In this document: piece by piece, positions 1 through 64,000 of the stretch
Layout of the letters: each line of letters starts with the position of its first letter
Position numbering within the stretch: the stretch's first letter is position 1
Made by a program: the position numbers and the translations under genes
Notes under the pieces: generated by a model
What the model was told of the DNA's origin: nothing
Databases searched by the model: none
The model's input: the letters and a program-made list of their open reading frames with translations, nothing else
Origin: a virus
Reading direction: 5' to 3' (one strand)
IMG/VR virus record: IMGVR_UViG_3300045988_097776
Length of the DNA stretch: 64,000 nucleotides

Positions 1-254
1 ACAGTAGTATTTAGTGTGCCGTACCCTTTATATCCATCCATTGCGGTGAGATCGACATCACGGGCGATAGCCTTGATACCGGTATTTTTAAACCAAGACT
101 CAATAGTCTTCCGCGAACCACTCTCTTTATAGTTATTGGAGTCTCCAAAAACAGAATAAATTTCTACCTCAAGGGCAATCACGAAGGGATTACCATTAAT
201 TTCGTCAAGAACGAGGCACTTTACTCCATTTACAGTAATAGTTTCACCAATCAT
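1..254 (-). CDS. hypothetical protein, 5-prime part only (gene continues past window start)
   Basis: Minus-strand ATG at 252-254 with upstream AAGGAAG RBS; frame stays open to the window edge. Product begins MIGETITVNGVKCLVLDEINGNPF. Confidence 0.4.
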   Translation of the reverse strand, partial: MIGETITVNGVKCLVLDEINGNPFVIALEVEIYSVFGDSNNYKESGSRKTIESWFKNTGIKAIARDVDLTAMDGYKGYGTLNTT

Positions 255-270
255 GTTATTTCTTCCTTTC

Positions 271-456
271 TTAATTAGCAAATTCTTCAACCATGCGGGA
301 CAACATTTCAACTTCATCATCAGTTATATTTTCTAGGAAAATTCCATATTTGCGGCAGATCTTAGCTTGTAGGTCAAAGTCATCTTGCGCTTCTGGGGTT
401 TTAGCAAGTTCTCTTGCCGCTAACTCGAAGGAGCCTGTATAGATAAGAAATGACAT
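271..456 (-). CDS. hypothetical small protein
   Basis: ORF track, 61 aa. Same strand and tight spacing with its neighbours. Confidence 0.4.
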   Translation of the reverse strand: MSFLIYTGSFELAARELAKTPEAQDDFDLQAKICRKYGIFLENITDDEVEMLSRMVEEFAN

Positions 457-458
457 AT

Positions 459-896
459 TTATTTCCTCTTCTCTATAGAGTCGAATTCGTGAATTAGAAT
501 GGCTCCATCAGAGATCTTTTCTGCGCAAGTAATGTGTTTGATTTCATATTTACTTTCATCGGGGCAATAAATAATATGCCCACTTTTCAGCAAAGAAAGA
601 AAGTCACTTTGATAATAGATATTGCCTCCGTGCTCGTTGCAAACTTTGAGACAAATTTTATATCCTTTATCAACAGAGTAAAGTTCATCCACATCATTAT
701 TTACTTCGCATAGCCGCCAAGTCGGATCTCCATTATTTATACTAATTCCGAGAACCGGGATAGGACTATAAGTTTCTTGGATAGCAAAGAATTTAGCTCT
801 TTTGAGCTGATCAGTGTCAGAAAAATCGAGGAACTCACAAATTTTTACAGTAGAGTTCTTATATCCTTTTGTCTCAACTAGCTTACTAATCTCCAT
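459..896 (-). CDS. hypothetical protein
   Basis: ORF track, 145 aa. An AT-rich TATATTATATAAT promoter-like element and RBS lie just upstream at 897-940. Confidence 0.45.
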   Translation of the reverse strand: MEISKLVETKGYKNSTVKICEFLDFSDTDQLKRAKFFAIQETYSPIPVLGISINNGDPTWRLCEVNNDVDELYSVDKGYKICLKVCNEHGGNIYYQSDFLSLLKSGHIIYCPDESKYEIKHITCAEKISDGAILIHEFDSIEKRK

Positions 897-942
897 GACT
901 TTACTTCCTTTCTTACTTTCTATATATATTATATAATATTTT

Positions 943-985
943 TATAAAAAAATAAAGACTCCCTTAAAAGGGAGTCTTTATTTAC
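943..985. terminator. bidirectional rho-independent terminator
   Basis: Hairpin AAAGACTCCC-TTAAAA-GGGAGTCTTT with an A-run on one side and a T-run on the other. Confidence 0.6.
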
Positions 986-1305
986 TCAAGGCTAATGCCA
1001 TATCCATCTTGGATAAATGACCCTTCTGGAATATAGATATTATATTCTGTAGACCAAGAGCCAAACAAAACATTTAGGACGGGATTTTTAAAGCGGACAG
1101 TGTTTTCTGTTGCATATGGAGCGTCGGAAGTTTCTTGAATGTAAGTTTTATCTGCTTTAATAGACTTTGAAGTGATGCCTTTATCCGTTTGATATAGGAA
1201 CGAATAGCAAAGTCCATCTTCTGAACTAAAGTTATCACTTAGTGCGATAATATCATAGGTTGCGATAGTTTCTGCTGAATAGGTTTCGGGGGTTTGCACA
1301 TTCAA
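982..1305 (-). CDS. hypothetical protein
   Basis: ORF track, 107 aa. Confidence 0.4.
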   Translation of the reverse strand: MNVQTPETYSAETIATYDIIALSDNFSSEDGLCYSFLYQTDKGITSKSIKADKTYIQETSDAPYATENTVRFKNPVLNVLFGSWSTEYNIYIPEGSFIQDGYGISLE

Positions 1306-1455
1306 TGATGAATACGCATACTACGAGTGATAGAAATGTTAGAAATATAGAGCCAAACATGGAAAAGAGTGAGCATACTATATACTCGATAATGCTGTCA
1401 CAACCTGCGAGCAAAAAGATGAGCAGCATAATACAGAAAGCAATAGGTAGAATAA
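1253..1455 (-). CDS. small membrane protein (2 predicted TM helices)
   Basis: AAGGAGG RBS 9 nt before the ATG (cat at 1453-1455 on plus). Hydrophobic product MLPIILPIAFCIMLLIFLLAG... Confidence 0.45.
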
Positions 1456-1550
1456 TAGGTAGCATTACATTAACCTCCTTTATATATAAATATAATACCA
1501 TATAAAATATACAATTTCAAATGCGGGGGGCATACAACGAATCGTCATAA

Positions 1551-1673
1551 TTTCTCACGGATGCGGGAAAATTTTAGGCAAGAAAATTGCCAGTCCGCAG
1601 TTGTTATATTGTTTATTTTTTTAGAAAAAAGTTTAACAAATTTTAGGACAAAGCGGGAAAATTATGGTATAAT
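1551..1673 (+). promoter_or_regulatory. plus-strand promoter (TGgTATAAT extended -10 near 1664-1672) with two direct GCGGGAAAATT repeats; candidate operator for the RHH protein
   Basis: GATGCGGGAAAATTTTAGG at about 1558 and AAGCGGGAAAATTATGGTATAAT at about 1651, directly upstream of the RHH gene. Confidence 0.4.
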
Positions 1674-1703
1674 AAAAGTGAAATATAGTAGAGAGGTGAT
1701 AAT

Positions 1704-1847
1704 ATGAATTATTCGACTGTTTCTGTTAGATTAACAGAGGAAGAAAAAAAGACTTTAGAAGAGTTTGCGAAGGATAGAGATTTAACTATGTCGCAAGTAA
1801 TTAGAAAAGCAGTAAAAGAATATATAGAAAACCATTCAAACGACTAA
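1704..1847 (+). CDS. ribbon-helix-helix (CopG/Arc-like) transcriptional regulator, 47 aa
   Basis: Product MNYSTVSVRLTEEEKKTLEEFAKDRDLTMSQVIRKAV has the typical RHH beta-strand and helix pattern. RBS GAGAGGTG upstream. Confidence 0.6.
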   Translation: MNYSTVSVRLTEEEKKTLEEFAKDRDLTMSQVIRKAVKEYIENHSND

Positions 1848-1863
1848 AGGAGACGAAAACAAA

Positions 1864-2082
1864 ATGACTAATAATTATAAGGTTTTTACTTTGAAGTTAG
1901 CTAGAAAGCTATGTGAGTTGGGATTTAAGGTTGTTGGAACAGCACCAAATGCTTAGAAACCTTGGTTAAATGTTTATCTTTTTGAAGATACTTAGGAATT
2001 AAGAGAAGCGATTGAGAAATATAAGGGACAAAGTTCGCTATTGGAGGATGATTGCCATGGCAGACAAAAGAAGAAGTCCTAA
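1864..2082 (+). CDS. small conserved phage/plasmid protein (about 72 aa) with 2 in-frame TAG codons
   Basis: Product MTNNYKVFTLKLARKLCELGFKVVGTAPNA[Q]KPWLNVYLFEDT[Q]ELREAIEKYK. Its 3-prime end overlaps the rep gene start. Confidence 0.4.
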
Positions 2083-2446
2083 TTAGCGAACAGTAAGTCA
2101 TATTCATAAAGAGCCTTGTAATACTAATAATATATATGCTAGAATTAATAAGGATGCTTTATTTGCGGCGAGAAGAGAACTTAGTGATGGTGAGTTTTCT
2201 TTATGGATATTTTTTGCTAGTTAGTCAGAGAAGTTGACAGATTATGATTTTGGCCCTACTATTATTGAGAGGGAGTTGGGTATAAAGAAAGCTAAATATA
2301 CAAATGCAATAGAAGGATTGGTAGAAAAAGGGTATTTGATTCCTCTTGAGAAGAAGGGGTATTACGATTTTTACGAAGTTCCTAAAATTATTGACGAGGA
2401 TAAATATAATTATGTCGCTCCTAACGGAGAAAAATTTTCGTTTTAA
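2057..2446 (+). CDS. replication initiator / replisome organiser, RepA_N-like winged-helix, about 129 aa, 2 in-frame TAG
   Basis: GGAGG RBS 9 nt before ATG 2057. Product ...NIYARINKDALFAARRELSDGEFSLWIFFAS[Q]SEKLTDYDFGPTIIERELGIKKAKYTNAIEGLVEKGYLIP resembles Firmicutes plasmid/phage RepA N-terminal domains. An iteron array follows immediately. Confidence 0.55.
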
Positions 2447-2760
2447 TTTTCATGTATTTCTGAGAATACCATGAAATTTCATAGTATTGTGAGAAACCTA
2501 TGAAATCATGTATTTGTTGGAAAGCTATGAAAATTTCATAGTATTCTGACAATACTATGATTTTAATTGAAAGATTTATTTCATGGTATTCCAACAATAC
2601 TATGACATGGTTTTCTGACAATACCATGAAAGTAAATAAAAATCCATTTCATGGTATTCTGACAATACCATAAATATAACATATATAAGATAACAAAGAA
2701 AAGACAACGGCGACTTTTCATGTATTTGTGAGAAAGCGATGGATAGGGAGGATAACCATG
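2447..2760. repeat. iteron array: 8 copies of a 23-bp dyad CATGGTATT-CTGAC-AATACCATG (putative origin or Rep binding sites)
   Basis: Copies start at about 2451, 2479, 2508, 2537, 2582, 2607, 2650 and 2719. Each is an inverted repeat with a 5-nt spacer, and most are followed by AAA. Confidence 0.7.
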
Positions 2761-2907
2761 GAAGATTTTCAGAGGTGGGAGGATATTCAAGGAAGTATAG
2801 ATGGGACGATGGGAGCAAATGATTTAGAAAATCGAATTGAAAAGCTGGAAGAAGGTTTTAGAAAAATCGAATCAAAAATTAAAGGGAAAAGTCAAGAAGA
2901 AGAGTAA
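2758..2907 (+). CDS. small acidic coiled-coil protein, 49 aa
   Basis: ATG at 2758; product MEDFQRWEDIQGSIDGTMGANDLENRIEKLEEGFRKIESKIKGKSQEEE; stop TAA. Confidence 0.4.
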   Translation: MEDFQRWEDIQGSIDGTMGANDLENRIEKLEEGFRKIESKIKGKSQEEE

Positions 2908-3184
2908 TGGGTAGGGTAAGAGAGATTAATAGAGGTAGAGGAAAAGGGATTATTGAATCTATATGAGGATTCGAGTTAGATTACAAGCGAAGCCATAAGA
3001 AAGTGGATAGACTATAGGGAGAATATAAGTGAAATTGGAGAAAATTAGAAGAATAGTAGAGAAAATTGGAGAAATAGTAGAGTTGGGTGCCGATCGGGTC
3101 TAGGTACAACCATCACAACACTCGTCAAAACGATCGTAAACCTAGGCTTCCGCGATTCTTCTACTTCTTTCCTCTTGTTTAATA

Positions 3185-3222
3185 GCAATAAAAAAAGAGA
3201 GGTATCTCTACCTCTCTTTTAT
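3185..3222. terminator. rho-independent terminator
   Basis: GAGAGGTA-TCTC-TACCTCTC hairpin flanked by an A-run and a T-run. Confidence 0.6.
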
Positions 3223-3692
3223 CTAAGCCCTCTCAAGAACTTAGCTACCACATCTTCATCATTGTTGCTCTTGATGGAAACGGAGACCGATTCATTTCGC
3301 ATCTCCTGAATCGCCTTCTCAATTATCTTATCAAGCTCTTCCTCTGTCGCTGCAAGTGCATCATTGATATTATTCATCCCGACAATTCGGGCAGAAATAC
3401 GAGCAGTCTCAGTGATAGCCTCTGCATATTTATTGATAGTATCAGCATCCCACTCAGGGTGAGAAGGAGCATAAATAAGAACTGCAAGCTGTCCGATATG
3501 CTCTGCATCAAGATGCTCATCATCAACAGCATTTAGAAAGTCGCACTCAATTTCATCCAAAGCTTGCTGACGAGCCTTCCGAACCTGATTCTGCTTATTA
3601 AAGACATTTAGAGCATCAGTAAACTCCTTAGCAATATCGTCGAGAGACGCACCGCCATCAAGAGCACATTTAATCATATTAGTATAATCCAT
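3219..3692 (-). CDS. hypothetical protein, 157 aa
   Basis: ORF track. AT-rich promoter (TATAAT-like) plus AAGAGGAA RBS upstream at 3693-3760. Confidence 0.45.
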   Translation of the reverse strand: MDYTNMIKCALDGGASLDDIAKEFTDALNVFNKQNQVRKARQQALDEIECDFLNAVDDEHLDAEHIGQLAVLIYAPSHPEWDADTINKYAEAITETARISARIVGMNNINDALAATEEELDKIIEKAIQEMRNESVSVSIKSNNDEDVVAKFLRGLR

Positions 3693-3699
3693 GGAATAT

Positions 3700-4440
3700 A
3701 TTCCTCTTTTCTTTCCTTTTATATTTATATTATATAATATTATTTTATAAATTGCAACCGATCGGCCCTAGCTTAAAGATCTTTTATTCTAAAATAACTT
3801 CTCTGATTGAGGCATCGACTAGAAAATTCTTAGCTAGAGAATAAGTCTTTTTAATTGTATCTATAAAAGTATAGAAAGGGTGAACATCAAGAAGATTTGC
3901 TGAAAATGAGGCAAATTTTGCTAATTTTTAAGTAATTTTATTAGAAAAATGTGCGTTTTTGCTAGATTTTTAGAGAATTTTCGCTATATTAAGAGAAAAA
4001 CAAGAGGAAAAACCTGCGGACCGATCGGTTTACCTAGCTAAAAGTAGAATTTTCTAGCTATTTTTATTATAAAATCTCGTTATTCCGATCGGCGCCGCAG
4101 AAAAATCTCTCGCTGGTATTTGTTTTTCATAGCAACATCTTTGCTATTGTTAGCTGTATAGGGGATAATGTTAGTCTTATGAACACTTGACAATTTTAAA
4201 TTTTTTTATTATAAAAAATGGACGAGAAAGCCGCTATTGCTGGACCGATCGGGATAAGATAGAAAACCGATCGGGTTATAATATAATTTTGGGAGATTCT
4301 AGACTAAGTTGCGTTATGGCCAACTTGCTATGAAAATTTTGCGCTATGGTCCGATCGGGGAAATTCGGGCCGAGTCGCCCGCGACCGGCCCGCCCGCATA
4401 TTGGGATAAAAAAACCACCCCATTTCTGGGGTGGTTCTTG
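3700..4440. other. 740-bp AT-rich non-coding region with CCGATCGG palindromes and short direct repeats; candidate origin of replication or packaging/regulatory region
   Basis: CCGATCGG at 3758, 4021, 4085, 4245, 4267 and 4351, plus one at 3090 and a CGATCG at 3131. TTTTGCTAnnTTTTTA-like direct repeats at 3911-3990. No ORF on either strand. Confidence 0.5.
4400..4436 (-). terminator. rho-independent terminator (minus strand)
   Basis: CCACCCC-AGAAAT-GGGGTGG followed by TTTTTTT on the minus strand. Confidence 0.65.
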
Positions 4441-4790
4441 TTAGCTTAGAATAACCTGGTATGCCTTGCGGATAATGACTGTTACCATGCGCGGGGGCGT
4501 GTCACAGAGAAAGCGGTCGTTTCTGATAAAATGTCCAATTCCCATATTTTGCCATAAAGTCCGGTTCAAGTCCTCATATCGAGGGGTATTATACTTAGAT
4601 AACCGGATATACCAATCATAGGAAAAAGCACTATCCACAGGCATGGTATAGTCTTTTGCCCGTTTATAATTCCTTGTATGCTCGGCGGCCCGTCTTTCGA
4701 GGTCGTTTGTTGTGCCAATCTTGAGAATATAGCGTCCCTTTACGTCTACATAATGCCCGACGTATAGAAACTCCTTTTCCCGTGTCTGTG
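4441..4790 (-). CDS. GIY-YIG nuclease domain protein (start codon uncertain)
   Basis: The listed 67-aa ORF extends upstream in frame to ...EFLYVGHYVDVKGRYILKIGTTNDLERRAAEH..., which is the GIY-YIG signature. No obvious ATG/GTG/TTG start. Confidence 0.45.
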
Positions 4791-4847
4791 TGCTAACTAT
4801 GGAATACCTCTTTTCTGGTAGGGCTGGGGTAGGCCAGCCCTACCCCG

Positions 4848-5165
4848 TTATTTTTTCGGTTTACGCTTTTGTACAAGCGTTAACTCGAAACTATCCCCAC
4901 CGATAAAAAACGCAATTTGGCGTTCCTTGTTTGTTATGGCAAGGTCAACAATCGAGAATTGACTATTTTTTTCCAAAAAGTCCGCCAGCTCTGCGATTAT
5001 GCCGCCTTTAGTTGCGTTTGGCTTGCGTTGCCGTGGTGTAAATTTGTAGGCGGTAGGGGTTTTTCTTGTGCCAGCATGGGCGAATTTCTGCGCGATTTTC
5101 GCTTTATCGGGCGATAAATCGTATTGAGTTTTTTCACCAGCTTCCACCGCCTTGTCATAGGCCAA
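4848..5165 (-). CDS. hypothetical basic protein, 105 aa
   Basis: ORF track; GC-rich. Confidence 0.4.
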   Translation of the reverse strand: MAYDKAVEAGEKTQYDLSPDKAKIAQKFAHAGTRKTPTAYKFTPRQRKPNATKGGIIAELADFLEKNSQFSIVDLAITNKERQIAFFIGGDSFELTLVQKRKPKK

Positions 5166-5302
5166 TAGCTCCGCCTCCTCCTCTGGTGTCAGTTGGAGAG
5201 GCTTATATCTCGATAACCTCTCGGCGTCAGTGATACGGCTCGATATAGTCTCACCCCCTAAGATAGAGTAGGGCGGGGATTTTCGCCCCGCCCTATACGG
5301 GG

Positions 5303-5704
5303 TTACGCCATCTTAAAGAGAGACTTGCCCTTCTTCTCCTGACAGGTCACACGGCCGTCCAGCTTGAGCATCCGCACAAGGGCGGCGGCCTTCTGAGTGG
5401 AGAAAGCGGCCAGAGAGGGCACAGACTTGAAAATGTCGGTACAGGTCACGCCGTCGGTGTCATCGGGCAGGCCGGCCAGATACTCCATAATCTGCTCCTT
5501 CAGGCTCTCGTTCTCCTGCTGGGTCGGGGTCAGCTTCTTGTCACCGCCGGAGCTATTCTTCTTCCGCAACAGCTCCAGCTCATGGTCAATGACGGTCATG
5601 GCAATCTCCATGGTTGTGCCATGCTTCACCTCCTCACCAGCCAAGAGGGCCTTAATGTCCTCGAAACGCTGGGCCTTAGTGATACGGATTTTCTTCTCGC
5701 TCAT
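5303..5704 (-). CDS. hypothetical protein, 133 aa (GC-rich segment)
   Basis: ORF track; local GC content is well above the window average. Confidence 0.4.
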   Translation of the reverse strand: MSEKKIRITKAQRFEDIKALLAGEEVKHGTTMEIAMTVIDHELELLRKKNSSGGDKKLTPTQQENESLKEQIMEYLAGLPDDTDGVTCTDIFKSVPSLAAFSTQKAAALVRMLKLDGRVTCQEKKGKSLFKMA

Positions 5705-5744
5705 GGTAATACATCCTTTCTGGTTTTTAGGACTGTCCTTGTCC

Positions 5745-6060
5745 TTTGATTATATTGTACCACACTATCGGGAGTTTGTCAAGAGGTTTTTCAAACTTTT
5801 TTCAAGAGCTTTTGCCCTTTACTTGTTTGCCCTCTCTCGTTCCCCTTATAGTGTAACACACTTTGGAGAGTTTGTCAAGCCCTTTTTTATTCACTTTTCA
5901 AGGTTCCTTGCCTTGTTTTCTGTACTTATTATAGCACACTCACAAGGGCTTGTCAAGAGGTTTTTTGAAAGATTTTTGAAAGTTCGCTGTCGCTGTCTGC
6001 CGTTCGTCTCTCTCACTTTCTGTACTTATTGTACCACACCACAAAGCGGATTTCAATTGT
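5745..6060 (-). promoter_or_regulatory. array of 4 tandem near-consensus sigma70 promoters (TTGACA-17-TACAAT/TATAAT, some with TGn) reading leftward
   Basis: Minus strand: TTGACAaactcccgatagtgtggTACAAT at 5752-5780, TTGACAaactctccaaagtgtgTTACACT near 5850-5878, TTGACAagcccttgtgagtgtgcTATAAT near 5929-5956, and TTGAAAtccgctttgtggtgtggTACAAT at 6029-6057. Confidence 0.65.
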
Positions 6061-6096
6061 GAGATCCTCCAAAAGAACGTGATTTTGGGATAGGGT

Positions 6097-6120
6097 TTTT
6101 GTGCAAAATGTTGCACAAAA
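6097..6120. promoter_or_regulatory. perfect 24-bp palindrome TTTTGTGCAAAA-TG-TTGCACAAAA (operator-like) upstream of the promoter array
   Basis: The left half is the exact reverse complement of the right half. The TTGTGCAA motif recurs near other early promoters. Confidence 0.55.
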
Positions 6121-6159
6121 CGGAATCAAATTTTTTGTGCAACATTTACAAGGAAAAAA

Positions 6160-6200
6160 TCGGGTCGCGCCGCCCATGCGCGACCCGCCAAAATATAAAA
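6160..6200 (-). terminator. rho-independent terminator (minus strand)
   Basis: CGGGTCGCGC-ATGG-GCGGCGCGACCCG followed by a T-run on the minus strand. Confidence 0.6.
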
Positions 6201-6227
6201 CAAAAAAAGAAGGCCGAAGCCCTCTTT

Positions 6228-6512
6228 TTATCCGAAAAGGCAGTTATCTAAAAAGTCGAACAGGTGTTCATCCTCGGCGGGGATGGATACCAGTATATCC
6301 CCGTTTTCATCGGGTTCATCATGGCTCCATCCCATACGCTTGATGATTTCAAGCGCCGTGAAAACGGCATCGGGACAAAGGGAAGAAGTATATACAATTC
6401 TTGTTTGCATATTTAACCCTCTTTCTTTGAGTAGAACTGGTCGGCATAAAACTGCATTTCTTTCTGCGTTACCTTGGAAAGCATGGCCTTGATGGTAAAT
6501 ACATCTGGGCAC
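6228..6512 (-). CDS. hypothetical protein, 94 aa
   Basis: ORF track. Confidence 0.4.
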   Translation of the reverse strand: MPRCIYHQGHAFQGNAERNAVLCRPVLLKERGLNMQTRIVYTSSLCPDAVFTALEIIKRMGWSHDEPDENGDILVSIPAEDEHLFDFLDNCLFG

Positions 6513-6592
6513 GTCCGCTCAAGTAGGAAGCGAATAGCCTTATTCTTTAATCCCTGAAACATTTCTTATTTCTCCTTCTACCGGGCGGGGCA

Positions 6593-7417
6593 TTAAGCCC
6601 CGACCCGGATTGTCGGAATCTGCCGCAAACTTGCGGAAAGCTGACGCTGAAAATCTGTCATGGGCGGAAACTCCCGCTTGTTCTCATACAGGGCCTTTCT
6701 CATGGGCTTATGCTGGCGCATACAGTACCACATGATTTCCGCCTCAATCAGAACATCTTCCAGTCCCGTGTGGCTTTCCTCAAAATCAGTGTTGCCGGAG
6801 ATAAACCGCCACACGATTTCCGCAGTCTTGCGGGGAACGCCATTAGCCTGCACATACCCGTGTTCTTCACAGAATTTCTTATAGGTGGGCATCTGGCAAA
6901 TGACATCTTGCATCATTTTCATAATGTCCCAAATTTCCACGCTGTCAAATGGGAACCAATACCGGAATTTGGAACAAGTGACCCAACGCTGAGTGACCCG
7001 AAGGGCGTTATCATCGAAGCGGGCATTATATGCGGCGACCTCCTTAATGCCGTACCGCTCGATAGTGTCCAGCATGGCCTGACGGATTTCATAGGTAGTA
7101 GCCATCTTGCGACTGCCAGCCCGCAATTCCTCTACATACCGGGGGATTTTCCAGTTATAATAGGCCGTCCGCATTAAATCCCGCTCGTCATTGAAAATAT
7201 CCCGATTTACAAAACTTGCGGTTTCGTAAATATTGCCTTTGGTGTCTACGACCGCCCAGCCGCAGTCATATACCAAAACATTTGACATATCCATACGGAC
7301 GCGCTCTGGAGTAATAATTTCCCCATCTTCCCCAATTTCAGCGGGGACAGTCTCGGTTAATGTGTTGGCGGTTTCTGTATCAACCACCAGCACATAATGT
7401 CGGCGTTTATCAATCAT
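6593..7417 (-). CDS. DEDDh 3-prime to 5-prime exonuclease (DnaQ/RNase T-like)
   Basis: Exo I motif VLVVDTETANT, Exo II YNARFD and Exo III HTGLEDV. Length 274 aa. A consensus promoter (TTGACA-17-TATAAT) lies at 7452-7480. Confidence 0.6.
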   Translation of the reverse strand: MIDKRRHYVLVVDTETANTLTETVPAEIGEDGEIITPERVRMDMSNVLVYDCGWAVVDTKGNIYETASFVNRDIFNDERDLMRTAYYNWKIPRYVEELRAGSRKMATTYEIRQAMLDTIERYGIKEVAAYNARFDDNALRVTQRWVTCSKFRYWFPFDSVEIWDIMKMMQDVICQMPTYKKFCEEHGYVQANGVPRKTAEIVWRFISGNTDFEESHTGLEDVLIEAEIMWYCMRQHKPMRKALYENKREFPPMTDFQRQLSASLRQIPTIRVGA

Positions 7418-7590
7418 AATCTATCAAGTCCTTTCTTCTCTTGGTGGTATCATTATAGCACATTTAAGGCTTGGTGTCAAGAGGGATTTTATATTTTTTT
7501 TCTCCGTTGAAAAAGGCGTCGCGATAACCTCTCTCACAAAAGGGACTCTTTACCCTACTCTGGAGAACTTTTTCCTTTCCTCCTGACATG

Positions 7591-7720
7591 ATAATAATAC
7601 CATAGTTTCAGGATAATTGCAAGATGGCATTTTGCACAAGATTTCTGCTTGAAAATTGTGCAACATTACAACAGAAAAAAATGCGGCCCGCGGCGCTCAA
7701 GCGCGGGCCGCTGATTTTCT
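7591..7720 (-). promoter_or_regulatory. promoter-terminator cassette: TTGCAA-17-TATTAT promoter, TTGCACAA/TTGTGCAA dyad motifs and a GC-rich terminator hairpin
   Basis: About 75 bp are nearly identical to 9041-9120. Hairpin GCGGCCCGCGGCGCTCAAGCGCGGGCCGC. Confidence 0.55.
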
Positions 7721-7756
7721 TTATATAAAAAATTCTCCCATTTAGGGAGGATTTTT

Positions 7757-7993
7757 TTAAAACTCTAAAATTGGTGTTTCATCAGGCAGAGCATCTACGC
7801 TGGTGATGGAGATAGATTTATTGTAATCAGTGGAAATTCCTGTCACTCTCTCAATTTCTTTAGTGGCAATATCATACATAATATCGTTTGCAACTGAAGC
7901 CGGGCCTTTTCTATGAATATCGGCCAGCTGTTGGAAGATAGGATGATCGACCTCTAACTCACGCTGGATAGAAATTGAAATTTTAACTCTCAT
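7757..7993 (-). CDS. hypothetical protein, 78 aa
   Basis: ORF track. Confidence 0.4.
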   Translation of the reverse strand: MRVKISISIQRELEVDHPIFQQLADIHRKGPASVANDIMYDIATKEIERVTGISTDYNKSISITSVDALPDETPILEF

Positions 7994-8025
7994 ATAACTT
8001 TTCTTTCTATTGGGAACGCCTTAAA

Positions 8026-8174
8026 TGGCGTTCCCGATTTTGAAGCACTTGGCCGAAGGCGACCAAAGAGAACCGGCCTTGCGCTTGGCATCAGAACGGG
8101 CACGGTCAACATCCTTACCGACACCCACGAACACATGGCCCGCCGCAGTCTTAAAGTAGAAATTCATCATAGTA
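8026..8174 (-). CDS. hypothetical small GC-rich protein, about 49 aa
   Basis: Manual translation: MMNFYFKTAAGHVFVGVGKDVDRARSDAKRKAGSLWSPSAKCFKIGNAI. Confidence 0.35.
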
Positions 8175-8303
8175 AAGCTTCCTTTCTTTTATGAGGGTTA
8201 TCCCCTCTTGATGATTAAATTATACCACAATGCGGTGAGATTGTCAAGAACTTTTTTACGTATTTTCCAGATATGGGGCGGGGATTTCACCCGCCCCTTT
8301 TAT

Positions 8304-8768
8304 TTAGTCCAGATTGTTGATATATTCAATAATGTTTGTAGTTTGGGGGTCTACGGTATCCCCTAAATGCCAGCCGTTTCTAATTTTGCCGTTATCATCA
8401 AAGAGGATAAACGGCGGTTCATAGAAACTACGGAATACACATTTAGCTTTAGTTGTTCCATACGCCACACAATGGCATTTATGGGCCGGAAATTTATGCC
8501 TTGCAAGCCATTCCTTTTTGGCGGCTGTGACTGCTTTCTTATATTCAGGGGGGCTTTCAGGGGGCAACCATGTAATAACTCGAACCTCCCACCCGTTACT
8601 AATTGCGTTTAGAAGCGCATTTCGGAGGGCGTTCATATCCCACATGGGGGCGGCGTCTCGGAATGGGCTGGGGTCTCCATCGCGGAGTTTTTCAAGCCAG
8701 TTGGGGACTGCGTATAGATCTGCAATTGTCCCGTCCATATCAAAGCAGAGCATTTTTTTAGTTATCAT
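8304..8768 (-). CDS. HAD-superfamily phosphatase (5-prime nucleotidase / deoxyribonucleotidase-like)
   Basis: N-terminal CFDMDGTIAD (the DxDGT motif). Length 154 aa. Consensus promoter at 8791-8819. Confidence 0.55.
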   Translation of the reverse strand: MITKKMLCFDMDGTIADLYAVPNWLEKLRDGDPSPFRDAAPMWDMNALRNALLNAISNGWEVRVITWLPPESPPEYKKAVTAAKKEWLARHKFPAHKCHCVAYGTTKAKCVFRSFYEPPFILFDDNGKIRNGWHLGDTVDPQTTNIIEYINNLD

Positions 8769-8796
8769 ATATATAACCTCCTTTTGTTTTATTATA

Positions 8797-9021
8797 CTAC
8801 CTGTTGCCTATCTTGTCAACAAGTTTTTCAAAGAAATTTTTATGCCGATATACCTTATAAGGCATTGACGTATAATCCACATAAATTAGAGGGTCGCGCA
8901 AAAGAATAGCTTGCATATAGATCCCATAATTCTCTGGGGTGGTAGTACCACCAAATTGGCGGCGGTAGATTTCAGCCACAGTTAAACACTCATTAGGCCG
9001 AATAAACTTTGAAGGTTTCAT
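8797..9021 (-). CDS. hypothetical protein, 74 aa
   Basis: ORF track. Promoter TTGCAA-17-TATTAT at about 9041-9075, a duplicate of the 7600 cassette. Confidence 0.4.
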   Translation of the reverse strand: MKPSKFIRPNECLTVAEIYRRQFGGTTTPENYGIYMQAILLRDPLIYVDYTSMPYKVYRHKNFFEKLVDKIGNR

Positions 9022-9204
9022 TTAGTGTCCCTCCTTCTTTCTGTACTAATAATACCATAATTTAAGGATAATTGCAAGATGACATTTTGCACAAGATTTC
9101 AAGTCAAAAATTGTGCAGAACTTACAAACAAGAAAACTCGGCGCGCTGTGAGCGTCAGCGCGCCGTCGAAATTTTGGTATAAAAAAAGAGGGCCGAAGCC
9201 CTCT

Positions 9205-9684
9205 TTAATTTTCTGCAAATTGAGCTAGAAATTGCGCAGAAAGTCGAACCATATCATGCGCTGATTCTTTATCGTTTTTATAGCAAATAAAGCCGATTAC
9301 CTCACCTTCTGCAATAATAGGAGTAACAAACAACGATTTTCCCTTCCATTCAGTACCCCAATTACGAATATTGAACCATTCATCCGGGGTCTTTGACATT
9401 CCGAAGGGGCGAGGGCCGCACAAAAGACTTGAATTATCAAAAACCGATGCTAAAATGCCGTTAATGCTTAAAACTTTTTGAATATGTGCGGCCTGAGGAG
9501 CAAAAGAAGATAGTAGGGAATATTTCTTGAAAACCACCCCGCCATCTTCAATAAAGATTTCTAGCGGGTCGCCTTCCCGAATATTCATATTCCGACGAAT
9601 TTCCTTAGGAATTACTACCCGGCCGAGATCATCAATGCGCCGCACAATGCCAGTTACTTTCATTTTTTTTATTAGAGAGGGCAA
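9205..9684 (-). CDS. SpoVT/AbrB-family transcriptional regulator (swapped-hairpin N-domain plus GAF-like C-domain)
   Basis: N-terminus MKVTGIVRRIDDLGRVVIPKEIRRNMNIREGDPLEI is the AbrB/MazE/SpoVT signature. Length 159 aa. Terminator at 9170-9205. Confidence 0.7.
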   Translation of the reverse strand: MPSLIKKMKVTGIVRRIDDLGRVVIPKEIRRNMNIREGDPLEIFIEDGGVVFKKYSLLSSFAPQAAHIQKVLSINGILASVFDNSSLLCGPRPFGMSKTPDEWFNIRNWGTEWKGKSLFVTPIIAEGEVIGFICYKNDKESAHDMVRLSAQFLAQFAEN

Positions 9685-9714
9685 GGCTATTGCTTGCCCT
9701 CTCTACCTCCTTCC

Positions 9715-10110
9715 TTAAAACTCCTTGCGCAGTTCCTCAAGCATGGCTGTTAAGGTGTTCATATCTCCACCCATTTCCAATTTGACGCACATGAGCCGGG
9801 TCTGCTCGTTAATCCATGTGTTAATCTCTGCGATTTCATCATCCATTTTTTCCTTGGCCGGAGTATAAATGCCGCAAGTGCAGGTCTGGATGACATTCTC
9901 GCAATATCTGGAAGTCTTATAGCCCTTAGCCTGCATTTCCGCCTGGATAGTATCGCCCAGCTCATTGGCCGACTTGACGATAGCCTCCTTAAAAGCCTCC
10001 AGCGCGTCGAACTCTGGCTGATACCTCTCCCGGATAGCCGCCTCCTTACAGGCAGAAATCTTGCGAACCTCGTCACGAACATATTCTTCAATTCTCTTAG
10101 TAACACGCAT
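9715..10110 (-). CDS. hypothetical protein, 131 aa
   Basis: ORF track. Consensus promoter TTGACA-17-TATACT at 10176-10204 and terminator at 9680-9715. Confidence 0.45.
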   Translation of the reverse strand: MRVTKRIEEYVRDEVRKISACKEAAIRERYQPEFDALEAFKEAIVKSANELGDTIQAEMQAKGYKTSRYCENVIQTCTCGIYTPAKEKMDDEIAEINTWINEQTRLMCVKLEMGGDMNTLTAMLEELRKEF

Positions 10111-10344
10111 TTCTAAAAACTCCCTTTCTGTTTTAATTTGAGAGGTTTTACTCGTTTCCCCTCTTTACATTTAATAGTATAGCAGATTTCGGGAGAAGTG
10201 TCAATCGTCAAAATGCACAACATTTGCAAACATATTTTGTTGAAACTGCTAATCATAGAAAATTCGGATCGCGCCAACCCTGCGCGATCCGCCCAATATT
10301 ATGCAAATAAAAAAGAAGCTCCCGGAAAACCGGGAGCATTTCTT

Positions 10345-10584
10345 TTACATCATAGGGAAATCAATGCCAATTTCGTTAGCTCTGCGGTCAGCCTCTTCGT
10401 CGAAGACCGCCTTCAAAATAGTGGCCGCGTCATCGGGAGTACAGGTATCTTCACGCAGGAACTTCCCCAAAGACTGAACCAAAGCGGAGTCGGCCGAACT
10501 CCGGTCTATCAAACGCATTGCTGTATGAAGAGCAATCAGACTGTCCCTATCTTCCTCGGTCATCTTGGGCATCTTGATAGTCAT
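10345..10584 (-). CDS. hypothetical protein, 79 aa
   Basis: ORF track. Promoter TTGACA-17-TATAAT at 10635-10663. Terminator GCTCCCGG-AAAA-CCGGGAGC at 10318-10345. Confidence 0.45.
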   Translation of the reverse strand: MTIKMPKMTEEDRDSLIALHTAMRLIDRSSADSALVQSLGKFLREDTCTPDDAATILKAVFDEEADRRANEIGIDFPMM

Positions 10585-10838
10585 AACATACTTCCTTTCT
10601 GGTTTTATAGAGTTTTCCTTCTCTTGATGGTATTATTATATCATAAAGGGTTGGATTTGTCAACCCTTTATATCGGAGTATTTATAATATATCCAAACAT
10701 TATAATTTCGGCGGCGAAAAGTATAGCAAGCAGGAAATGGTTTTTTATTATAGCGGTCACATACTGGATAGTCAGGCAAATGGCAAGAACAATTATGATA
10801 AAAGTGGTCATGCTAGTTCCTCCTGCGGTAGAGAGGGA

Positions 10839-11078
10839 TTATACCCTCTCTACCTCGATAATTTCCATGTCGAAATTTTCCCAGCAGGCCCCAAGGAGCA
10901 TATCATGCCGCAGGTCGTTTTCGCTTTCGTAGTCCATATCTTCCAGAATGTCCTGCCAGTTATCGGGATTATATTGCTTTTTCAGCCAGTCCCAACCGGC
11001 GCCACGAGCCAGCCGCAGGTCATCAGATACACAGATAATATTCTCACGATTATCAGCCATAACCACATAGCTTTTCAT
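10839..11078 (-). CDS. hypothetical acidic protein, 79 aa
   Basis: ORF track. Promoter TTGACT-17-TATACT near 11121-11160. Confidence 0.4.
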   Translation of the reverse strand: MKSYVVMADNRENIICVSDDLRLARGAGWDWLKKQYNPDNWQDILEDMDYESENDLRHDMLLGACWENFDMEIIEVERV

Positions 11079-11324
11079 TTTCTTTTACTCCCTTTCTTGA
11101 GGGCTTTTGTTCTCCCCTCTTGATGGTTTAAGTATATCAGAATGAGAGAGAAAAGTCAAGCGATTTTGGGAAATTTCTTTCCGTCAATTTCACCAATAAA
11201 TCGAGCCAAAATTTGTGCAAATTACCTCTTGACAAAAAATTCCGGCCGCTGCGCTCATGCGCGGCCGGCTGAACAATATATTTTGAATTGGAAAAGAAAT
11301 TCCTCCCATTTTGGGAGGAAAATC

Positions 11325-11462
11325 TCAATCTACATATTCTCGATTTAAAACTTTTACAACCTCTTCAGGTTTACGTCGAGACCGGAAAAGAGCATCTTCA
11401 TAGGAATAACCAGAGATATTGTCGGTCGAGCCATTTTCAAGCAAAATCTCAAATTCATACAT
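11325..11462 (-). CDS. hypothetical small protein, about 45 aa (internal start of the listed ORF)
   Basis: A promoter -10 and TSS fall inside the listed ORF. AAGGAAG RBS before the internal ATG (MYEFEILLENG...). Confidence 0.3.
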   Translation of the reverse strand: MYEFEILLENGSTDNISGYSYEDALFRSRRKPEEVVKVLNREYVD

Positions 11463-11518
11463 ATCTCTCAACTTCCTTTCTTTTGATAACTTAATTTTAA
11501 CATAAGAATTTCGGGAAG

Positions 11519-11755
11519 TCAATCGGTACTTTCAACAATTTTCATTCCATTTGCTTGTATAATTCGCATAGCTTCTTCAAGAGAAGTATTGTCAACGGAG
11601 CCACAGTCGATACAAATATATTTTCTGCCATCCTTTACCATAGTAGTGAAATAATATTCTTGACCAGAAACAAGGCCCATCTACTCTCGTAGTCTTACGG
11701 GAATCATGATGCGCCCACTTGAATCCAATTTCCTTGAGAAAGTAGTTTCTTGCAT
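11519..11755 (-). CDS. AbrB/MazE-family DNA-binding protein, 78 aa, with 1 in-frame TAG
   Basis: Manual translation: MQETTFSRKLDSSGRIMIPVRLRE[Q]MGLVSGQEYYFTTMVKDGRKYICIDCGSVDNTSLEEAMRIIQANGMKIVESTD. The GRIMIP motif is the swapped-hairpin signature. Confidence 0.55.
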
Positions 11756-11843
11756 TTTGCTAAATAAATTCTAGTGACCTAGGTTCGTGCGAAAAACGAC
11801 TCCATCACGGGAATCGCCGATTTGTAACAATCGGAGGGAATAA

Positions 11844-11960
11844 TTACCACTCGCAAGGCATTTTCTGGCAGAACTGAGCCATAGGACAATTCTTACAAGA
11901 ATCCTAGTTCAAACAGAACTCCAGAATGACCGCAAGAGCTTTCAGCACTTCTAAGGTCAT
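11844..11960 (-). CDS. small Cys-rich protein, 38 aa, 1 in-frame TAG
   Basis: AAGGAG RBS. Product MTLEVLKALAVILEFCLN[Q]DSCKNCPMAQFCQKMPCEW. Confidence 0.35.
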
Positions 11961-12135
11961 TAGAAAACTCCTTTCTTTATTTTTCTATATATATTATAAA
12001 ATATTTTTTTAAAAAAAGCAAGGACTGACTTATGCCAGCTCCAGCCTCTGTAACCAGATAAGGTGATATTTCCCCAGTCTTGCCAAAACTGTTCCGTATC
12101 CCTTATTAGTCCAAACAGTGGAACCAATAGGATAT

Positions 12136-12387
12136 TCACGCGGAAGTCTCTCGATAGTCATTGATAATCCCCTTTTCTGTAAAGAATCCGACAAGATGTT
12201 CTGCTGCACTGGACTTATGCGGAGTTATCAACAACCACGCACCGCGAAGATTATCAATAGTCGATAAAGACCAGTCCGCGCCCATCTGACTAATTAAGCA
12301 CTCGAAACTTGCTCGATCCTCAAGAGAGTTAAACGAAACTACATATTTTCCCATGCGGAAATCGACCTCCATAGAATTTTTTATCAT
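12136..12387 (-). CDS. hypothetical protein, 83 aa; a coupled 43-aa ORF follows at 12004-12135
   Basis: ORF track. ATGA start/stop overlap at 12133-12138 suggests translational coupling with the downstream small ORF MTIERLPREYPIGSTVWTNKGYGTVLARLGKYHLIWLQRLELA. Confidence 0.4.
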   Translation of the reverse strand: MIKNSMEVDFRMGKYVVSFNSLEDRASFECLISQMGADWSLSTIDNLRGAWLLITPHKSSAAEHLVGFFTEKGIINDYRETSA

Positions 12388-12426
12388 GGGGAGTGGAAGT
12401 CATAGACCTCCACTCCCGCAGGTTTC

Positions 12427-12666
12427 TTATGCGTTAATGTAGATATTAACGCCACCTTCTTCTCTCATTTCAATCTCAGTCACCTGCTTCTTGAACAGGG
12501 CGCTGAGGTCATCGCCATAAAAGTCACCGCCGAGCTGGAGCTTCCATTCCTTGTCAAACCGGAAATGTGCGCCGGTATTGCTGTCGATTACCTGAATAGC
12601 CGCATCCTCTTCCAGACAGAAAGAGTATTGCCGGAACAAAATCACAACGTCTTTGAAGCACACCAT
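12427..12666 (-). CDS. hypothetical protein, 79 aa
   Basis: ORF track. Promoter TTGACA-17-TATATT at about 12705-12745. Confidence 0.4.
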   Translation of the reverse strand: MVCFKDVVILFRQYSFCLEEDAAIQVIDSNTGAHFRFDKEWKLQLGGDFYGDDLSALFKKQVTEIEMREEGGVNIYINA

Positions 12667-12922
12667 TTCTTTTACTTCCTTTCAAATTCTTTTTGTGGTC
12701 TGTCTCTCTGGACAAGTATAATATACCATACCCACAAAGGAATGTCAAGCGATTTCGGGAGAAAAATTCTCGGCAGATTGCACAAACTTTTGGCCATATA
12801 ATTGTTGAAACTGCCGAACAAACAAAAATTCGGGCCGCGGCGCACGCTGGCGGCCCGGCGAAAAGTCAATATGGGAAAGTGCACAAAAATATCCGGCAAT
12901 CTTTGTGTAGATTACCGGATAG

Positions 12923-13066
12923 AATATTAAAACATCACAGTAAAGAAGTTATACTCACTATGCTGTGGATTTGGATAGCTGTTATCTGCTACTATGTCAG
13001 CCCAGCTCAAAGCAATCCAGAGAAGGAGAGCGGCGCAAAGGCCGCCTCCTATATACCGTAGCACTC
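12923..13066 (-). CDS. small membrane protein, about 47 aa
   Basis: Manual translation: MRVLRYIGGGLCAALLLWIALSWADIVADNSYPNPQHSEYNFFTVMF. Start overlaps the stop of the upstream gene. Confidence 0.3.
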
Positions 13067-13453
13067 TCATACCGCAGGCTCCTTCCCCAGAAGGTCATAC
13101 CGTCCAGGGATTTCGGCATTAAGCCTATCCCATTCTTTGGCAGTTACCCTGTCATACTCATTATAATAGTTATCCCGAATGATATAAAGCTGTTCTGTGG
13201 TGTCCTTATCCAGAGCGGCCTTATACTCGTCAAGAGAGGCAGGACGAGTGTGAAGCTTGCTGTTGATATACCGTGCATTGATAAAGGCCCAATGTGGCAT
13301 GACGGCCTTAGAGATAGCATTAAAAGCGTCTAAGTCAAGGATGATACCATCATCCACAGCGGCCGCCTTCACATTCATGGAGTAACGGAGAACACGCACG
13401 AACTCAGGCTTATTAAAGGTGGGATTGGTGTAATACTTGATGAAGTTAGACAT
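13067..13453 (-). CDS. hypothetical protein, 128 aa
   Basis: ORF track; AAGGAT RBS. Confidence 0.45.
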   Translation of the reverse strand: MSNFIKYYTNPTFNKPEFVRVLRYSMNVKAAAVDDGIILDLDAFNAISKAVMPHWAFINARYINSKLHTRPASLDEYKAALDKDTTEQLYIIRDNYYNEYDRVTAKEWDRLNAEIPGRYDLLGKEPAV

Positions 13454-13508
13454 ATCTTTTATCCTTTCTCCCCGTATAGCCGTTAGGTCAGCTTCTTGTG
13501 GTATATGG

Positions 13509-13772
13509 TTACTTGATAGCTTCGCCGGTAGACAGGTCTACAATCCAATAGTCAGGATTGACAAGCTCATGGTCTACTCTCCATCTTGCGTGTGCAAAAG
13601 TAGACGGCTCATAGTATCGCATTTTGTCACCCACTAAAACCTGCAACTGATACCTCATAATACCGCCTTCTTTCTTTTGATTATTATAACCCTGCCTTGC
13701 CTTGGGTTTTGCAAGGCAGGGTTTATAAACTACTGCTGATTGAGTTCTTTTTGCTGGTCTTTCGTTGCCCAA
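13509..13772 (-). CDS. hypothetical protein, 87 aa
   Basis: ORF track. Confidence 0.35.
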   Translation of the reverse strand: MGNERPAKRTQSAVVYKPCLAKPKARQGYNNQKKEGGIMRYQLQVLVGDKMRYYEPSTFAHARWRVDHELVNPDYWIVDLSTGEAIK

Positions 13773-14170
13773 TCAAGAGAGGTTCTGACCGTCGGACGCT
13801 TGCGGTATTGCTCCGCCTCTGCCTTTGTGCCGCCTTTAGCTAAAGCGTAGGCTTTCCAGTCTATCGCTCCTTTAGCGGTAGTCTCTTTATAGACCACCGC
13901 ATGAGCGGCGCCCTTTATCTGGACTGTGCCGTACAGATAAGAGGTCTTATCCGTGGTCTTGAACTCTTTCCTCAAACGGGTGAAAAGCTCTTTCGCTTTG
14001 GCCTTGGCCGCTTTCTCTGCAACCTCTGCCGCCGCTACTGCTTGCTTAGCGGCTAGGTACTCCATGATGACCTTCCTATCATCATTGGCAAAATCAATCT
14101 TTTTCATACTCTTTTGACTCCCTTTCTTTTTGTGGTGTGATTCTCTTTTGTTCTGTCTGTATTGTATCAA
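13730..14170 (-). CDS. hypothetical protein, 146 aa (coiled-coil N-terminus; possibly a Gam-like nuclease inhibitor)
   Basis: ORF track. Consensus promoter TTGACA-17-TACAAT at about 14150-14200; a second TTGACA-17-TAAACT at about 14270-14300. Terminator at 13690-13730. Confidence 0.4.
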   Translation of the reverse strand: MIQYRQNKRESHHKKKGSQKSMKKIDFANDDRKVIMEYLAAKQAVAAAEVAEKAAKAKAKELFTRLRKEFKTTDKTSYLYGTVQIKGAAHAVVYKETTAKGAIDWKAYALAKGGTKAEAEQYRKRPTVRTSLDWATKDQQKELNQQ

Positions 14171-14592
14171 GTCTTTTAAGACTTGTCAATACTTTTTTTG
14201 AAAATTTTTAATTTTCAAGGTACATTGAGTTTTGCCCTGTCCTCTACTGGACAAGTCCAGTTTACACCCGTTTGCCCTGTTTGTCAATAGTTTTTTGAAA
14301 TTTCTTTCTCTCTCTTTTGCACAAAATAAACATTGTTCAACTGTGCAATTTGCATAAATCCTTTACGCGCGCGTATTCCTTTAGGGCGTGGCTTTTTACT
14401 TTCATACTTTAATGAGTGAAAGAGGCTGACTACACTTCAGCACTTTACCATGTGAAAGGGGAGGGTGTATTTTGGGAAAAACTGGAAATTTTTTCGCAAA
14501 TTTGTTCTGCCACGCCATTTCAAAATCTAAATCGTACTTTCAATCTCAATAACGAAAAAAAGATGAAAGGCTAAACTTTTAACCTTTCATCT

Positions 14593-14715
14593 TTTCTCCA
14601 CAACTAGGGCAAAAATTATATTCTCCTGCTTCATCATAGGTAACTAATAAATCGCCATCTTCCTTATAACACGAATGAGTGAATCCGCAATTTAAACACA
14701 AAGAATATAAGGCTC
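14593..14715 (-). CDS. small zinc-ribbon protein, about 40 aa (start uncertain)
   Basis: Product ...CLNCGFTHSCYKEDGDLLVTYDEAGEYNFCPSCGEKMKG contains CxxC...CxxC. A strong terminator hairpin follows on the minus strand at 14560-14600. Confidence 0.3.
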
Positions 14716-14759
14716 CATTCCCCTTAAATTTTATAATAAGCCATTTTCCATTCTATCCC

Positions 14760-15197
14760 TTAATGGTATAATTGATATTTTCTGCCAATCTTATCAATCT
14801 CCTCAGCTTCCATTGGCCTAAATCCAATACAAGTGAGAGTCCCTTCAGGACTCTCTTTTTCCAGCTCTGTCCTGCAAGCATCGTAAATCAAAAAGTAATC
14901 TTTATACTCCTCCATACCGAGCTCTTTAGCTGCTTCGACCGCCCGCAATAAATCATTCTTATTTTTCGCTCGACAAACAACTTTAGTTTCTGCTTCTATT
15001 ATCCAATTATGGTATAAATCTGTATCGAGACTTACATTCACATGATACATAATACCATCTCTTTCCCTAACTACTTCTTTGCTTCCCCAAAGTATTTTCT
15101 CTAAAAGAAAAGCAATAGAAGCATGGGAAACTTGTGCGGCCAGCTTACCTGGAGACATATTTAAATCTTTTCTAGCTATAATTAACTGTTTATACAT
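14760..15197 (-). CDS. peptidyl-tRNA hydrolase, PTH2 family
   Basis: IIARKDLNMSPGKLAAQVSHASIAF matches the PTH2 R-x-D-L-x-M-x-x-G-K-x-A-A-Q-x-x-H-A core. The C-terminal half aligns with the human PTRH2 fold (…KVV..A.....L......A...G…). Confidence 0.8.
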   Translation of the reverse strand: MYKQLIIARKDLNMSPGKLAAQVSHASIAFLLEKILWGSKEVVRERDGIMYHVNVSLDTDLYHNWIIEAETKVVCRAKNKNDLLRAVEAAKELGMEEYKDYFLIYDACRTELEKESPEGTLTCIGFRPMEAEEIDKIGRKYQLYH

Positions 15198-15946
15198 TCT
15201 TTACCTGCTTTCAAAAATGCCCTAAAATTCTGGGAGTTGCGGTCAGGAATTGCAAAATAAATATTTGGAATATTATAATTGCGGGCTGCGCCTATGAGCA
15301 AGGTTGCGACCGTATACGGATCTTGCATAAAAACTCCACAACCCCAGGCTCCCGCGATTAGATTTTCCACACCGTTTTCCTCAGCAATCTGATACATAAA
15401 GTGAATTCGATCTTCAAGAACTCTATCATTCTCGCTCTTACTCACACTCTGGTATCTATGCGCCGTTCGGAAATTCGGGGCCGCACAAGTTATAATATCT
15501 GCTTCCTTTTGTTTGTCATTGCGCTCGAATACTACGCTAGGAGAATACAGCGCTCTATTTAAATATAAAGCCTTATTTAATCTCTGTCGATTCCATGCGT
15601 AATACGTTTCATCAAAAGCAAGAAGGATAGGGTAAAGATTGGATTCATGACAAAGAGCCTCTTCCTGCGCGGGACTACCTCCTAGAAAAAATCCACCCGG
15701 GTTTTTATAACTGGCGTAGTTAAGAATTGCTGTTCTACCATTGTTAGATAAATTGAATAGGCAAGATACACTATCCATATCTGTTAGAGTAAAAGCTGGT
15801 TTCTGATTGCCGGATTCATGCTGTGTAAAAGAATCTGGACTATATACATATGTGCGCTCGATAGATAATTTAGTGTTTGCGGCAAGTCTAGTTTTAATAT
15901 CTTCATAATGCGCTCGTGCCTTGATTGCGCGCTCTTGTTTTGTCAT
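15182..15946 (-). CDS. macrodomain-fold poly(ADP-ribose) glycohydrolase-like protein (bacterial PARG/DUF2263 family)
   Basis: NPGGFFLGGSPAQEEALC matches the bacterial PARG signature G-G-x(6-8)-Q-E-E. Length 254 aa. AAAGGAGG RBS. Overlaps the PTH2 start, so the two probably form an operon. Confidence 0.55.
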   Translation of the reverse strand: MTKQERAIKARAHYEDIKTRLAANTKLSIERTYVYSPDSFTQHESGNQKPAFTLTDMDSVSCLFNLSNNGRTAILNYASYKNPGGFFLGGSPAQEEALCHESNLYPILLAFDETYYAWNRQRLNKALYLNRALYSPSVVFERNDKQKEADIITCAAPNFRTAHRYQSVSKSENDRVLEDRIHFMYQIAEENGVENLIAGAWGCGVFMQDPYTVATLLIGAARNYNIPNIYFAIPDRNSQNFRAFLKAGKECINS

Positions 15947-16145
15947 CGCGGCCTCCTTTTATAAAAATGCCGTTGGGCAAAATTAAATAATTGTCTTATT
16001 TTATTTTTCAAATAAAGTGTGTTGAGTTTTTAATTCCTCGATCTTCTACTTTAACTCTTTGTTTTCTTTTATTACTTTTGCATATTCGCATGAATCATCG
16101 CATCTAATTGGATCATACTATTGATGCAATCTAAGATAACAATAA

Positions 16146-16505
16146 TCAATGCATGGGTTCATATTTACACCCCTTTATTCTACAATCTAGTAAACACTGT
16201 CCTGTAGCTCCATCACAGGGAATTGCATCAGGGTAATCCTCAAAATAAGACGAAGCTAATAGGACTTCATACCCGAGTTCTCGCAATATTCTTTCTGCGA
16301 TATATCTATTCCTCAGCTTTACCCATTCTTCTCTATTTATTTTTGTTTCTCTGTATATTTCTCTGGATTTCTCCATATCTACTGTTATGCTGCCATCAAT
16401 ATTAGTCTTAAATGTTGAATCCTGTGTACGATAAAATTCTCGAAAAGGATTTTCAATATGAAGAACCTCTCTAGCATAATTATCAAAATCTTCTGAGAAT
16501 TTCAT
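16146..16505 (-). CDS. hypothetical protein, about 119 aa
   Basis: ORF track; the likely start ATG at 16503-16505 overlaps the FolD stop (TAATG). Confidence 0.4.
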   Translation of the reverse strand: MKFSEDFDNYAREVLHIENPFREFYRTQDSTFKTNIDGSITVDMEKSREIYRETKINREEWVKLRNRYIAERILRELGYEVLLASSYFEDYPDAIPCDGATGQCLLDCRIKGCKYEPMH

Positions 16506-17296
16506 TATCTTCGCGCCTGTTTCGCTAACTATAAGCAATTTTTCATCAACCCCAATCTAGTCAATAATCCCACCCCTCCGGGCACAGGAGTTGACCACAC
16601 TTCATTTCTCTTTGCAATATTTTCAAGTTCAACAAAATCGCCTTGAATAAAATTCGCCTAATTTCTACGAATACCAACATCAACAACAATAGCGTGAGGG
16701 CAAGCCTCTCTTGTCAAAGTAAAATCTCCAACTGCGGATACTACTAAATCTGCTATTCTTGCTAAATAAAGCTTCGCATTTACATTTGTTTTACTGTGAC
16801 AGATAGATACAGTCATATTTCTCGCCAACAACTCTTTCGCCATTGGCTTACCAACTATATTACTTCTACCTAATATTAAAGCACTTTTACCTTCATACTT
16901 AAAACCACAGTCATCAAGATAGTCTACTATTCCTCTTACCGTTGCCGGTAAAACAAGAGTAGAAGAAGTTAAACCGTCGCAGTCTTTTATCGTAGGAATT
17001 ACATCAATAGAAAAAGAACTCAATGAATCTCTTAGTGGCATTTGTGCTATAATACAATCAGTATCTATACTATTTATGTAATTATTTAAATCTGCGGGAG
17101 TCCAGTGTTCTGGAACTTTAATCACGCTTACTGGCCATCCTAATTCATTAAAGTCGTCTACTTTTTTCTATATATAAATCTAATTTCCGGCATCCCCGTT
17201 AGTTGCATCAATTATGGTCAATGATGGCTTGACATCGGACTGCCGCAATTCATCTTTCTATTGTTTAAAATATTCTTTTATGTTAATCTATTGCAT
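16505..17296 (-). CDS. folD: bifunctional methylenetetrahydrofolate dehydrogenase/cyclohydrolase FolD, 263 aa, 3 in-frame TAG
   Basis: The listed 155-aa ORF ends at a TAG. Reading through gives ...GRSNIVGKPMAKELL...VVDVGI...PVPGGVGLLT, the FolD C-domain. Upstream through two more TAGs gives the N-domain MQQINIKEYFKQQKDELRQSDVKPSLTIIDATNGDAGNQIYIQKK. Confidence 0.8.
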
Positions 17297-17621
17297 CTGG
17301 TTCTAGCCCCCATGGATCATCAGTATCATAATCAATCATATCATAGAATGATATTTTGTTATTAGGCGTTATTTCTAAAACCTAATGTGGGATACAACAT
17401 ATTTCATAATCAGAATCTCTATCTAAATTATATGAAGCATAAATATGCAAAGCCGTTGGTCTTGCATTATTGATATTTTGAACATCCCATAAGTCAACAG
17501 TGTTTTTATGTCCAAGTATGTCTGTTAGAACTTCTGGCTATACTGCTATGCTTATAATTAAAATGTTAAAGTAATACTATGCTCGTTTTGGTAATTCAGA
17601 ATAGGGCGTATCGAAAAACAT
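17283..17621 (-). CDS. hypothetical protein, 112 aa, 3 in-frame TAG; first gene of the leftward early transcript
   Basis: GGAGG RBS 10 nt before the ATG (cat at 17619-17621 on plus). Reading through TAG gives one ORF ending at TAA 17283-17285 and overlapping the folD start. Confidence 0.45.
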
Positions 17622-17736
17622 GATGGCGAAGCCTCCTATCTTATTTCTATAATTATATTATATCATTTTTAAATAAATTGGTCAAATTTTATTATTTATT
17701 TGTAAAGTTTTGTCAAATATAATAGGAGATGATAGA

Positions 17737-18450
17737 ATGAAGAAAACACATTGTATTTATATGCATAAAAACAAGATTAATGGGAAAATTTATGTTGGTC
17801 AAACATTTTAGGATAATCCTAATGCTAGATGGCAAAACGGGCATGGATATATAAAACAGCCAAAGTTTTTTTCAGATATTATAAAATACGGATGGATAAA
17901 TTTTGAACATATTATTTTAGAAGAAAACTTAACGCAATAGGAGGCGAATGAAAGAGAAAATTTTTGGATTCAATATTTTGATAGTTGTAAAAATGGGTAT
18001 AATACAATTTCAAAGAATAATAGATCAGAGGTATAGAAAAAAACAACAAATAGCCTTATTGTATGCTTAAATACAAATAAATCATATAAAACATTAAAAG
18101 AAGCGTCTTTGGATACCGGAGTTGATCCATCTGCAATTTCAAGATGTTATGGAGGATAGCGTAAAAGTGCAGGAATAATAAATGGTGTTCCTGGGTTTTG
18201 GATTTTAACAACATCGGATAAAAGCCTTATTAATAAAATAAAAAATAATTATAATGATGCTATAAGAAAGATAGTTTGTGTTGAGACTTCTAGAATTTTT
18301 AATTCTTTAGATGAGGTAATAGAATATTGTGGATTGCCAGTATCTTCTTCAAATAGAGCAAGATTAAAAAGTATTTTAAAATATAAGACAAATTCTTCTT
18401 TTGGGCGAGATAAAGAGTTAAATATAAAATTACATTGGAGTTATCTATAA
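17737..18450 (+). mobile_element. GIY-YIG homing endonuclease with two NUMOD-like HTH modules, 237 aa, 4 in-frame TAG
   Basis: N-terminus MKKTHCIYMHKNKINGKIYVGQTF[Q]DNPNARWQNGHGY (GIY...YIG...R...H...E). C-terminal repeats ...LKEASLDTGVDPSAISRCYGG[Q]RKSAGIINGVPGFWI... AGGAG RBS. Confidence 0.7.
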
Positions 18451-18521
18451 TTTGTAATAAGATTTGACAATCTAGTTTTTTTTTGTTATTATATGAGTAT
18501 AAAAAGGAGATGAACCAGTAT

Positions 18522-19568
18522 ATGATAAAATTAGACTATACGATTGAATCTCCCGAAGAGCGCAAGGCGCTTGTCGAAAAAATAATCGCAGAAAATCCTG
18601 ATTTAACTCCAGGTTATTTAGAAGTATTAGCAGATTATTTAGTTCTATGTATGGAGAAACAAGAGAAGAAAGAGAAGAACATATTGACTGATAACCGAAT
18701 GGCCACTGTCAATAAACGAGAATGTTCTTTTGAGGGACTCGCTTCATAGATGGAAAATGGCGAGGATGGCATTTATGGTTTAATGTCAGACAATAAAAAT
18801 GTTATATTTTAGCCAAAGATTTCTATTACACAAAAAGATTTAGATTCTATACCATGTTTAAAATAGTTGAGAGAAACCATTAATGCTTGGGAAGGTGCCT
18901 TGAAACGCGCCGCGGGAACGAAACAAGCTTATATGATGAAAAAAGCATTGATAGAAATGCGAAAAGATTAGTATATTATTAAATAGGCATATCAAAAGCC
19001 TATAGTTCCTTGTAAGCTAACAAGAAATACAAGAACACATATACCTCTTGATGATGAAAGTTATCTTAATGGATAGGAAGTAGTCGTTAAAGGTATTTCC
19101 TTAATGGATCCAAATGTAGTTTCTGCTATTTTATGCAATTATTCAAAATTAAAAGAAGATAGTTATGATTAGTTCGATGGGGATACGTGGTATCTAATTC
19201 AAGCGTTTGAAGAGATATGCGATAAAGCTCTTGAGGATTTTCCAATCTATTTACGAATTGTTGAGTTAAAGATTGATAAAAAGCAGAATAATGAGATATA
19301 GGAAATATTAAATGAAGAGTTCGGAAAAACATATAGCGTGGAATATATCTCCAGTTTATGGAGAAATAAAATTCCTAAATTGATAGCCGAAGCCGCCCTA
19401 GAGGATTTTTTATATTGGTAGTATAAAAACAGAAATTATCCAATGAAAAAATGTTCTAAGTGTGGGCAATTAAAGCCAGCTCATAATCAATTCTTTTCAA
19501 AAAATAAGACAAGTAAAGATAATTTATATAGTATTTGTAAGAAGTGTCGTAACAAGAAAAGAGGTTGA
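18522..19568 (+). CDS. putative late-gene transcription regulator (sigma-region-4-like HTH plus C-terminal zinc ribbon), about 348 aa, many TAG
   Basis: ...NEI[Q]EILNEEFGKTYSVEYISSLWRNKIPKLIAEAA resembles a sigma-70 region 4 HTH. C-terminus CSKCG...CKKCRNKKRG. The family assignment is tentative. Confidence 0.3.
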
Positions 19569-19573
19569 TTATA

Positions 19574-20746
19574 GTGAGTCATTATTGTAAAAAGTGTGGT
19601 AAAACTATGGATGATACATAGTTTTATACATCAAAGAATATAGAAAAATATCCTCCAGATGGAAAGATGGATATTTGTAAAAAGTGTCTTACTATGCACG
19701 TAGATAATTGGGATCCAGAAACTTATAAATGGATTTTATAGGAAATTGATGTTCCATATATCAAAGAAGAGTGGAATGGCTTATTGGAGAGGTATGGAAA
19801 AGATCCAAAGAAGGTTACTGGATTAACCATTATTGGACGCTATTTATCCAAAATGAAATTAAAACAATGGAATAAGTATACTTGGGCAGATACAGAGGCA
19901 CTAGAGAAGGATTCAACCGAGAAAAAAGTTCTTAATATGAAAGCTCAAGGATTTACAGAGGATGAAATTCAAGAGCAATTAGCTATTGATAGAACTCCAC
20001 CAAAACCGAAAGAATTGGAAGATGTTTAGGCTCCAGTTGGAACTCCAGAATATCAAGATCCAGAAGAGGAAGAAGACGACTTTAGTGATTAGCTAACAGA
20101 AGAAGATAAATTAATGCTTCGTCTTAAATGGGGTCGAGGCTATTCTTGGGAAGAAAGAGTAAGAATGGAGTAGCTCTATAAAGATATGATGAGTTCATAT
20201 GATATTTAGGGAGCTGGACATAAAGATACTCTTATTATGGTATGCAAGACTAGTTTAAAAGCAAATTAGTTAATTGATGCTGGAGATATTGATGGCTTTT
20301 AGAAAATGTAGAAGGCCTATGATAGCTTAATGAAAAGTGGAAAGTTCACTGCCGCCTAGAATAAAGGAGAATCCGGCGAATTTGTTGATTCTATTGGTGA
20401 GTTAGTAGCATTATGCGAGAAAGAAGGGTTTATTCCTAGATATTATACTGATGGGCCATAGGATAAAGTAGATAGAACTCTTTAGGATTTGTAGCAATAT
20501 ACGCATACTCTAGTTACAGAAGAAATGAATCTTGGTAATATGATTGAAGCTTCTTTGAGAGAAATCGTGAAAGATAAAGAGCGCGAAGCCAATATTGATG
20601 TTGAAGATAGTGATGAGGATGAAGATTTATTTAATTATGAACATCCAGAACTGACAGAAGAAGATTATCAAGAGTATGAGGATATGAAAGAATCTGAAAG
20701 AGATAAAGATGAAGAAATGTTAAATAGCATACTAAAGGAGGTTTAA
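19574..20746 (+). CDS. hypothetical acidic protein with N-terminal zinc ribbon, about 390 aa (possible packaging-associated protein or small terminase)
   Basis: Located immediately upstream of the large terminase. Starts CKKCGKTMDD...CKKC. Many TAG codons. No recognisable TerS motif. Confidence 0.3.
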
Positions 20747-20748
20747 TA

Positions 20749-22494
20749 ATGGCGCTAAAAGATTTATTAAACCTCTCGAACAATAATAAAAAAATTGGAC
20801 TCTCAGAAGAAAGAGTTCGAGCTATAATTCCAGTTGCAAGATAGTATGTAGCATTTTGGAGAGAGTATCCAGATATGTTTATTGATTTCTTGTAGACTGG
20901 TGGAGATGAAACTAGGAAAAAAGAAATTAACTTTTATTTTTACTAGAGAGTTTTCTTGCGGGCCGCCATGCGATATAAGTATGTATACATGGTATTCCCC
21001 CGTGCTTATTCTAAATCATTTCTTTCTGTAATGGTGCTTATGTGTAGATGTATTTTATATCCTGGATGTAAGTTATTCATTACTTCTGGGGGAAAAGAAC
21101 AAGCTGCGGGAATTGCTAAAGAAAAAGTCTAGGAAATATGTAATGCAATCCCTGCACTCCAAAGAGAAATTGATTGGAGACGAGGCAAGACGCAGGAAGG
21201 AAAAGATTATTGTAAATATATCTTCAAAAACGGTTCCTACTTTGATAACGTAGCAGCTAGAGAATCCTCTCGTGGTAAACGTAGACATGGAGGACTTATT
21301 GAGGAGTGTGTCGGCGTAGATGGAGATATTCTAAACGAAGTTTTAATTCCTTTGATGAACGTTGATAGAAGATGTTTAGATGGCTCTGTTCATGAAGAAG
21401 AAACACTTAATAAATCCTAGATTTATGTTACTACTGCGGGATGGAAGAATACGTTCCCCTACAATAAACTTATTACTCTCCTTGTGCGCATGATATTAGA
21501 ACCAGAAAAGAGTATTGTTATGGGCGGAACATGGAGAATTCCTGTGTTAGTAGGATTGCAATCCCGCAATTTCGTATAGGAACTAAAATAGGACGGTACT
21601 TTTAATGAAGCTTCATTCGATAGAGAGTATGAATCTAAGTGGAGTGGAACTGTTGAAGATGCTTTCTTTAATGGAGATGCTTTTGATAGAAGTAGAAAAC
21701 TCCTTTAGCCTGAATATGAATCGTCTGGAAGATCTTCTGCACAGGCTTATTATGTTCTTTCTGTTGATGTAGGTAGAAAGAAATGTCAATCTGTTGTTTG
21801 TGTCTTTAAGGTAACTCCTTAGTCACAAGGACCTGCTATAAAGTCTTTGGTAAATATATATACTATGGACGATGAACATTTTGAAGATTAGGCAATTAAG
21901 TTAAAGAGATTATATTATAATTATAAGGCTAAGATTATTGTAATCGACGGTAATGGCCTTGGCGCCGGATTGATGGATTATATGGTTAAACCTTAGATAG
22001 TACCTGATACCAATGAAGTTTTTCCTGACTTTGGTGTAGCTAATGATGAAGATGGTGAGTATAAGCGGTTTAGGACAGAAAACACAGAATATGATGCCAT
22101 CTATGAAATTAAGGCTAACGCTCCTATTAATACCGAGGCGCATAGTAATGTTTAGACACAATTAAGAGCGGGAAAACTTAGATTTTTGATTGATGAAAAA
22201 GTTGCAAGAAATAAATTGCTTGGTACTAAAAAAGGTTAGGCTATGAAACCAGAAGAACGGGCAGAATATTTAAAACCGTTCACTTTAACTTCTATATTAA
22301 GAGAAGAAATGCTGAATTTGCGAGAAGAAAATGAAGGCGTGAATATTATTTTGAAACAAGCAAATAAATCCGTGCCTAAAGATAAATTCTCTGCGCTTGA
22401 ATATGGGCTGTATTATATTAAATAGGAAGAAGATAGTAAACGCAAGCGTAAAAGTAGAAGATTTTCAGACTTTATGTTTATGAGCGAGGTGTGA
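20749..22494 (+). CDS. terL: terminase large subunit, about 581 aa, about 14 in-frame TAG
   Basis: AAGGAGG RBS. The read-through product carries ...FYFY[Q]RVFLRAAMRYKYVYMVFPRAYSKSFLSVMVLM... and ...IVIDGNGLGAGLMDY..., typical of PBSX/Terminase_6-type large terminases. Sits upstream of the portal. Confidence 0.6.
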
Positions 22495-22496
22495 GT

Positions 22497-22853
22497 ATGA
22501 AAGCTAGTCGTGGAGAAATTAAAATTCATGAAATACTAGAGCAAAATGGCATAAACTTTAAAGAAGAGTATGAATTTCCTGGGTTAAAAGCGCCAAGCGG
22601 TAGACCACTTCGTTTTGATTTTGCTGTTTTTGATGATGATGGAAATCTTGATTTTTTAATTGAATATCAAGGAAAATAGCACTATTAGGCTGTAAGTAAA
22701 TTTGGTGGAAATAGAGGGTTATATCAATAGAAATATAATGATAATCAAAAGCGTAGATTTTGTGCCTTAAAAGGAATTACGCTTATAGAAGTTCCCTATA
22801 CCGAGGAAAATATCATCTCTTATGATTACTTAATGAGCAAGGCTGGATACTGA
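22497..22853 (+). mobile_element. small PD-(D/E)XK / Vsr-like endonuclease (free-standing homing-endonuclease-like gene between terminase and portal), about 118 aa
   Basis: Product MKASRGEIKIHEILEQNGINFKEEYEF...LRFDFAVFDDDGNLDFLIEYQGK[Q]HY...; family assignment tentative. The intergenic insertion site is typical of homing-endonuclease genes. Confidence 0.35.
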
Positions 22854-22870
22854 ATCCGGGAGGTGATATT

Positions 22871-24499
22871 TTGTTAAAGAGTAGACAAGAAAGTATTAGA
22901 GCCAAAGGTTTTGATTTATTAAATCAAGACGTTACTCGCTATTAGCAGCAAGAGGAAGAAGATGACTTAGATTATAAGAGCATTGATTATGCTAAGATGC
23001 GGGTGGGGCTTCGCTCGGTAGATGATGCGCTTATTAATCTAGGTACATATAAGAAAATAAATAGAAATTATGGAGATAAGAAGTTCGTATTAAATGCTAT
23101 TTATAAGCATGATTATAGAACTCTAAGAGAAATCTCTAATTATTTCTATGAAAGTAGCGGTATATATTACAGATTATGTAAATACCTAGCTTTCTTATAC
23201 AGATTTGATTGGTATATAACCCCATATACCGTAAGCGCGCAGAAAGATAAGGAGAAGTTATTAAAAGACTTTTCTAAAGTATTGCTTTATCTTGATAAAT
23301 CTAATATAAAGAGAATGTTTGGTAATATATCATTAGATATCATCAAAGAAGGGGCATATTATGGTATAATTGTTGACTTCGGAGATAGGTTTGCCATTTA
23401 GAAGCTACCTGCTTCATATTGTCGCAATAGATATTTCCAAGGCCCTAATCCTATTGTTGAATTAAATCTTGAGTTTTTTGATGTTTATTTCCCAAACCCA
23501 CAGTATAAGGTTCAGATATTAAAGATTTTTCCTCAAGATATATAGAAGGCTTATATTCTTTATAAGTAGGGGAAATTAAAGGGAGATTACCCGGGGAGTA
23601 CAACTGTTTGGTATCCTCTAGATCCTAGTGTTTCAGTTAAGTTTAGCTTAAACGATAATGAATTTCCCTTTCTTGCGGGAGTTATTCCTTCTATTATTGA
23701 TTTGGATTAGGCGCAAGAATTGGATCGTCAAAAAACAATGTAGCAACTATTGAAAATCATCATTTAGAAGTTGCCTCTTGATAAGAATGGTGATTTAATT
23801 TTTGACGTTGATGAAGCCAGAGATATTCATAATAACGCAGTTGCAATGCTTAAAAGAGCTATTGGAGTAGATGTATTGACAACTTTTGCGGATATTGAAA
23901 AAATTGATACAAAAGACAATAACTCCAATACAACAACCGACGATTTGGAAAAGGTTGAACGTACAGTTTACAACAATTCAGGTGTAACTCATAATTTGTT
24001 TAATGCCGATGGAAATATTGCTGTAACAAATTCTATATTGACTGATGAATCTAGCGTTAGAGATATACCTCTCATGTTTACAGAATTACTAAATAGAGTG
24101 GTAGAAAAATTCAATCGCAAGAATCATTATGAATTTAGAGCTGAGATGTTAGAAACAACATAGTTTAATTATAAAGAATTATCAAAGTTGTATAAAGAAC
24201 ACGCTCAGTTAGGATATTCTAAGATGTTGCCACAAATCGCTTTAGGGCATTCTCAATCAAGCATTTTAGCTACATTAACGTTTGAGAATGAAGTATTGAA
24301 CTTGGCGGAGATTATGATTCCTCCTATGAGTTCTAATACCAGAAGCGGAAAAGATTTGGGTAATAATAATTAGTCATCTAATACTAATTCTTAGAATAAA
24401 TAGACAAGTTCAACTAACAATAATGGAGCCGGAAGGCCAAAGAAGGAAGATGGCGAAAAGTCTGATAAGACAATAGCTAATCAAGAAAGTTCGTCATAA
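22871..24499 (+). CDS. portal protein, about 542 aa, many TAG
   Basis: Size and position after the large terminase; TTG start with GGGAGGTGA RBS. The three listed ORFs (22997, 23771, 24188) share its frame and join across TAGs. Confidence 0.5.
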
Positions 24500-24513
24500 A
24501 GGAGGGATTGAAC

Positions 24514-25767
24514 TTGCATATTAGTGTTCCTATTTTAAACACAATGGAATATATTTAGAACACTTAGATTTCTCCTCTAGTTAGCAAAGGCGTTTGTAAA
24601 GTTTGTTATGTCGGGCAACAGCCAAACCGCAATCATACAGTGATTACTAAGGAAGTAGCTGTAGAGATGGGGCGTAAATTGCCGGGAAGTCCTATTGTTG
24701 GCTATTTTAATCAAGAGACAAAGGATTTTGAAGGTCACAATAGAGCGATTGATATTAAAGACGGCAAGTTTGCTATTGTTGATGTAACAAGACCTTATGG
24801 ATTTGTTCCAGATAACGCTAATGTATGGTTTTAGAAGTTCAATGATGAAGGTGTAGAAAGAGAATATCTAGTTACTGATGTATATATTTGGACTGGTGTT
24901 TATCCAGAATCTAAGAGAATTTTAGAAAATGGAAACAACCATTCTATGGAATTAAATGAAAAAAATCAGTCAGGATTTTGGACAAAAGATGAAAAAACAA
25001 ATGAAAGAATCTTTATCTACAATGAAGCATTGATTGAGAAATTATGTGTTCTCGGAGAAAATGTTGAGCCTTGTTTCGAGGGAGCTCAATTTAGTTCTCA
25101 ATTTTCTTTAGAGGGTAATCAAGAGTTTTAGAAACTTAAAACTATGGTATACTCTATGATGGATCAATTAAAAGAAACTTTTAATAAAGGAGGCTCTCAA
25201 GAACCTATGGATAATGAGAATAAAGCACTTACCGAATTCGAGAAAAATAATCCTAATCCAGAGGATAAAAACAAGGAGAAAGAAAATTCTTCTGGAACTC
25301 CTGCCCCTGAGAAAGAGGGAAAAGAGGATAAGGATAAGAAAGGCAAGTATAATCTCGAAGATGTAACTGAATATACAGAGTTGCTTGCTAAATTTAATGA
25401 ATTAGAGAGTAAATATTCTGCTCTTGAGCAAGAGAAGAATACTCTAGATACCGAAGTTGCTGAATTGAAAGAGTTTAAGCTCAAAGCTGAACGTCAAAAT
25501 AAGCAACAAATGATTGATAGTTTCTATATGCTTAGCGATGATGATAAGAAAGACGTCGTGGAGCATATTGACACTTATTCTTTAGATGATATTGAAGCTA
25601 AGTTATCTATTCTTTGTGTTAGAAATAAGGTAAACTTTAACCTTGAGGATAAACATGAAGAGGATGATAAGACCCCAAAAGGACTTTTCAATTTGGAGCA
25701 TCCAGAGACAGATAATGTTCCTGATTGGGTAAAAGCAATTCGTGAGACTGCTAAGAGCAGTATTTAA
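24514..25767 (+). CDS. prohead protease/scaffold fusion candidate (N-terminal globular domain plus C-terminal coiled-coil scaffold), about 417 aa
   Basis: The listed ORFs 24640 and 25144 are in one frame joined by TAGs. The C-terminal half is a Glu/Lys-rich coiled coil (EFKLKAERQNKQQM...), typical of scaffolds. The gene lies just upstream of the capsid genes. Confidence 0.45.
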
Positions 25768-25780
25768 GGAGGATTAAAGA

Positions 25781-26470
25781 ATGGCTAAGAGTTCTAAAAG
25801 ATTAGGTAATGCTACTTTTGTCCAATATGGATATGGTCAAGTAGAACCAAACCATCTTTCCGCTCCAAGAAATGGTCAGGTATATGCCCAGCTTCCTGCT
25901 GCTAGCACAATCACCCTTCTTGAGAATGGTCAATTCGTAAAGTATGACTATGCTAAGGGTGTATGTGATTTTAGCACAGAGGCTACTTCTGGTGCTTGGA
26001 TGATGGTATTCAATGAGGTAAAAATTTATAGAGATCGTGAGACTGATGCCGATTTTGCTATGATTAAAGATAACTATAACGCTCGTGTTTATAGCCCAAT
26101 CGGACAGACCGTTTCTACACTCGCTACCATTAATGACTATACTGGTGAAGCTGTACGTGAAGGTAGTAACGTAGCATATAAAAAGAATATGGAAACATTT
26201 ACTTATCCAGCTTTGATGCCAGAAGGAACTAAAATGGTTCCACGTGTAATTAAGATTAGTATTGGTGATATTTGGACAACTAATACTATTAAGGCTGATG
26301 CCGGTTCACTTGCTGTTGGAGATCGTTTAAAGATTGGTACTGATGGTTATTTAACCGAGGATACTGAATCTTCTGCTAAGGGTGGAGATTTAGATCCTAT
26401 CTTTACAGTAGTAAAAGTATACACCATGCCCGATCTTCAACCCGGTGTAAAAGTACAGCGTGTAGGTTAA
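25781..26470 (+). CDS. capsid-associated protein (decoration or minor capsid protein), 229 aa, no TAG
   Basis: Lies between the scaffold and the major capsid gene. Ends with TAA and contains no TAG. Confidence 0.35.
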   Translation: MAKSSKRLGNATFVQYGYGQVEPNHLSAPRNGQVYAQLPAASTITLLENGQFVKYDYAKGVCDFSTEATSGAWMMVFNEVKIYRDRETDADFAMIKDNYNARVYSPIGQTVSTLATINDYTGEAVREGSNVAYKKNMETFTYPALMPEGTKMVPRVIKISIGDIWTTNTIKADAGSLAVGDRLKIGTDGYLTEDTESSAKGGDLDPIFTVVKVYTMPDLQPGVKVQRVG

Positions 26471-26489
26471 TTGGAAGGAGTGAAGAAGA

Positions 26490-27542
26490 ATGTTAGATAA
26501 AGCTAATTTACTTAGTTTAATGAAGACTGTCGCCAATGCAAATCCTTCTGGTACCTATAGCTATCAAGGAGAATCCTTTAGCTACGACGCTTTGAACACC
26601 ACTTTGCGCAATGAGTTAAATGAGCTTGTTGGCACAGATGAACTTTATAGAGAAAATAAACATACTCTATTCTCTTTAATTGAGCAAACTATGGATGAAG
26701 TTGTTCCTAATCGTTTACTCAATTCTTATGGCAATTTTGCCGAGATTAGAACTTTCGGACAGGGAGATAAACCTGTATTTACTCGTAGAACTGGACTTAC
26801 CCGTGCTAAGCAATTCATCACTCGTGTGGGACTTGCTGGCGTATACGAGACCTTTAAGCTCGGTTCTGAGAGCTTCGAAGTTGGTACAAGTGCTATCGGC
26901 GGAGCTGCTCGTATCGGATTCGAGGAGTTCCTCGACGGAAGAGTAAACTTCGCAGAACTTACTCAGATTGTAACTGAGGGTATGCAAGAGCTTATTTATA
27001 GAGAGATTGCTCAAGCTCTTATGGGTTCTATTAATCAGCTTCCCGCGGCAAACCGTTGTGCCGTTGCTGGTTTTGATGAAGCTACTATGGATTATCTTGT
27101 AAATACTGCTAGTGCTTATGGTCAGCCCACTATTTACTGTACTCGTGAGTTTGCAGTAAAGATGATTCCAGACAACGAGGCTTGGATTTCTGATAACATG
27201 AGAGATCAGTATTGGGGAACTGGATACCTTGCTAACTACAAGGGAACTAGAGTGGTAATTCTACCTCAAACCCTTGAGGATGAGACTAACTCTAGAAAGA
27301 TGATTGACCCTGGTTATGCTTGGGTTATCCCCGGTGGAGCAGATACTCGTCCTGTTAAAGTTGCTTTTGAGGGTACTACTCACGTGCGCGAGCGCGATGA
27401 TAACGACGACTGGTCTCGTGATATTCAGGTTTACCGCAAGGTCGGAGTTGGCGTAATGATGGCAAATAACATTTTCTCTTACGTTGATACTGAACTTCAA
27501 GGTGAGCTTGATAATACTAACCCAAATCCAAATAATGGTTAA
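26490..27542 (+). CDS. major capsid protein, 350 aa, no TAG
   Basis: Size, position after the scaffold, a strong terminator directly downstream, and complete absence of TAG codons (highly expressed). Confidence 0.55.
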   Translation: MLDKANLLSLMKTVANANPSGTYSYQGESFSYDALNTTLRNELNELVGTDELYRENKHTLFSLIEQTMDEVVPNRLLNSYGNFAEIRTFGQGDKPVFTRRTGLTRAKQFITRVGLAGVYETFKLGSESFEVGTSAIGGAARIGFEEFLDGRVNFAELTQIVTEGMQELIYREIAQALMGSINQLPAANRCAVAGFDEATMDYLVNTASAYGQPTIYCTREFAVKMIPDNEAWISDNMRDQYWGTGYLANYKGTRVVILPQTLEDETNSRKMIDPGYAWVIPGGADTRPVKVAFEGTTHVRERDDNDDWSRDIQVYRKVGVGVMMANNIFSYVDTELQGELDNTNPNPNNG

Positions 27543-27544
27543 TT

Positions 27545-27580
27545 AAAAGGGGATAGGGAAATATCCCTATCCCCTTTATT
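27545..27580 (+). terminator. rho-independent terminator after the capsid gene
   Basis: AGGGGATAGGGA-AAT-ATCCCTATCCCCT followed by a T-run. Confidence 0.7.
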
Positions 27581-27603
27581 TATTGAGAAAAAGGAGATAT
27601 AAT

Positions 27604-28140
27604 ATGAAAGATAAGTGTATTGTTTATAATAAAAGTGCGGGCCGCGCGGTATATAAACTGCCTGAGCTTGGTGTACGTCGTATGTTCTATCCAGGTGAGC
27701 ATAAAGAGATTAGTGTATCTGAGCTTGAAAAGTTGGTTCAAACACCCGGAGGCCGCAAGCTGATTTATAATTATCTATTAATTGATGATAAAGAAATTAT
27801 TGAATATCTTATTAATGGGAAAGTTGAACCAGAATATTGGTTAAAAGAGAAAGATATTGATTCGTGGATGCAGTCATGCTCTTTGGATGAATTCAAGGAT
27901 GCTCTTGATTTTGCCCCTGATGGGACAAAAGATTTGATTAAGGCTCACGCGGTTTCTCTTCCTTTGAATGATATTTCAAAGCGAGATGCGATAGAAAAAC
28001 AATTAGGTTTTAACGTTACTAAAGCGTTGGAATTAACCGCGGACGAAGGAAAAAATTCTAAAAATGAGGTTAAGCCTGTTAGAAGAGCATCGGTTGCAAG
28101 TGATGATACTCCAAAGCGTAGAGTAACTATATCCGAGTAA
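27604..28140 (+). CDS. hypothetical structural protein, about 178 aa
   Basis: AAAAGGAG RBS plus ATG at 27604; no TAG codons. Confidence 0.4.
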   Translation: MKDKCIVYNKSAGRAVYKLPELGVRRMFYPGEHKEISVSELEKLVQTPGGRKLIYNYLLIDDKEIIEYLINGKVEPEYWLKEKDIDSWMQSCSLDEFKDALDFAPDGTKDLIKAHAVSLPLNDISKRDAIEKQLGFNVTKALELTADEGKNSKNEVKPVRRASVASDDTPKRRVTISE

Positions 28141-28159
28141 GATAAGGGAGGTTATAGCC

Positions 28160-28696
28160 ATGGATAATAAGTATCCAATTTAGGGCGATCCTACCCTTTT
28201 TGAAGAAGTGTACGATAGATTTTTTGGTAAAATTACTGATGATATGTATATGGAATGGACTAAGGAAGATACCGAGAAAGATTTGTATAATATTTTAATG
28301 GATGCGCTCCCAGGGTTTGAATTTCCTAGATTTCCATTATATAGTTTTACCAATGTTGAGATAGCTAGTGAAGAGACTGGGACGGTTGCTGTTCCAGCCT
28401 TTTCCGCACATTTAACAACTGAAGAAATAAACATTCTTGCATTATTGATGTATAATACTTGGTTATAGCGTTAGGTAGCATCAATAGAGTAGACGAGAAT
28501 GAAATATTCTGGTACAGATTTTAAAATGACTTCTTAGGCTAATCATTTAGCAAAATTGATAGAGCTAAAGAAGGAAGCTGAGCGTCAAAGCCACCATATG
28601 CAACGTCTTTATAAAAGAAGAAAACTAATTGATAATGAAGGGTCTTATAAGTCGAATTGGTCTACTCTTAGAGAAACGAGTGTTTTTGATGGATAA
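28160..28696 (+). CDS. head-tail connector / adaptor protein candidate, about 178 aa
   Basis: Position in the head-to-tail joining block; 3 in-frame TAG. Confidence 0.35.
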
Positions 28697-28976
28697 ATAT
28701 GAAATTGATTTTCCATTAGATACTAGAGAGCAAGACTTAAAGAGGCTAATCAATTAGTTATGGAAGTTAATACCAATGAAGGAAAACGATGAAGACTGGA
28801 TAAATCATTTAAATACTATGATAGAGGAAATTAGTGGTTTGGTTAGGATATATAAAGATAAAGTCGAAGGTCTTATCTTATTATCTAAATTAGAAGGTTT
28901 AACTTCAAGTGTATGTAAAGAAGATTTTATGATTTATCGAAAAACAGTCTTTAGATGTATAGATTTATTGGCATAG
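28689..28976 (+). CDS. head-tail joining protein candidate, 95 aa
   Basis: ATG overlaps the upstream stop; 1 in-frame TAG. Confidence 0.3.
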
Positions 28977-28986
28977 GTAATAAAAG

Positions 28987-29979
28987 ATGACGAATCTTGA
29001 ATTAATGAGGAAAAGACTCGAGTGGCAAGGCGGCGTTCGGCAAGAAGATAGAATGATAAAGGATAAATGGCGCACTCTTCAAAAAGCGTTATAGTATTCT
29101 TATCAAAGTTGTTCAGTTTAGATGGTACAAAAATCATCTTAGGTATTAGATGCATCTTTAGATGCTATTGATAATGAAATGGGTATTTATCCTATATATA
29201 GAGCGCTTATTAATCCCGATAAAGTAAAACAAGATTATGATGATAAGATAATTTCAATAGATCATATGGCAAAATATGAACCGGGAGATGTCTTTGAGTG
29301 GAAAAGAACTGGGACTTATTGGATTATCTATTTAGAAGAAATAACCGAGGATGCTTACTTTAGAGGAGAAATAAGACGTTGTAGATATAAGATTAAATTT
29401 AAAGATTAGGATGGAAAATGGTGTGAAACATGGGCGGCAATTAGAGGGCCAGTTGAAACTTAGATAGAATCTATTCAGAAAAATCAAGAGAGATTAGATA
29501 AACCTAATTTAAGTTTAAATATCCTCATGCCAAGAAATGAGAAAACAATTCATGCTTTTGATAGATATAAAGAATTTCTATTTGCGGGACGGTGCTGGAA
29601 AGTCTAGGCTCCAGACGATATTAGCATGAGAAATGTTATTGAAGTCAATGCAGAAGAGGACTATATCAATAGAGATACAGACGATATTGAGAATAGTATG
29701 AAAGATGGATTAGTTTTTGAGCCTGTTGATCCTACTCCAGAAAGTGGAATATTAGGTGAAACTTTCATTAAGCCCTTAATAAAAGAGACTTATTCTGTTG
29801 AAGAACCTAATGGAACTTGGTCAATACTAGAAAAAGATTTCCCTGTAACTTTATGTCCGAATGGAAATAAAGCAGTAGATTTAGTATGGAATAAATCTAC
29901 TCATGGTCAATTCACTCTAATATGGGAAAAAGAAAATATTACGCTAGAAAAAGTTATTGTGGTAGAGTCTTTGTTCTAA
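28987..29979 (+). CDS. head-tail joining / neck protein candidate, about 330 aa (may be two genes)
   Basis: The listed ORFs 29179 and 29626 share a frame and join across TAGs. Confidence 0.3.
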
Positions 29980-29991
29980 GGGGTGAAATTA

Positions 29992-30528
29992 ATGAAAAAG
30001 AATACCTATGAATATCCTAAATCTAGTTTATTGGGAATTTAGAAAGACGCTTCATTGATTATGGAGAGGATACTTTCTAATTAGAATGTTTTAAAGTTAT
30101 TAGCTTATAATACTAGAGATTGGAAAAGTAAACCTGCGGTTACCGGAGATATGATAAAGGAAATGATTGAAACATAGCAAATTTCTCCTGTGCCTAAAAT
30201 TAAAGTAGATAGGCCAGAAAAATCATATTTGCGATTAATTTATGGTACGATGGTTAGAAATTCTACTAATCCTGAATATAGAGATAATACCTTTGGAATA
30301 GATATTATATGTCATTATGATAATTGGGATTTAGGAGATTATGATTTGCGTCCTTATAGGATAGCCGGAGAGATAGATTCAATGTTGGATAAAACTCATT
30401 TAACTGGGATAGGAGAACTTGAATTTGTATCCGCTGTTCCGTATATTTATGATGAAGAGTTTGCCGGTTTGTCTCTTACCTATCTTGCAATTCGTGGTAA
30501 TGAGGATAAGGTAAATCCACTTGTCTGA
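29992..30528 (+). CDS. tail-associated protein, about 178 aa
   Basis: ATG at 29992; joins the listed ORF 30190 across TAGs. Confidence 0.3.
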
Positions 30529-30544
30529 TTATAGATTAGCTTTA

Positions 30545-31270
30545 ATGGCTGGGATTGATATTCCCATTCCTGAATTACAACTTATTATTCATGTTCCCAC
30601 CATTAAAGAAATAGCTCTTATAGGCGAGACAAAATTTTTTATGGCAGTTCAATATCTTTGTTTAGACAAAGAATCATTAATATAGGACGAAATTCTTTCA
30701 TCATCCTTAACTAATTTTCAAGTATTGATGAAGGTGTTAGAACAATCTTAGGATAAGGATAAGAAAGATGCAATTATCATGCTTCTTACGTTATTATTTC
30801 CTGACTATATACCACTATTTACGAGAAATTCTATTATTTTAACAAAATAGAATGAAAAGCAACCTATTTTGATAGATGATAATAACTTTGATATTTTCCA
30901 AGATACATTAAAAGAGGTCTTATGTGTAAATAGCATATTTCAAGGTAATAATGTTATCTATAATCCTGCGAATGATAGAGCAAAAGAAATAGCAGAGAAG
31001 TTAATGCGGGGACGTCGTAAAGTAGCGGAAATAAAGAATAAGGGAAATAATGAAAGTGTTTTAACACGTTATGTATCTATCCTAACAGTTGGATCTTAGA
31101 CAATGAGCTTGGAGGATTGCCTTAATCTCAATATGTTTTAGATATTTGACTTGATGGAAAGATATAATGCATTTATTGAATGGGATGTTGATCTGCGGAT
31201 TCATCTTGCAGGCGGCAAACCGGATAAACCAGTTGAATCATGGATGCGAGATATACATCCTAAAAATTAA
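30545..31270 (+). CDS. tail completion / terminator protein candidate, about 241 aa
   Basis: Joins the listed ORF 30869 and runs through TAGs to TAA 31268. Immediately precedes the major tail gene. Confidence 0.3.
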
Positions 31271-31284
31271 GGAGGAATTAGCTC

Positions 31285-32679
31285 ATGCGTTTTGGTATTC
31301 GTGAGATTTGCGATGTAGTGCTTCGTGCGAAGAGTTATCAAACCCTTGGTAATCGTAAGTTCTACAAAAATGAACCAGTTTTATATTTCGACACTTTAAG
31401 AACCTCTACTCTTGAGGGTGCTGCAACAACAGTATATGCGCAGGGCGGACGTGGATATTCTAGATTGATTGCTTGGGAAGGTGAGCGTACTCTAACCTTT
31501 ACAATGGAAGATGCTCTACTCTCTCCAGAAAGCTTCTCTATTCTTTCTGGTGCTGGCCTACTTGATGCAACAAAAGAAGCTCCTATCTATGTTCACCAGA
31601 CTTCTCAGATTGAAGTTGAGACTGCCAATACTATTATTGTTCCAGACAAGGCTTGCTGGAATGGATTTACTGACCATGATAATGAAATGTATCATCGTTC
31701 TGCCGACATCTTTGTGATGGTTTTAGGTGATGATGGTCAGGTTAATGCCGAGCCTTGTATTCCTGTTTCTGTAAGTTACACAGAAGATGGCAAAACAACT
31801 TTAACTTGTTATTCTCATGCGGGTGTACTTCCTGCGGGAACCATTGTTTTAGTTGACTACTATGTAAAACGTACCGGTGGAGCACAAATGATTGAAATTA
31901 CTGCTGATAAGTTTGGTGGTAACTATTATCTTGAGGCTTCAACTCTATTCCGTCGTGAGAGCGATGGCGTGGATATGCCTGCTGAATTTATCATTCCTAA
32001 CTGTAAAGTTCAGAGTAACTTCACATTCAGCATGGCAGCTAACGGAGATCCTTCTACCTTCACCTTTACAATGGATGCTTTCCCTGATTACACCAAGTTC
32101 GACCAAACCCATAAGGTATTGGCTGCAATTCAAGTAATTACTGATGAAAGCGGCGAGACCGAGGAAACTCGTGAGCCATGTTCTGAGAATGTAGGCACTT
32201 ATGAGAGCGAAGCTGCTGATGTGACTGTAAGTTTCGTATCTAATAGTGCTACAGCCGCAGAGCTTGATGTTACCGGTAATGTAACAGGAAAAGCTTATGA
32301 TACTGAGGCCTATGGCGATACTATCGCAGAAGCTGCTCAGATCAGCCTACAAATTCCAGTAGAGAGCGATAGCACCCAATATAATGTGGTAACTACAAAC
32401 CCAGCTTATGAGAAATACTTCTCTACAGACCCAAGAATTGAAGGTAATACAAAGACTCAAACCGTTAGTGGCGAAGAGTTGGCTCAAGGATTGCTTGTAA
32501 TTCTTACCAGCGAAGATCAGGCAACTCCTATTACCGCAAAGATTAATAAGATTAATGGTGATTTTGAAAAGAGTTATACCATTAACAACAAACTTAGCTT
32601 TGCTACATCTACCGCAGCAAAAGCTAAGACTAGCATTCGCAATAAGTTAGTCTCTGTCACCGAGGATGACGGAATTTAA
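31285..32679 (+). CDS. major tail protein (tube, or possibly sheath), 464 aa, no TAG
   Basis: GGAGG RBS. Large TAG-free gene followed by a strong terminator, located upstream of the chaperone and tape measure. Confidence 0.5.
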   Translation: MRFGIREICDVVLRAKSYQTLGNRKFYKNEPVLYFDTLRTSTLEGAATTVYAQGGRGYSRLIAWEGERTLTFTMEDALLSPESFSILSGAGLLDATKEAPIYVHQTSQIEVETANTIIVPDKACWNGFTDHDNEMYHRSADIFVMVLGDDGQVNAEPCIPVSVSYTEDGKTTLTCYSHAGVLPAGTIVLVDYYVKRTGGAQMIEITADKFGGNYYLEASTLFRRESDGVDMPAEFIIPNCKVQSNFTFSMAANGDPSTFTFTMDAFPDYTKFDQTHKVLAAIQVITDESGETEETREPCSENVGTYESEAADVTVSFVSNSATAAELDVTGNVTGKAYDTEAYGDTIAEAAQISLQIPVESDSTQYNVVTTNPAYEKYFSTDPRIEGNTKTQTVSGEELAQGLLVILTSEDQATPITAKINKINGDFEKSYTINNKLSFATSTAAKAKTSIRNKLVSVTEDDGI

Positions 32680-32685
32680 TCTAAA

Positions 32686-32722
32686 GGGAGGACTTAATGT
32701 CCTCCCTTTTTCTTTTTATAAG
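32686..32722 (+). terminator. rho-independent terminator
   Basis: AGGGAGGAC-TTAAT-GTCCTCCCT followed by TTTTCTTTTT. Confidence 0.7.
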
Positions 32723-32736
32723 GAGTAATTGGAGTT

Positions 32737-34173
32737 ATGGATATTGATATTTATGATTATGTTTAGCGTTGGTCTATTAACTATATTGTATATCACAGTA
32801 GCCATTTGAGAGAATATGGCGACGTAGAATCAGCGAATACCTTATTCAGCGCATAGTATCAATAGGCAGTAAATAAAGCATAGACCGCGGGAATTGAGGC
32901 TTAGATCTCCTCAATTCAAGAATAGATGCAGCTAAAAGCGCCTTCCGCAGCCAGTGGATTAAAGATTCTAAGTGATCTAGAGATAGGAACCCTATTAGAC
33001 TCTACTCTTGATTAGATTGCCGCCGGTATTAATGAGGGTATTGAATTAGCTGGTGGATAGGTAGATTTTGAAAACTATAATACTATATTGCAATAGGTTG
33101 GAAGCTTTAATAACTTGTTATCAACTGGTACACCGGAAATATAGAGAGTGAATGATTTCTTTAGGTTACTTATATCAGCTTTAACGAAAGCGAATATGAT
33201 AAATGTTAATGTTCTTGATGCTTTAACATAGATTGGAAGATAGCTAATAGGAACTAGCTTTTAGATAGATTAGGCATAGCAAAGTTATGTTATGGCTGTT
33301 GGCAAAGGAGATATAAATATCGCAAAAGATGTAATAGATTCTTTAAACAGGGCTGTTACTCGTTTAAGTGAATAGGGATCAGTAAACTCTCGTTCTTTTG
33401 CTAATACTATTGCTTATATATTTAGAAGGGTTATTGGAAATTAGATTAGTTAGGCGATAGTTGCAGAGGGTATATCAATAGGAGTTAATACCGCGGATAG
33501 TATATTAGATAAGGTAATCGCGCAATCTGGTGGAAAATTGCGATGGGTTGATAAAGGATAGAATAATGTCTCTAAGTCTAAAGGTACTACAAATATATTT
33601 AATAATGATACCTTTAGTTTGCAAGTAACCAAGGGCAATCAGACTTTTAATATAGAGATAGGGACAAATGTAAATGCAAGATGGCAAAATAAGAAAATGT
33701 CTTAGAATAAAATTTCTGCTTCTTCAAGTATGAATGTTGGAGAATATTTTTCTGGTTAGCCAGAGAAGTATCTTGCTTATAATATGATTGCTCATAGATA
33801 TACTGGAGCTGATTTTGAAGAATCGTTTAATAATATACGGGCTTCTGTTGCAGCGTCCTTCTTTAATTAGTGGATTCAGTCTAGTGAGTTTAGTTCATAG
33901 AAGGGTCATTTAGGATAGTTTATTATAGTTAATGGTAGAGTATTTTCAATCTAGCGAATTATTAATAATATCTGTGATGATATTGTTAGAAATAGTGCTC
34001 ATGAAGTGGTTTCTATTGGTGGAGAAGGCGCTCTGGGTAATAAGTGGTATGGCAATTCTGGAGCAAACATATTAGATGCAATCACCCGTAGTAATATAGT
34101 CAATGGAGTTATAAATAAATTAACTATTGCAGCAACTTTAAATAATAATATACTATCTAAATACGCATATTAA
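32737..34173 (+). CDS. structural protein of unknown function, 478 aa, with about 30 in-frame TAG codons (over 6 percent of codons)
   Basis: GGAG RBS plus ATG at 32737. One frame stays open to TAA 34171 when TAG is read as a sense codon. The product is globular-looking (…IGTNVNARW[Q]NKKMS[Q]NKISASSSMNVGEYFSG[Q]PEKYLAYNMIAHRYTGADFEESF…). Its neighbours have zero TAG. Confidence 0.5.
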
Positions 34174-34236
34174 ACTTGACAATAGTTAATTTTTCTAGTA
34201 TAATAAAAATATAAATGAGATAAAGGAGATTTTACA

Positions 34237-34767
34237 ATGACTTTTAAAGATTTGGGGCTTGAGCCTAAAGTTAAATATACAGAAGTAAAGGTTGGAGCAG
34301 ATAAGATTTTGTCTGTGGCTAATTATCTTCCTATTGCTGATAAAACAAATCTTATTATGTTTGTCACTGATTTATCAATAGATGAGGCAACTGGCTGTTT
34401 TAGTCCAGTTAGAGTGGAGACCTATTTTGCTATTGCTATATGCAGATGGTATGGCGGAATTACTTTTGAGCCAGAAGATGTGCATGAAAATATCGCAAAA
34501 ACCTATGACACTCTTGAGACAAACGGTGTAATTGATGCAATTCGTGATATTATTCCGGTGGAGGAACTATCTTTTATTGAGGATTTAGTTAAGGATACTA
34601 TAAGCGATATTTCAAGATATAATAGTTCTGCGGCCGGCATTATTCAGATGATGAATAAAAATGCTTCTGGTCTTGATACATATATTACTGATATGCTAGA
34701 AAAGATTAAGAATGGTGAAAATCTTGAAACACTATCAGTAATTAAAGATGTGGTTGGAAAAGATTAA
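34237..34767 (+). CDS. tail assembly chaperone candidate, 176 aa, no TAG
   Basis: Acidic protein immediately upstream of the tape measure. Confidence 0.45.
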   Translation: MTFKDLGLEPKVKYTEVKVGADKILSVANYLPIADKTNLIMFVTDLSIDEATGCFSPVRVETYFAIAICRWYGGITFEPEDVHENIAKTYDTLETNGVIDAIRDIIPVEELSFIEDLVKDTISDISRYNSSAAGIIQMMNKNASGLDTYITDMLEKIKNGENLETLSVIKDVVGKD

Positions 34768-34802
34768 TAAATCTAATAAAATTTACAAATTAGATAGAGA
34801 AT

Positions 34803-34838
34803 TAAAAGGCTCTTGAGAAGATATAATTCTCAAGAGCC
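34803..34838 (+). terminator. rho-independent terminator
   Basis: AGGCTCTTGAGA-AGATATAAT-TCTCAAGAGCCT followed by a T-rich stretch. Confidence 0.6.
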
Positions 34839-34877
34839 TTATTTGTTTTATCGTAGAGATAAAGGAGGAAAAGGACT

Positions 34878-37800
34878 GTGGCTAATAAAAGATTAAACTA
34901 TTAGATTGGGTTTACCGCTGACGCGAGTCAGCTAAAAACCTCTGTTAATGAAGTTATAAATAGTTTATAGAAATTAGGCAATTAGCCATCTATTTCTAGT
35001 GAACTTCAGTAGGCATCTTTGGCGGCCCTTGAATTGAGCCGTAATCTTTAGATGGCTACTAATGGAAATTCAGGTAAGTTAGATTTGACTGCTTTTAATG
35101 ATAGTTTAGTAAAAAGCGGAAAGACTTTAACAGACTATTATAATCAACTAAGCAAACTGGGAATTTAGGGGCAAGAAACATTCTTAAATCTTTCTCAGGC
35201 TATTATGGCGGCGGAAACTCCGTTAATCAGAACTAATAAGTTAATGTCTGATTTGTGGATTACAATGAAAAATACGGTTCGTTGGTAGATTACAGCAAGC
35301 ACTTTATAGGGTTTTATTGGCTCTTTAGAGACAGCTTATGGTTATGCAAAAGATTTAAATGAATCTCTGACAAACATTCGTATAGTTACTGAAAATTCTG
35401 CCGAGGATATGGCTGTTTTTGCTAAGTAGGCTAACGAAGCAGCTAAGGCATTGAGTACAACTACAGTAGATTATACTGACGCAGCTCTGATTTACTATCA
35501 GTAGGGCCTTACTGAGTAGGAAGTTTTAGATAGAACTGAAACTACTATAAAAATGGCAAACGCCGCGGGTGTTAGCGCTTAGACTGCATCTGACTAGTTA
35601 ACTGCGGTATGGAATAACTTCTATGATGGAAGTAAAAGTCTTGAGTATTATGCAGACGTCATGGTGCGCTTAGGTGCAGATACTGCATCAAGCTCTGATG
35701 AAATTTCAGAAGGTATCTAGCAGTTTGCCGCAGTTGCAGAGACGGTAGGTTTGAGTTATGAGTATGCCGCGTCTGCGCTTGCTACTGTTACTGCTACAAC
35801 TCGTGAATCTGCGAATACTGTAGGTACTGCATTTAGAACATTATTTGCACGTATTCAGGGCTTAAATCTTGGAGAAACACTTGATGATGGAACTACTCTA
35901 AATAAATATTCTTAGGCTCTTGATAAAGTTGGAATTAACATCTTTGACGTTAATGGAGAAATCAAGACTATGGATACTTTATTAGATGAAATGGGAGAGA
36001 AATGGGAAACTCTATCTAATGATCAATAGATTGCATTAGCACAGACTGTAGCTGGAGTACGTCAATATACTCGTCTTATTGCTCTTATGGATAACTGGGA
36101 TTTCTTCTAGGAAAATTTGGAGAGTTCTTATGGAGCAGAAGGATCTCTACAAGAACAAGCAGATATTTATGCTGAATCTTGGGAGGCGGCAAGAGATAGA
36201 GTAAGAGCATCCGCGGAAGATATTTATGATAGTTTAATAAATCCTGATTTTTATATTGGGGTAGATGATGTTCTTAGTCCTATTTTAAGTACAACTGCTG
36301 ATATTATTGATGGTTTAGGCGGAATGTCTGGCGTTTTAGCAACAACTGCTTTACTGATGAATAAGGCTTTTGGTGATAAGATTGCGCAAGGAATGAGAGA
36401 TATTGCTTCTAATCTTGGTATTATCGGATAGAGAGAAAAGGATAGAGCGCAAACTTTGAGAACTGAAGCCGCATAGATGGCTGATATTATCGCGAAATCC
36501 GCACTTGATAATACTATTTAGGGATAGATGGTAAATACTCAAGCTTAGATTGTTTAGCTTGAAGGAGAAGCGTCCGCTGCGGCCACACAACTATCTGAGC
36601 GCTAGGCTGGTATTTTACAACAAGATTTAGATAGAGTAAAGGTTTTATAGACATAGGTTAATTTAATTGGGTAGTAGGTTAGCAAATCAGATGAACTTAT
36701 TACAGCTTATACAAATAGTTTGTCTGAGCGTTTAGTTCCCAATAAAAAATGGAAGGATAATCTACTATCGGCGCTTGTGTTAGAAGATGAAAATAAATTT
36801 TCTTTTTATGAGGACATAGAAACAGAAATTCTCTATAGTTCAAAGACAAATTAGCAAGCCCTTTAGAGTTTAATTGACAAATTAAAAGTGGCGAGCGTAA
36901 GTCTTTCTAAGTTTTAGCAAGTATAGAAATTAGTTGGTTCTGGAACCAATGAAATCTCTCAAGAAACTATTAATTTAGTAAGAAGCCTAAATCTTTTTGA
37001 AGGTGCTCAAGATGCAACAAATTAGGAGATAATAGAATATCTTACTACCTCTTAGTAGTTTTAGGAAGCATTAAAGGGGGCAGAATCAGACGTTGCTGCA
37101 TTAAATAGAGTTATTACTTCTTTAGGTGATGGTTCTGTTAAATTTAAAAATGATCTAAGTGGTCTTGTAGCAGCTTTTAAGAATAATGAAATTAGTGTTG
37201 AGGCTTTTAGATAGGGATTAGAATTATTACAGTAGAAAACAAAAGAAATTAGTGAGGGGTTAAAGAATAACAGATATGCTACTTTAGACTGGGCTGAGAC
37301 ATTGGTTAAAGTAGGAACCACTTTATCGCAAGTTACAATGGGAATGACAAGTATTAATTCCATGTTCTCTACTTTTACAAATTCTGTGAAAGAGGGAGAG
37401 TTTACTGTTGAAGATTTTACAGTTATTCTTACTAACTTTGGAATGTTATTACCAACAATCTCTACCTTGTTTAAAAAGCAGGCATTACAAAATAGTTTAA
37501 CTGCAATATCGTATTTAACAGTTGGAGCTTCAGCTAAAACTGCGGCTGCTGGTATTACTACTGTTGGTGCGGCTATCTCAACTGCTTTACCACTTATTGG
37601 GTTAATCACTTTGGGAGTAACCTTACTTGTTAATGTTATTTCTCTCATTATTGTTACGGAAGAAGAGGCTAGAGAAAAAATATCTAGTGCTACCTAGGCT
37701 TATGAGGATTAGAAATCTGCATTAGAATCTTTAAATTCTGAATTATAGACAACGAAAGATAGAATAGAAGAATTAAATAATTAGGATTCTTTAAGTATAG

Positions 37801-40800
37801 TCGAACAAGAAGAATTAGAAAAACTTAAATAGGCAGAATCTTCTTTGTAGAGATAGGTTGAGTTACAAGAGAAGTTAACAGAAGAAGCGCAAAAAGCCTA
37901 GGCAAAAACTATCGAAGAGAATTATGATAAATCTACTAAGAGTTTGGCAGGAGGACCAGATTTAACCTAGTGGAGAAGTTGGAATGAATACAATGGAGAC
38001 TAGGACTGGTTTAAAGAGTTAGAATAGAGCATGGATTTAAATGATCCAAATGCTCAATTTGTACTTGAATAGAATAGATATACTTATAAAGATTAGTACG
38101 TAGATGCAGACACTTGGTTTAATAGTATTACTTAGGGCCTTGATAAAAATTCTGATGCCTATCGTGATTACTTAGTAGAGTATCAAGATTGGGTTACTCA
38201 AAATGAATAGATTACGGCACAGTGGGTAACTGACAATTCTGAAGCTATATAGCAAGCAGAAGATGATTATGCTGCATATATTAAATCTGTTACTGACGGG
38301 GTTATTGAGTATAATCCAGAAATGATAGCTTCAATGCAGGAGCAGTTATCTCTTATTCGTAAAAATCTTTATGGCAGTCAAAGTGAATATGAAGAGGTTA
38401 TATTAAAACCAATTTTAGATAACCAATCAGTTAAATAGATTTCTACTTAGCTTTATAGCACTTTGGCTAGTAGTGATATTAGTGCAGCCTCTGGTTTGAT
38501 AACAGAATCCATTAAAAATGAATTAATGTTAGCTGGAGTCAGCGTAGATGAGTTTTTAACTTTTGTAGATAGCAGAGTAGATGAAGCAAAGGAAAAAGTA
38601 GAAAGTAAATTTAGTGATTTTGATTTTGATTCTCTATCAAATGAGGATTGGGAAATCCTTATGGATGTCAATATAGATAATTTTGATGCGGTTGAAGAAT
38701 TATAGGAATTTTTAGATAATTATAAAATTAATGAAATAAATATAAATGTAAAGGGAATAGACGACTTAAAATCTATATTGGAAGAATTAAATAATAGTTA
38801 GAGTGCTCTTGAATCTGCCTTATAGTCATATAAGGATCAAGAAGGCTATCTAACCATGGATCAAGTTCAAGAACTCATTAATGCAGATGAAAGATATGCT
38901 TAGTATATTGTTAAAGTTGGAGATGCGTATAAACTAACAAATTAGTCTCTTTAGACATTTTTAGATTCTGAACGACAAGAAGAGCAAATTCTTGATGCTA
39001 CAATAGAATCTATGAAAGAAAAATATGGGGTAAATACTGATTATCTCTAGAATTATATTAATATGTGGGATGAATTAGTATCGCGAGCCAGTGATTCAAA
39101 TGCAATAAATGATTATACGTTTACAAGTGAAACTGATGTAGAATTGTTTAAAGAGAGAACATAGGCCCTTAGTGATAATGCGAAAGCGTATCAGGAGGGG
39201 GCAATATCTGCCCAAGAATATTTTGATACGATTAATAAAAGATTAAGTAATATAAATGCAGGCTTTCATAGATTAAACGAAGAAATTGACGATAATATAG
39301 AAGAAACTGATTTATATGAAGCTACTTTGGTCGCTGCAACCGGGTCTATAGGGGATGGACTGATAGATTTAAATAAAAAGTTTAAATCTGGAACCATCAA
39401 TATGGATGATTACTATGAGGGAACAATCGCTGCCACGAAAGCATTAATTACGGCTTAGTCTAAATTAAATTAGAATATTACAAAAAATACAGACGGAGTT
39501 TGGGAACTCAGAGATGGAGTAGATCAAACTACAATTTCTGAGGAAGAATATGCCAGAACCATGTCTGATATATCTAATTTAAATACTTGGGAAAAACAAG
39601 TGAGCGATGCCCAAGACATGATGGGAATTGTAAATAGTTTAGTAGATAATTACGATTACTTATTAAACTATGCTGATAGCTTTGGAGCGATAGATTTTAC
39701 CATTGATAATAATTTCGATACTACTGCGACAGAATTTTAGGCAATGGTATCAAGTATTGGACAATAGCTCGTAGGACTAGAATAGACTAATAACGAATCT
39801 TATAAAAGGATTCTCTAGGGTGTTCTTGATTAGGGAATAACGCTAGCAAATGGACTAGATACAAGCGCCGATGCTTTAATGCAAGCAATGTCCACTGATG
39901 CTAGTATCGCTGGAGCCGTTATTAATTCTACTATGTCCGAGAGTGCTAATACAATTAGCTCAACTTCATAGGCGGCTGGGGCTGTTCTAACAGCACTAGG
40001 AGATTTAATTTCTAATTTTGAATATGATTTAGGTTTTACTCCATATGTAAAATCATGGGGAAAATTATAGATAGATGATTGGCTAGCTGGCAAAGCGGAT
40101 CTTCCTTTTGAGCTTCCCACTCTAGGATTAAAAATTTCCGGCGAGGGCGGAGATGCTATTGGTAATTTTACTAATGCTCTAAAAGAAGCTGGTTCATATT
40201 TATCTTCTTAGGGTACGGGATCTGGATAGAATGGTATTTTTGATTATGGTTAGGAGCCATTTGCATTTGATCCTGATGGAGCATTAGATCCGAATAGAAT
40301 AGCAACAGACAATATTAGAAATAAAGATTCTGGCGGAGATAACGAAGGTACAAAATATGATGCCGAAGATGAAAAAACTCTTGAAGATATAGAAGATAGA
40401 TACCATGAAATAACTCGTGAGATTGAGAATTAGAATAATTTATTAGATGATATTGGTAATAATATAGATAGAGCATATGGAGCGAAGAAATTATAGGCTT
40501 ATTAGAAAGAGCTTCAAGAGTTAGAAAAACAGCAAGCTAATTATAATAAGATGCTTGATGAGGCTGAGACCTATCTTGAGAAAGATAGATCAGACCTTCA
40601 AGGATTATTCAACAATTCTCTTACTTTTGATGAAAATGGAGAAATTGAAGGTTATCAAGACGTTCTTCAATCTATTGTTGATGATTATAATAATAACTTC
40701 TTAACCGATTACAACGCTTTCTTATTAATGTTTAGCAGTCTTACTAAAGATGAATAGGAGGCTAGATAGGCAGAATATGATAGTTGGCAATTACAAAAAG

Positions 40801-43577
40801 AAGTTGCTGATGAATTATTCTAGGCTCGTTAGGACGCTTTAGCTCAATATGAAGAAACTCTTGACAAGATTCAAGATGTAAAAGATGAGCAAGAAGAGCT
40901 AGAAAGAAATATTGCAGATAATAGATTAAATTAGATTGAATATAAACTTGAAGTTGCGATAGATATAAAAGATGCTAAAGATGCGGTTAATGAGCTAACA
41001 AGACAAATAGCAGAATCTTTTGGTGATGAGCTAACTCATGGAATGGAAGTCGCTCGTATTGATAAAAACAGTATGAACGAGAACATTGAAATCATCAAGA
41101 GCTATGAAGAAGCCCTTAAAAGTTATCAGGAAGAATTAGCTAATGCCACAGATGCGACTAATATTGATGAGATTGTAAGTAAGTTATCTGACTTACAAGG
41201 TAAAATGATTTCTACCGCAGAGGCTTTGCTTGATTGGGTAGAAGGTCTTGAAGAAATGCTACCAGATGCATTAGATGCCGCGTCAGAAAGATTTGCAGCT
41301 TTTACTGATTAGCTTGACCATAATGAATCCGTTCTAGGACTTATCAAAGAACTATATGCTCTTTAGGGAGTTACATATAAGACTGAGGAAGGATTTGAGT
41401 AGCTTCAGGAAGTAAGCGAAGAAACTATGAAGGCTCAGGTCGCCAATGCGCAGCTAAATAAACAATGGTACGATGGAATCCGTCAAGAACTATTGGAAGC
41501 TCAAGCTGCACTAGACGCATTAGGCGGAGATGAAACGGATCCTGCATATGATGGTTTAAAAGCTAATAGAGATGCTCTACTAGAAGAATTTAATGAAGCA
41601 CAAGAGGCTATGTTAAGTTCCGCGCAAGCTGCTATGGAGACTGCTTAGGAGATGTATACTCAAGCTATTGAAAGAGCAGTATATGAATTTGGATAGGCTG
41701 TTTCTGGTGGAGTAGGATTAGATCTACTACAAGACAAATTCGATCATTATATCGAACAAGAGGATAGATATTTAGATAAAGTAAATGAAGCGTATGAGGT
41801 ATCTTCTTGGTATAATAAACTACAACAGGATATTGATAAGGCTACTAACTCTAAGATGAAAGATTAGTTAAAATAGCTACAAGAGGAAATTGATATACGT
41901 AGAGAGAACAATACCTTATCTGAATACGATTTAGAAATTCTCGAAGCTAAGTATAATGTTCTTTAGGCTTAGATGGCACTTGAAGATGCTCAAAATGCGA
42001 AAAATCAACTTAGACTAGTGAGAGATAGTCAAGGTAACTGGAATTATCAATACACCGCAGATGCGAGCCAGATAGCTGACGCAGAATAGAATTTGCTTGA
42101 TGCGGAGAATGAGTGGTATAATATAGCAAAGCAGTAGGTAGAGGATGTTACAGGAGAGATTATTTCTACTTGGCAAGAATGTCAAGATAAGATAAAAGAA
42201 ATCTATTCTGATATGACCTTGACTGATGAAGAAAGATCTGCCCGCGCGCAAGAAATCTATTCTTATTATACGCAGAAGGTTAAGGACCTAGAGAACGAAA
42301 AATAGATCGCTATTAAGGATATGACCGAAGCCGGCAATAAAGCTTTAATTGATATGGCTATTGTTGCGGGAGACGAGGTAAGTGACCTAACTGGAATTAC
42401 AAGTCAAGAAATTCAAGATATTATAGCTAACTCTGGCTCTAGCATTATTGATTTGTTACTATCAGATAACGAGTAGATTCAAGATATAGTAGGAAGTAAT
42501 ACAAAACTTATTGACCTATTTGATAACGTATTTGCGAAAGACTTAGCGAATATGACCGCTAATGCCGGCAACTTTGAAGAGTTTTTATCTAATGCAATGG
42601 ATGAAGCTAGCGGAGCGATGGAGGATTATCAAACTACTGTTTCTGGAGTAGCCGATTAGACTGGAACAAGTCTCGATGATTTAAAAGATTATATCGACGA
42701 TGTTTCAACTTCTACTGATTTGTGCTCTGAGGCTGGATCAAATGCCGTTACTTAGATGTTAGAATAGATAAGCACTATTCAAGATTTAAGTCAAGAGTAT
42801 TTAGATATGGCCGATTCAGTCAGAGAATATATAAGAGCGCTTGAAGAAGCCGCTAGAGCTGCTGGTAGCACAATAGAAAGTGCAGGAAGTATAGATAAAG
42901 ATGACTTACCTTCTTCTGATTCAAGTCAATCTTCTGATACTGATAAAGGTAACTCAGGTAATAGTGGTAGTGGATCTTCCAGTAGTGGAACTGGAGGAGG
43001 TAATGGAATCCCCGAAGTAGGAGATGAAGTTATTTATACTGGTGGAACTTACTATCATGATTCTTATGGCACTGATCCTGCTGGTAGACGCGGTCCAGGT
43101 AAAAAGGTTAGAATAACAAACATAGCTAAGGGTAGACCTTATCCAATCCATGTACAGTCCAATAATTCCGCTTATGGATGGCTAAAAGAAAGTTAGATAA
43201 GTGGCTTCGATACTGGAGGATATACTGGAGAATTTGATAATGCTAAATTAGCTTTCTTACATGAAAAAGAGTTAGTTTTAAATCAAGAGGATACGAAAAA
43301 TATCTTGGCGGCGGTCTCTGCTATGAGAGCCTTTGGACCTAGTTTTATAGCCTCTATTGAGAAAACTCTTGACGGGAACGCACTATCTATTTCTAGTATT
43401 ATGGCATCTAGATTGGGAACTAATACCTAGATTGCGCCGACAGATAATGTGGTTTAGCCAAATATAAATATTGAACGAGTTGAATTCCCCAATGCGACAT
43501 CTTCTGATGAAATTCAAGATGCTATTCGTAGTTTGGCGGATGATGCTACTCAATGGGCGAATAGAAGAAAAGAATAA
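34878..43577 (+). CDS. tail tape measure protein, about 2899 aa, many tens of in-frame TAG
   Basis: All listed ORF fragments in this span (36117, 37302, 38463, 40551, 41043, 41427, 42807) are in frame 0 and join across TAGs. It carries TMP motifs (…SEGI[Q]QFAAVAETVGLSYEYAASALATVTATTRESANTVGTAFRTLFARIQGL…, …[Q]TVAGVR[Q]YTRLIALMDNWD…) and the canonical C-terminus …SGFDTGGYTGEFDNAKLAFLHEKELVLN[Q]EDT…. Confidence 0.85.
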
Positions 43578-43628
43578 TAGGGGAGAAAATCTCCCCTATT
43601 ATTCCCTATGAGTAAAAGGAGGAAGAAT

Positions 43629-46600
43629 ATGAATACAGCTTCTGAATCTATCTTTTAGACAATAGATATTCTTGTTGATAAAGCACTATCAAAATTAACT
43701 TATGATAAAACTGTTTCAGCAGAGATTAATAGTATAGTTAATTTGGATACTGGAGAATATAAAGTTAAATATTCTGGTAATATAGTATCTGCTTTTTCCG
43801 ATGATGTAAAGAAACAATATAAAGTGGGAGATACCGTATACGTTACCATACCTCAAGACGATTTGTCAGCAAGGAAAAGAATAGTATGTAAAACAAGTGA
43901 ATAGTCGCTATCATATGGAGAGATGTTGTCCCTATCCAATTCAATAATAGAGAAAAGTCCAACCTTTGATACTATGTATGAATATGATAAGAGTGCGGAA
44001 AGGGGCGTTGTAGCTGGAGCACCTGCCGATAGTGATCTAAGTCAATAGATTATTTATGATGGTGCTGAAGAGGGTTATCATGGATTATTCCAACAATACG
44101 CAAACAATAATGAACTTATTAGAATCAAGGCTTCTTTCTTGACCACCTTCCACTGTGAGCATACAAAAGGAAATTATGGTTTAGATATATAGTTTTTCAC
44201 AAAAAGTGGAGATATAGTTTCTTACAAACTAGATCTAAGCTCTTTTAATGGAGATCCATATCGCTTTTAGGTCTATAGCCCGCAATCTGTAGTCATAAAA
44301 ACTCAAAAGAATTATTTAACTGGACTTAAACAGATTAAATTATTTGAAGAAAACTTTGTCTATGATCGTTATGTAGAATCTGGTGTAGTTACAGATAAAG
44401 AGAATAGAACTGTACCTAATATTTTTGTAAAGGATATAGAGATTCAGTTTGTTGAATAGAAAGATTTAACTGATAATTTATATTACTTAGATATATCAAC
44501 CCCGCGAGGAAACTCATTCACTAACGAGATCTCTTCTCTTGATTTGGTTGGTAGATTGATTTATTAGGGCGATAATATTATGGACGAAGAAACCTGTGAA
44601 TGTAAATGGTTTGAGAGGGATGTAAGCGTTTTACTAGGGAGCGATTTGTATGACAAAAATGCTGGGGTAGGATGGGCTCCCGTCACAGCGTCCGAGAGCA
44701 ATACGCTGACACTTAATGCTGAATAGGTTGAGTATCAAAAGTAGTATAAATTGATCGTTGTATATAATGATAGCGTGACATTAAGCGCAGAAACAACGAT
44801 TTATAACTTAACAAGTGACTATAGTTTTGAGTTAGATCAAACTACGGTTGGTGAAGATATTATCATTCAAATTTAGAACAATGTAGATGATACTGTTTTA
44901 ATTGGAGATTGGTATATGCTTTATCCAGATGGAAGTTATACCGCAGTAGGGTTAAAACAAAATTCTATCACTGTAACTAATTTACTGCTATATTCTTCTG
45001 TTACTTTTGTTTGCGGCGTTTATAATAAAGAGCATAGCTAGATTATTTGTGTATTAGAACATCTTGTCACAAATAGTTCTTCCGAGGAAGATGTTACAAT
45101 CACTTATAATGGAGAAGATACCTTTAGATATGATGCAAACGGAGATATAACAATAGAAGATGCTGAGAAGGAACGAACTCTTTAGGTTGTTTTAACTTGG
45201 AAAGATGGAGTTGGAACTTCTTATAAGGTTGAATGGATTGGCCCAGATGGGAAAAATATCACTAATTCAAGATATAATCCTAGTGAATCTATGATAGAAA
45301 ATCTTTGGGTTGACAATAGCAATATTTTACATTATACTATTAAATAGAAGTATAAAGTTAATTTTAATAATAATACTATCTTAGTTCGTATAGTTACTAT
45401 GGATGAATAGAGATACTCTTTCTAGAAAGAGATTTTATTCTTAAAAGATGGAGATTAGGGTACTAATGGTACGACCTATGTTACTGCAATTCGTCCTTTT
45501 GATGAAAATACTGGTCTAAAACTTTCTGGCCTGGTTCCTCTTATCTATAGGGATAACTCATGGCAAAATACTTTACCTTTAAGATGTTACGTATATAAAG
45601 ATGGAGAGTTAATTAACGACAATGGAAACTATACATTGACCTATAAATGGACAGGGGTTAATGTTAATATTGGGGATAGCACCTTGGATGACCGCAAGAT
45701 AATTAGTGGAGATAATCAACTGGTATCTACTCCCATTGGCGGTTATGTGAAAGTACAAGTTACTATTAATGATAATAAGAATAATAGAACTTATGATATT
45801 TATAGTAATTATCCTATTGATGTCGCTGTTAATTTTTCTGATCAAGAAATAGAGAGTATTGATATTAGCTCTATTCCTTCTTATATTAAATATACTGCTT
45901 CTGGAGTAAATCCCTAGTTCTATAGTAATAATATTGAATTTATTGTCAACGAAGTTGATTAGAGCAAGAATATTACTTCTATTATAGAAGAAATACTAAC
46001 AATAGAAGAATAGGATGGTCTTTACTATTTGGAACCAGCTTCTAGCTTTATCTTTGAAGATAATAGCATCGCATTATTAAAGTGTGAGTATGAAGGGAAA
46101 TATATTTATCATCCAATCATCTTGTATCTTGACACCTATGGAAATGAATTAATCAATGGGTGGGATGGTACATAGCTTGAAATTGATGAAGAAAATGGTC
46201 AGTATATTTTGGCACCATAGATAGGCGCAGGAGAAAAAGATAGCTTTAATCGTTTTACTGGTGTAGTAATGGGGAAAGATAGTGTCTAGTCTAAAATTGG
46301 TTTGTATGGATATAAAGCAGGAGTTAATACCTTTGGTCTAATGGAAGATGGTACAGCCTTCTTTGGATCCAAAACTGGTGGTGGGTAGATTATTATTGAT
46401 GGTACCTCTGCCGAAATTTATGGAGGAGGAAATTCTTCTGGTGAAGGTGGAGACGCATCCAATGGAATGACTATTACACTAGCAGATCTTAAAGCTGATG
46501 GCTCTACAGAGGCTATTAAAATCGGTGGCGGTGTTTTCACAGTAAAGTATAATGGTACTGTAAATGCGGCCAATGCTGAAATTTCAGGAACTATTTATGC

Positions 46601-47549
46601 TTCTTCCGGCAAGATAGGTGGTACAAAAACTGGGTCTAATGGTTGGACTATTGAAACCAATAGACTGTATAGCGGTTCTGGTTCAACAAGAGTCGAATTG
46701 AATAGCCAGTCGCCTACTAATACATCTACACCTACAAATAATAATGATTTTGCTATGTGGGCTGGTAGTGCAACTGCTTCAAGCGCTAAGTTTTCTGTCT
46801 CTAAAGGTGGATTAATTACTGCTAAATAGGGAAATATTGGAGGATGGATTCTTTCTTCTAATAAACTTACTAGCGATAATTACAGAACCGGTATAGCAAG
46901 TTCAGGAACTTATCGTTTCTGGGTTGGAGCTAGTTCTAGCAGCACAGCAGATAGACCTGTTTTCTCTGGTTCTTCTTATTTTTATGTTGCCAGTTCAGGT
47001 GAGATGTAGTGTAAAAATGCAACGATTAATGGCTCTATTTATGCAGACGATGGCGAAATCGGCGGGTGGACTATTAGTCCAAGTAGAATCTCTGGAGGCG
47101 GAACCACTCTATATTCAAATGGTAGGATTGTATGTGAGGATTTTGAATCTGATAACGTAGATATTAGTGGAGATATTAATGCGACTACTTTAACCTGTGA
47201 TAATGGCGAAATCGGCGGGTGGACTATTAGTGAAGATGGATTAGAGAATGGTACTACAAGATTGTTTAACGGCTTAGTATAGACAGAATAGGTGCAAATA
47301 TATTATAATGATCATGGTCGCTGGAATACTTATCTTGGATTTTTAGGATATGTACCAGGTAGAGATGATGATGGTGTTACTGACAATATTGGTATTAGGA
47401 CACTTGATTAGGGATAGAGTATTATTCTTTAGTCTGCAAGAAATATAGCTTTAAATGCTGAGGGAGCAGGTATCTGGGTAAATGCAGAAAATTTCAACAT
47501 GAATGTACCAAAATCTGGATAGAAAGGTATTTATGCCTAGTTTGCATAA
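43629..47549 (+). CDS. large tail/baseplate structural protein, about 1300 aa
   Basis: One frame stays open from ATG 43629 to TAA 47547 when read through TAGs. The C-terminal part carries repeated G-x-I-G-G-W-x-I motifs typical of phage distal-tail or fiber proteins. Confidence 0.45.
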
Positions 47550-47562
47550 GGAGTGATTATAT

Positions 47563-48303
47563 ATGGGTTCTGTAACCTTACACTCTCCCTCTTATTCTAG
47601 TGTTGGATAGAGATATGCTTCAATAAGTTGTACTGCGGTAGGATGGGTATATCCAAGCGATTCTGGAACAACCACAACCGGAGATAGTAAAAATGGTTCT
47701 AGAACTACTATCTCTTATAGTAATACAGTATGGAGTTGGAGTTTTAGTGATGGAGGAACTTCTAGCTCTAAAGAACCAACTCATACCTTTACTGGTTTAA
47801 CTGCGGGCAGGGCAAATACGGTAAGAGGGACGTTGAGTGCTAGATGCACAAAAACCACTACTGTAACTAGATGGTCCACTCATAGACAAGAGGTTGGAAA
47901 AGACGAAAATGGAAAACCAATTTATGAAGATGTAACAACAACAACTGGTCCAACTACATCTAGAACAACAGTTAGCTTAGGTTCTGCATCAGATAGTGTA
48001 ACTGTATATACGCAACCAACTGGTTTTTCTTTTGGATGCAGTCCGGGGGATTATATAGCGGATTATGCCACCGCAGCTAACTGGAATGAATTAGCTGATT
48101 AGGTTGGTAAATATAAAAGTTGGCGCAGTCAATCAAGTTAGTATTCTTCATATGATTATTTGAAAGTTTCAAGTGGAGATTGGATAACCGCAAGCATTTA
48201 TAATTCTATGGCATCTGCCTGCGGGACTTCAAAAGTTACTGCGGATAAAACTTTGATTAGCGCTGCATTATTTGAAGCACTAGCTGACGCAGTTTCGCCA
48301 TAA
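47563..48303 (+). CDS. tail-associated Thr/Ser-rich protein, about 246 aa
   Basis: TAAGGAG RBS; 3 in-frame TAG. Confidence 0.35.
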
Positions 48304-48323
48304 GAGAAAAAGGAGTTTTAATT

Positions 48324-48695
48324 ATGAAAATGTCAAACAAAGATATTTTAGAAATAACCGAGGGATTAAGCAGTATAGTTCAAGATCGATCATGCCTTCC
48401 CGCGAGTGTGTCATATTCGGTAATAAGAAATTTTAAAATTCTTTCTTCTATTGCTGAGGATATTTATAATGAACGTAAGAAAATTATTGAAAGATATGGA
48501 GAACAGGTAGACGATATTACTTATTCAATCCCAGAGGAGAAAAGAGATGCGGCGAATAAAGAACTAAATGATTTACTGGCTGTAAATACTAGCGTTCCAT
48601 TAGCTACCTTTTCTATTGATATTTTGTAGGGGTATGATATTCCTTTAAAGGTTATGAATATTCTATACTTTATGGTGGAGGCTGACGAGGAATAA
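48324..48695 (+). CDS. hypothetical protein, about 123 aa
   Basis: The listed ORF continues through one TAG to TAA, which lies inside the terminator hairpin GGCTGACGAG-GAATAAAA-CTCGTCAGCC at 48671-48710. Confidence 0.35.
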
Positions 48696-48780
48696 AACTC
48701 GTCAGCCTTTTGGCCAATTATCTTTATTAATGATATAAGATTTTTTAAATATCTTAGATGAGAAAAAGGAGGCGTTAACT

Positions 48781-51573
48781 ATGCCAATTAGTATTTACCC
48801 ACCTACTTTGTAGAGTACATAGCCAGCGTTTCTAGCCAGCGTAAATGTATATCAAATCTATTTTACCTTACAGTCAATTACATCTTTTAATGATATAGGA
48901 CATATATAGGTAAGAATAGTGCGTTAGTCGAATAATAAAAGCATTGTTAATACAAATCAATACCCAGATGGAACAATCTATAAAGCGCCTTCCGCTATTG
49001 GCTCTCTGGGCAATTAGTATTTTGTATCAATCAATAAAAATGAATTGTTCGAATCTTGGTAGCCAGGGTATTTATATAAAGTGCAGATGCGCTTTGGAAT
49101 TAATCCTATGTATACCTCGGTAGATGAATTTGCAACATGGAAACAATAGCAAATAGATGAAGGAGCTTTCTCTGAATGGTCTACTGTAATGGTAATTAAA
49201 GCGATAGATACTCCGACTATTATTATAGAAAACGACGAGGCAAAGCGAGAAGATGTTATATCTACAGAACGAGTAGAAGCAACTTTAACACCGCTATTTA
49301 TTGGCAGTTACAAGATTGAATCTAGTAGTAATGAATTATTGGATAAATATAAATTTGATTTATACAAAGGTTCTTCGTAGGATCTCAGTGATTTAATCGA
49401 AAGCTCTGGGTGGATCTAGCATAATGGCTCTATTAATAATACAGATACTCATAGATTTAAAACAGTATTAACTAATAGTGAAGATTATACTGTTGTGTAC
49501 TCTATTATTACCGTCAATGGTTATGAGGGAGAGTCTGATTAGTATAATTTTTCTGTTAGTCGAACTTATCTAGGTGATTTAGAAGGAGTATCTATAAGAG
49601 TTGAAGATAGCGATATATATTGCAAAGAGAATGGTTGTATAAAGATTTTTTGCACAGCAAAAGATGGATTAAGTGGAAGTTATGTAATAACTAGAAGTTC
49701 AGAGAAAGATAATTATTAGATATGGGAAGATTTGAAGTATCTTAAATTTTCTAATTAGGTTTTGAACGATTCACTAATCTATACCGATTTTATTATTGAA
49801 AGCGGAATTAGATACAAATACGCTATATAGCAAGAGAACTCCGCAGGATTGCGGACTTCCTAGGTATATGAAACCTCTAACCAAGGTCGTAGTGTTGATT
49901 TTGAGCACAGCTATATTTATAGAGATGGAGTATAGTTAAAACTATCACTCAATCAAACCTTATCCAGCTTTAAACATACCACTTTAAGAAGTAAATAGGA
50001 TACTTTAGGAGATAAATACCCTCATTTAATTTAGAATGGTAATGCTTACTATGCAGAATTTCCTATTTCTGGTTTGATTAGTTTTTAGATGGATGAATAT
50101 TAGACATTCTTCTCTCTAGATGATGATGGCCTTTATTATAATGGCAAACTTGCAATCCCAGAAGATAAGTTTACTATCAAAAATGTGGTTAGAGGAAAAT
50201 GTCAAGAGAGATAGACAACTCATTCAGAAGTCTCAACTAATGAGAGTAAATTATCTATTTCAACTGATTTAACAGATGATAATGTTTTCATTGAAAGAGC
50301 TTTTAGAGAAAAGGTAGAAGAATTTTTAAATGATTTTAACTATAAATTATTTAAGTCTCCAACCGAAGGGAATATAGTTATAGGCTTGCTTAATATTTCT
50401 TTGACTCCGAATAATACGGTCGGCCGCATGCTCTATTCTTTTTCTGCTACGGCATATGAAGTATTAGAGAACACCATAGAAAATTTAAATGAAGTTAATA
50501 TAATTGATATTGGTGAATTTGAGAGTTTAGCAAGCGAAGATAGAATAAATTCCTTTGGGCAGATAAGCGGAATTTATGGTCGAAATATAGACTTATACGC
50601 AAAGATAAGAGAATAGGAAGAGGTTAGCATAGGTGGAGGGTATAAACTAAACTTAGTTTAGGTTACTGATATCCTAGTTGAACAATACCCAAAGATAGAT
50701 CTAACCGCGTAGCTACTAGAATTAGAAGCTCTTAGAGCGGAAGCCGCAGGTAATGAAGAAGATACTTCTGAGTATGATAGATAGATTGAGGAATGTGAAA
50801 ATTTAATTCTTGCTCTTAATGGGCCTGAATCTGCGACTATTGAAATTAATGTTAATGGTTCAAGGATCTTAGTTGCACCAGGTAGAATGTATCATTTAAG
50901 TGAGAATGTTAATTCTCTATCTCTATCTGCATCAACAGTTCCTATTATTGTGAATTATGTTTGTCAGTTAAATTAGGTTGAAGATGTTTCAGTGGGAGTT
51001 GTTTCTGCTATTGAGGCTTCTCGTATTTGGGGTTAGATTTCTGGAATATTTACAGGAACAGATGGTGTTTTAAAGTTTTATAACTATGATTATAAGAATA
51101 GTGACACATATCGCATATTTAGTAATGTTCCTGCGAATATAGAAAAATTTCTAGTTAGGGATAAACAAGGAGATATTATTGTTGATAATACGACTTTTAA
51201 TCTATATAAAACGGTAAATATCTACGAGATAATAAAAGAAGAGACACAAAAGCAAGTTGAGCTTATATATAATACACACTTTGAATTAAGTAGCGATGGA
51301 CAGCTAACAGACGGAGAGATTTATTACACTTTTAGTGATATTACTTTGTTCGATATAGAAGCAGACGAAGGAACTACTATTCTTCTTAGCTCAAATGCTG
51401 ATGGAAGTAATCCTATTACTGTAAAAATCGGTCCCACAGGGAGATATACACTTAACCCATTGGATAATATGATTAAATATATCGCTCTAGAAAGCGCTCA
51501 ATTCTGTGTAATAAACTATAAGTGTTTAACAAATCAAATGCGTATGAAGGTGGAATAGTATTATGTTTGATTA
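48781..51573 (+). CDS. baseplate/tail structural protein, about 930 aa
   Basis: AAAGGAGG RBS. The listed fragments 49189, 50386 and 51346 are in its frame; about 45 in-frame TAG. Confidence 0.4.
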
Positions 51574-53467
51574 TTTAAACGATATGGAATTTCTTACTGC
51601 CCTTGATAAGTTAAACATTAAAACCCATTATGCGAAAATTATTTTGCTTTCTTTCGATGAAAAACCTATTAGAGAGATACAAGGTCGCATAACAGCAGGA
51701 AGTTTAAGTGTTAATGGTTCATCTTCAGTGCGCAGAACAATTAGTTTAACTATGCTAGCCGATGGAAATAATAGCGATATAGAGAATATAGATAACGAGA
51801 TTTCGATAAACAAAAAGGTTAAAGTGTTTGTTGGATATAATAACCCCTTAAGATCTTATTCTAGTTATGGAGATATAATTTGGTTTCCTTGCGGACTATT
51901 TGTCTTGTCTAATGCATCAATAGCAAGATCGACTTCTGGATGGACAATTTCTATAAATGGAAAAGATAAGATGTGTTTATTAGATGGAACTGCGGGAGGT
52001 ACCTTTCCAGGTTCTATTACCCTCCATGAAAGTTACATATAGAAGAATGATGGAGATATAGAGATTGTATATCCGACCATATTCCAGATTATATATGAAG
52101 CGGTAAACCACTGGGGAGGGGAAGCTATAGAGAATATAATTATTACAGATATAGAGGAAACCTGTAAAATGTTGGTTAAGTATATTGGTGACAAACCAGT
52201 ATATTTTAGTAATAATTATGAGAGTATGGATTTCTCTCCCAGCTCAGACTTCCCGCATATGGTAAGCTATGGATAGGATGCTGGATATAAAGAAACAGAA
52301 TTTACATATCCCGGTGAATTGATTTTAGATGCTGGTGATACTGTAACTGCATTACTAGATAAGATAGTGGATGTTCTTGGAAATTTTGAATATTTCTATG
52401 ATATAAACGGTCGTTTTATCTTTTAGGAGATAAAGAACTATCTTAATACTGGAAGCCCTTTAACTGAACTTACGCCAGCAAACTATGTAAAGAGTTATAA
52501 TAATGCTAAATTCTTATATTCTTTAACCGAGCTTGATACCACGACTGCGATAACCCGCAGTCCAAAGTTTGATAATATTAAAAATGATTTTTATGTTTGG
52601 GGTAAAAGAAAAACTACATCTGATGTAGAAGTGGACATTAGATACCATTTAGCTATTGATACCAAACCTATTATAGATTTGGCTGGGTATTATATGTGGG
52701 CTATTAGTGATAAAGAAACTGGACTAATAGTAAGATATGATTTTAATAATATAGCTAGTGATTACTCTGTATCTGGATATGAAACAAAATTAATCGGGTC
52801 TCCATGTGATGAGTGGCGAGAAGAGCTGTACCGTAGAGCATTAAATGCGCAGGTAACTAATAGCGTATATGATAACTACTATGATTCCGAATTAATCGCG
52901 GAATGGCGTAATTTATATGATCCATTGAATGAGAAATGGGATGAATACGATCATTGGAACCCTGATGTTTTTAACAATCCAGAAAATTTGAACTATTGGT
53001 TAGATTTTATAGATACGGGTTCAGAGATGGGAAAATATTCAATAAATGAAATAGGCAGAAGGACTAAAGTGGTTAATGGTTCTGATATAACTTCCGTATA
53101 TAATATGGAAGCCCCTGATATTATTTTTATTGAAGGACTTGATTAGGACTTGATAGCAGAATATCGAGGGATAGGTTAGAGATTTTTTGTTCTTACTTCT
53201 GAATACTATGATTTATTTTCAATAAGCTCTACTAATGCGAGTTGTTTTGATAAGATTAGAGAAATGTTGTATTAGAATTTAAATTATAATACAACCATAT
53301 CTATTACTTGCTTACCAAAGTATTATATGGAGCCAAATAATATTCTCTATATTGAAGATAAAGATAGCGGCATTAGTGGAAATTACTAGATAACTCAGTT
53401 TACTTTGCCTCTTGCTTATAATGGAACTATGAGCATTACTGCAACGGAAGTATTAACGAGAGTATAA
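51563..53467 (+). CDS. baseplate/tail structural protein, about 634 aa
   Basis: Joins the listed ORFs 51563 and 52631 across TAGs. Confidence 0.4.
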
Positions 53468-53483
53468 GGAGGAGTAGGAGATA

Positions 53484-54074
53484 ATGCCAACTGTTGGTCA
53501 AGTATATTATAATGTAATAGATAATAACAGTGGTAGCTACGTCTCTAGTGGGTAGAATATATTTAGTGATATTATTGCCTAGGTAGGAGCCTCTCAATTT
53601 AATAAAGTTGGGGTATAGGCTCCTGCCGGCACAAAAATAGTTATGAATGAATCAAAGACTATTATGGTTGGTAGAACTGGAATATATGAACTAGATGATG
53701 ACATAGCTATTACTAATATGTATTTTATTAGACCTAGAAAGTATGAAAAAGATGAAGAAGCCTCCTAGTAGGCGATTGAGTAGGGAACTGAAGGAATGTA
53801 GGCTGCGGATAAAAAACGAGCAGACGATTTGGAACAATTTTATAAAGAAAATCCAGTTATGCCAGACCCGGATACAGATCCAGAGGGATATAGAGCTTAC
53901 TGGGATTCATATAATAATATTTAGACTACCTATATAGAGGCTTATTAGACAGCATTAAGTTTGTATAATTAGGGTGTAAACGGTATATATGTGTTACCCA
54001 ATCCTGATAATATTGATGCTCCAGAGAACTATTAGGATTTGTATAATGTTATTATTGATTTTATCTATGTATAA
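53484..54074 (+). CDS. tail structural protein, about 196 aa
   Basis: AAGGAGG RBS; several TAG. Confidence 0.3.
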
Positions 54075-54088
54075 GGAGGTGTCAAACT

Positions 54089-55999
54089 ATGGAAAGTTTC
54101 TATGGAGGACCTAAAGGTAGAGATTTTGATATTAAGGAAATCTTTACTAGCAAATATTAGATGGATAGAGATTTATCAAAGGGTTGGACATCTTCTATCT
54201 TCCCAGGTGATCTCGTTGTTGTATCATATGGTTTGCCAAGCGATACAAACTATGATATTTATAAGAATGAAGATTTATAGAATTATGGGAAAAGCTATAA
54301 CTCTACTCTTTGGCAAAAATGTTATAATGATAAAGATGGAAGCGGATCTGCGGGCGGCCTATACTATAAGATGATAGCTTCCATGACTGGTAATACACCA
54401 AGAATTAGCTTAAATGACACAGAAGTCTTGGATGCAGATGAAGATCCAAACGTGGTTTGGGATAATACCGATCTAGATAGACTTTGGCTTACTTTTCAGT
54501 TACCATAGAGTTAGAATATCTAGTTAGGAGAGACTACTATTCTGGATTGTAATGAACTTCCAGAAGCGTCTTTAGACACGACCGATATAAATAATCCTAG
54601 CTTAAAGTTGTCCTTACCGCAATCTTAGGTAATTAATACTGCATTAGTAGAATTATTAGATGTAGGTGAAAATCCAAGAGTATCTTTAGAAGTTTCAGGA
54701 GATTATTCTATCAACAAACCGGCAATTAAGTTTTATCTACCTGTATCTTAGTCATTATAGGAAGGTATTACTACAACTTTAGATGCTAATGAAAAACCTA
54801 GATTTGAAATAAATTTTGATGATATAAACAATCCAATTATTAATTTCTTCTTGCCTCAAAGTTAGGTGATGGGAGATCCAGAAACTACGGTAGTGGGACC
54901 CGAGGAGAATCCATCTGTAGTAATGGATGATTCGAATATTAATGCGCCAGTATTGAAATTTAGTTTACCAGAAGCGGTTAAATTTTACTATGGCGAGTTA
55001 CTAGGCGAGAGAACAGAAGGAACTTACGAAGAAACTAATGATTCTTTTGTGGATTATAATGTTGGTGATTATTACATTAATGCACCAACCGGTTTTATTT
55101 ATAAAGTAATCAATAAAACTGGAACCACTTGTACTTTTTAGTATATAGCTTGTATTTAGTCTCCTCTTCCTACTATAGAAGTTACAGAATTAAAGCCATA
55201 TACAGATAAAGGTTCTGAGTTTGAGCCGACAATTCCTACGGTTACAAGGGAGTTTACTAACGAAGAACAAACTGCCTGGAAGCTAGTTTTTGGGCTGCCA
55301 TCCGCGGTTAAATACACTACTTCATTTGCTTTTGTTGGAATTGACGAAACTGGCTCTGTATCCAATGAAATTACAGCAGATGACACTATAAATATTGATT
55401 TTAAGATTCCTAGAGGATCAAAATTATACTCTGGAACTTAGATTTCTGATTCAACAACATCTACTGTTATTGAGGGTGCGAAAGCTGGAGATTTATATTT
55501 AAATACAGAAACCGGAGATATATATGAATTAAATTCTTCTGGTATATGGGAGAAAAATTCCGGCAATTTAAAAGGCCCTGTTGGCGAGGCTCTTAATATC
55601 GTTAAGAGCTACACAATAAATGAGACAGACACGCTAAAAGATTCTTTATAGAATGGTGTAGATTATATTGAAGAAAACTATGATGGAGAAATTAGCGCGT
55701 AGGATATTTTCTCTATTACGTGGGTAGAATATGAAACTAACCAAGAAACTTCTTACTGGTATTATAAAGCCGCAGATGGAGTGTGGGGAAGAGTCTAGCT
55801 AACCGGAGGTATTGCTAACCTTATTGATAATGATTATAATAATGAAGATGGTGGAGAGGTAACAAATAAAACTTATAGCGTTCATTATATCAACACTTTA
55901 ATCGGTGGAGCTATTACAAATAAAGATAGATAGACATATTCTGCCGAATAGATAGAAGAGTTGTTATCTTGGGGAAGTTTTAGTGATTTAATACCTTAA
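54089..55999 (+). CDS. tail fiber / receptor-binding protein with tandem repeats of about 40 aa, about 636 aa
   Basis: Repeated units …NNPSLKLSLP[Q]S[Q]…, …NKPAIKFYLPVS[Q]…, …NNPIINFFLP[Q]S[Q]…, …NAPVLKFSLPEA… AAGGAGG RBS. Confidence 0.4.
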
Positions 56000-56032
56000 T
56001 TTATATTTAGAGAGTATAAAGGAGGGCCTAAA

Positions 56033-56815
56033 ATGGCTTTATTTAAGATTTTTCGAGGACCAGAAGATAATTTGAATAGTGTACCTCTTCATGAAGGATA
56101 CGCTTATTTCACAGAAGATAAAGGAAATCTCTTTATTGATATTAGTAATGAAGAAGGTGGGCGTTTGCAGGTAAATGCCTATGCTGCTCAAGTTCTAAAG
56201 AATGATATTACTGAGATTGATATTGATGATATTTTTCTTAAAAATATGACTGCCACTGTAGCTCAGGGCGGAACTGGACATAATAGTCTAACTGTAAATG
56301 CTTTATTAATTGGTAATGGAACTAATGCGGTAAAGATGGTTGAAATTGAGGCTGGTTAGGTTGTTATCGGAAATAGCGAGAATGGTGTAACAGGATTGCA
56401 AGGAACTGGCGCTTTATTTGCCGCTACAGCTGGCGCTCCGCAATTTGGAACGCTTCCAATTTCAGTTGGTGGAACTGGGGCAATTAATGCAGCAGGGGCG
56501 AGAACTAATTTAGATGTGTATAGCAAATTGGAAACAGATAACTAGATTAGTGGAAGTACTACGGCAGCTTATCCAGCAACTCTTTCTGCATCAGGTTGGG
56601 TATTAAATGAAGATATGTATACATATACTTATTCCAATACTTCTTTAACTTGCGGAAAAGCAGGTAATGTGCCACCTATTATTAGTTATACTTCTAATCT
56701 TGAAGAGTATAGTAAAATTGATCACGCTGATGCATCAGTTGGGGTTGGAATTACCTTTTATACAAAAGAAAAACCAACAAATGATATTGCTATTATTATC
56801 ATTGATGTAAAATAA
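56033..56815 (+). CDS. tail fiber protein, about 260 aa
   Basis: …TVAQGGTGHNSLTVNALLIGNG… and …LPISVGGTGAINAAGARTNLDVY… match the widespread phage tail-fiber GGTGA…AAGAR…NLG motif. Last gene of the plus-strand late operon. Confidence 0.6.
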
Positions 56816-56862
56816 AAAAAATGGGGAGAACCTTGAAATTAAGGTTCTCCCCATTTTTTTTT
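56811..56862. terminator. bidirectional rho-independent terminator separating convergent transcription units
   Basis: A9-GGGGAGAACCTT-GAAATT-AAGGTTCTCCCC-T9. Confidence 0.75.
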
Positions 56863-57319
56863 ATTTCTCGCAAGGAGGTTTACTATATAAATGATAATGC
56901 GGTTTTTCTTCTCCAAACCATTTCCATCTTAGGTAGTCGTCTAATACTATTGCCAAAAGGCTTAAAAAGAACCAGGCGATAGAGAATGGTAAACAAATCT
57001 ACCCCATAAAATTCAATGGAACGTGAGAATAATCCCAAATACCTAAGCCTAGTTTTACATTTAATACTAGACCAAAGATTAATTCTAAAGCAGTTATGAT
57101 TAAAGAGCCTTTTACTCCTTGAGTAAGAATAGATTCTTCCCAAAGAACGTTCTCATTCATTAGTCCTATTAATAAAAAGCATAAGCCGCCCAATAAGAAC
57201 ATAGACCAATGACAAGTTCCAAAGCTGATAAAAGTTTTATAGAGGAACTCTATACCGTAATATAGAGTTCCTCCAACTGCAAATAGAATTATATTTTTAC
57301 TCACTGTCGGTATCTTCAT
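56861..57319 (-). CDS. integral membrane protein (about 4 TM), 152 aa, 1 in-frame TAG
   Basis: Listed ORF 56999-57319 continues through a TAG to TAA 56861. Hydrophobic segments FAVGGTLYYGIEFLY, MFLLGGLCFLLIGLM, IITALELIFGLVLNV and FSIAWFFLSLLAIVL. Confidence 0.5.
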
Positions 57320-57959
57320 AGTTTAATTCAATAGCTTTTAATTTATCTATTGAATCAGCTTCGAATATCTAAGTTTTATATTCTTGCATTAAATGATATT
57401 TGGGATATACCACATTTGAAATAGCTAAACTTAGAGCGGATAATTGCTCTAAACTCCATGGCACACATTCTTCGTGTCGAGCGTGCCACTCAAGCGTAGG
57501 ATTTTCTACTTCAGCCGCGAGAGCGACTTGATATTGATTGAGATTTAAGCTAATCTCAGACTGGTCCTCCTACGTAATTCCATATTCTTTTCCATCAACC
57601 CAAGTTAGTGGGTGGGTAGCAAGATACTCTGCGAATAGTTTCTTGTTTTCCTCTTGTTTGTCATACTTTGCCTAATCTAAATCAGAAGTGAATGTTCCAT
57701 CTTCTTGATTATATATTGAATAATTAGGAGTAACATCTGATGGAATTGTTTCTATCTCTAATACTTTTACAGCATTAGATTGATTTAATACATCGGCTTT
57801 AATTAGAGTATAATGTGTATCTCCATTTGAGCCGATAACCCCAGTTCCCTCTTCTTCCTCGCAGGCAACGACAATACCATTTGAGGATTGCAGTTTAATG
57901 TAACGTGCTTCTGAAAGAATATCAACTACTACATTCTCTCTATTTAATAGAATATACAT
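57297..57959 (-). CDS. DUF4376-like protein (tail-fiber assembly/chaperone-like), about 220 aa, 4 in-frame TAG
   Basis: The listed 95-aa ORF continues through TAGs (…ATHPLTWVDGKEYGIT[Q]ED[Q]SEISLNLN[Q]Y…). Family assignment is from memory and tentative. Confidence 0.3.
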
Positions 57960-58135
57960 TACTTTATTTCAACTCCTTTAAATAATGAACGAAAATAATT
58001 GTCCATATCTTGAATTATATAAAAACAAGTTCCTTTAGAAATATGTGCCCTCCAACCTTGATAGGATTTCTAAATTTCATCTGTTGAAATTTTACCCTCT
58101 AACCATAGCGCTTGCATTTTCTTTAACTTTCTGCG

Positions 58136-59176
58136 CTAATGAGCCACTTTCTTTTTAAAAGGAATTTGTATTATATGATTAGTGTCTGTGAGATAAAAGT
58201 TCCACTTTAAGTATTTTAATGGAGCGTGACGTTTGCCGTCCGCATGAATAGGAGAGATTCTAGTAATAGTAGTCTTTTTCTTATTCATCTTTAATCCTTG
58301 CTTATTTAAGCGAACTTCTATTCTCTTTTCACATTCGGCTAAGTATTGACTGTCATTGTGGAATAAATATAAATCATCCATATAACGACCATAATACTTA
58401 ATATGTAACTCTTCTTTGATGAAGTGGTCAATTTCGTTCAATGCTAGCAATGCGAATAATTGTGATGTTTGACTTCCTAATCCAAGACTTTTATTATCAT
58501 ATTCATAGTATTTGCGGCCAGGCTTAAAATTAGTGGTACTAATTCTCGTGTATTTGTGCCGTTTACTAATATAATAATCTTTTCCTGGTATGGGAGAGGA
58601 ATCTTTTGTTAGCTTAAAAGAAAATGTATCTATTAAATAACAGCATAGTTGATAAATTCTTTTATCTTTTATCAAACGTTTAGCCGCTTTCTTTAAAGAT
58701 TTATGGTCAATAGAATCAAAATATTTTTGAATATCAATTCTTAACCCATAAAAATCTTTTCCTAATCCATATTCTCTATGAGCTTGTTGAAGATGTTTCT
58801 TTACTCTTTTTAAAGCAAAGTCTATTCCTTTTCCTCTTAAAGTAGCACAATTATCGTAGATAAATCTAGGAGTTAATTCTGGTAATAAAACTTGTTCACA
58901 TAACGCATTTTGTACCAGTCTGTCGTTGATATGACACGCTCTTATATCTCTTGGTTTGCCTCGTTCGATTATCGAAAAACAACTAAACACAAGCTATTCG
59001 TATTCACACGCTCGCAGATCAGCTTCTGTTTTTAAAATTGTTTCTATCCTATTCTCTTCAAAATTAATTGTACTATCTTTCCATCGAACGTTTCGGCATA
59101 CCTTATAAGACGCATCATACATAGTGTCAAAACTACAAAAACGCTCGAAAGTAGTATCTTGATTTATTTCAGACAT
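58136..59176 (-). CDS. diversity-generating retroelement (DGR) reverse transcriptase, 346 aa, 1 in-frame TAG
   Basis: The two listed ORFs (59176-58994 and 58990-58136) are one frame joined by TAG 58994-58996. RT motifs FDSIDH and YMDD (GRYMDDLYLF). The DGR-specific motif LGLGSQTSQ (I/LGxxxSQ) replaces the group-II-intron QGxxxSP. AAGGAG RBS 6 nt before the ATG. Confidence 0.85.
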
Positions 59177-59485
59177 ACTTTCTCCTTATCATGTAGCTAT
59201 AGTAGTAGCTACTCGAGCTCCACGTCTACAGTCTTACTTTATCCACTTTTTCAGTGAAATGGTTAAGTTCTCCTTAGATGAAAAGGCAGATCTACCTATA
59301 GTATATTATTCGATAGTTGTAGAGCAAAGCTCTTTAATGGTCTCTCAATCTCTTCCCCACATAGTGAGTGCAATCCAGAGTAAACCTTAATTAGATGGAT
59401 AATAATATACTCCGGGGTACTATTTAGGCGTTGCTCGTTTGCGCTGCTCCGCAGCTTAACTCGCAACATGATAGCTCCATCTAAT
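59177..59485 (-). ncRNA. DGR spacer region between TR and the RT (expected to be transcribed with TR as the TR-Sp template/primer RNA)
   Basis: About 310-nt non-coding interval between TR and the RT start. Its role is inferred from DGR architecture, not from the sequence. Confidence 0.4.
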
Positions 59486-59585
59486 CCGGCGCGAGCCCGT
59501 TGCTGTTGTTGTAGTTGTTGTTGTTCGCAGATCCATCGTTGTTGACATTGCAAACGTTGTTCGAGTTGTTGTAGTTACGGGACCG
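59486..59585 (-). repeat. DGR template repeat (TR), 100 bp
   Basis: Identical to 60209-60308 except at 17 positions, all of which are adenines on the minus (coding) strand of this copy. Reads as AAC-rich codons (RSRNYNNSNNVCNVNNDGSANNNNYNNSNGLAP). Confidence 0.9.
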
Positions 59586-59615
59586 AAAGATACAGAACTT
59601 AACCGCAGAAAAATA

Positions 59616-60110
59616 TTATCGACCTCTCCTATGGGTTTTAGGAGCCGAATATCTATGCTCGACTATAAGTTTATCTCTATTTTTTCTATCTTGGATTGAT
59701 TCTTTTACTTTCTTAGTCAATCTAGCTAGATGTTCAAAAGATCTTCTTTTCTTTTTGCTGTTCTGAGCATACTAATAAATACATAGGTCGATTTGTCGAA
59801 ATATACTATCACAATATTCAATCGCTCTATTGTGATATTCATTTCTTTTTGTAAGGGTTTCTTTATCTTTTAAGTTTATCCTACACGCCTCATAACAGCA
59901 AGCGTGTATACCCTTTCCGCATTTAATTATATCGTACCCGAACGCTTGAAGAGGTTGACCCTCTCCAAGCAGTCCAGGTTTGCAGATTTGTTTTCCATCC
60001 TTATCAAATTCTCTAGGACGAGTTAAGACTAAAATGTAGCCAACCAATTCACGGGCTTTATAAAGACAGTCTTGTTTTGATAGGTGTCTATCCTTTACTT
60101 TTACAGACAT
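59616..60110 (-). CDS. avd: accessory variability determinant (Avd)-like protein, about 164 aa, 1 in-frame TAG
   Basis: Small basic protein in the canonical Avd position between VR and TR. GAGGGA RBS. The sequence does not look obviously like the classic four-helix-bundle family, so the call is positional. Confidence 0.45.
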
Positions 60111-60191
60111 TTAAAATTTCCCTCACTTGAATATATAATTTTTTTATTGGACAATTTAACCTTAACTGTCCCGAATTGTTATTTTGCTGTA

Positions 60192-61949
60192 TTATCCAAT
60201 GACGAAAGCCGGCGCGAGCCCGTAGCTGGTGCCGTAGGGGTTGGAGTTCGCAGATCCACCGGTGTCGACAAAGCAAACGTGGTTCGAGTGGCTGTAGTAA
60301 CGGGACCGTTCCCAATACCACATCGTTGAATTCGTCAACGAACCATTGGCGTTCATCTGGTATTTAACTCTAGTAGAGTTGCTTGTATAGTAACTATAGG
60401 CCGTCTAACTTCCTCCAACAGTCCACTCCTAATAAGAACTAGCATAGCCGCTAGAGCTAGTAAATCCCATCTCACATTCAGAAGGTAGCCAACATTTTGC
60501 AGTTGTTTGAACATCCGCAGTATTATTCTAATTACCATTACTAGCAGAACTTGTCTTCTTAGTAACAGATTTAATAGAAGCGGTTGCGCTACATCTATTA
60601 CCAAAATCATTGCACAAGGATTGAGCGGTTGAACCATTCCATAACGCGTTACTACCAAATGATGTACTGTTAGGTAAAGTTCCCGCAGTCTGGAAAGTTA
60701 ATGTTCCAGTTCCATCCTAATCAGCACCAATACAAATCATTGTAGCAGCATTTCCCCCGAGGACCGCAGAAGAAAGACTTACGAGTTTCTTCTTGCCTAC
60801 ACAATTTTTTCGCTCTCCAGATGACGCTTTAGCAGCCCATGTTTTTAATCCAGCCCACCATTTAGCATCACCAACAGTAGTTTCAGAACCCCACTCCCAA
60901 TAGCTAGCTGTTACAGTAACAGTCTTATTTCCTGGGGCTATATAGTTGGTTCCCTCTGCGACTTTAATAGTAATAGTAGTAGAAGAAATAGCCGTACTGC
61001 CATCACCTTTAATTGTAAGAACATTTCCACTTAAAGACAAAGTTAAACCAGAAACGCTAGTTGGACTATAACTAATAGCTCCATCTCCAGAACGAGTAAT
61101 GGTAACCTTTACACCGGCACTATAGTTATCTCCATCAAGAGCTACAGAAGTCGGATTTACTGTTAAACTTCCAGCAGCTTTATTAATAGTCCAATTTACA
61201 TCAAGATTTGATGTAGTTCCATCGGCCCATCTATAATTACTATTTAGTGTGAAAGTAGCAGTATAGGTTCCAGCGTTAGTCGCGGAAGTTGTCCCGCCAA
61301 TCGTCATATAAGTGGTATTAAAGTTATTCCAATAGGAAGCACCACTTACTGATTGGCTACTACCAGTATAGGTAAGATTATTCTTCCATGTTGGTTTCGG
61401 CACCGATTTTCTTTCAACAGTAACATTGAAAGAAGCAGACTGAGTTACTCCATTTTCTGTGTAAGAAACAGTAATTTTCTAGGTGCCAACCGCAGTTAAT
61501 GACGTTGGAGAGCAACTATACCCGGTAACCGCGGATGATGTACTATCAGAATAACTTGCTGTAACTACCATTCCTGTTGTTTGGAGAGTGTCTCCATATT
61601 CATAAGTTGTCTTAGTTGGGTTAGTAGTAACCTAAATACTAAGAAGTTTATGAATAACAGTAATGTCTTGAGTGGTCTAACAAGTTTCTCCTAATTCAGA
61701 GTAAGTAATTGTTACTTTAGTAACCCCATCAGTTAAAGGGTTTGGAGTAACTTGATACCCAGTTACTTCTGCTGTTGTTACAATAACGCCGTCCATGCCG
61801 TAAGATGCGGTGACTACCATTCCCGCGGGATTAAAAGTATCACCAGCAAGATAGCTCGTTTTAGTAGGGGGAGTGGTTACTTCAATTTTTACAAGAGAAA
61901 GAGAACCTCCACCTTTTCCACCCTATTCAGCTAAAATACATTTAGGCAA
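60192..61949 (-). CDS. DGR target protein: N-terminal tandem bacterial Ig-like domains plus C-terminal C-type-lectin/FGE-fold variable domain, about 585 aa, about 8 in-frame TAG
   Basis: TTG start with AGGAGGT RBS at 61949. Listed ORF 60717-61403 is in frame and joins through TAGs to …AKCWLPSECEMGFTSSSGYASSY[Q]EWTVGGS[Q]TAYSYYTSNSTRVKY[Q]MNANGSLTNSTMWYWERSRYYSHSNHVCFVDTGGSANSNPYGTSYGLAPAFVIG, then TAA 60192. VR covers the last 35 codons. Confidence 0.8.
60209..60308 (-). repeat. DGR variable repeat (VR), 100 bp, at the 3-prime end of the target gene
   Basis: 17 of 35 TR adenine positions are substituted (to C, G or T) and there are 0 of 65 differences at non-adenine positions. GC-rich IMH-like 3-prime end GGGCTCGCGCCGG. 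Confidence 0.9.
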
Positions 61950-62274
61950 ATTATTTACCTCCTTCTATCTAGCTATTGTTTCAAACAAATCTAAACTACT
62001 AGATAGAAGGTCGAGGATGGAAGCGATCTTCGCTCCAGTCTTTTAGAAAGCCATAAACAATTTCCGAGAAAAAGTACACTTTTTAACAGGAAAAATACTT
62101 TTTCTTCCTAGATAACAAAAAATTGGGAAAAGGGTAAGAAACCCTTTTCCCAAAAGTGAGTATCTTACTCTTTTCAAATATACTTGAAAAAGAGTATAGA
62201 TTGATTATATATGTTTGACCAAGTTCAGTAAAGTGTACTTTTTCAAAAGTTTTAGATGAAAGGAGAATTATGCT

Positions 62275-63264
62275 ATGAATTGTATTTTATAGGGTTAGAT
62301 TAAAGGAGCAAATAAGGAGTTATCTAACCTAAGCAACTACCAAAAAACTCTCCGCAACATCGGTGGGCGACCGAACCGGAACCTTCTGGACAACTGGTAC
62401 TTCGTGGGCGGCGGCTCCCAGCAGGTCGGTGGCCAGTTCCCCATTAACCAGAGGGGGGAGACGAGCCATGCCGGTTCAGGGGGATTCATAGACAGATGGA
62501 AGCTGAGTGGGGAAGGCACTGCAATCCTGGGCAGCGATGGAATCACTTTAACTGCTACAACAGGGAATCTGGAATTTATTCAATTTTTGGGCATTCCAAA
62601 TGACCGTCTATTGGGAGAAACAGTTTGCCTCTCTGGACTGGTTGATGGAGACCTGCTATCGATGTCCACGTCTGCCCCGGAAGAAAAACCGAGTGCGTGG
62701 ACAAATATCATAAACATTATCAAACCGTTTGGATTTGTCCAGTTTAATTATGACAATACGGCGGACAGGTTTTTTTGTAGCGCTATCGTCTCGGCAGGCA
62801 ACAGCGTACTCCTGCAAGCATCTAAGCTGGAGCTTGGCTCCACCCAAACCCTCGCTTACCAGGACGAGGAGAGTAATTGGAAGCTCTTTGAGACGCCGGA
62901 TTATGCCGGGGAGCTGGCTCGGTGCCAGAGGTATCTACTGGTTTTGCCTGGATTCAACACATTGTTTTCAAATATTGGGGTTGGTTCGTTCTTTTCGGAA
63001 ACAGAGGCGGAAATCACAATACCAACACCTACTACGATGCGGATTATGCCGACATGCGCATCCACAGGGAATTGGCTTCTGAGAGGCGGTGGGCAACTTA
63101 TAAATGTAGAAGCGAGTGCATCAAATTTCTTCGTCCAGCAGATGTCCTCAAACGCAGTGAGCATGATAATCAACGGATTGTCTGGGTGCCCAGCAAATCA
63201 AGCTACCCAGCTCTTACGAAGTAATAACAGCACGGCCAAGATTACACTTTCCGCCGAACTATAA
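62275..63264 (+). CDS. tail fiber / receptor-binding-like protein, about 329 aa; GC-rich compared with the rest of the window
   Basis: AGGAG RBS plus ATG at 62275. N-terminus MNCIL[Q]G[Q]IKGANKELSNLSNYQKTLRNIGGRPNRNLLDNWYFVGGGSQQ resembles fiber-tip and receptor-binding domains. GC content rises sharply from about 62330 to about 63470. Confidence 0.4.
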
Positions 63265-63276
63265 GAGGTGACCACC

Positions 63277-63954
63277 ATGGACTACACACTCGAACCATAC
63301 ATCGTCTATGTTCAGACAGACGAGCAAGGCCGCATTACCGCCGTCAATAGCTCCGCCTTTGTCTCCACCGACTGGGGCACGGAGATTGACAGCGGATTTG
63401 GCGATAAATATTACCATGCTTAGGGTAACTATTTTCCAGAGTCTATCTATATCAACGATGGAATTCCCCGATACAAGCTAGTGGACGGCTAGGCGATGGA
63501 ACGCACGGAGGAAGAAATAGAGCAAGATAGACTCCCAAATATAAAACTATTAAAAGAAAAGCAAATCTCTAGTTATTGTAATAAAGCTATAATAGAAGGA
63601 ATGGATATTACCACTTCAAAGGGAATAGAACATTTCTCTTTACAAGAAACAGACTAGATTAACTTAACAACAGCATTGGCAGCTGTTTAGTAGGGAGCTT
63701 CTGTTTATCCTTATCATGCGGATAAAAGCCTTTGTCGTATGTTTACAGCAGAGGAAATTAAGAATATTTCTCAATCTGTCATATAGCATAAACTCTATCA
63801 TACAACTTTATGTAATCATTTATTAACTTGGATTAGACGCTCTACATCAAGAGAAGAGATAGAAAATATCTCTTATTCAGCGGAAAACTTACCAGACGAT
63901 CTGGCTCAAAATATGCTATCTATATTATCCCAAGAACAATCTTATTCTTTATAA
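63277..63954 (+). CDS. DUF4376-like tail-fiber chaperone candidate, about 225 aa
   Basis: Follows the receptor-binding-like gene by 12 bp. Reads through about 8 TAG to TAA 63952. The first 190 nt are GC-rich and the rest is AT-rich. Confidence 0.3.

Positions 63955-64000: not shown

Follow-up and report, generated by a model that had tools for sequence, protein, structure and literature searches.

Depletion of TAG from the highest-copy virion genes of a TAG-recoded, SPbeta-like siphovirus probably reflects expression-linked codon selection

[quoted passage not shown] Among gut phages, reassignment of TAG to glutamine is found in crAss-like, Lak, Garnet, Topaz and other clades (Yutin et al., 2021, PMC7886860; Borges et al., 2021/22, bioRxiv 10.1101/2021.08.26.457843) and proteomic proof for it has been presented (Peters et al., 2022, PMC9523058). 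According to a survey by Cook et al. (PMC11210395), a suppressor tRNA with the anticodon CUA is found in 52% of code-15 phages, and only 57% of code-15 genomes yield the capsid gene under translation table 11. The capsid gene of crAss-like phages often contains TAG, and stops in TerL, MCP and portal were taken as evidence for recoding (Yutin et al., PMC7886860), whereas Borges et al. (bioRxiv 10.1101/2021.08.26.457843) stress an enrichment of recoded stops in lysis genes. In contrast, the phage described here shows a depletion of TAG in the highest-copy virion genes, the capsid gene included. In those parts of the work of Yutin, Borges and Peters on code-15 gut phages that were available, an absence of TAG from the highest-copy virion genes within the late module, tied to optimal codons and terminators, is not described.

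The closest described system is phage Phass-1 (OQ749652) of the proposed Phassvirus group, a human gut phage of about 136 kb with TAG-recoded TerL, portal and tape-measure genes, for which three suppressor tRNA-CTA genes were reported (Babkin et al., 2023, PMC10607447). In the Phass-1 tRNA array that we inspected, one suppressor tRNA-CTA is annotated, about 65 kb from the head genes. Per-gene TAG usage was not analyzed in the available parts of that report (Babkin et al., 2023, PMC10607447). We find that the Phass-1 protease, decoration, capsid and tube genes contain no TAG and are rich in CAG, like the TAG-free genes described below. The Phass-1 capsid protein is 51% identical to that of the phage studied here. 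However, there is no nucleotide-level match between the two phages, which therefore do not belong to the same species or genus, and the Phass-1 gene that follows the tube gene encodes an unrelated, TAG-free and CAG-rich protein of 429 aa in a rearranged tail module.

The DNA analyzed, in the following called the window, is a stretch of 64,000 nucleotides from the IMG/VR virus record IMGVR_UViG_3300045988_097776, and all features reported for it are on the plus strand. Its gene set and gene order are of the SPbeta type (YonD-type protease, decoration protein, YonB-type capsid protein, YomW, YomU-type tube protein, chaperone and a very long tape measure), the assignments being based on Pfam matches on record for orthologues in three relatives (L088, L130 and L131), and the order of head and tail genes agrees with that of Enterococcus phage VRE9_4, Lactococcus phage phiL47 and Bacillus phage Thrax3. 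From this gene content the source of the window appears to be a large siphovirus of the SPbeta-like/Phass-1-like group of Firmicutes phages. Like other code-15 gut phages, it has TAG concentrated in late structural genes and aligned with glutamine, TAA as preferred stop codon, a low GC content (36.6%) and close relatives that use the standard code, but it belongs to a different lineage with head and tail genes of the SPbeta type. The IMG/VR contig IMGVR_UViG_3300045988_152426, of 163.6 kb, matches it with 95-100% identity across the head-tail module.

Reading TAG as a sense codon increased the bases covered by ORFs of at least 100 aa from 33.8 kb under the standard code to 81.8 kb and made the terminase-position gene, the portal, the tape measure and tail genes whole. 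Of the 27 late genes, 21 terminate with TAA and six with TGA, and TAG is never the terminator there. When compared to the recoded relative L004, TAGs of the window are aligned with TAG in 85 cases, with CAA or CAG in 76 and with Glu or Lys codons in 32. In the standard-code relative L088, CAA/CAG was the most frequent counterpart (23 of 76, with a Gln background of 6%), ahead of Lys codons (12) and Glu codons (10), and the tape-measure motifs YQIG and ELQQAS also agree with TAG being glutamine. That TAG is read as sense, as the earlier note had proposed, is confirmed by L088, which encodes the counterpart of the 32737-34173 product with CAA/CAG, and by the alignment of TAG columns with glutamine. 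These comparisons indicate that the phage decodes TAG as Gln and thus uses genetic code 15. A suppressor tRNA was found neither in the 64-kb window (ARAGORN and Rfam) nor in about 10 kb of adjoining sequence of near-identical contigs, nor in the other related loci scanned, and an exact search with the anticodon arm of the Phass-1 Sup-CTA matched only two unrelated contigs. As the suppressor tRNA of Phass-1 lies about 65 kb away from its head genes, the absence from the window is not informative. At the +4 position after TAG, T was weakly depleted in the window (p = 0.02 versus AAG+GAG+CAG), but not in 20 relatives; such a depletion is the context signature predicted by release factor 1 competition.

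The gene that drew attention to this region (32737..34173) occupies what we call the slot between the tail-tube and the tail-chaperone genes and encodes a 478-aa protein. The earlier note, made from the sequence alone, had claimed that about 30 in-frame TAGs (more than 6% of codons) are present in this gene and that nearly all of its glutamine-like positions are TAG. It is true that the 478-codon frame is uninterrupted only when TAG is taken as sense, but the numbers were too high: there are 25 TAGs, or 5.2% of codons, besides seven CAA and three CAG, so that 71% of the 35 Gln-type codons are TAG, and the gene ends in TAA. No TAA or TGA occurs within the 478 codons (chance about 5e-12 at local base composition), and the other frames and the opposite strand contain no ORF of more than 62 aa across this span. 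A relative with 79% identity shares 14 of the TAGs, and a database entry with the identical TAG-to-Gln translation was found along with 41 further full-length homologues. Full-length homologues extend down to about 15% identity and form 121 clusters at 50% identity. The standard-code relative L088 possesses a 43%-identical homologue of 469 aa that has no internal TAG, uses CAA/CAG and employs TAG as its own stop, and glutamine 394, a TAG in the window, is Gln in all 25 aligned homologues (invariant in 26 sequences). An AF2 model built from homologue covariation shows a confident fold (pLDDT 79.8). As judged from the sequence, 32737-34173 is a genuine, conserved gene of the tail module. Its product could not be assigned to any described family by sequence or fold, and similarity of either kind was absent to tube, chaperone, tape measure, tail terminator and distal tail families.

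Upstream of the slot, the head module includes a prohead protease/scaffold-like gene (24544..25767; 407 aa; phrog_3313; PF27290 YonD_N on record for orthologues), a candidate gene for a capsid decoration or stabilizing protein (25781..26470; 229 aa; phrog_35301), the major capsid protein gene (26490..27542; 350 aa; phrog_4088; PF27364 YonB on record for orthologues) and a further gene (27604..28140; 178 aa). The positional counterparts of the decoration candidate and of the capsid gene in Bacillus phage Thrax3 are annotated as 'capsid stabilizing protein' and 'major capsid protein', respectively. The major tail (tube) protein gene (31285..32679; 464 aa; phrog_2729) has orthologues with PF27173 YomU_Tube on record and a distant homologue in Thrax3 that is annotated as 'major tail protein'. 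Downstream of the slot follows a gene for a tail assembly chaperone-like protein (34237..34767; 176 aa; phrog_30570), an assignment that fits its position before the tape measure and for whose orthologue in L130 a weak match to PF27287 YomO is on record. The tape measure gene (34878..43577; 2899 aa; PF10145 on record for orthologues) starts at GTG 34878, preceded by the ribosome-binding site AAGGAGG (34863-34869), and not at ATG 35052, since its 58 N-terminal codons align with the N-terminus of the L088 tape measure. We considered and rejected a programmed frameshift that would join the chaperone to the tape measure, as a terminator separates the two genes and the tape measure has its own ribosome-binding site and GTG start.

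The 27 late genes are heterogeneous in their usage of TAG versus CAA+CAG (chi-square p = 1.5e-6), because of TAG-free genes. As the earlier note had stated, TAG is entirely lacking in 25781-26470, 26490-27542, 31285-32679, 34237-34767 and the 25144-25767 part of the scaffold gene, and this is also true for 27604-28140. The decoration candidate (eight Gln codons), the capsid gene (13 Gln codons; binomial p = 9e-5), 27604-28140 (three Gln codons) and the tube gene (15 Gln codons) together have 0 TAG among 39 Gln codons as compared to 306 of 558 (Fisher p = 1.7e-13). Capsid, tube and decoration proteins are present at high copy number in virions, and on the basis of this general knowledge the statement that the most abundant virion proteins are TAG-free holds. 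The chaperone gene has only one Gln codon and its lack of TAG is therefore uninformative (p = 0.49). The protease/scaffold gene contains four TAGs among 17 Gln codons, all of them before codon 201, and no Shine-Dalgarno sequence precedes the possible nested scaffold start at 25144. With 103 TAGs, next to 100 CAA+CAG, in 2899 codons, the tape measure gene is TAG-rich, and so are the distal tail genes; the earlier note had said this of the tape measure and baseplate genes.

Without the four TAG-free genes, the remaining 23 late genes fit a uniform TAG share of 55% (chi-square p = 0.10; permutation p = 0.09). The share of 71% in the slot gene falls inside the range seen among the other 22 non-abundant late genes, whose overall share is 55% (p = 0.06, uncorrected). 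Its excess of TAG per codon arises largely because it is rich in glutamine (7.3% versus 4.9%). Tested against uniform usage of TAG, CAA and CAG, the slot gene thus behaves like an ordinary late gene, unlike the capsid and tube genes. The gene-by-gene polarization of TAG that had been suggested is real with regard to the difference between genes, but not with regard to an enrichment in the slot gene: it is a depletion in neighbors.

The two classes of genes also differ in codons other than those for glutamine. Significant differences in codon use were found for seven of nine two-fold families and for Arg, Leu, Ile, Gly and Thr. The TAG-free genes avoid ATA (2/69 versus 275/894), favor CGT over AGA (p = 2e-9), favor TTC, AAG, GAG, AAC and, for glutamine, CAG over CAA, and have a higher GC content (0.38-0.42 versus about 0.33). 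When codon adaptation was scored relative to the capsid and tube genes, leaving out Gln codons, it was highest for the decoration candidate (CAI 0.77) and for the protease/scaffold gene (0.75), and third lowest for the slot gene. Among 20 non-reference genes with at least five Gln codons, no graded link between codon adaptation and TAG share was detected (Spearman -0.24, p = 0.32), and the codon pattern consists of two classes and is not continuous. The same regime exists in the standard-code relative L088, where ATA makes up 0/73 versus 142/392. The earlier note had held that the polarization looks deliberate; this view is weakened by the fact that the same genes already differ in other codon families, also in standard-code relatives without in-frame TAG. 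Among residues of the TAG-free genes that are identical in L004, 22-49% are encoded by a different codon there and none became TAG. Low synonymous divergence as such could not be used as a sign of codon selection, as the synonymous difference to L004 is low only for the capsid gene (0.22), not for the tube gene (0.38) or 27604-28140 (0.49).

Across the family, the same genes are affected. In 48 non-identical recoded loci, which span 40-99% identity, the TAG share, from counts uncorrected for shared ancestry, amounts to 0.02 for the capsid, 0.004 for the tube, 0.01 for the decoration, 0.03 for the 27604 and 0.10 for the chaperone gene, compared to 0.31-0.47 for other genes, 0.44 for the tape measure and 0.58, the highest value, for the slot gene. 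The avoidance is not absolute, since in L130 three of 15 Gln codons in the capsid gene and two of 13 in the tube gene are TAG. Recoded and standard-code lineages are interleaved in this family, and in 27 standard-code loci CAG/(CAA+CAG) amounts to 0.56-0.74 in the abundant genes and to 0.16-0.27 elsewhere.

The tube stop is directly followed by an intrinsic-terminator hairpin (32683..32709; 11 bp, six GC, T-tract) that ends 27 nt before the ATG of the slot gene. A promoter would not fit into this distance, and the slot gene should therefore be transcribed by read-through only. It is preceded by a Shine-Dalgarno-like AAGGAG (32720..32725), read from the sequence, 11 nt upstream of ATG 32737. 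Of 33 relatives, 73% have a hairpin of -14 kcal/mol or lower behind the tube gene. Between the stop of the slot gene and the start of the chaperone gene lies a putative promoter of the sigma-70/sigma-A type (34176..34204; perfect TTGACA-17-TATAAT), which is the only 12/12 match in the region 17000-36500; 31 of 33 relatives have a match of at least 10/12 in the corresponding position, versus 35 of 660 control windows. The chaperone gene is followed by a strong terminator hairpin (34806..34840; 14 bp) and the capsid stop by the strongest one of the region (27546..27577; 14 bp, seven GC), each conserved in 94% of the 33 relatives. The three strongest terminators of the region thus directly follow the capsid, tube and chaperone genes, and a terminator hairpin after other genes, the slot gene included, was found in 0% of the 33 relatives. 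Taken as an independent proxy, these terminators suggest high expression of the genes that they follow. The slot gene, situated behind the tube terminator, without a promoter of its own and upstream of the next one, appears to be transcriptionally muted, and its product is probably of low copy number.

The slot is always occupied by one gene, encoding 314-532 aa. It holds at least 16 clusters that lack detectable mutual similarity, while the flanking genes of the same relatives are 52-70% identical. Neither blastp clustering nor hhalign between clusters nor an HMM of 98 sequences linked the slot genes of the relatives, and the sole link was to the slot protein of L015, with a probability of 75% across 98 columns at the C-terminus. 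The 452-aa protein encoded before the tape measure of Enterococcus phage VRE9_4 was rejected as a counterpart (hhalign probability 1.3%). With highly divergent genes between conserved tail genes, the slot resembles phage morons and accessory slots of tail modules. A classical moron carries its own promoter and terminator, but the gene studied here has neither. Its product represents a widespread, uncharacterized family in a conserved and hypervariable slot of the tail module.

In our opinion, the findings are probably explained by expression-linked selection against suppressor-decoded TAG in this SPbeta-like/Phass-1-like siphovirus, with the TAGs of the slot gene being ordinary Gln codons. TAG would be treated as one more synonymous codon, and not an optimal one. 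Where late genes are weakly expressed, usage of the three Gln codons would be close to the equilibrium set by mutation, at a TAG share of about 55%, and Gln-rich genes such as the slot gene and the tape measure gene would thereby gather many TAGs. In genes of very high copy number (decoration, capsid, 27604, tube and, family-wide, chaperone), selection for translation efficiency and accuracy would purge TAG just as it purges ATA and AGA. The cost might arise because a suppressor-decoded TAG is read slowly and/or because release factor 1 aborts some of the ribosomes, and it would scale with expression; expression levels, release factor 1 competition and the low dose of the slot protein are what we infer. 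The highest family-wide TAG share, that of the slot gene, is accounted for by this cost only as the place of weakest selection. In bacteria and phages, small sets of very highly expressed genes use restricted preferred codons and avoid rare ones, and the remaining genes follow mutational bias. The pattern seen here is alike, with a small, presumably highly expressed set that uses preferred codons and avoids ATA and AGA while the rest follows mutational bias. It differs in that a reassigned stop takes the place of the 'rare codon' that is avoided. Misreading of such a codon leads to termination and not to substitution, and the penalty for TAG should exceed that of an ordinary rare codon.

A deliberate gating by suppression, the view of the earlier note, in which a TAG load is selected in the slot, tape measure and baseplate genes so that their synthesis depends steeply on the suppressor while TAG-free capsid and tube proteins are made independently and set the timing or stoichiometry of assembly, is in our view unlikely, though it is the best of the alternatives. 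It extends the proposal that enrichment or depletion of recoded stops in individual gene families is a means of regulation, lysis genes being biased to recoded stops (Borges et al., bioRxiv 10.1101/2021.08.26.457843). The yield of full-length protein would fall multiplicatively with each TAG, so that 25 or 103 of them would cause a high sensitivity to suppression, and the slot gene combines the highest TAG share of the family with a position inside a conserved transcriptional trough. However, the slot gene is statistically indistinguishable from the 22 other late genes, and the two gene classes differ in other codon families even in standard-code relatives, where gating is impossible. The idea that abundant proteins are insulated from suppression also fails, as the terminase-position gene (14 TAGs), the portal gene (10), the N-terminal part of the protease/scaffold gene (four) and head-tail connector genes need TAG to be decoded, and no virion can be assembled without suppression.

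A narrower variant, for which we see still less probability, restricts the gating to the slot: the gene, transcribed by read-through of the tube terminator only, with its TAG share of 0.58 and replaced or diverged between sub-lineages, might encode a deliberately dose-limited, fast-evolving factor for host interaction or anti-defence that is kept low and late by the terminator together with multiplicative amber attenuation. More generally, the amber load could serve as a tunable, heritable expression dial inside one late operon.

A mosaic origin, with the TAG-free genes as recent imports from standard-code relatives and the slot and tape measure genes as long-time residents, is very improbable. 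The interleaving of standard-code and recoded lineages and the higher GC content of the TAG-free genes would fit such a history, but TAG is scarce in these four or five genes throughout the 48 recoded loci and in Phass-1, and their identity to the closest relatives is collinear with that of the flanking genes. Moreover, their synonymous sites are not frozen, since those 22-49% of changed codons never led to TAG although glutamine is mostly encoded by CAG, which is one transition away from TAG and offers the highest mutational opportunity. We hardly believe at all that the ORF is mis-framed or a pseudogene in decay, or that TAG stands for another residue, since the lack of a suppressor tRNA in the window and of a family annotation for the product is opposed by the uninterrupted frame without an alternative ORF, the 121 clusters of full-length homologues, the covariation-based fold, the intact standard-code orthologue, glutamine as by far the commonest counterpart where homologues replace TAG, and the proteomic proof of TAG-to-Gln decoding in other gut phages (Peters et al., PMC9523058).

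The preferred reading, an expression-dependent cost of TAG, has practical consequences for the detection of such phages. Capsid and tube genes that are intact under the standard code may hide recoding from marker-based checks, whereas Gln-rich, low-copy genes are shattered by standard gene callers, and an ATG-only rule mis-set the start of the tape measure gene. About 48 recoded and 27 standard-code relatives provide a clean natural comparison within one family. Discussions of recoded stops in gut phages usually centre on a switch between early and late genes. Within the late module of this phage, the reassigned TAG is used in the manner of a rare codon that carries a cost, purged from the few virion genes of highest copy number and drifting to about half of the Gln codons elsewhere, which favors a cost-based over a purely regulatory view.

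The target gene (32737-34173, plus strand), which lies in the slot between the tail-tube and chaperone genes, is a frame of 478 codons that terminates with TAA and in which TAG is the only interruption of the translation. It contains 25 TAG, 7 CAA and 3 CAG codons, but no TGA and no internal TAA. The earlier note had read the gene-by-gene polarisation of TAG as looking deliberate and had put the TAGs of this gene at about 30, over 6% of codons and nearly all Gln-like positions; all three values were overstated, as the TAGs make up 5.2% of the codons and 71% of the Gln-like positions. At the base composition of the window, the chance of a TAA/TGA-free frame of this length is about 5e-12. No ORF longer than 62 aa exists in the other frames or strands across the gene, so that the TAGs cannot be removed by a frameshift-corrected reading. 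When TAG was treated as sense, long-ORF bases in the window rose from 33.8 to 81.8 kb, revealing a single co-directional late module from about 17.7 to 56.8 kb.

The 27 late genes together contain 301 TAG, 218 CAA and 71 CAG codons and their usage is heterogeneous (p=1.5e-6). The outliers are TAG-free genes, namely the major capsid gene starting at 26490 (0/13, p=9e-5), the tail-tube gene starting at 31285 (0/15, p=2e-5) and the decoration candidate at 25781-26470 (0/8, p=3e-3). For the chaperone gene, which has one Gln codon only, the reported lack of TAG is uninformative. Without these three genes and the 178-aa head gene starting at 27604, the remaining 23 late genes are compatible with one common TAG share, 55% (p=0.10 by chi-square and 0.09 by permutation), and the target is among them with 25/35 (p=0.06, uncorrected). 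Shares equal to or above that of the target occur at 53484-54074 (79%) and 54089-55999 (74%), and its high TAG density per codon is due to a Gln-rich protein (7.3% versus 4.9% Gln). Clearly, the gene-by-gene polarisation is real, with 0/39 in the four TAG-free genes versus 306/558 in the other late genes (Fisher p=1.7e-13). However, since the target and 22 other late genes fit a single share and the TAG-free genes deviate from it, the polarisation is a depletion in the neighbours and not an enrichment in the target, and a single gene with many TAGs is an ordinary finding. A deliberate gating of the target by suppressor level, as the earlier note had suggested, is improbable and not needed; it does not fit the uniformity test and is at odds with the presence of TAGs in the portal, terminase-position and protease genes.

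The TAG-free genes share a common codon regime, unlike that of the rest in almost every codon family. ATA accounts for 2/69 codons versus 275/894 in the rest, CGT is favoured over AGA (p=2e-9), and TTC (50% versus 20%), AAG (51% versus 31%), GAG (54% versus 31%) and CAG (46% versus 21%) are preferred. A codon-adaptation index was calculated with the capsid and tube genes as reference and Gln codons left out. Outside the reference, the decoration-position gene, with 0 TAG, ranked first (0.77), followed by the protease/scaffold gene (0.75), which has the lowest TAG share of the TAG-containing genes (4/17); the target was third lowest (0.50). Gene identities were taken from PHROG matches, Pfam matches on record for orthologues (YonD_N, YonB, YomW, YomU_Tube and PhageMin_Tail) and synteny with annotated Enterococcus, Lactococcus and Bacillus siphoviruses. 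In the protease/scaffold-like gene (24544-25767), all four TAGs precede codon 201, and the TAG-free C-terminal part opens with an in-frame ATG at 25144; this resembles the nesting of lambda C and Nu3, although no Shine-Dalgarno sequence stands before the ATG.

Related loci were collected via the tube protein (80) or the target (seven), orthologues were mapped, and the tube-to-chaperone (slot) gene was taken from each locus, resulting in 48 non-identical recoded and 27 standard-code loci. In the recoded loci, the TAG share of Gln codons was 0.004 for the tail tube, 0.01 for decoration, 0.02 for the major capsid, 0.03 for the 27604 gene, 0.10 for the chaperone, 0.31-0.47 for other head-tail genes, 0.44 for the tape measure and 0.58 for the slot gene. 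Being TAG-free, CAG-preferring and of low family-wide share, the 178-aa gene at 27604-28140, directly downstream of the capsid terminator, suggests another, unannotated high-copy virion component. In the standard-code loci, CAG/(CAA+CAG) amounted to 0.56-0.74 for abundant genes versus 0.16-0.27 for the rest, the slot gene included at 0.16; similarly, the standard-code locus L088 shows the same ATA, AGR, AAG, TTC and CAG contrasts. The codon pattern is family-wide and older than recoding. As CAG is the sole Gln codon one transition away from TAG, the abundant genes have had the greatest mutational opportunity and yet are TAG-free. Phass-1, a published TAG-recoded gut phage, has 0 TAG in its own protease, decoration, capsid and tube genes and uses CAG for 15/15 capsid and 12/14 tube Gln codons. 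In one related locus (L130), TAG occurs at 3/15 in the capsid and 2/13 in the tube gene, and the avoidance by abundant genes is quantitative, not absolute. Recent import of the TAG-free genes is contradicted by the agreement among the 48 recoded loci and by synonymous sites that have turned over abundantly and yet gained no TAG.

Expression-linked codon selection is the most economical account of the TAG pattern. A suppressor-decoded TAG would be a poor codon, presumably through competition with release factor 1 and slow decoding; low-copy genes would tolerate it at mutational equilibrium and high-copy genes would be purged of it. A +4 context signature of TAG was weak in the window and not replicated in relatives, and scans of the window, adjoining near-identical contig stretches and other related loci for a suppressor tRNA found none. 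In Phass-1 the suppressor and the head genes are about 65 kb apart; the suppressor lies within a tRNA array (locus L133, positions 96637-114300 of the Phass-1 record) interleaved with NAD-salvage genes. This array has tRNA-Gln(CUG), tRNA-Gln(UUG) and Sup-CUA together, so that each of the three Gln-type codons has a decoder from the phage itself.

The transcription signals agree with the codon pattern. The three strongest terminator-like hairpins of 17000-36500 lie right after the stops of capsid (27546-27577), tube (32683-32709, 27 nt upstream of the target) and chaperone (34806-34840), and the only 12/12 match to a sigma-70-type promoter (TTGACA-17-TATAAT) in that region lies between target and chaperone (34176-34204). 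Among 33 relatives, 94% have such a hairpin (-14 kcal/mol or stronger, then a T-tract) behind the capsid gene, 73% behind the tube gene and 94% behind the chaperone gene, and none has one behind any other gene; a promoter of at least 10/12 precedes the chaperone gene in 31/33 relatives versus 35/660 control windows. The target thus sits in a conserved trough, 27 nt behind a terminator, lacking its own promoter and upstream of the next one, and we infer that it is expressed through read-through alone. The host-type promoter inside the late tail operon occurs in the same spacer in L004, L017, L039, L048, L052, L053, L070, L084, L085, L087 and others, placing the chaperone in a private sigma-A-type unit, though the phage encodes a sigma-factor-like protein (18510-19568, phrog_5767).

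TAG means glutamine and the target is a real gene. The TAG-to-Gln translation is present in identical form in a protein database, together with 41 more homologues of full length, and 121 clusters of homologues emerged when 1.8 billion representatives were searched with a profile. The 43% identical relative L088/L089 uses the standard code in the whole module, and its 469-aa orthologue is free of TAG internally and terminates with TAG. In the recoded L004 (79% identical in the target gene), 14/25 target TAGs are conserved in a codon-level alignment; over all aligned genes, window TAGs face TAG 85 times, CAA/CAG 76 times and codons for Glu or Lys 32 times. In L088, too, CAA/CAG is the commonest partner. 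Q394 (TAG in the window) is Gln in 25/25 aligned homologues, and late genes stop with TAA or TGA in 27/27 cases. That the target is a pseudogene, or TAG another amino acid, is excluded by this conservation. The recoding is of the code-15 type known from gut phages, and the capsid proteins of the window and of Phass-1 (PMC10607447) share 51% identity.

An AF2 model of the target from 26 sequences was poor (pLDDT 58.7); with 98 diverse family members (pLDDT 79.8, pTM 0.73), long helical bundles are predicted for residues 1-265 and an alpha/beta domain for 328-478, with a poorly modelled linker at about 276-325. Distant family members keep the order tube, X, chaperone, tape measure. Other sub-lineages have slot genes of 314-532 aa, from at least 16 clusters without detectable similarity to each other, while flanking genes are 52-70% identical. 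Slot genes of L015-L087 are always present, Gln-rich and CAA-preferring; the Phass-1 gene after the tube differs in being TAG-free and CAG-rich, and encodes 429 aa unrelated in sequence. A classical moron was considered and rejected because the slot gene lacks both promoter and terminator of its own. From its context, we would guess that the target protein is tail-associated or accessory, of low copy number and fast-evolving.

The GTG at 34878 is the start of the tape measure gene; it lies 58 codons before the first ATG and is preceded by the RBS AAGGAGG (34863-34869). The extension (34878-35051) adds 5 TAGs and aligns with the tape-measure N-terminus of a standard-code relative; an ATG-only start rule under code 15 truncates this gene. 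Small genes at 17737-18450 and 22497-22853 flank the packaging genes with 4 and 3 TAGs, so any mobile or accessory genes there are recoded too; by eye, the former has a putative GIY-YIG-like N-terminal sequence. The left third (1-17700) consists of interspersed short ORFs on either strand, TAG-free beside TAG-containing, such as 16505-17329 with 7 TAG, which shows that recoding extends beyond the structural module. There, the TAG-free 6593-7417 (minus strand) has, by eye, a putative ETAN/HTGLED motif like 3'-5' exonucleases.

Recoding, its late-gene concentration and this phage group have all been published, and Borges et al. note in a general way that recoded stops may be enriched or depleted by selection, depending on the gene family. 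None of the papers searched was found to describe that the highest-copy virion genes avoid TAG in connection with terminators and an optimal-codon regime that existed beforehand. Such avoidance is a modest refinement and not a new kind of system.

Follow-up and report, generated by a model that had tools for sequence, protein, structure and literature searches.

The window analysed here is a 64-kb stretch of a viral genome (IMG/VR record IMGVR_UViG_3300045988_097776), in which the late genes follow the order terminase, portal, capsid, tube, tape measure and distal tail. A single + strand frame, 34878 to 43577, comprises 2899 codons and a final TAA (43575-43577). It holds 103 in-frame TAG codons, no TGA and no internal TAA, so that the one 8.7-kb ORF under translation table 15 described in the initial annotation, with no TAA or TGA overlooked inside it, is upheld. 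The GTG start at 34878 is preceded at a distance of 9 nt by a Shine-Dalgarno sequence (AAAGGAGG, 34861-34868, +), and the N-terminus MANKRLNY.IGFTAD agrees with the MAK(R/Q)LN... starts of relatives. The frame (34878..43577, +), its matches to PF10145 and TIGR01760 and a collinear alignment with a TAG-free relative identify the span as one real tail tape-measure gene of a TAG-recoded gut phage; by domain and by position it is a TP901-type tape measure.

Genes around the tape measure

The tail tube gene (31285..32679, +; 464 aa, TAG-free; phrog_2729, E=3.9e-56, and YomU_Tube) and a TAG-free gene of 176 aa (phrog_30570; 34237..34767, +) lie upstream, the latter directly before the tape measure gene, and the large tail genes lie downstream. 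The same PHROG sits between the tube and tape measure genes of Enterococcus phage VRE9_3, and gene position suggests that its product is a putative tail assembly chaperone. The first downstream gene (43629..47549, +; 1306 aa, 32 TAG) has no family match and is assigned to the distal tail by position. One terminator-like hairpin directly follows the tail tube gene (32683-32709), and another, with a 14 bp stem and a T-run (34806..34840, +), lies 37 nt before the tape measure start; the 116-nt intergenic region there folds at -31.7 kcal/mol (z=-5.6). Searches of the 64-kb stretch with Rfam and ARAGORN found no RNA genes. The window also carries a diversity-generating retroelement (DGR).

By sequence comparison, the virion module is collinear with that of the distantly related Bacillus phage SPbeta (YonG, YonF, YonE ... 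YomU ... YomI), whose tail is long and non-contractile. The matches to YonG, YonF, YonE and YomI come directly from phmmer; those to the remaining families (YonB, YomW, YomV, YomU) are precomputed Pfam assignments on the near-identical contig L003, which matches this phage at 98.6% identity in the flanks and whose tube orthologue carries PF27173 YomU_Tube. Profile matches thus point to the SPbeta/SPR tube family; a sequence search of the tube protein against the PDB gave no match, including to the solved SPR tube.

A contractile, myovirus-type tail, for which siphovirus scaling would be misplaced, is very unlikely. Enterococcus phages EF1 and EF5 are listed as Myoviridae in a table of an unrelated paper, without micrographs, but the tube gene matches a siphovirus tube family, no late protein over 300 aa matches a sheath family, VRE9_3 has no annotated sheath, and electron micrographs show the related PMBT24 to be a siphovirus. 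Close to the tube gene, a single large gene lacks an assignment (32737-34173, 478 aa); a sheath role was considered for it and rejected, since it is TAG-dense and homologues turned up in only 6 of 38 relatives.

Decoding of TAG in the late genes

When TAG is counted as sense instead of stop, ORFs take up 27379 codons as against 11379, and only then does the late module give long genes. TAG occurs within 22 of the 27 late genes and ends none of them. The tape measure gene has 77 CAA, 23 CAG and 103 TAG codons, so half of its presumed Gln comes from TAG, much as the initial annotation had stated. In homologues, Gln is the commonest residue facing these TAG codons (27% against a background of 6.6%), and the alignment has near-invariant Gln columns at TAG positions aa 137, 209, 240 and 384. 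In L014, a relative that uses the standard code and lacks TAG, 26 of 94 aligned TAG positions carry Gln. Judged from these comparisons, TAG is read as Gln (genetic code 15) in the late genes.

We give practically no weight to the reading in which TAG is a true stop in the host and the span either a row of short genes or a degenerate pseudogene. Read with the standard code, the span does fall into + strand ORFs of no more than 131 aa, and gene callers using that code yield many small ORFs. This reading is contradicted by frame statistics, since TAA and TGA together make up 4.4% and 11.8% of codons in the two other frames and the chance of a 2899-codon run free of both is therefore ~1e-57 or less. 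It is also contradicted by the alignment with L014 (2871 aa), which is single, collinear and full-length (aa 4-2898, 35.7% identity), by the conservation of Gln opposite TAG, and by the opening of the late module into long genes only with TAG as sense.

No suppressor tRNA was found in the 64-kb stretch by ARAGORN or Rfam; the full genome is probably >100 kb, and the contigs of relatives mostly measure about 100-200 kb. The TAG-recoded gut phage phAss-1 carries three Gln-type suppressor tRNAs (CUA) in its own genome (PMC10607447). A full-length tape measure requires readthrough of all 103 TAG codons, which demands nearly complete reassignment of TAG while the gene is expressed: the yield would be 0.36 at 99% readthrough per codon (0.99^103) and 0.005 at 95% (0.95^103).

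Across 38 relatives the major capsid and tail tube genes are almost wholly devoid of TAG, and in this phage both have none, against 103 in the tape measure gene. If TAG were not fully reassigned, TAG-dense genes such as this one would be gated at translation: early or inefficient suppression would give truncated N-terminal products, with complete tape measures, and hence tails, appearing only once suppression is nearly complete. We regard this as a rather unlikely addition to the single-gene reading, which it would complement. The need for more than 98-99% readthrough per codon and the distribution of TAG kept in the 38 relatives speak for it, and a gating role of recoding has been suggested in other recoded phages (cited in PMC10607447); avoidance of TAG in high-copy genes could, however, reflect translational efficiency or codon bias with no regulatory role. 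Somewhat more doubtful still is the wider proposal that the distribution of TAG codons in this clade follows virion copy number, from nearly TAG-free capsid and tube genes at high copy to about 100 in the low-copy tape measure, making synthesis of the ruler the step most sensitive to completion of the code switch and gating tail assembly translationally, independently of transcription.

Architecture of the tape measure protein

The TP901-type tape-measure domain occupies aa 146-450 (35313..36227, +), with the PF10145 core at aa 186-393 (E=1.7e-28; 100.3 bits against a cutoff of 33.2) and a TIGR01760 score of 125.9 bits (cutoff 28.8). Tape-measure motifs had been placed in the N-terminal third; they are present, confined to the first sixth. 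No other part of the protein is as well conserved as this domain, identity over aa 200-400 being 94-96% to L007 and L008 and 72% to L014. It is followed by the only membrane-helix-like segment, a hydrophobic stretch at aa 889-925 (37542..37652, +) with values of 1.6-2.5 in 19-residue Kyte-Doolittle windows.

The central ruler region (aa 960-2670; 37755..42887, +) is Pro-poor, free of repeats and periodic in the manner of a helix, is exchanged among relatives, and is broken at aa ~1720-1835 (40035-40382, +) by an island rich in Gly and Pro. Over the whole protein, Pro makes up 1.0% of residues and 44% of 56-aa windows exceed the 95% shuffle level for helix-type hydrophobic periodicity (period 3.5-3.67), where 5% are expected. 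The protein is thus predicted to be extended and mostly alpha-helical, and with its hydrophobic segment would fit the tape measure class. The initial annotation had called the centre a low-complexity coiled coil rich in Glu, Lys and Gln. Helical periodicity and the abundance of Glu and Gln are borne out; low complexity is not, the mean 40-aa entropy of the region being 3.59 bits against 3.54-3.83 in other late proteins, and neither is richness in Lys (5.2%), the enriched residues being Leu, Ala, Glu, Asp and Ser. Only two low-entropy windows occur in the protein. Tandem Repeats Finder and self-BLAST showed no tandem or internal repeats in it, and an origin of its length by recent duplication was dropped on these grounds.

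The only strongly low-complexity stretch is a Ser/Gly-rich linker at aa 2671-2715 (42888..43022, +; 40-aa entropy 2.67 bits), which leads into a small predicted beta-barrel module at aa ~2716-2779 (43023..43214, +). AlphaFold2 with a 34-sequence alignment modelled this module at pLDDT 87-96; run on the last 304 aa as a single sequence it was uninformative (pLDDT 41). Foldseek with the C-terminal model gave weak SH3/Tudor matches, the best at E=6e-3, and since none reached E<=1e-3 an SH3/Tudor-like fold is only tentatively predicted. Searched as a profile against the PDB, the C-terminal alignment returned nothing significant. In relatives the place of the barrel is taken by NlpC/P60 or CW_7 modules; domain searches detected no enzymatic domain in the present protein.

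The conserved C-terminal region (aa 2780-2899; 43215..43574, +) follows the pattern TGGYTG..KLA.LHEKELVLN..DT.NIL ... FPN..D..EI...L.N.A.QYA.RK, and its invariant columns hold in alignments of 16 and 34 sequences, VRE9_3 included. The motif that had been described as a standard C-terminal ending, GGYTGEF...LHEKELVLN, is present, its two parts at aa 2780 and 2794, and stands about 105-120 residues before the end.

Relatives and predicted tail length

All 42 of 42 IMG/VR relatives keep a single tape measure frame, of 2754-3236 aa, in length classes of about 2760, 2900 and 3100-3240 aa; TAG-free relatives other than L014 have about 2950-3110 aa. L003, the closest contig, has the gene split over two frames, which could be an assembly artefact. 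The gene is mosaic yet constant in length: L008 has ~20% identity at aa 600-1800 and still totals 2908 aa. Narrow length classes maintained through sequence replacement are as expected for a ruler.

Annotation of this family by homology had been thought fragile, and public records bear this out. We searched 5.8 billion proteins with the first 968 and the last 190 residues; in public databases the C-termini of the family are stored as 'hypothetical protein' fragments of 100-330 aa, and the GenBank record of phAss-1 has the tape measure gene cut into small ORFs. No megablast match to the gene turned up in 50,697 phage records, phAss-1 among them.

The nearest described counterparts are the gut phages of the proposed genus Phassvirus (phAss-1 OQ749652, BK046881, BK025033; about 133-136 kb; Int J Mol Sci 2023, PMC10607447), which also read TAG as Gln and share about 80-86% nucleotide identity among themselves. 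Their tape measures are single ORFs of 3149-3209 aa (PMC10607447), with 110 TAG in phAss-1. They share with the present protein its N-terminal domain and conserved C-terminus but are only distantly related to it; it is about 250-310 aa shorter and 29% identical over the N-terminal ~480 aa. Given this identity and the lack of a megablast match to phAss-1, the phage does not fall within Phassvirus. The Enterococcus phages VRE9_3, EF1, EF5 and H1 have the same PHROG order from terminase to tape measure, with a homing endonuclease between terminase and portal, the C-terminal motif is conserved in a tape measure of 2673 aa in VRE9_3, and the hosts are cultured; they differ in using a standard code without internal TAG, at about 21-29% identity. 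A literature search found no micrographs of the EF1, VRE9 and H1 phages. This phage, Phassvirus, Enterococcus EF1/VRE9 and PMBT24 belong to the same broad group.

More remotely, SPbeta YomI (2285 aa) has a homologous N-terminal domain (phmmer E=4e-26); several records label it a transglycosylase, and SPbeta, unlike this phage, is a temperate Bacillus phage with the standard code. The very long tape measures of Lactococcus phages PhiL47 and 949 (genus Audreyjarvisvirus) have a remotely homologous N-terminal domain (23.5% identity), whereas they are longer and in standard code, and PhiL47 adds a 280 nm tail fibre.

Work on lambda gpH, TP901-1, SPP1 and T5 provides the background to how such proteins act. 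On this model, a few mostly helical copies would be anchored at the tail-tip complex through their conserved C-terminal region and reach out from it; tube hexamers would assemble around these copies as far as the N-terminal end, and protein length would thereby set tail length. At infection the protein would be ejected, and the segment at aa 889-925, together with the SH3-like module of wall-binding type, may help DNA cross a Gram-positive envelope.

Two relatives with both values available calibrate the length. PhiL47, with a tape measure of 3275 aa and a tail of 480 nm, gives 0.147 nm per residue, and for Enterocloster phage PMBT24, with 1508 aa and a tail of 238 nm, the value is 0.158 nm per residue; SPbeta was left out, as a literature search found no measurement of its tail. 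At these ratios, 2899 aa predict a tail of about 425-458 nm, an extrapolation that assumes that the parts not serving as ruler, namely the hydrophobic segment, the Gly/Pro island, the Ser/Gly linker and the beta module, take a share similar to that in PhiL47 and PMBT24. The earlier estimate of roughly 0.4 micrometres at ~0.15 nm per residue agrees with this. If the tube resembles that of SPR, with a ring pitch of 44.0 A, the 4.4 nm spacing would give roughly 100 tube rings.

A tail far shorter than 0.4 micrometres, with much of the protein being non-ruler cargo or removed by processing and well below 0.15 nm allotted per residue, is improbable. The non-helical islands at aa ~1720-1835 and ~2671-2779, the hydrophobic segment and the enzymatic or wall-binding modules of relatives lend it some support, but non-ruler parts total less than about 10% of residues, PhiL47 and PMBT24 contain such parts and still reach 0.147-0.158 nm per residue, and total length is held in narrow classes despite sequence replacement. 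We therefore favour, with a probability of roughly 0.9, a single code-15 tape measure gene of a large phage with a non-contractile tail of about 425-458 nm.

The gene adds a well-delimited, very long tape measure in a TAG-recoded gut phage and shows how poorly standard annotation handles such genes, while knowledge of tape measures or of recoding is unchanged by it. Its value lies in being a clean case on which to test gene calling that takes the code into account, in a tail-length prediction of ~0.43-0.46 micrometres that can be checked in a cultured member, and in comparison across the clade of length classes kept amid sequence exchange and of TAG excluded from the highest-copy virion genes.

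The protein had been described as unusually long and the tail as among the longest of siphovirus type. This is overstated: 2899 aa is a normal length for an already described phage group, as the ranges of the 42 relatives and of Phassvirus show, PhiL47 exceeds it in both protein and tail, and long tails are also known from phages 949 (500 nm) and Tsamsa (440 nm). In the Thermus siphovirus P74-26 the tape measure protein likewise sets an extreme tail length, nearly 1 micrometre (PMC10034513) and about twice that predicted here; P74-26 belongs to an unrelated lineage, and its tube protein is trimeric and has two domains.

Reading frame and meaning of TAG

The tape measure gene lies at 34878-43577 (+), exactly 8700 bases in a single frame that is closed by TAA. 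In-frame stops comprise 103 TAG, no TGA, and no TAA besides the terminal one. This bears out the initial annotation, which had proposed one ORF under code 15: a 2899-codon frame without internal TAA or TGA is present. Because TAA and TGA together make up 4.4% and 11.8% of codons in the two other frames of the same stretch, the chance of such a run being free of both is ∼1e-57 or less. With the standard code, the region yields + strand ORFs of no more than 131 aa, and the whole + strand block at 17.7-56.8 kb likewise opens only when TAG is sense. Reading TAG as sense raises the number of codons in 100-codon frames from 11379 to 27379 and gives a neat head-to-tail gene order, and no gene in the + strand block ends in TAG. 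The gene starts with GTG, 9 nt after a Shine-Dalgarno sequence (AAAGGAGG), and this start is supported by the conservation of the N-terminus among relatives. The initial observation and its main interpretation are correct, apart from details of composition and the claim of exceptional length.

The amino acid encoded by TAG was assessed by aligning the protein, with its TAG positions masked, with 120 database sequences homologous to its N-terminal part. Glutamine was the commonest residue opposite a masked TAG (27%, against a background of 6.6%), and near-invariant Gln was found opposite TAG in conserved columns at aa 137, 209, 240, and 384. A relative using the standard code, with zero TAG (L014), carries Gln at 26 of 94 aligned TAG positions. 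The same assignment was made for the recoded gut phage phAss-1, whose genome encodes Gln-type suppressor tRNAs (PMC10607447). ARAGORN and Rfam found no tRNA within the 64-kb window, which is part of the genome only. Over 103 TAG, a readthrough of 99% per codon would let 36% of ribosomes finish, and 95% would let 0.5% do so. Full-length protein takes 103 successive readthroughs, which requires reassignment of TAG to be essentially complete during expression of the tape measure gene.

Identity, neighbourhood, and predicted tail length

The protein matches PF10145 at aa 186-393 (E=1.7e-28) and the TP901 tape-measure model TIGR01760 at aa 146-450 (125.9 bits, cutoff 28.8). Upstream of the gene are a terminase-like gene and genes for portal (phrog_2739), capsid-type (phrog_4088), and tube (phrog_2729) proteins, together with a small phrog_30570 gene; large tail genes follow downstream. 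Enterococcus phage VRE9_3 has the same PHROG order in its annotation, down to a homing endonuclease between terminase and portal, and the corresponding gene there, of 2673 aa, is annotated as tape measure. In the closest contig (L003, flanks 98.6% identical), the neighbours carry precomputed Pfam assignments with SPbeta virion names (YonD, YonB, YomW, YomV, and YomU_Tube), and four window proteins directly match SPbeta YonG, YonF, YonE, and YomI. No match to a sheath family was obtained among the late proteins of the window, and electron microscopy shows the related Enterocloster phage PMBT24 to be a siphovirus. Enterococcus phages EF1 and EF5 are given as Myoviridae in a table of an unrelated paper, without micrographs (PMC6435515), but a sheath gene is absent from the module of their relative VRE9_3, and the label is not supported by gene content.

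The ruler was calibrated on two relatives for which both sequence and tail measurements exist. A tape measure of 3275 aa goes with a 480 nm tail in Lactococcus phage PhiL47 (0.147 nm per residue), and the corresponding values for PMBT24 are 1508 aa and 238 nm (0.158 nm per residue). By extrapolation, 2899 residues would correspond to a tail of 425-458 nm, in agreement with the earlier estimate of roughly 0.4 micrometres, which likewise holds as a prediction. If the ring pitch of 44 Å measured for the tube of SPR, an SPbeta-related phage, is assumed, such a tail would contain ∼97-104 hexameric rings, with ∼30 tape-measure residues per ring.

The further claim of an unusually long tape measure and a tail among the longest is overstated. 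Most siphovirus tails are quoted as 50-200 nm (PMC10034513), and the window tape measure is long compared to most siphoviruses, but it is ordinary for its own lineage and sets no record. The tape measures of 42 relatives span 2754-3236 aa, in classes of ∼2760, 2900, and 3100-3240, and published Phassvirus tape measures have 3149-3209 aa (PMC10607447). Tails of 480-500 nm are reported for PhiL47 and 949, 440 nm for Tsamsa, and nearly 1 micrometre for P74-26 (PMC10034513). The gene is of an already known kind, a long tape measure of a described lineage of recoded gut phages, to which the window adds a member. Assignment of the window to Phassvirus itself was rejected: across the N-terminal ∼480 aa the tape measures are only 29% identical, and megablast gave no nucleotide match. 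Its nearest neighbours are L003 (98.6% identical, with a tape measure segment replaced) and two uncultured contigs at 82.5% (L007 and L012). Long contigs of relatives include IMGVR_UViG_3300045988_084596 (146 kb) and CALWOP010000177.1 (149 kb). Related contigs (L049-L055) fall into metagenome-assembled genomes that bear the labels Oscillospiraceae, Clostridia, Clostridium sp., and 'Mollicutes'; one such contig, of 149 kb, is 90% identical in the tape-measure domain, and this binning weakly hints at a Clostridia host.

Protein anatomy and variation among relatives

The tape-measure domain takes up roughly the first sixth of the protein. Strong hydrophobicity is confined to one stretch, aa 889-925. 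The region from aa ∼960 to 2670 is Pro-poor, interrupted by a Gly/Pro-rich island at aa ∼1720-1835. Over the whole protein, 44% of 56-aa windows display helix-type hydrophobic periodicity, against 5% expected. The initial annotation had described the centre as low-complexity and rich in Glu, Lys, and Gln. Leu, Ala, Glu, Asp, Ser, and Gln are indeed enriched, so the Glu/Gln part stands, but Lys is ordinary at ∼5%, and low complexity is contradicted by a mean window entropy of 3.59 bits, within the range of other late proteins, and by the lack of tandem DNA repeats or internal protein repeats in searches with Tandem Repeats Finder and self-BLAST. A Ser/Gly linker (aa 2671-2715) is followed by a small, confidently modelled beta-barrel (pLDDT 87-96) with a weak likeness to SH3/Tudor domains (best Foldseek E=6e-3). 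In some relatives NlpC/P60 or CW_7 modules replace the barrel at the same position. The scanned alignment contained NlpC/P60 in one member (E=2.8e-20) and CW_7 repeats in two; these interchangeable modules, within the C-terminal 240 aa of L034, L048, L017, and L024, sit just upstream of the conserved C-terminus. The last 120 residues, from TGGYTG...LHEKELVLN, are conserved throughout the clade, Enterococcus phage included.

A single tape measure frame of 2754-3236 codons was present in all 42 IMG/VR loci, 38 of which are TAG-rich (36-116 TAG each), and five further loci from metagenome-assembled genomes were alike where complete. The standard-code L014 protein, an uninterrupted 2871 aa, aligns with window aa 4-2898 as one collinear segment at 35.7% identity. 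Three more loci (L013, L043, and L026; ∼2950-3110 aa) also lack internal TAG when read from the correct start. In L004 (GCA_016852305.1, JAEIGA010000642.1), a 2845-codon frame at 2295-10832 contains only two in-frame TAG (codons 26 and 805), on account of which the gene caller reported 776-aa and 2040-aa proteins. Relatives with 0, 2, 36, 54-66, and 80-116 TAG suggest a graded spread of TAG use in the clade.

Within the gene, a mosaic stretch was observed at window 36600-40300 by comparison with L008 and L003. At aa 200-400 and at aa 2200-2600 the L008 tape measure shares 96-98% identity with its window counterpart; identity falls to ∼20% at aa 600-1800 and is 83-98% outside the latter range, and the L008 total of 2908 aa is 9 residues off. 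The first 5.4 kb of the gene is substituted in L003 by a divergent allele of nearly the same size (5423 vs 5439 nt). Length held while sequence is exchanged is what would be expected if selection acts on length. The tape measure of L003 (Logan SRR32733136_15451; 9662-18360) runs in two overlapping frames with a switch near 11800-11842, which may reflect a chimeric assembly, an error in sequencing, or a genuine frameshift.

Homology-based annotation of such genes had been anticipated to be fragile, and it is. All database matches to the C-terminus are fragments of 100-330 aa, and every label among those with a source name is uninformative, e.g. 'hypothetical protein'. The GenBank record of phAss-1 shows the tape measure gene as a string of tiny ORFs, and the EF1/EF5 tape measure (MF001358.1, MF001361.1) is annotated as 'cobalt-zinc-cadmium resistance protein'.

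TAG distribution and other elements of the window

Zero TAG are found in the capsid-type gene, two adjacent head genes, and the tube gene (25781-28140 and 31285-32679), and the other late genes carry 0.8-5.6 TAG per 100 codons. Across the 38 TAG-rich relatives, the high-copy genes have 0.02-0.11 TAG per 100 codons (capsid 0.04, tube 0.07) and other late genes 1.2-4.0 (tape measure 2.9). The recoded codon is kept out of the virion genes of highest copy number, a sorting compatible with either translational economy alone or gating by recoding. The TAG-free gene at 34237-34767 follows the avoidance pattern less strictly among loci L007-L048. Between the tube gene and a chaperone-like gene lies a 478-aa gene (32737-34173) that is among the most TAG-dense of the module (25 TAG, 5.2 per 100 codons); it had no Pfam, NCBIfam, or PHROG match, and just 6 of the 38 relatives yielded a homologue.

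Terminator-like hairpins occur directly after the tube gene (32683-32709) and 37 nt ahead of the tape measure GTG (34806-34840), and a perfect TTGACA-17-TATAAT promoter match (34176-34204) lies in front of the 176-aa gene that precedes the tape measure. These predicted signals would be consistent with the low-copy tape measure being expressed less than the tube protein. A sigma-factor-like gene (18522-19568; phrog_5767, E=2.7e-38) with a C-terminal zinc-finger/HNH-like tail and 9 TAG heads the late block. Two homing-endonuclease-like genes contain TAG: one of GIY-YIG type (17737-18450) upstream of the packaging genes, and a phrog_9084 gene (22497-22853) between terminase and portal, the place of the VRE9_3 endonuclease. 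Outside the virion block, on the - strand, are genes for an AbrB/MazE-type DNA-binding protein (9205-9714), a microbial-type poly(ADP-ribose) glycohydrolase-like protein (15182-15958), and a FolD-type methylene-tetrahydrofolate dehydrogenase/cyclohydrolase (16505-17335; 7 TAG). A diversity-generating retroelement occupies 57959-62042 on the - strand, with a reverse transcriptase gene (57959-59185; PF00078, E=1.3e-16), a template repeat (59483-59585), and a variable repeat (60206-60308) at the 3' end of a target gene with Big_3 and DUF6273 domains (60192-62042). The two repeats are 83% identical, and all core mismatches fall at template adenines.

Follow-up and report, generated by a model that had tools for sequence, protein, structure and literature searches.

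Organization of the DGR Locus

The tail-fiber region of a 64 kb stretch of gut phage DNA, referred to here as the window, carries a DGR whose components lie on the minus strand in the order target, avd, TR, RT (Table 1). Its three genes comprise 1154 codons uninterrupted by TAA, TGA, or frameshifts, and in-frame TAG codons occur three times in the RT (405 aa), once in the Avd-like protein (164 aa), and eight times in the target (585 aa). These ORFs, TAGs included, are conserved in many metagenomes. The minus-strand DGR unit and a convergent plus-strand late operon both end at the terminator hairpin, and transcription of the DGR unit may start at the promoter-like sequence upstream of the target. 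By analogy with Bordetella phage BPP-1, the DGR RNA presumably includes the spacer that separates the TR from the start of the RT; an Rfam search of the whole 64 kb window, the spacer included, gave no match. Megablast of GenBank phages with 57900-62100 as the query was likewise negative, and relatives among GenBank phages were found at the protein level only, with RT identities of at most 35%.

Table 1. Features of the DGR locus, in window coordinates
Feature	Coordinates	Strand	Details
Bidirectional terminator hairpin	56814..56861	.	Strong, 20 bp stem
DGR reverse transcriptase	57959..59176	-	405 codons, ATG start after AAGGAG, TAA stop 57959-57961
Spacer, TR to RT start	59177..59482	-	Position only
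Template repeat (TR)	59483..59584	-	102 bp, non-coding
Avd-like accessory gene	59616..60110	-	164 codons, TAA stop 59616-59618
DGR target gene	60192..61949	-	585 codons, TAA stop 60192-60194
Variable repeat (VR)	60206..60307	-	102 bp, 3' end of target ORF
Sigma-70-like promoter (candidate)	62204..62232	-	TTTACT-17-TATAAT, upstream of target; consensus match only

The VR Is Turning Over at TR Adenines

The TR and the VR differ at 18 positions, every one of which is an adenine in the TR (18 of 36 adenines changed), and they are identical at all 66 non-adenine positions. The two repeats share a GC-rich element at the 3' end, GGGCTCGCGCCGG, and diverge beyond it; the copy that terminates the VR appears IMH-like. 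No second VR was found in the 64 kb window.

Read in the VR frame, the TR contains 14 AAC codons. There is no in-frame TAG in either repeat, as an earlier sequence-only reading of this DNA had stated for the VR. That reading also held that adenine mutagenesis of the AAC codons cannot create an in-frame TAG, on the grounds that this would need a T at position 1. Enumeration of the codons bore out the outcome, as no stop codon can be reached from any TR codon, but not the reasoning: position-1 A-to-T changes do occur in the VR (AAC to TAC twice, AAC to TCC, and AAT to TTT). Stops are unreachable because position 3 is fixed, since all adenine-containing TR codons end in C or T, with the sole exception of a GGA codon that remains glycine. 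This property restates a known design rule of DGRs.

No two of six closely related phage contigs share the same VR. Of the 33 VR positions that vary among them, 31 correspond to TR adenines, and the two non-adenine changes each occur in TR and VR alike within a given phage. Among related contigs the TR shows only one or two non-adenine differences, which are mirrored in the VR of the same contig. Adenine-specific VR turnover is thus occurring in the phage population, and the DGR is active. The combination of this turnover with TR/VR covariation points to mutagenic retrohoming.

TAG as a Putative Glutamine Codon throughout the Window

We measured how much of the 64 kb window is covered by ORFs of 100 aa or longer under three decoding schemes: the standard code, TAG as sense, and TGA as sense. 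Coverage rose from 27 kb under the standard code to 59 kb when TAG was treated as sense, which indicates that the pattern of TAG codons is not due to chance; with TGA as sense it reached just 35 kb. One 2899-aa ORF contains 103 TAGs. TAG is present in 45 of the 64 ORFs and accounts for 43% of putative glutamine codons (TAG, CAA, and CAG together). In the late ORFs, which begin at 16.5 kb, there are 2.23 TAGs per 100 codons; the left block has 0.86 per 100 codons, and the credible minus-strand genes there are free of TAG.

Most TAGs of the DGR genes align to glutamine in homologs, and homologs extend over both sides of every one of them. Nine RT columns contain glutamine in the window and in two related loci (L001 and L006), and in seven of the nine TAG alternates with CAA or CAG; such alternation occurs even inside the GxxxSQ motif of the relatives' RT. 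These alignments show that TAG is interchangeable with CAA and CAG and indicate that the phage uses genetic code 15, a code validated elsewhere by metaproteomics (PMC9523058).

The DGR Proteins under the Standard Code and Code 15

The RT translation contains the motifs of the DGR clade, GxxxSQ (G234-S-Q-T-S-Q239) and YMDD, and its best PDB sequence match is the Bordetella DGR RT (8ub7_A; E 5e-15, query 11-162). Its TAGs lie at 58994-58996 (aa 61), 58136-58138 (aa 347), and 58070-58072 (aa 369); the first had been recognized in the sequence-only reading. The N-terminal 60 aa align with residues 10-60 of the Bordetella RT, the TIGR04416 alignment spans aa 234-397, and alignments of standard-code phage RTs cover aa 8-403. 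Pfam RVT_1 (61 bits) matches aa 73-322. Re-initiation at GTG 58990 could in principle supply a standard-code RT, but we rejected this route: the ORF obtained with translation table 11 (284 aa) starts at this internal GTG without a Shine-Dalgarno sequence, and its product lacks the N-terminal 60 aa and the entire thumb. A comparison of domain coverage under tables 11 and 15 had been proposed earlier as a check on the need for TAG decoding. Because RVT_1 fits between the first two TAGs and stays intact, a naive HMM-coverage test resembles a refutation, but the N terminus and the thumb are lost.

The Avd protein of DGRs is a four-helix bundle (PF05635/TIGR02436 family) encoded between the target and the TR. 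At the sequence level, the corresponding protein of the window resembles neither Avd nor PF05635. Structure work that used a database protein 98% identical to the Q-substituted window sequence recovered the Avd fold, and we call the protein Avd-like solely on this predicted fold and its gene order. It also contains a β-hairpin insert and conserved His/Cys residues. The TAG at 59772-59774 is in frame at codon 113, as had been proposed, and translation under table 11 leaves out helix 4 and a conserved basic tail.

The target is a variable receptor-binding or tail-fiber-type protein with Big_3 repeats and a DUF6273 domain (Pfam match at aa 432-584). Its start codon is a TTG, 7 nt past GAAGGAGG, and its C-terminal domain, which includes the VR, has a C-type lectin fold. 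The sequence-only reading had counted about eight TAGs, three of them just upstream of the VR, and eight are indeed in frame: four at 61923-5, 61677-9, 61632-4, and 61479-81 (aa 9, 91, 106, and 157), and four at 60717-9, 60528-30, 60429-31, and 60405-7 (aa 411, 474, 507, and 515). The last three fall within the DUF6273 match, just ahead of the start of the VR at aa 548, and the C-type lectin domain is interrupted by three or four TAGs in all. Under the standard code, translation of the target ends at codon 9. The earlier statement that full-length products need TAG decoding is therefore sound, as no functional DGR protein is obtained under the standard code, and for the RT the dependence is stronger than had been claimed.

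Source of TAG Decoding

No suppressor tRNA was found in the 64 kb window (Rfam included), in four loci flanking the DGR in relatives, or in three left-flank loci; the flanks were extended in two walks that scanned IMG/VR and JGI metagenomes for exact patterns. A tRNA array starts ~10 kb to the left of the window, in contigs bearing an identical window protein, and the CUA anticodon is absent among the array tRNAs retrieved (10 in one stretch and 12 in another). Because neither the window nor the retrieved flanks contain a suppressor tRNA, we can only infer the decoding agent, which is presumably a suppressor tRNA(CUA) that the phage encodes beyond the window. Full-length RT, Avd, and C-type lectin target can be made only once TAG is decoded, and expression of the DGR proteins would thereby be confined to the recoded (late) phase, like that of other late genes.

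Alternative Interpretations of the DGR TAG Codons

We conclude that the cassette is very probably a canonical, currently active phage DGR written in code 15, with TAGs as in most late genes. If the TAGs were true stops, the RT, avd, and target genes would be pseudogenes of a decaying DGR, and table 11 does break all three into fragments. There is scarcely any likelihood of this, given that the reading frames are otherwise intact over their whole length, that the same TAG-bearing ORFs are kept across many metagenomes, and that this TAG pattern recurs throughout the late region; the ongoing adenine-specific turnover of the VR and the non-adenine covariation of TR and VR effectively refute it. 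It is also highly improbable that the RT ends at the 58136-58138 TAG (giving 346 aa), where the sequence-only reading had placed its boundary, or that this TAG is a leaky stop that yields thumbless and full-length isoforms. Some termination is plausible on general grounds, from competition between the suppressor tRNA and release factor 1, and the RVT_1 match does stop ahead of the TAG. However, the frame remains open to the TAA at 57959-57961, and the 59-aa extension is covered in 114 of 120 homologs among the matches listed (mostly 387–410 aa long). The extension aligns with the thumb/X region of group II intron RT/maturase proteins, up to aa 396-397, standard-code phage RTs align with it up to aa 399-403, and relatives have CAA/CAG or a Glu codon at aa 347 rather than TAG. 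The RT genes examined all terminate with TAA or TGA. By these alignments, the 59 aa beyond this TAG, which we read as sense, form the conserved thumb.

A further proposal, which takes the earlier reading in a stronger form, is that the DGR TAGs are selected regulatory gates that tie RT and Avd synthesis, and with it retrohoming, to the code-switch stage, beyond what genome-wide recoding would impose. None of the DGR genes is free of TAG, whether in the window or in three related loci (L001, L003, and L006), the first TAG of the target comes as early as codon 9, and three diverged lineages share TAG at RT aa 61 and aa 369, against a chance expectation of about 0.37 such columns (P about 0.05). 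This retention leaves some room for what may be site-specific selection at these two positions. Nevertheless, TAG densities in the RT and Avd genes (0.74 and 0.61 per 100 codons; about 1.4 in the target) fall short of the mean for late genes, and among late ORFs of 150 codons or more, 28% are equally TAG-poor or poorer. TAG counts drift among relatives (3, 13, and 9 in the RT; 1, 2, and 3 in Avd; 8, 1, and 2 in the target), and most TAG positions are unshared and alternate with CAA/CAG. We therefore regard selected gates as unlikely, and we are equally doubtful of the narrower version in which the TAGs at aa 61 (before the fingers) and aa 369 (in the thumb) are retained translational gates that keep the RT, and with it adenine-mutagenic retrohoming, off until code 15 is in force. 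If gates did operate, tail-fiber diversification would be restricted to late productive infection, with many genome copies present, and would never occur in a standard-code cell state. The converse idea, that selection has kept the RT and Avd genes poor in TAG, is unsupported given the same 28% of late ORFs and the 13 TAGs of one relative's RT. Because TAG is a general glutamine codon, with equal dependence in 45 of 64 ORFs, the dependence of the DGR on TAG decoding is not special. It is generic and common to most late genes, and the special coupling between diversification and recoding that had been suggested is not supported.

Discussion

Our results indicate that RT-based diversification works normally when it is encoded in a recoded alphabet. 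Standard-code annotation leaves such an active DGR invisible or wrongly bounded, and an RT cut at a sense TAG loses its thumb; gut-virome DGR surveys that do not use code 15 will under-count or truncate cassettes of this kind. Code-15 gut phages were reportedly described by Borges et al. in Nat Microbiol in 2022. Relatives of the phage are found on contigs of about 140–150 kb, and the DGR is a stable feature of this widespread clade. On TerL identity (~50% to Enterococcus phage H1/EF1 and Geobacillus E3), the phage is related to Enterococcus phages H1 and EF1, Geobacillus virus E3, and phAss-1, and lies outside the Crassvirales.

The cassette resembles the DGR of BPP-1 (mtd, avd, TR, brt). The order of target, avd, TR, and RT is the same, the RTs share the GxxxSQ and YMDD motifs and are linked by the best PDB match (8ub7_A), the VR occupies the C terminus of a protein with a C-type lectin fold, and the TR is AAC-rich with mismatches at adenines only. 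Unlike those of BPP-1, the window DGR genes use code 15, and their in-frame TAGs number 3, 1, and 8. At 405 aa the RT is longer than that of BPP-1 (328 aa), the 164-aa Avd-like protein differs in its β-hairpin insert, its conserved His/Cys residues, and its lack of sequence similarity to Avd, and the Big_3 repeats and DUF6273 of the target replace the Mtd architecture.

In its recoding the phage resembles the phAss-1/Phassvirus group and other code-15 gut phages, which are likewise Bacillota-type phages of about 135–150 kb (PMC10607447; PMC9523058). They too have a tRNA array and use TAG as glutamine mainly in virion and late genes, with early genes largely free of TAG, and the phAss-1 group has a tRNA-Sup-CTA (PMC10607447). 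The TerL of the window phage is only 44% identical to that of phAss-1, and in the phAss-1 paper a term search did not turn up any reference to DGRs, retroelements, or reverse transcriptases (PMC10607447).

[quoted passage not shown] The accessible text of the report on Zeta crAss-like phages describes seven DGR RT genes with amber suppression in recoded gut phages, in which the RT TAGs break standard-code annotation and DGR detection, and in which the targets are C-type lectin tail fiber proteins, as here (PMC12386605). The phage studied here differs in lineage, as it does not belong to the Crassvirales. Where that text mentions TAG for the RT only (PMC12386605), the Avd and target genes of the window are recoded as well, and the activity of the DGR is documented by turnover of its VR.

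Gene models of the cassette and their in-frame TAG codons

[quoted passage not shown] The TAG codons that the sequence-only reading had placed in the RT and Avd-like ORFs are present and in frame, at codons 61 and 113, respectively. Its estimate of about eight in the target was accurate, and the last three of these lie within a Pfam DUF6273 match (aa 432–584), which agrees with their placement in the scaffold just upstream of the variable repeat (VR). The RT, however, does not end at 58136, as had been proposed, because the triplet at that position is a TAG, and the frame is open, through a further TAG, to a TAA.

The RT thus carries three TAGs (aa 61, 347, and 369), because homologs, thumb/X alignments, and standard-code RTs all support a length of 405 aa. 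There are 1092 matching database proteins; the best 120 of these are mostly 387–410 aa long, and 114 of the 120 cover the extension. The extra 59 residues (…RRKLKKMQALW…SYQGWRAH…) align with the thumb/X region of group II intron RT/maturases, alignments to TIGR04416 and 7uim reach aa 397 and 396, and RTs from standard-code phages (for example, Roseburia phage Shimadzu) align over aa 8–403. The protein contains GxxxSQ (G234–Q239) and YMDD motifs, and of the solved structures it matches that of the Bordetella DGR RT best (8ub7_A, E 5e-15).

Coordinates of the DGR cassette and of other features discussed in the text
Feature	Position	Strand	Details
RT ORF	start 59176; stop 57959–57961	minus	ATG, AAGGAG ahead; TAA; 405 aa; translation with stops marked
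RT TAGs	58994–58996, 58136–58138, 58070–58072	minus	in frame
Avd-like ORF	59616–60110	minus	ATG 60110; translation with stops marked
Avd-like TAG	59772–59774	minus	in frame
Target ORF	start 61949	minus	TTG, 7 nt downstream of GAAGGAGG; translation with stops marked
Target TAGs, 5' to 3' on gene	61923–5, 61677–9, 61632–4, 61479–81, 60717–9, 60528–30, 60429–31, 60405–7	minus	in frame
Template repeat (TR)	59483–59584		102 bp
VR	60206–60307		102 bp
Promoter-like site	62232–62204	minus	consensus match
Terminator-like hairpin	62123–62153	minus	13-bp stem, T-run
Strong bidirectional terminator	56814–56861	both	consensus match
220-aa protein	57297–57959	minus	weak DUF4376 match
152-aa CmpB-like membrane protein	56861–57319	minus	PF06541
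GC-rich segment	62275–63450
Tail-fibre-like gene	62275–63264		phrog_4492
ORFs with extreme TAG use	32737–34173; 34878–43577
FolD-like gene	16505–17335		THF dehydrogenase/cyclohydrolase
TAG-free late structural genes	25781–28140, 31285–32679, 34237–34767		five genes
Probable major capsid protein	26490–27542
Higher-GC block	~4800–16000
AbrB/MazE-type regulator	9205–9684
Microbial PARG-like macro-domain protein	15182–15946
tRNA array stretches (related contigs)	L014 19913–20143; L017 273–3825; L018 96–5247

Products under the standard code

Comparison with the table-11 (standard-code) products was the refutation test set by the sequence-only reading itself. Read naively, those products would refute dependence on TAG decoding, because a 284-aa RT ORF beginning at GTG 58990 matches Pfam RVT_1 with a score equal to that of the full protein; the domain (RT aa 73–322) lies between the first and second TAGs and so remains intact. 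This ORF, however, lacks the thumb and the 60 N-terminal residues, which align to residues 10–60 of the Bordetella phage BPP-1 DGR RT, and there is no Shine-Dalgarno sequence ahead of its GTG (the upstream sequence is AGCGTGTGAATACGAATAGCTT). Under the same code the target stops at codon 9, and several TAGs interrupt its lectin domain. When a 62%-identical target homolog was modeled (pLDDT 86), the structure matched the C-terminal domain of Lcl, the DGR variable protein TvpA of Treponema, and many C-type lectins. With the RT truncated at both ends and the target stopped at codon 9, the dependence of the DGR machinery on TAG decoding is real.

Recoding across the genome

Specific coupling of the DGR to the recoded state, which had been implied, is not supported: most ORFs in the window share the dependence (45 of 64 contain TAG), and the DGR genes are poorer in TAG than the late-gene mean. 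ORFs of at least 100 aa account for 59 kb of the window when TAG is read as sense, compared with 27 kb when it is not, and TAG makes up 43% of TAG+CAA+CAG. Late genes (ORFs from 16.5 kb onward) average 2.23 TAG per 100 codons, and the values for the RT (0.74), Avd (0.61), and target (about 1.4) are under this mean yet inside the late-gene spread. TAG counts for RT, Avd, and target also vary freely between relatives, being 13, 2, and 1 in L001 (a contig whose RT is 62% identical), 9, 3, and 2 in L006 (74%), and 3, 1, and 6 in L003 (99%).

The three diverged lineages (the window, L001, and L006) have Gln in common at nine RT columns, and in seven of these, including both glutamines of the motif GSQTSQ, TAG swaps with CAA or CAG, which is direct evidence that TAG encodes Gln and acts as a synonymous codon. 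All three lineages share TAG at RT aa 61 and 369 (two columns versus 0.37 expected, P about 0.05), a weak hint of retention beyond chance.

TAG use is extreme in two ORFs: one of 478 codons has 25 TAGs (5.2 per 100), and one of 2899 codons has 103. Recoding is not confined to virion genes, because the FolD-like gene has seven TAGs. Five late structural genes, among them the probable major capsid protein and a virion structural protein (phrog_2729), are TAG free next to neighbors with 2–5 per 100 codons; the suppressed codon may be avoided by the most highly expressed genes. The higher-GC block (0.43–0.50), whose TAG-free minus-strand genes include the AbrB/MazE-type regulator and the PARG-like protein, resembles an early or auxiliary module written in the standard code; on its plus strand, several long ORFs are apparently spurious.

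Codon design and activity of the element

TR and VR differ at 18 positions, all of them TR adenines, and are identical at all 66 non-adenine positions. The target TAA lies 12 nt beyond the end of VR, and no second VR was found within the window. Enumeration of all A-to-N products of the in-frame TR codons (14 AAC, plus AAT, TAC, GAT, AGC, and GGA) bore out the claim that no TAG can be created in VR and extended it to TAA and TGA, but the reason offered, that T would be needed at position 1, was mistaken. The window VR contains A-to-T changes at that position (AAC to TAC twice, AAC to TCC once, and AAT to TTT once). Stops are unreachable because the third base is C or T in every codon except GGA, which stays glycine. 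This is the classical codon design of DGRs and is unrelated to recoding.

VR was recovered from six contigs of the phage group (the window, L003, L004, L008, L009, and L011), and all six VRs are different, with 31 of the 33 variable positions at TR adenines. Each of the two exceptions, G to A in L011 and C to G in every contig but the window, occurs in TR and VR alike within a given phage, the pattern predicted by continued copying of TR information into VR. The near-identical contig L003, the one in which the RT was checked, has the same three RT TAGs as the window. The RT gene thus works with TAGs in it, and we rejected the pseudogene reading on this ground. The element is active.

Phage context and neighboring genes

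TerL is 50–51% identical to its counterparts in Enterococcus phages H1 and EF1, about 48% to that of Geobacillus virus E3, and 44% to that of phAss-1; homologous RTs are located on contigs of 140–155 kb. The source is a large Bacillota-type phage and is not crAss-like. The DGR appears to be a separate minus-strand transcription unit, convergent with the late operon; judged from consensus matches, it extends from the promoter-like site at 62232–62204 to the strong bidirectional terminator at 56814–56861. Between the promoter-like site and the target start, the terminator-like hairpin may serve as a leader attenuator or may end a transcript from upstream. Downstream of the RT, this apparent unit continues with the genes for the 220-aa protein, whose start overlaps the RT stop, and the 152-aa protein, an order kept in relatives.

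No tRNA was found in the window. A tRNA array starts about 10 kb to its left in contigs with an identical window protein; the retrieved parts (10 tRNAs in one stretch and 12 in another) yielded no CUA suppressor. One tRNA of the array, 95 nt in length, has a UAU anticodon and an extra arm that is long.

The window and L003 are collinear from 54000 to 62304 (92% nucleotide identity), and homology ends exactly at 62304, a mosaic or module-swap junction adjoining the DGR target. The GC-rich segment (0.47–0.55 versus about 0.34 in its flanks) holds the tail-fibre-like gene, which is rich in CAG and has only two TAGs.

Comparison with known systems

In the Avd-like family, H69, C100, and C110 are invariant, C72 is nearly so, and a β-hairpin insert (aa ~30–50) separates helices 1 and 2. 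BPP-1 Avd lacks these His/Cys residues and the insert, features that may form a metal site.

The sequence-only reading was right in essentials, including the need for TAG decoding, and wrong on the RT bounds, the codon argument, and DGR-specific coupling. Borges et al. 2022 are reported to have proposed that recoding regulates late genes. It is established that gut phages recode TAG to Gln in their late genes, with metaproteomic proof (PMC9523058). The phAss-1 group has tRNA-Sup-CTA (PMC10607447), and a term search of that paper turned up no reference to a DGR. For Zeta crAss-like phages, seven DGR RT genes with amber suppression have been described (PMC12386605). DGR genes in a recoded phage are of a kind already described; new here are the different phage lineage, the recoding of Avd and target as well, and the documented activity. 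The chief worth of this new member is for annotation and as a clean case of an active DGR in code 15, in which TAG is read as Gln.
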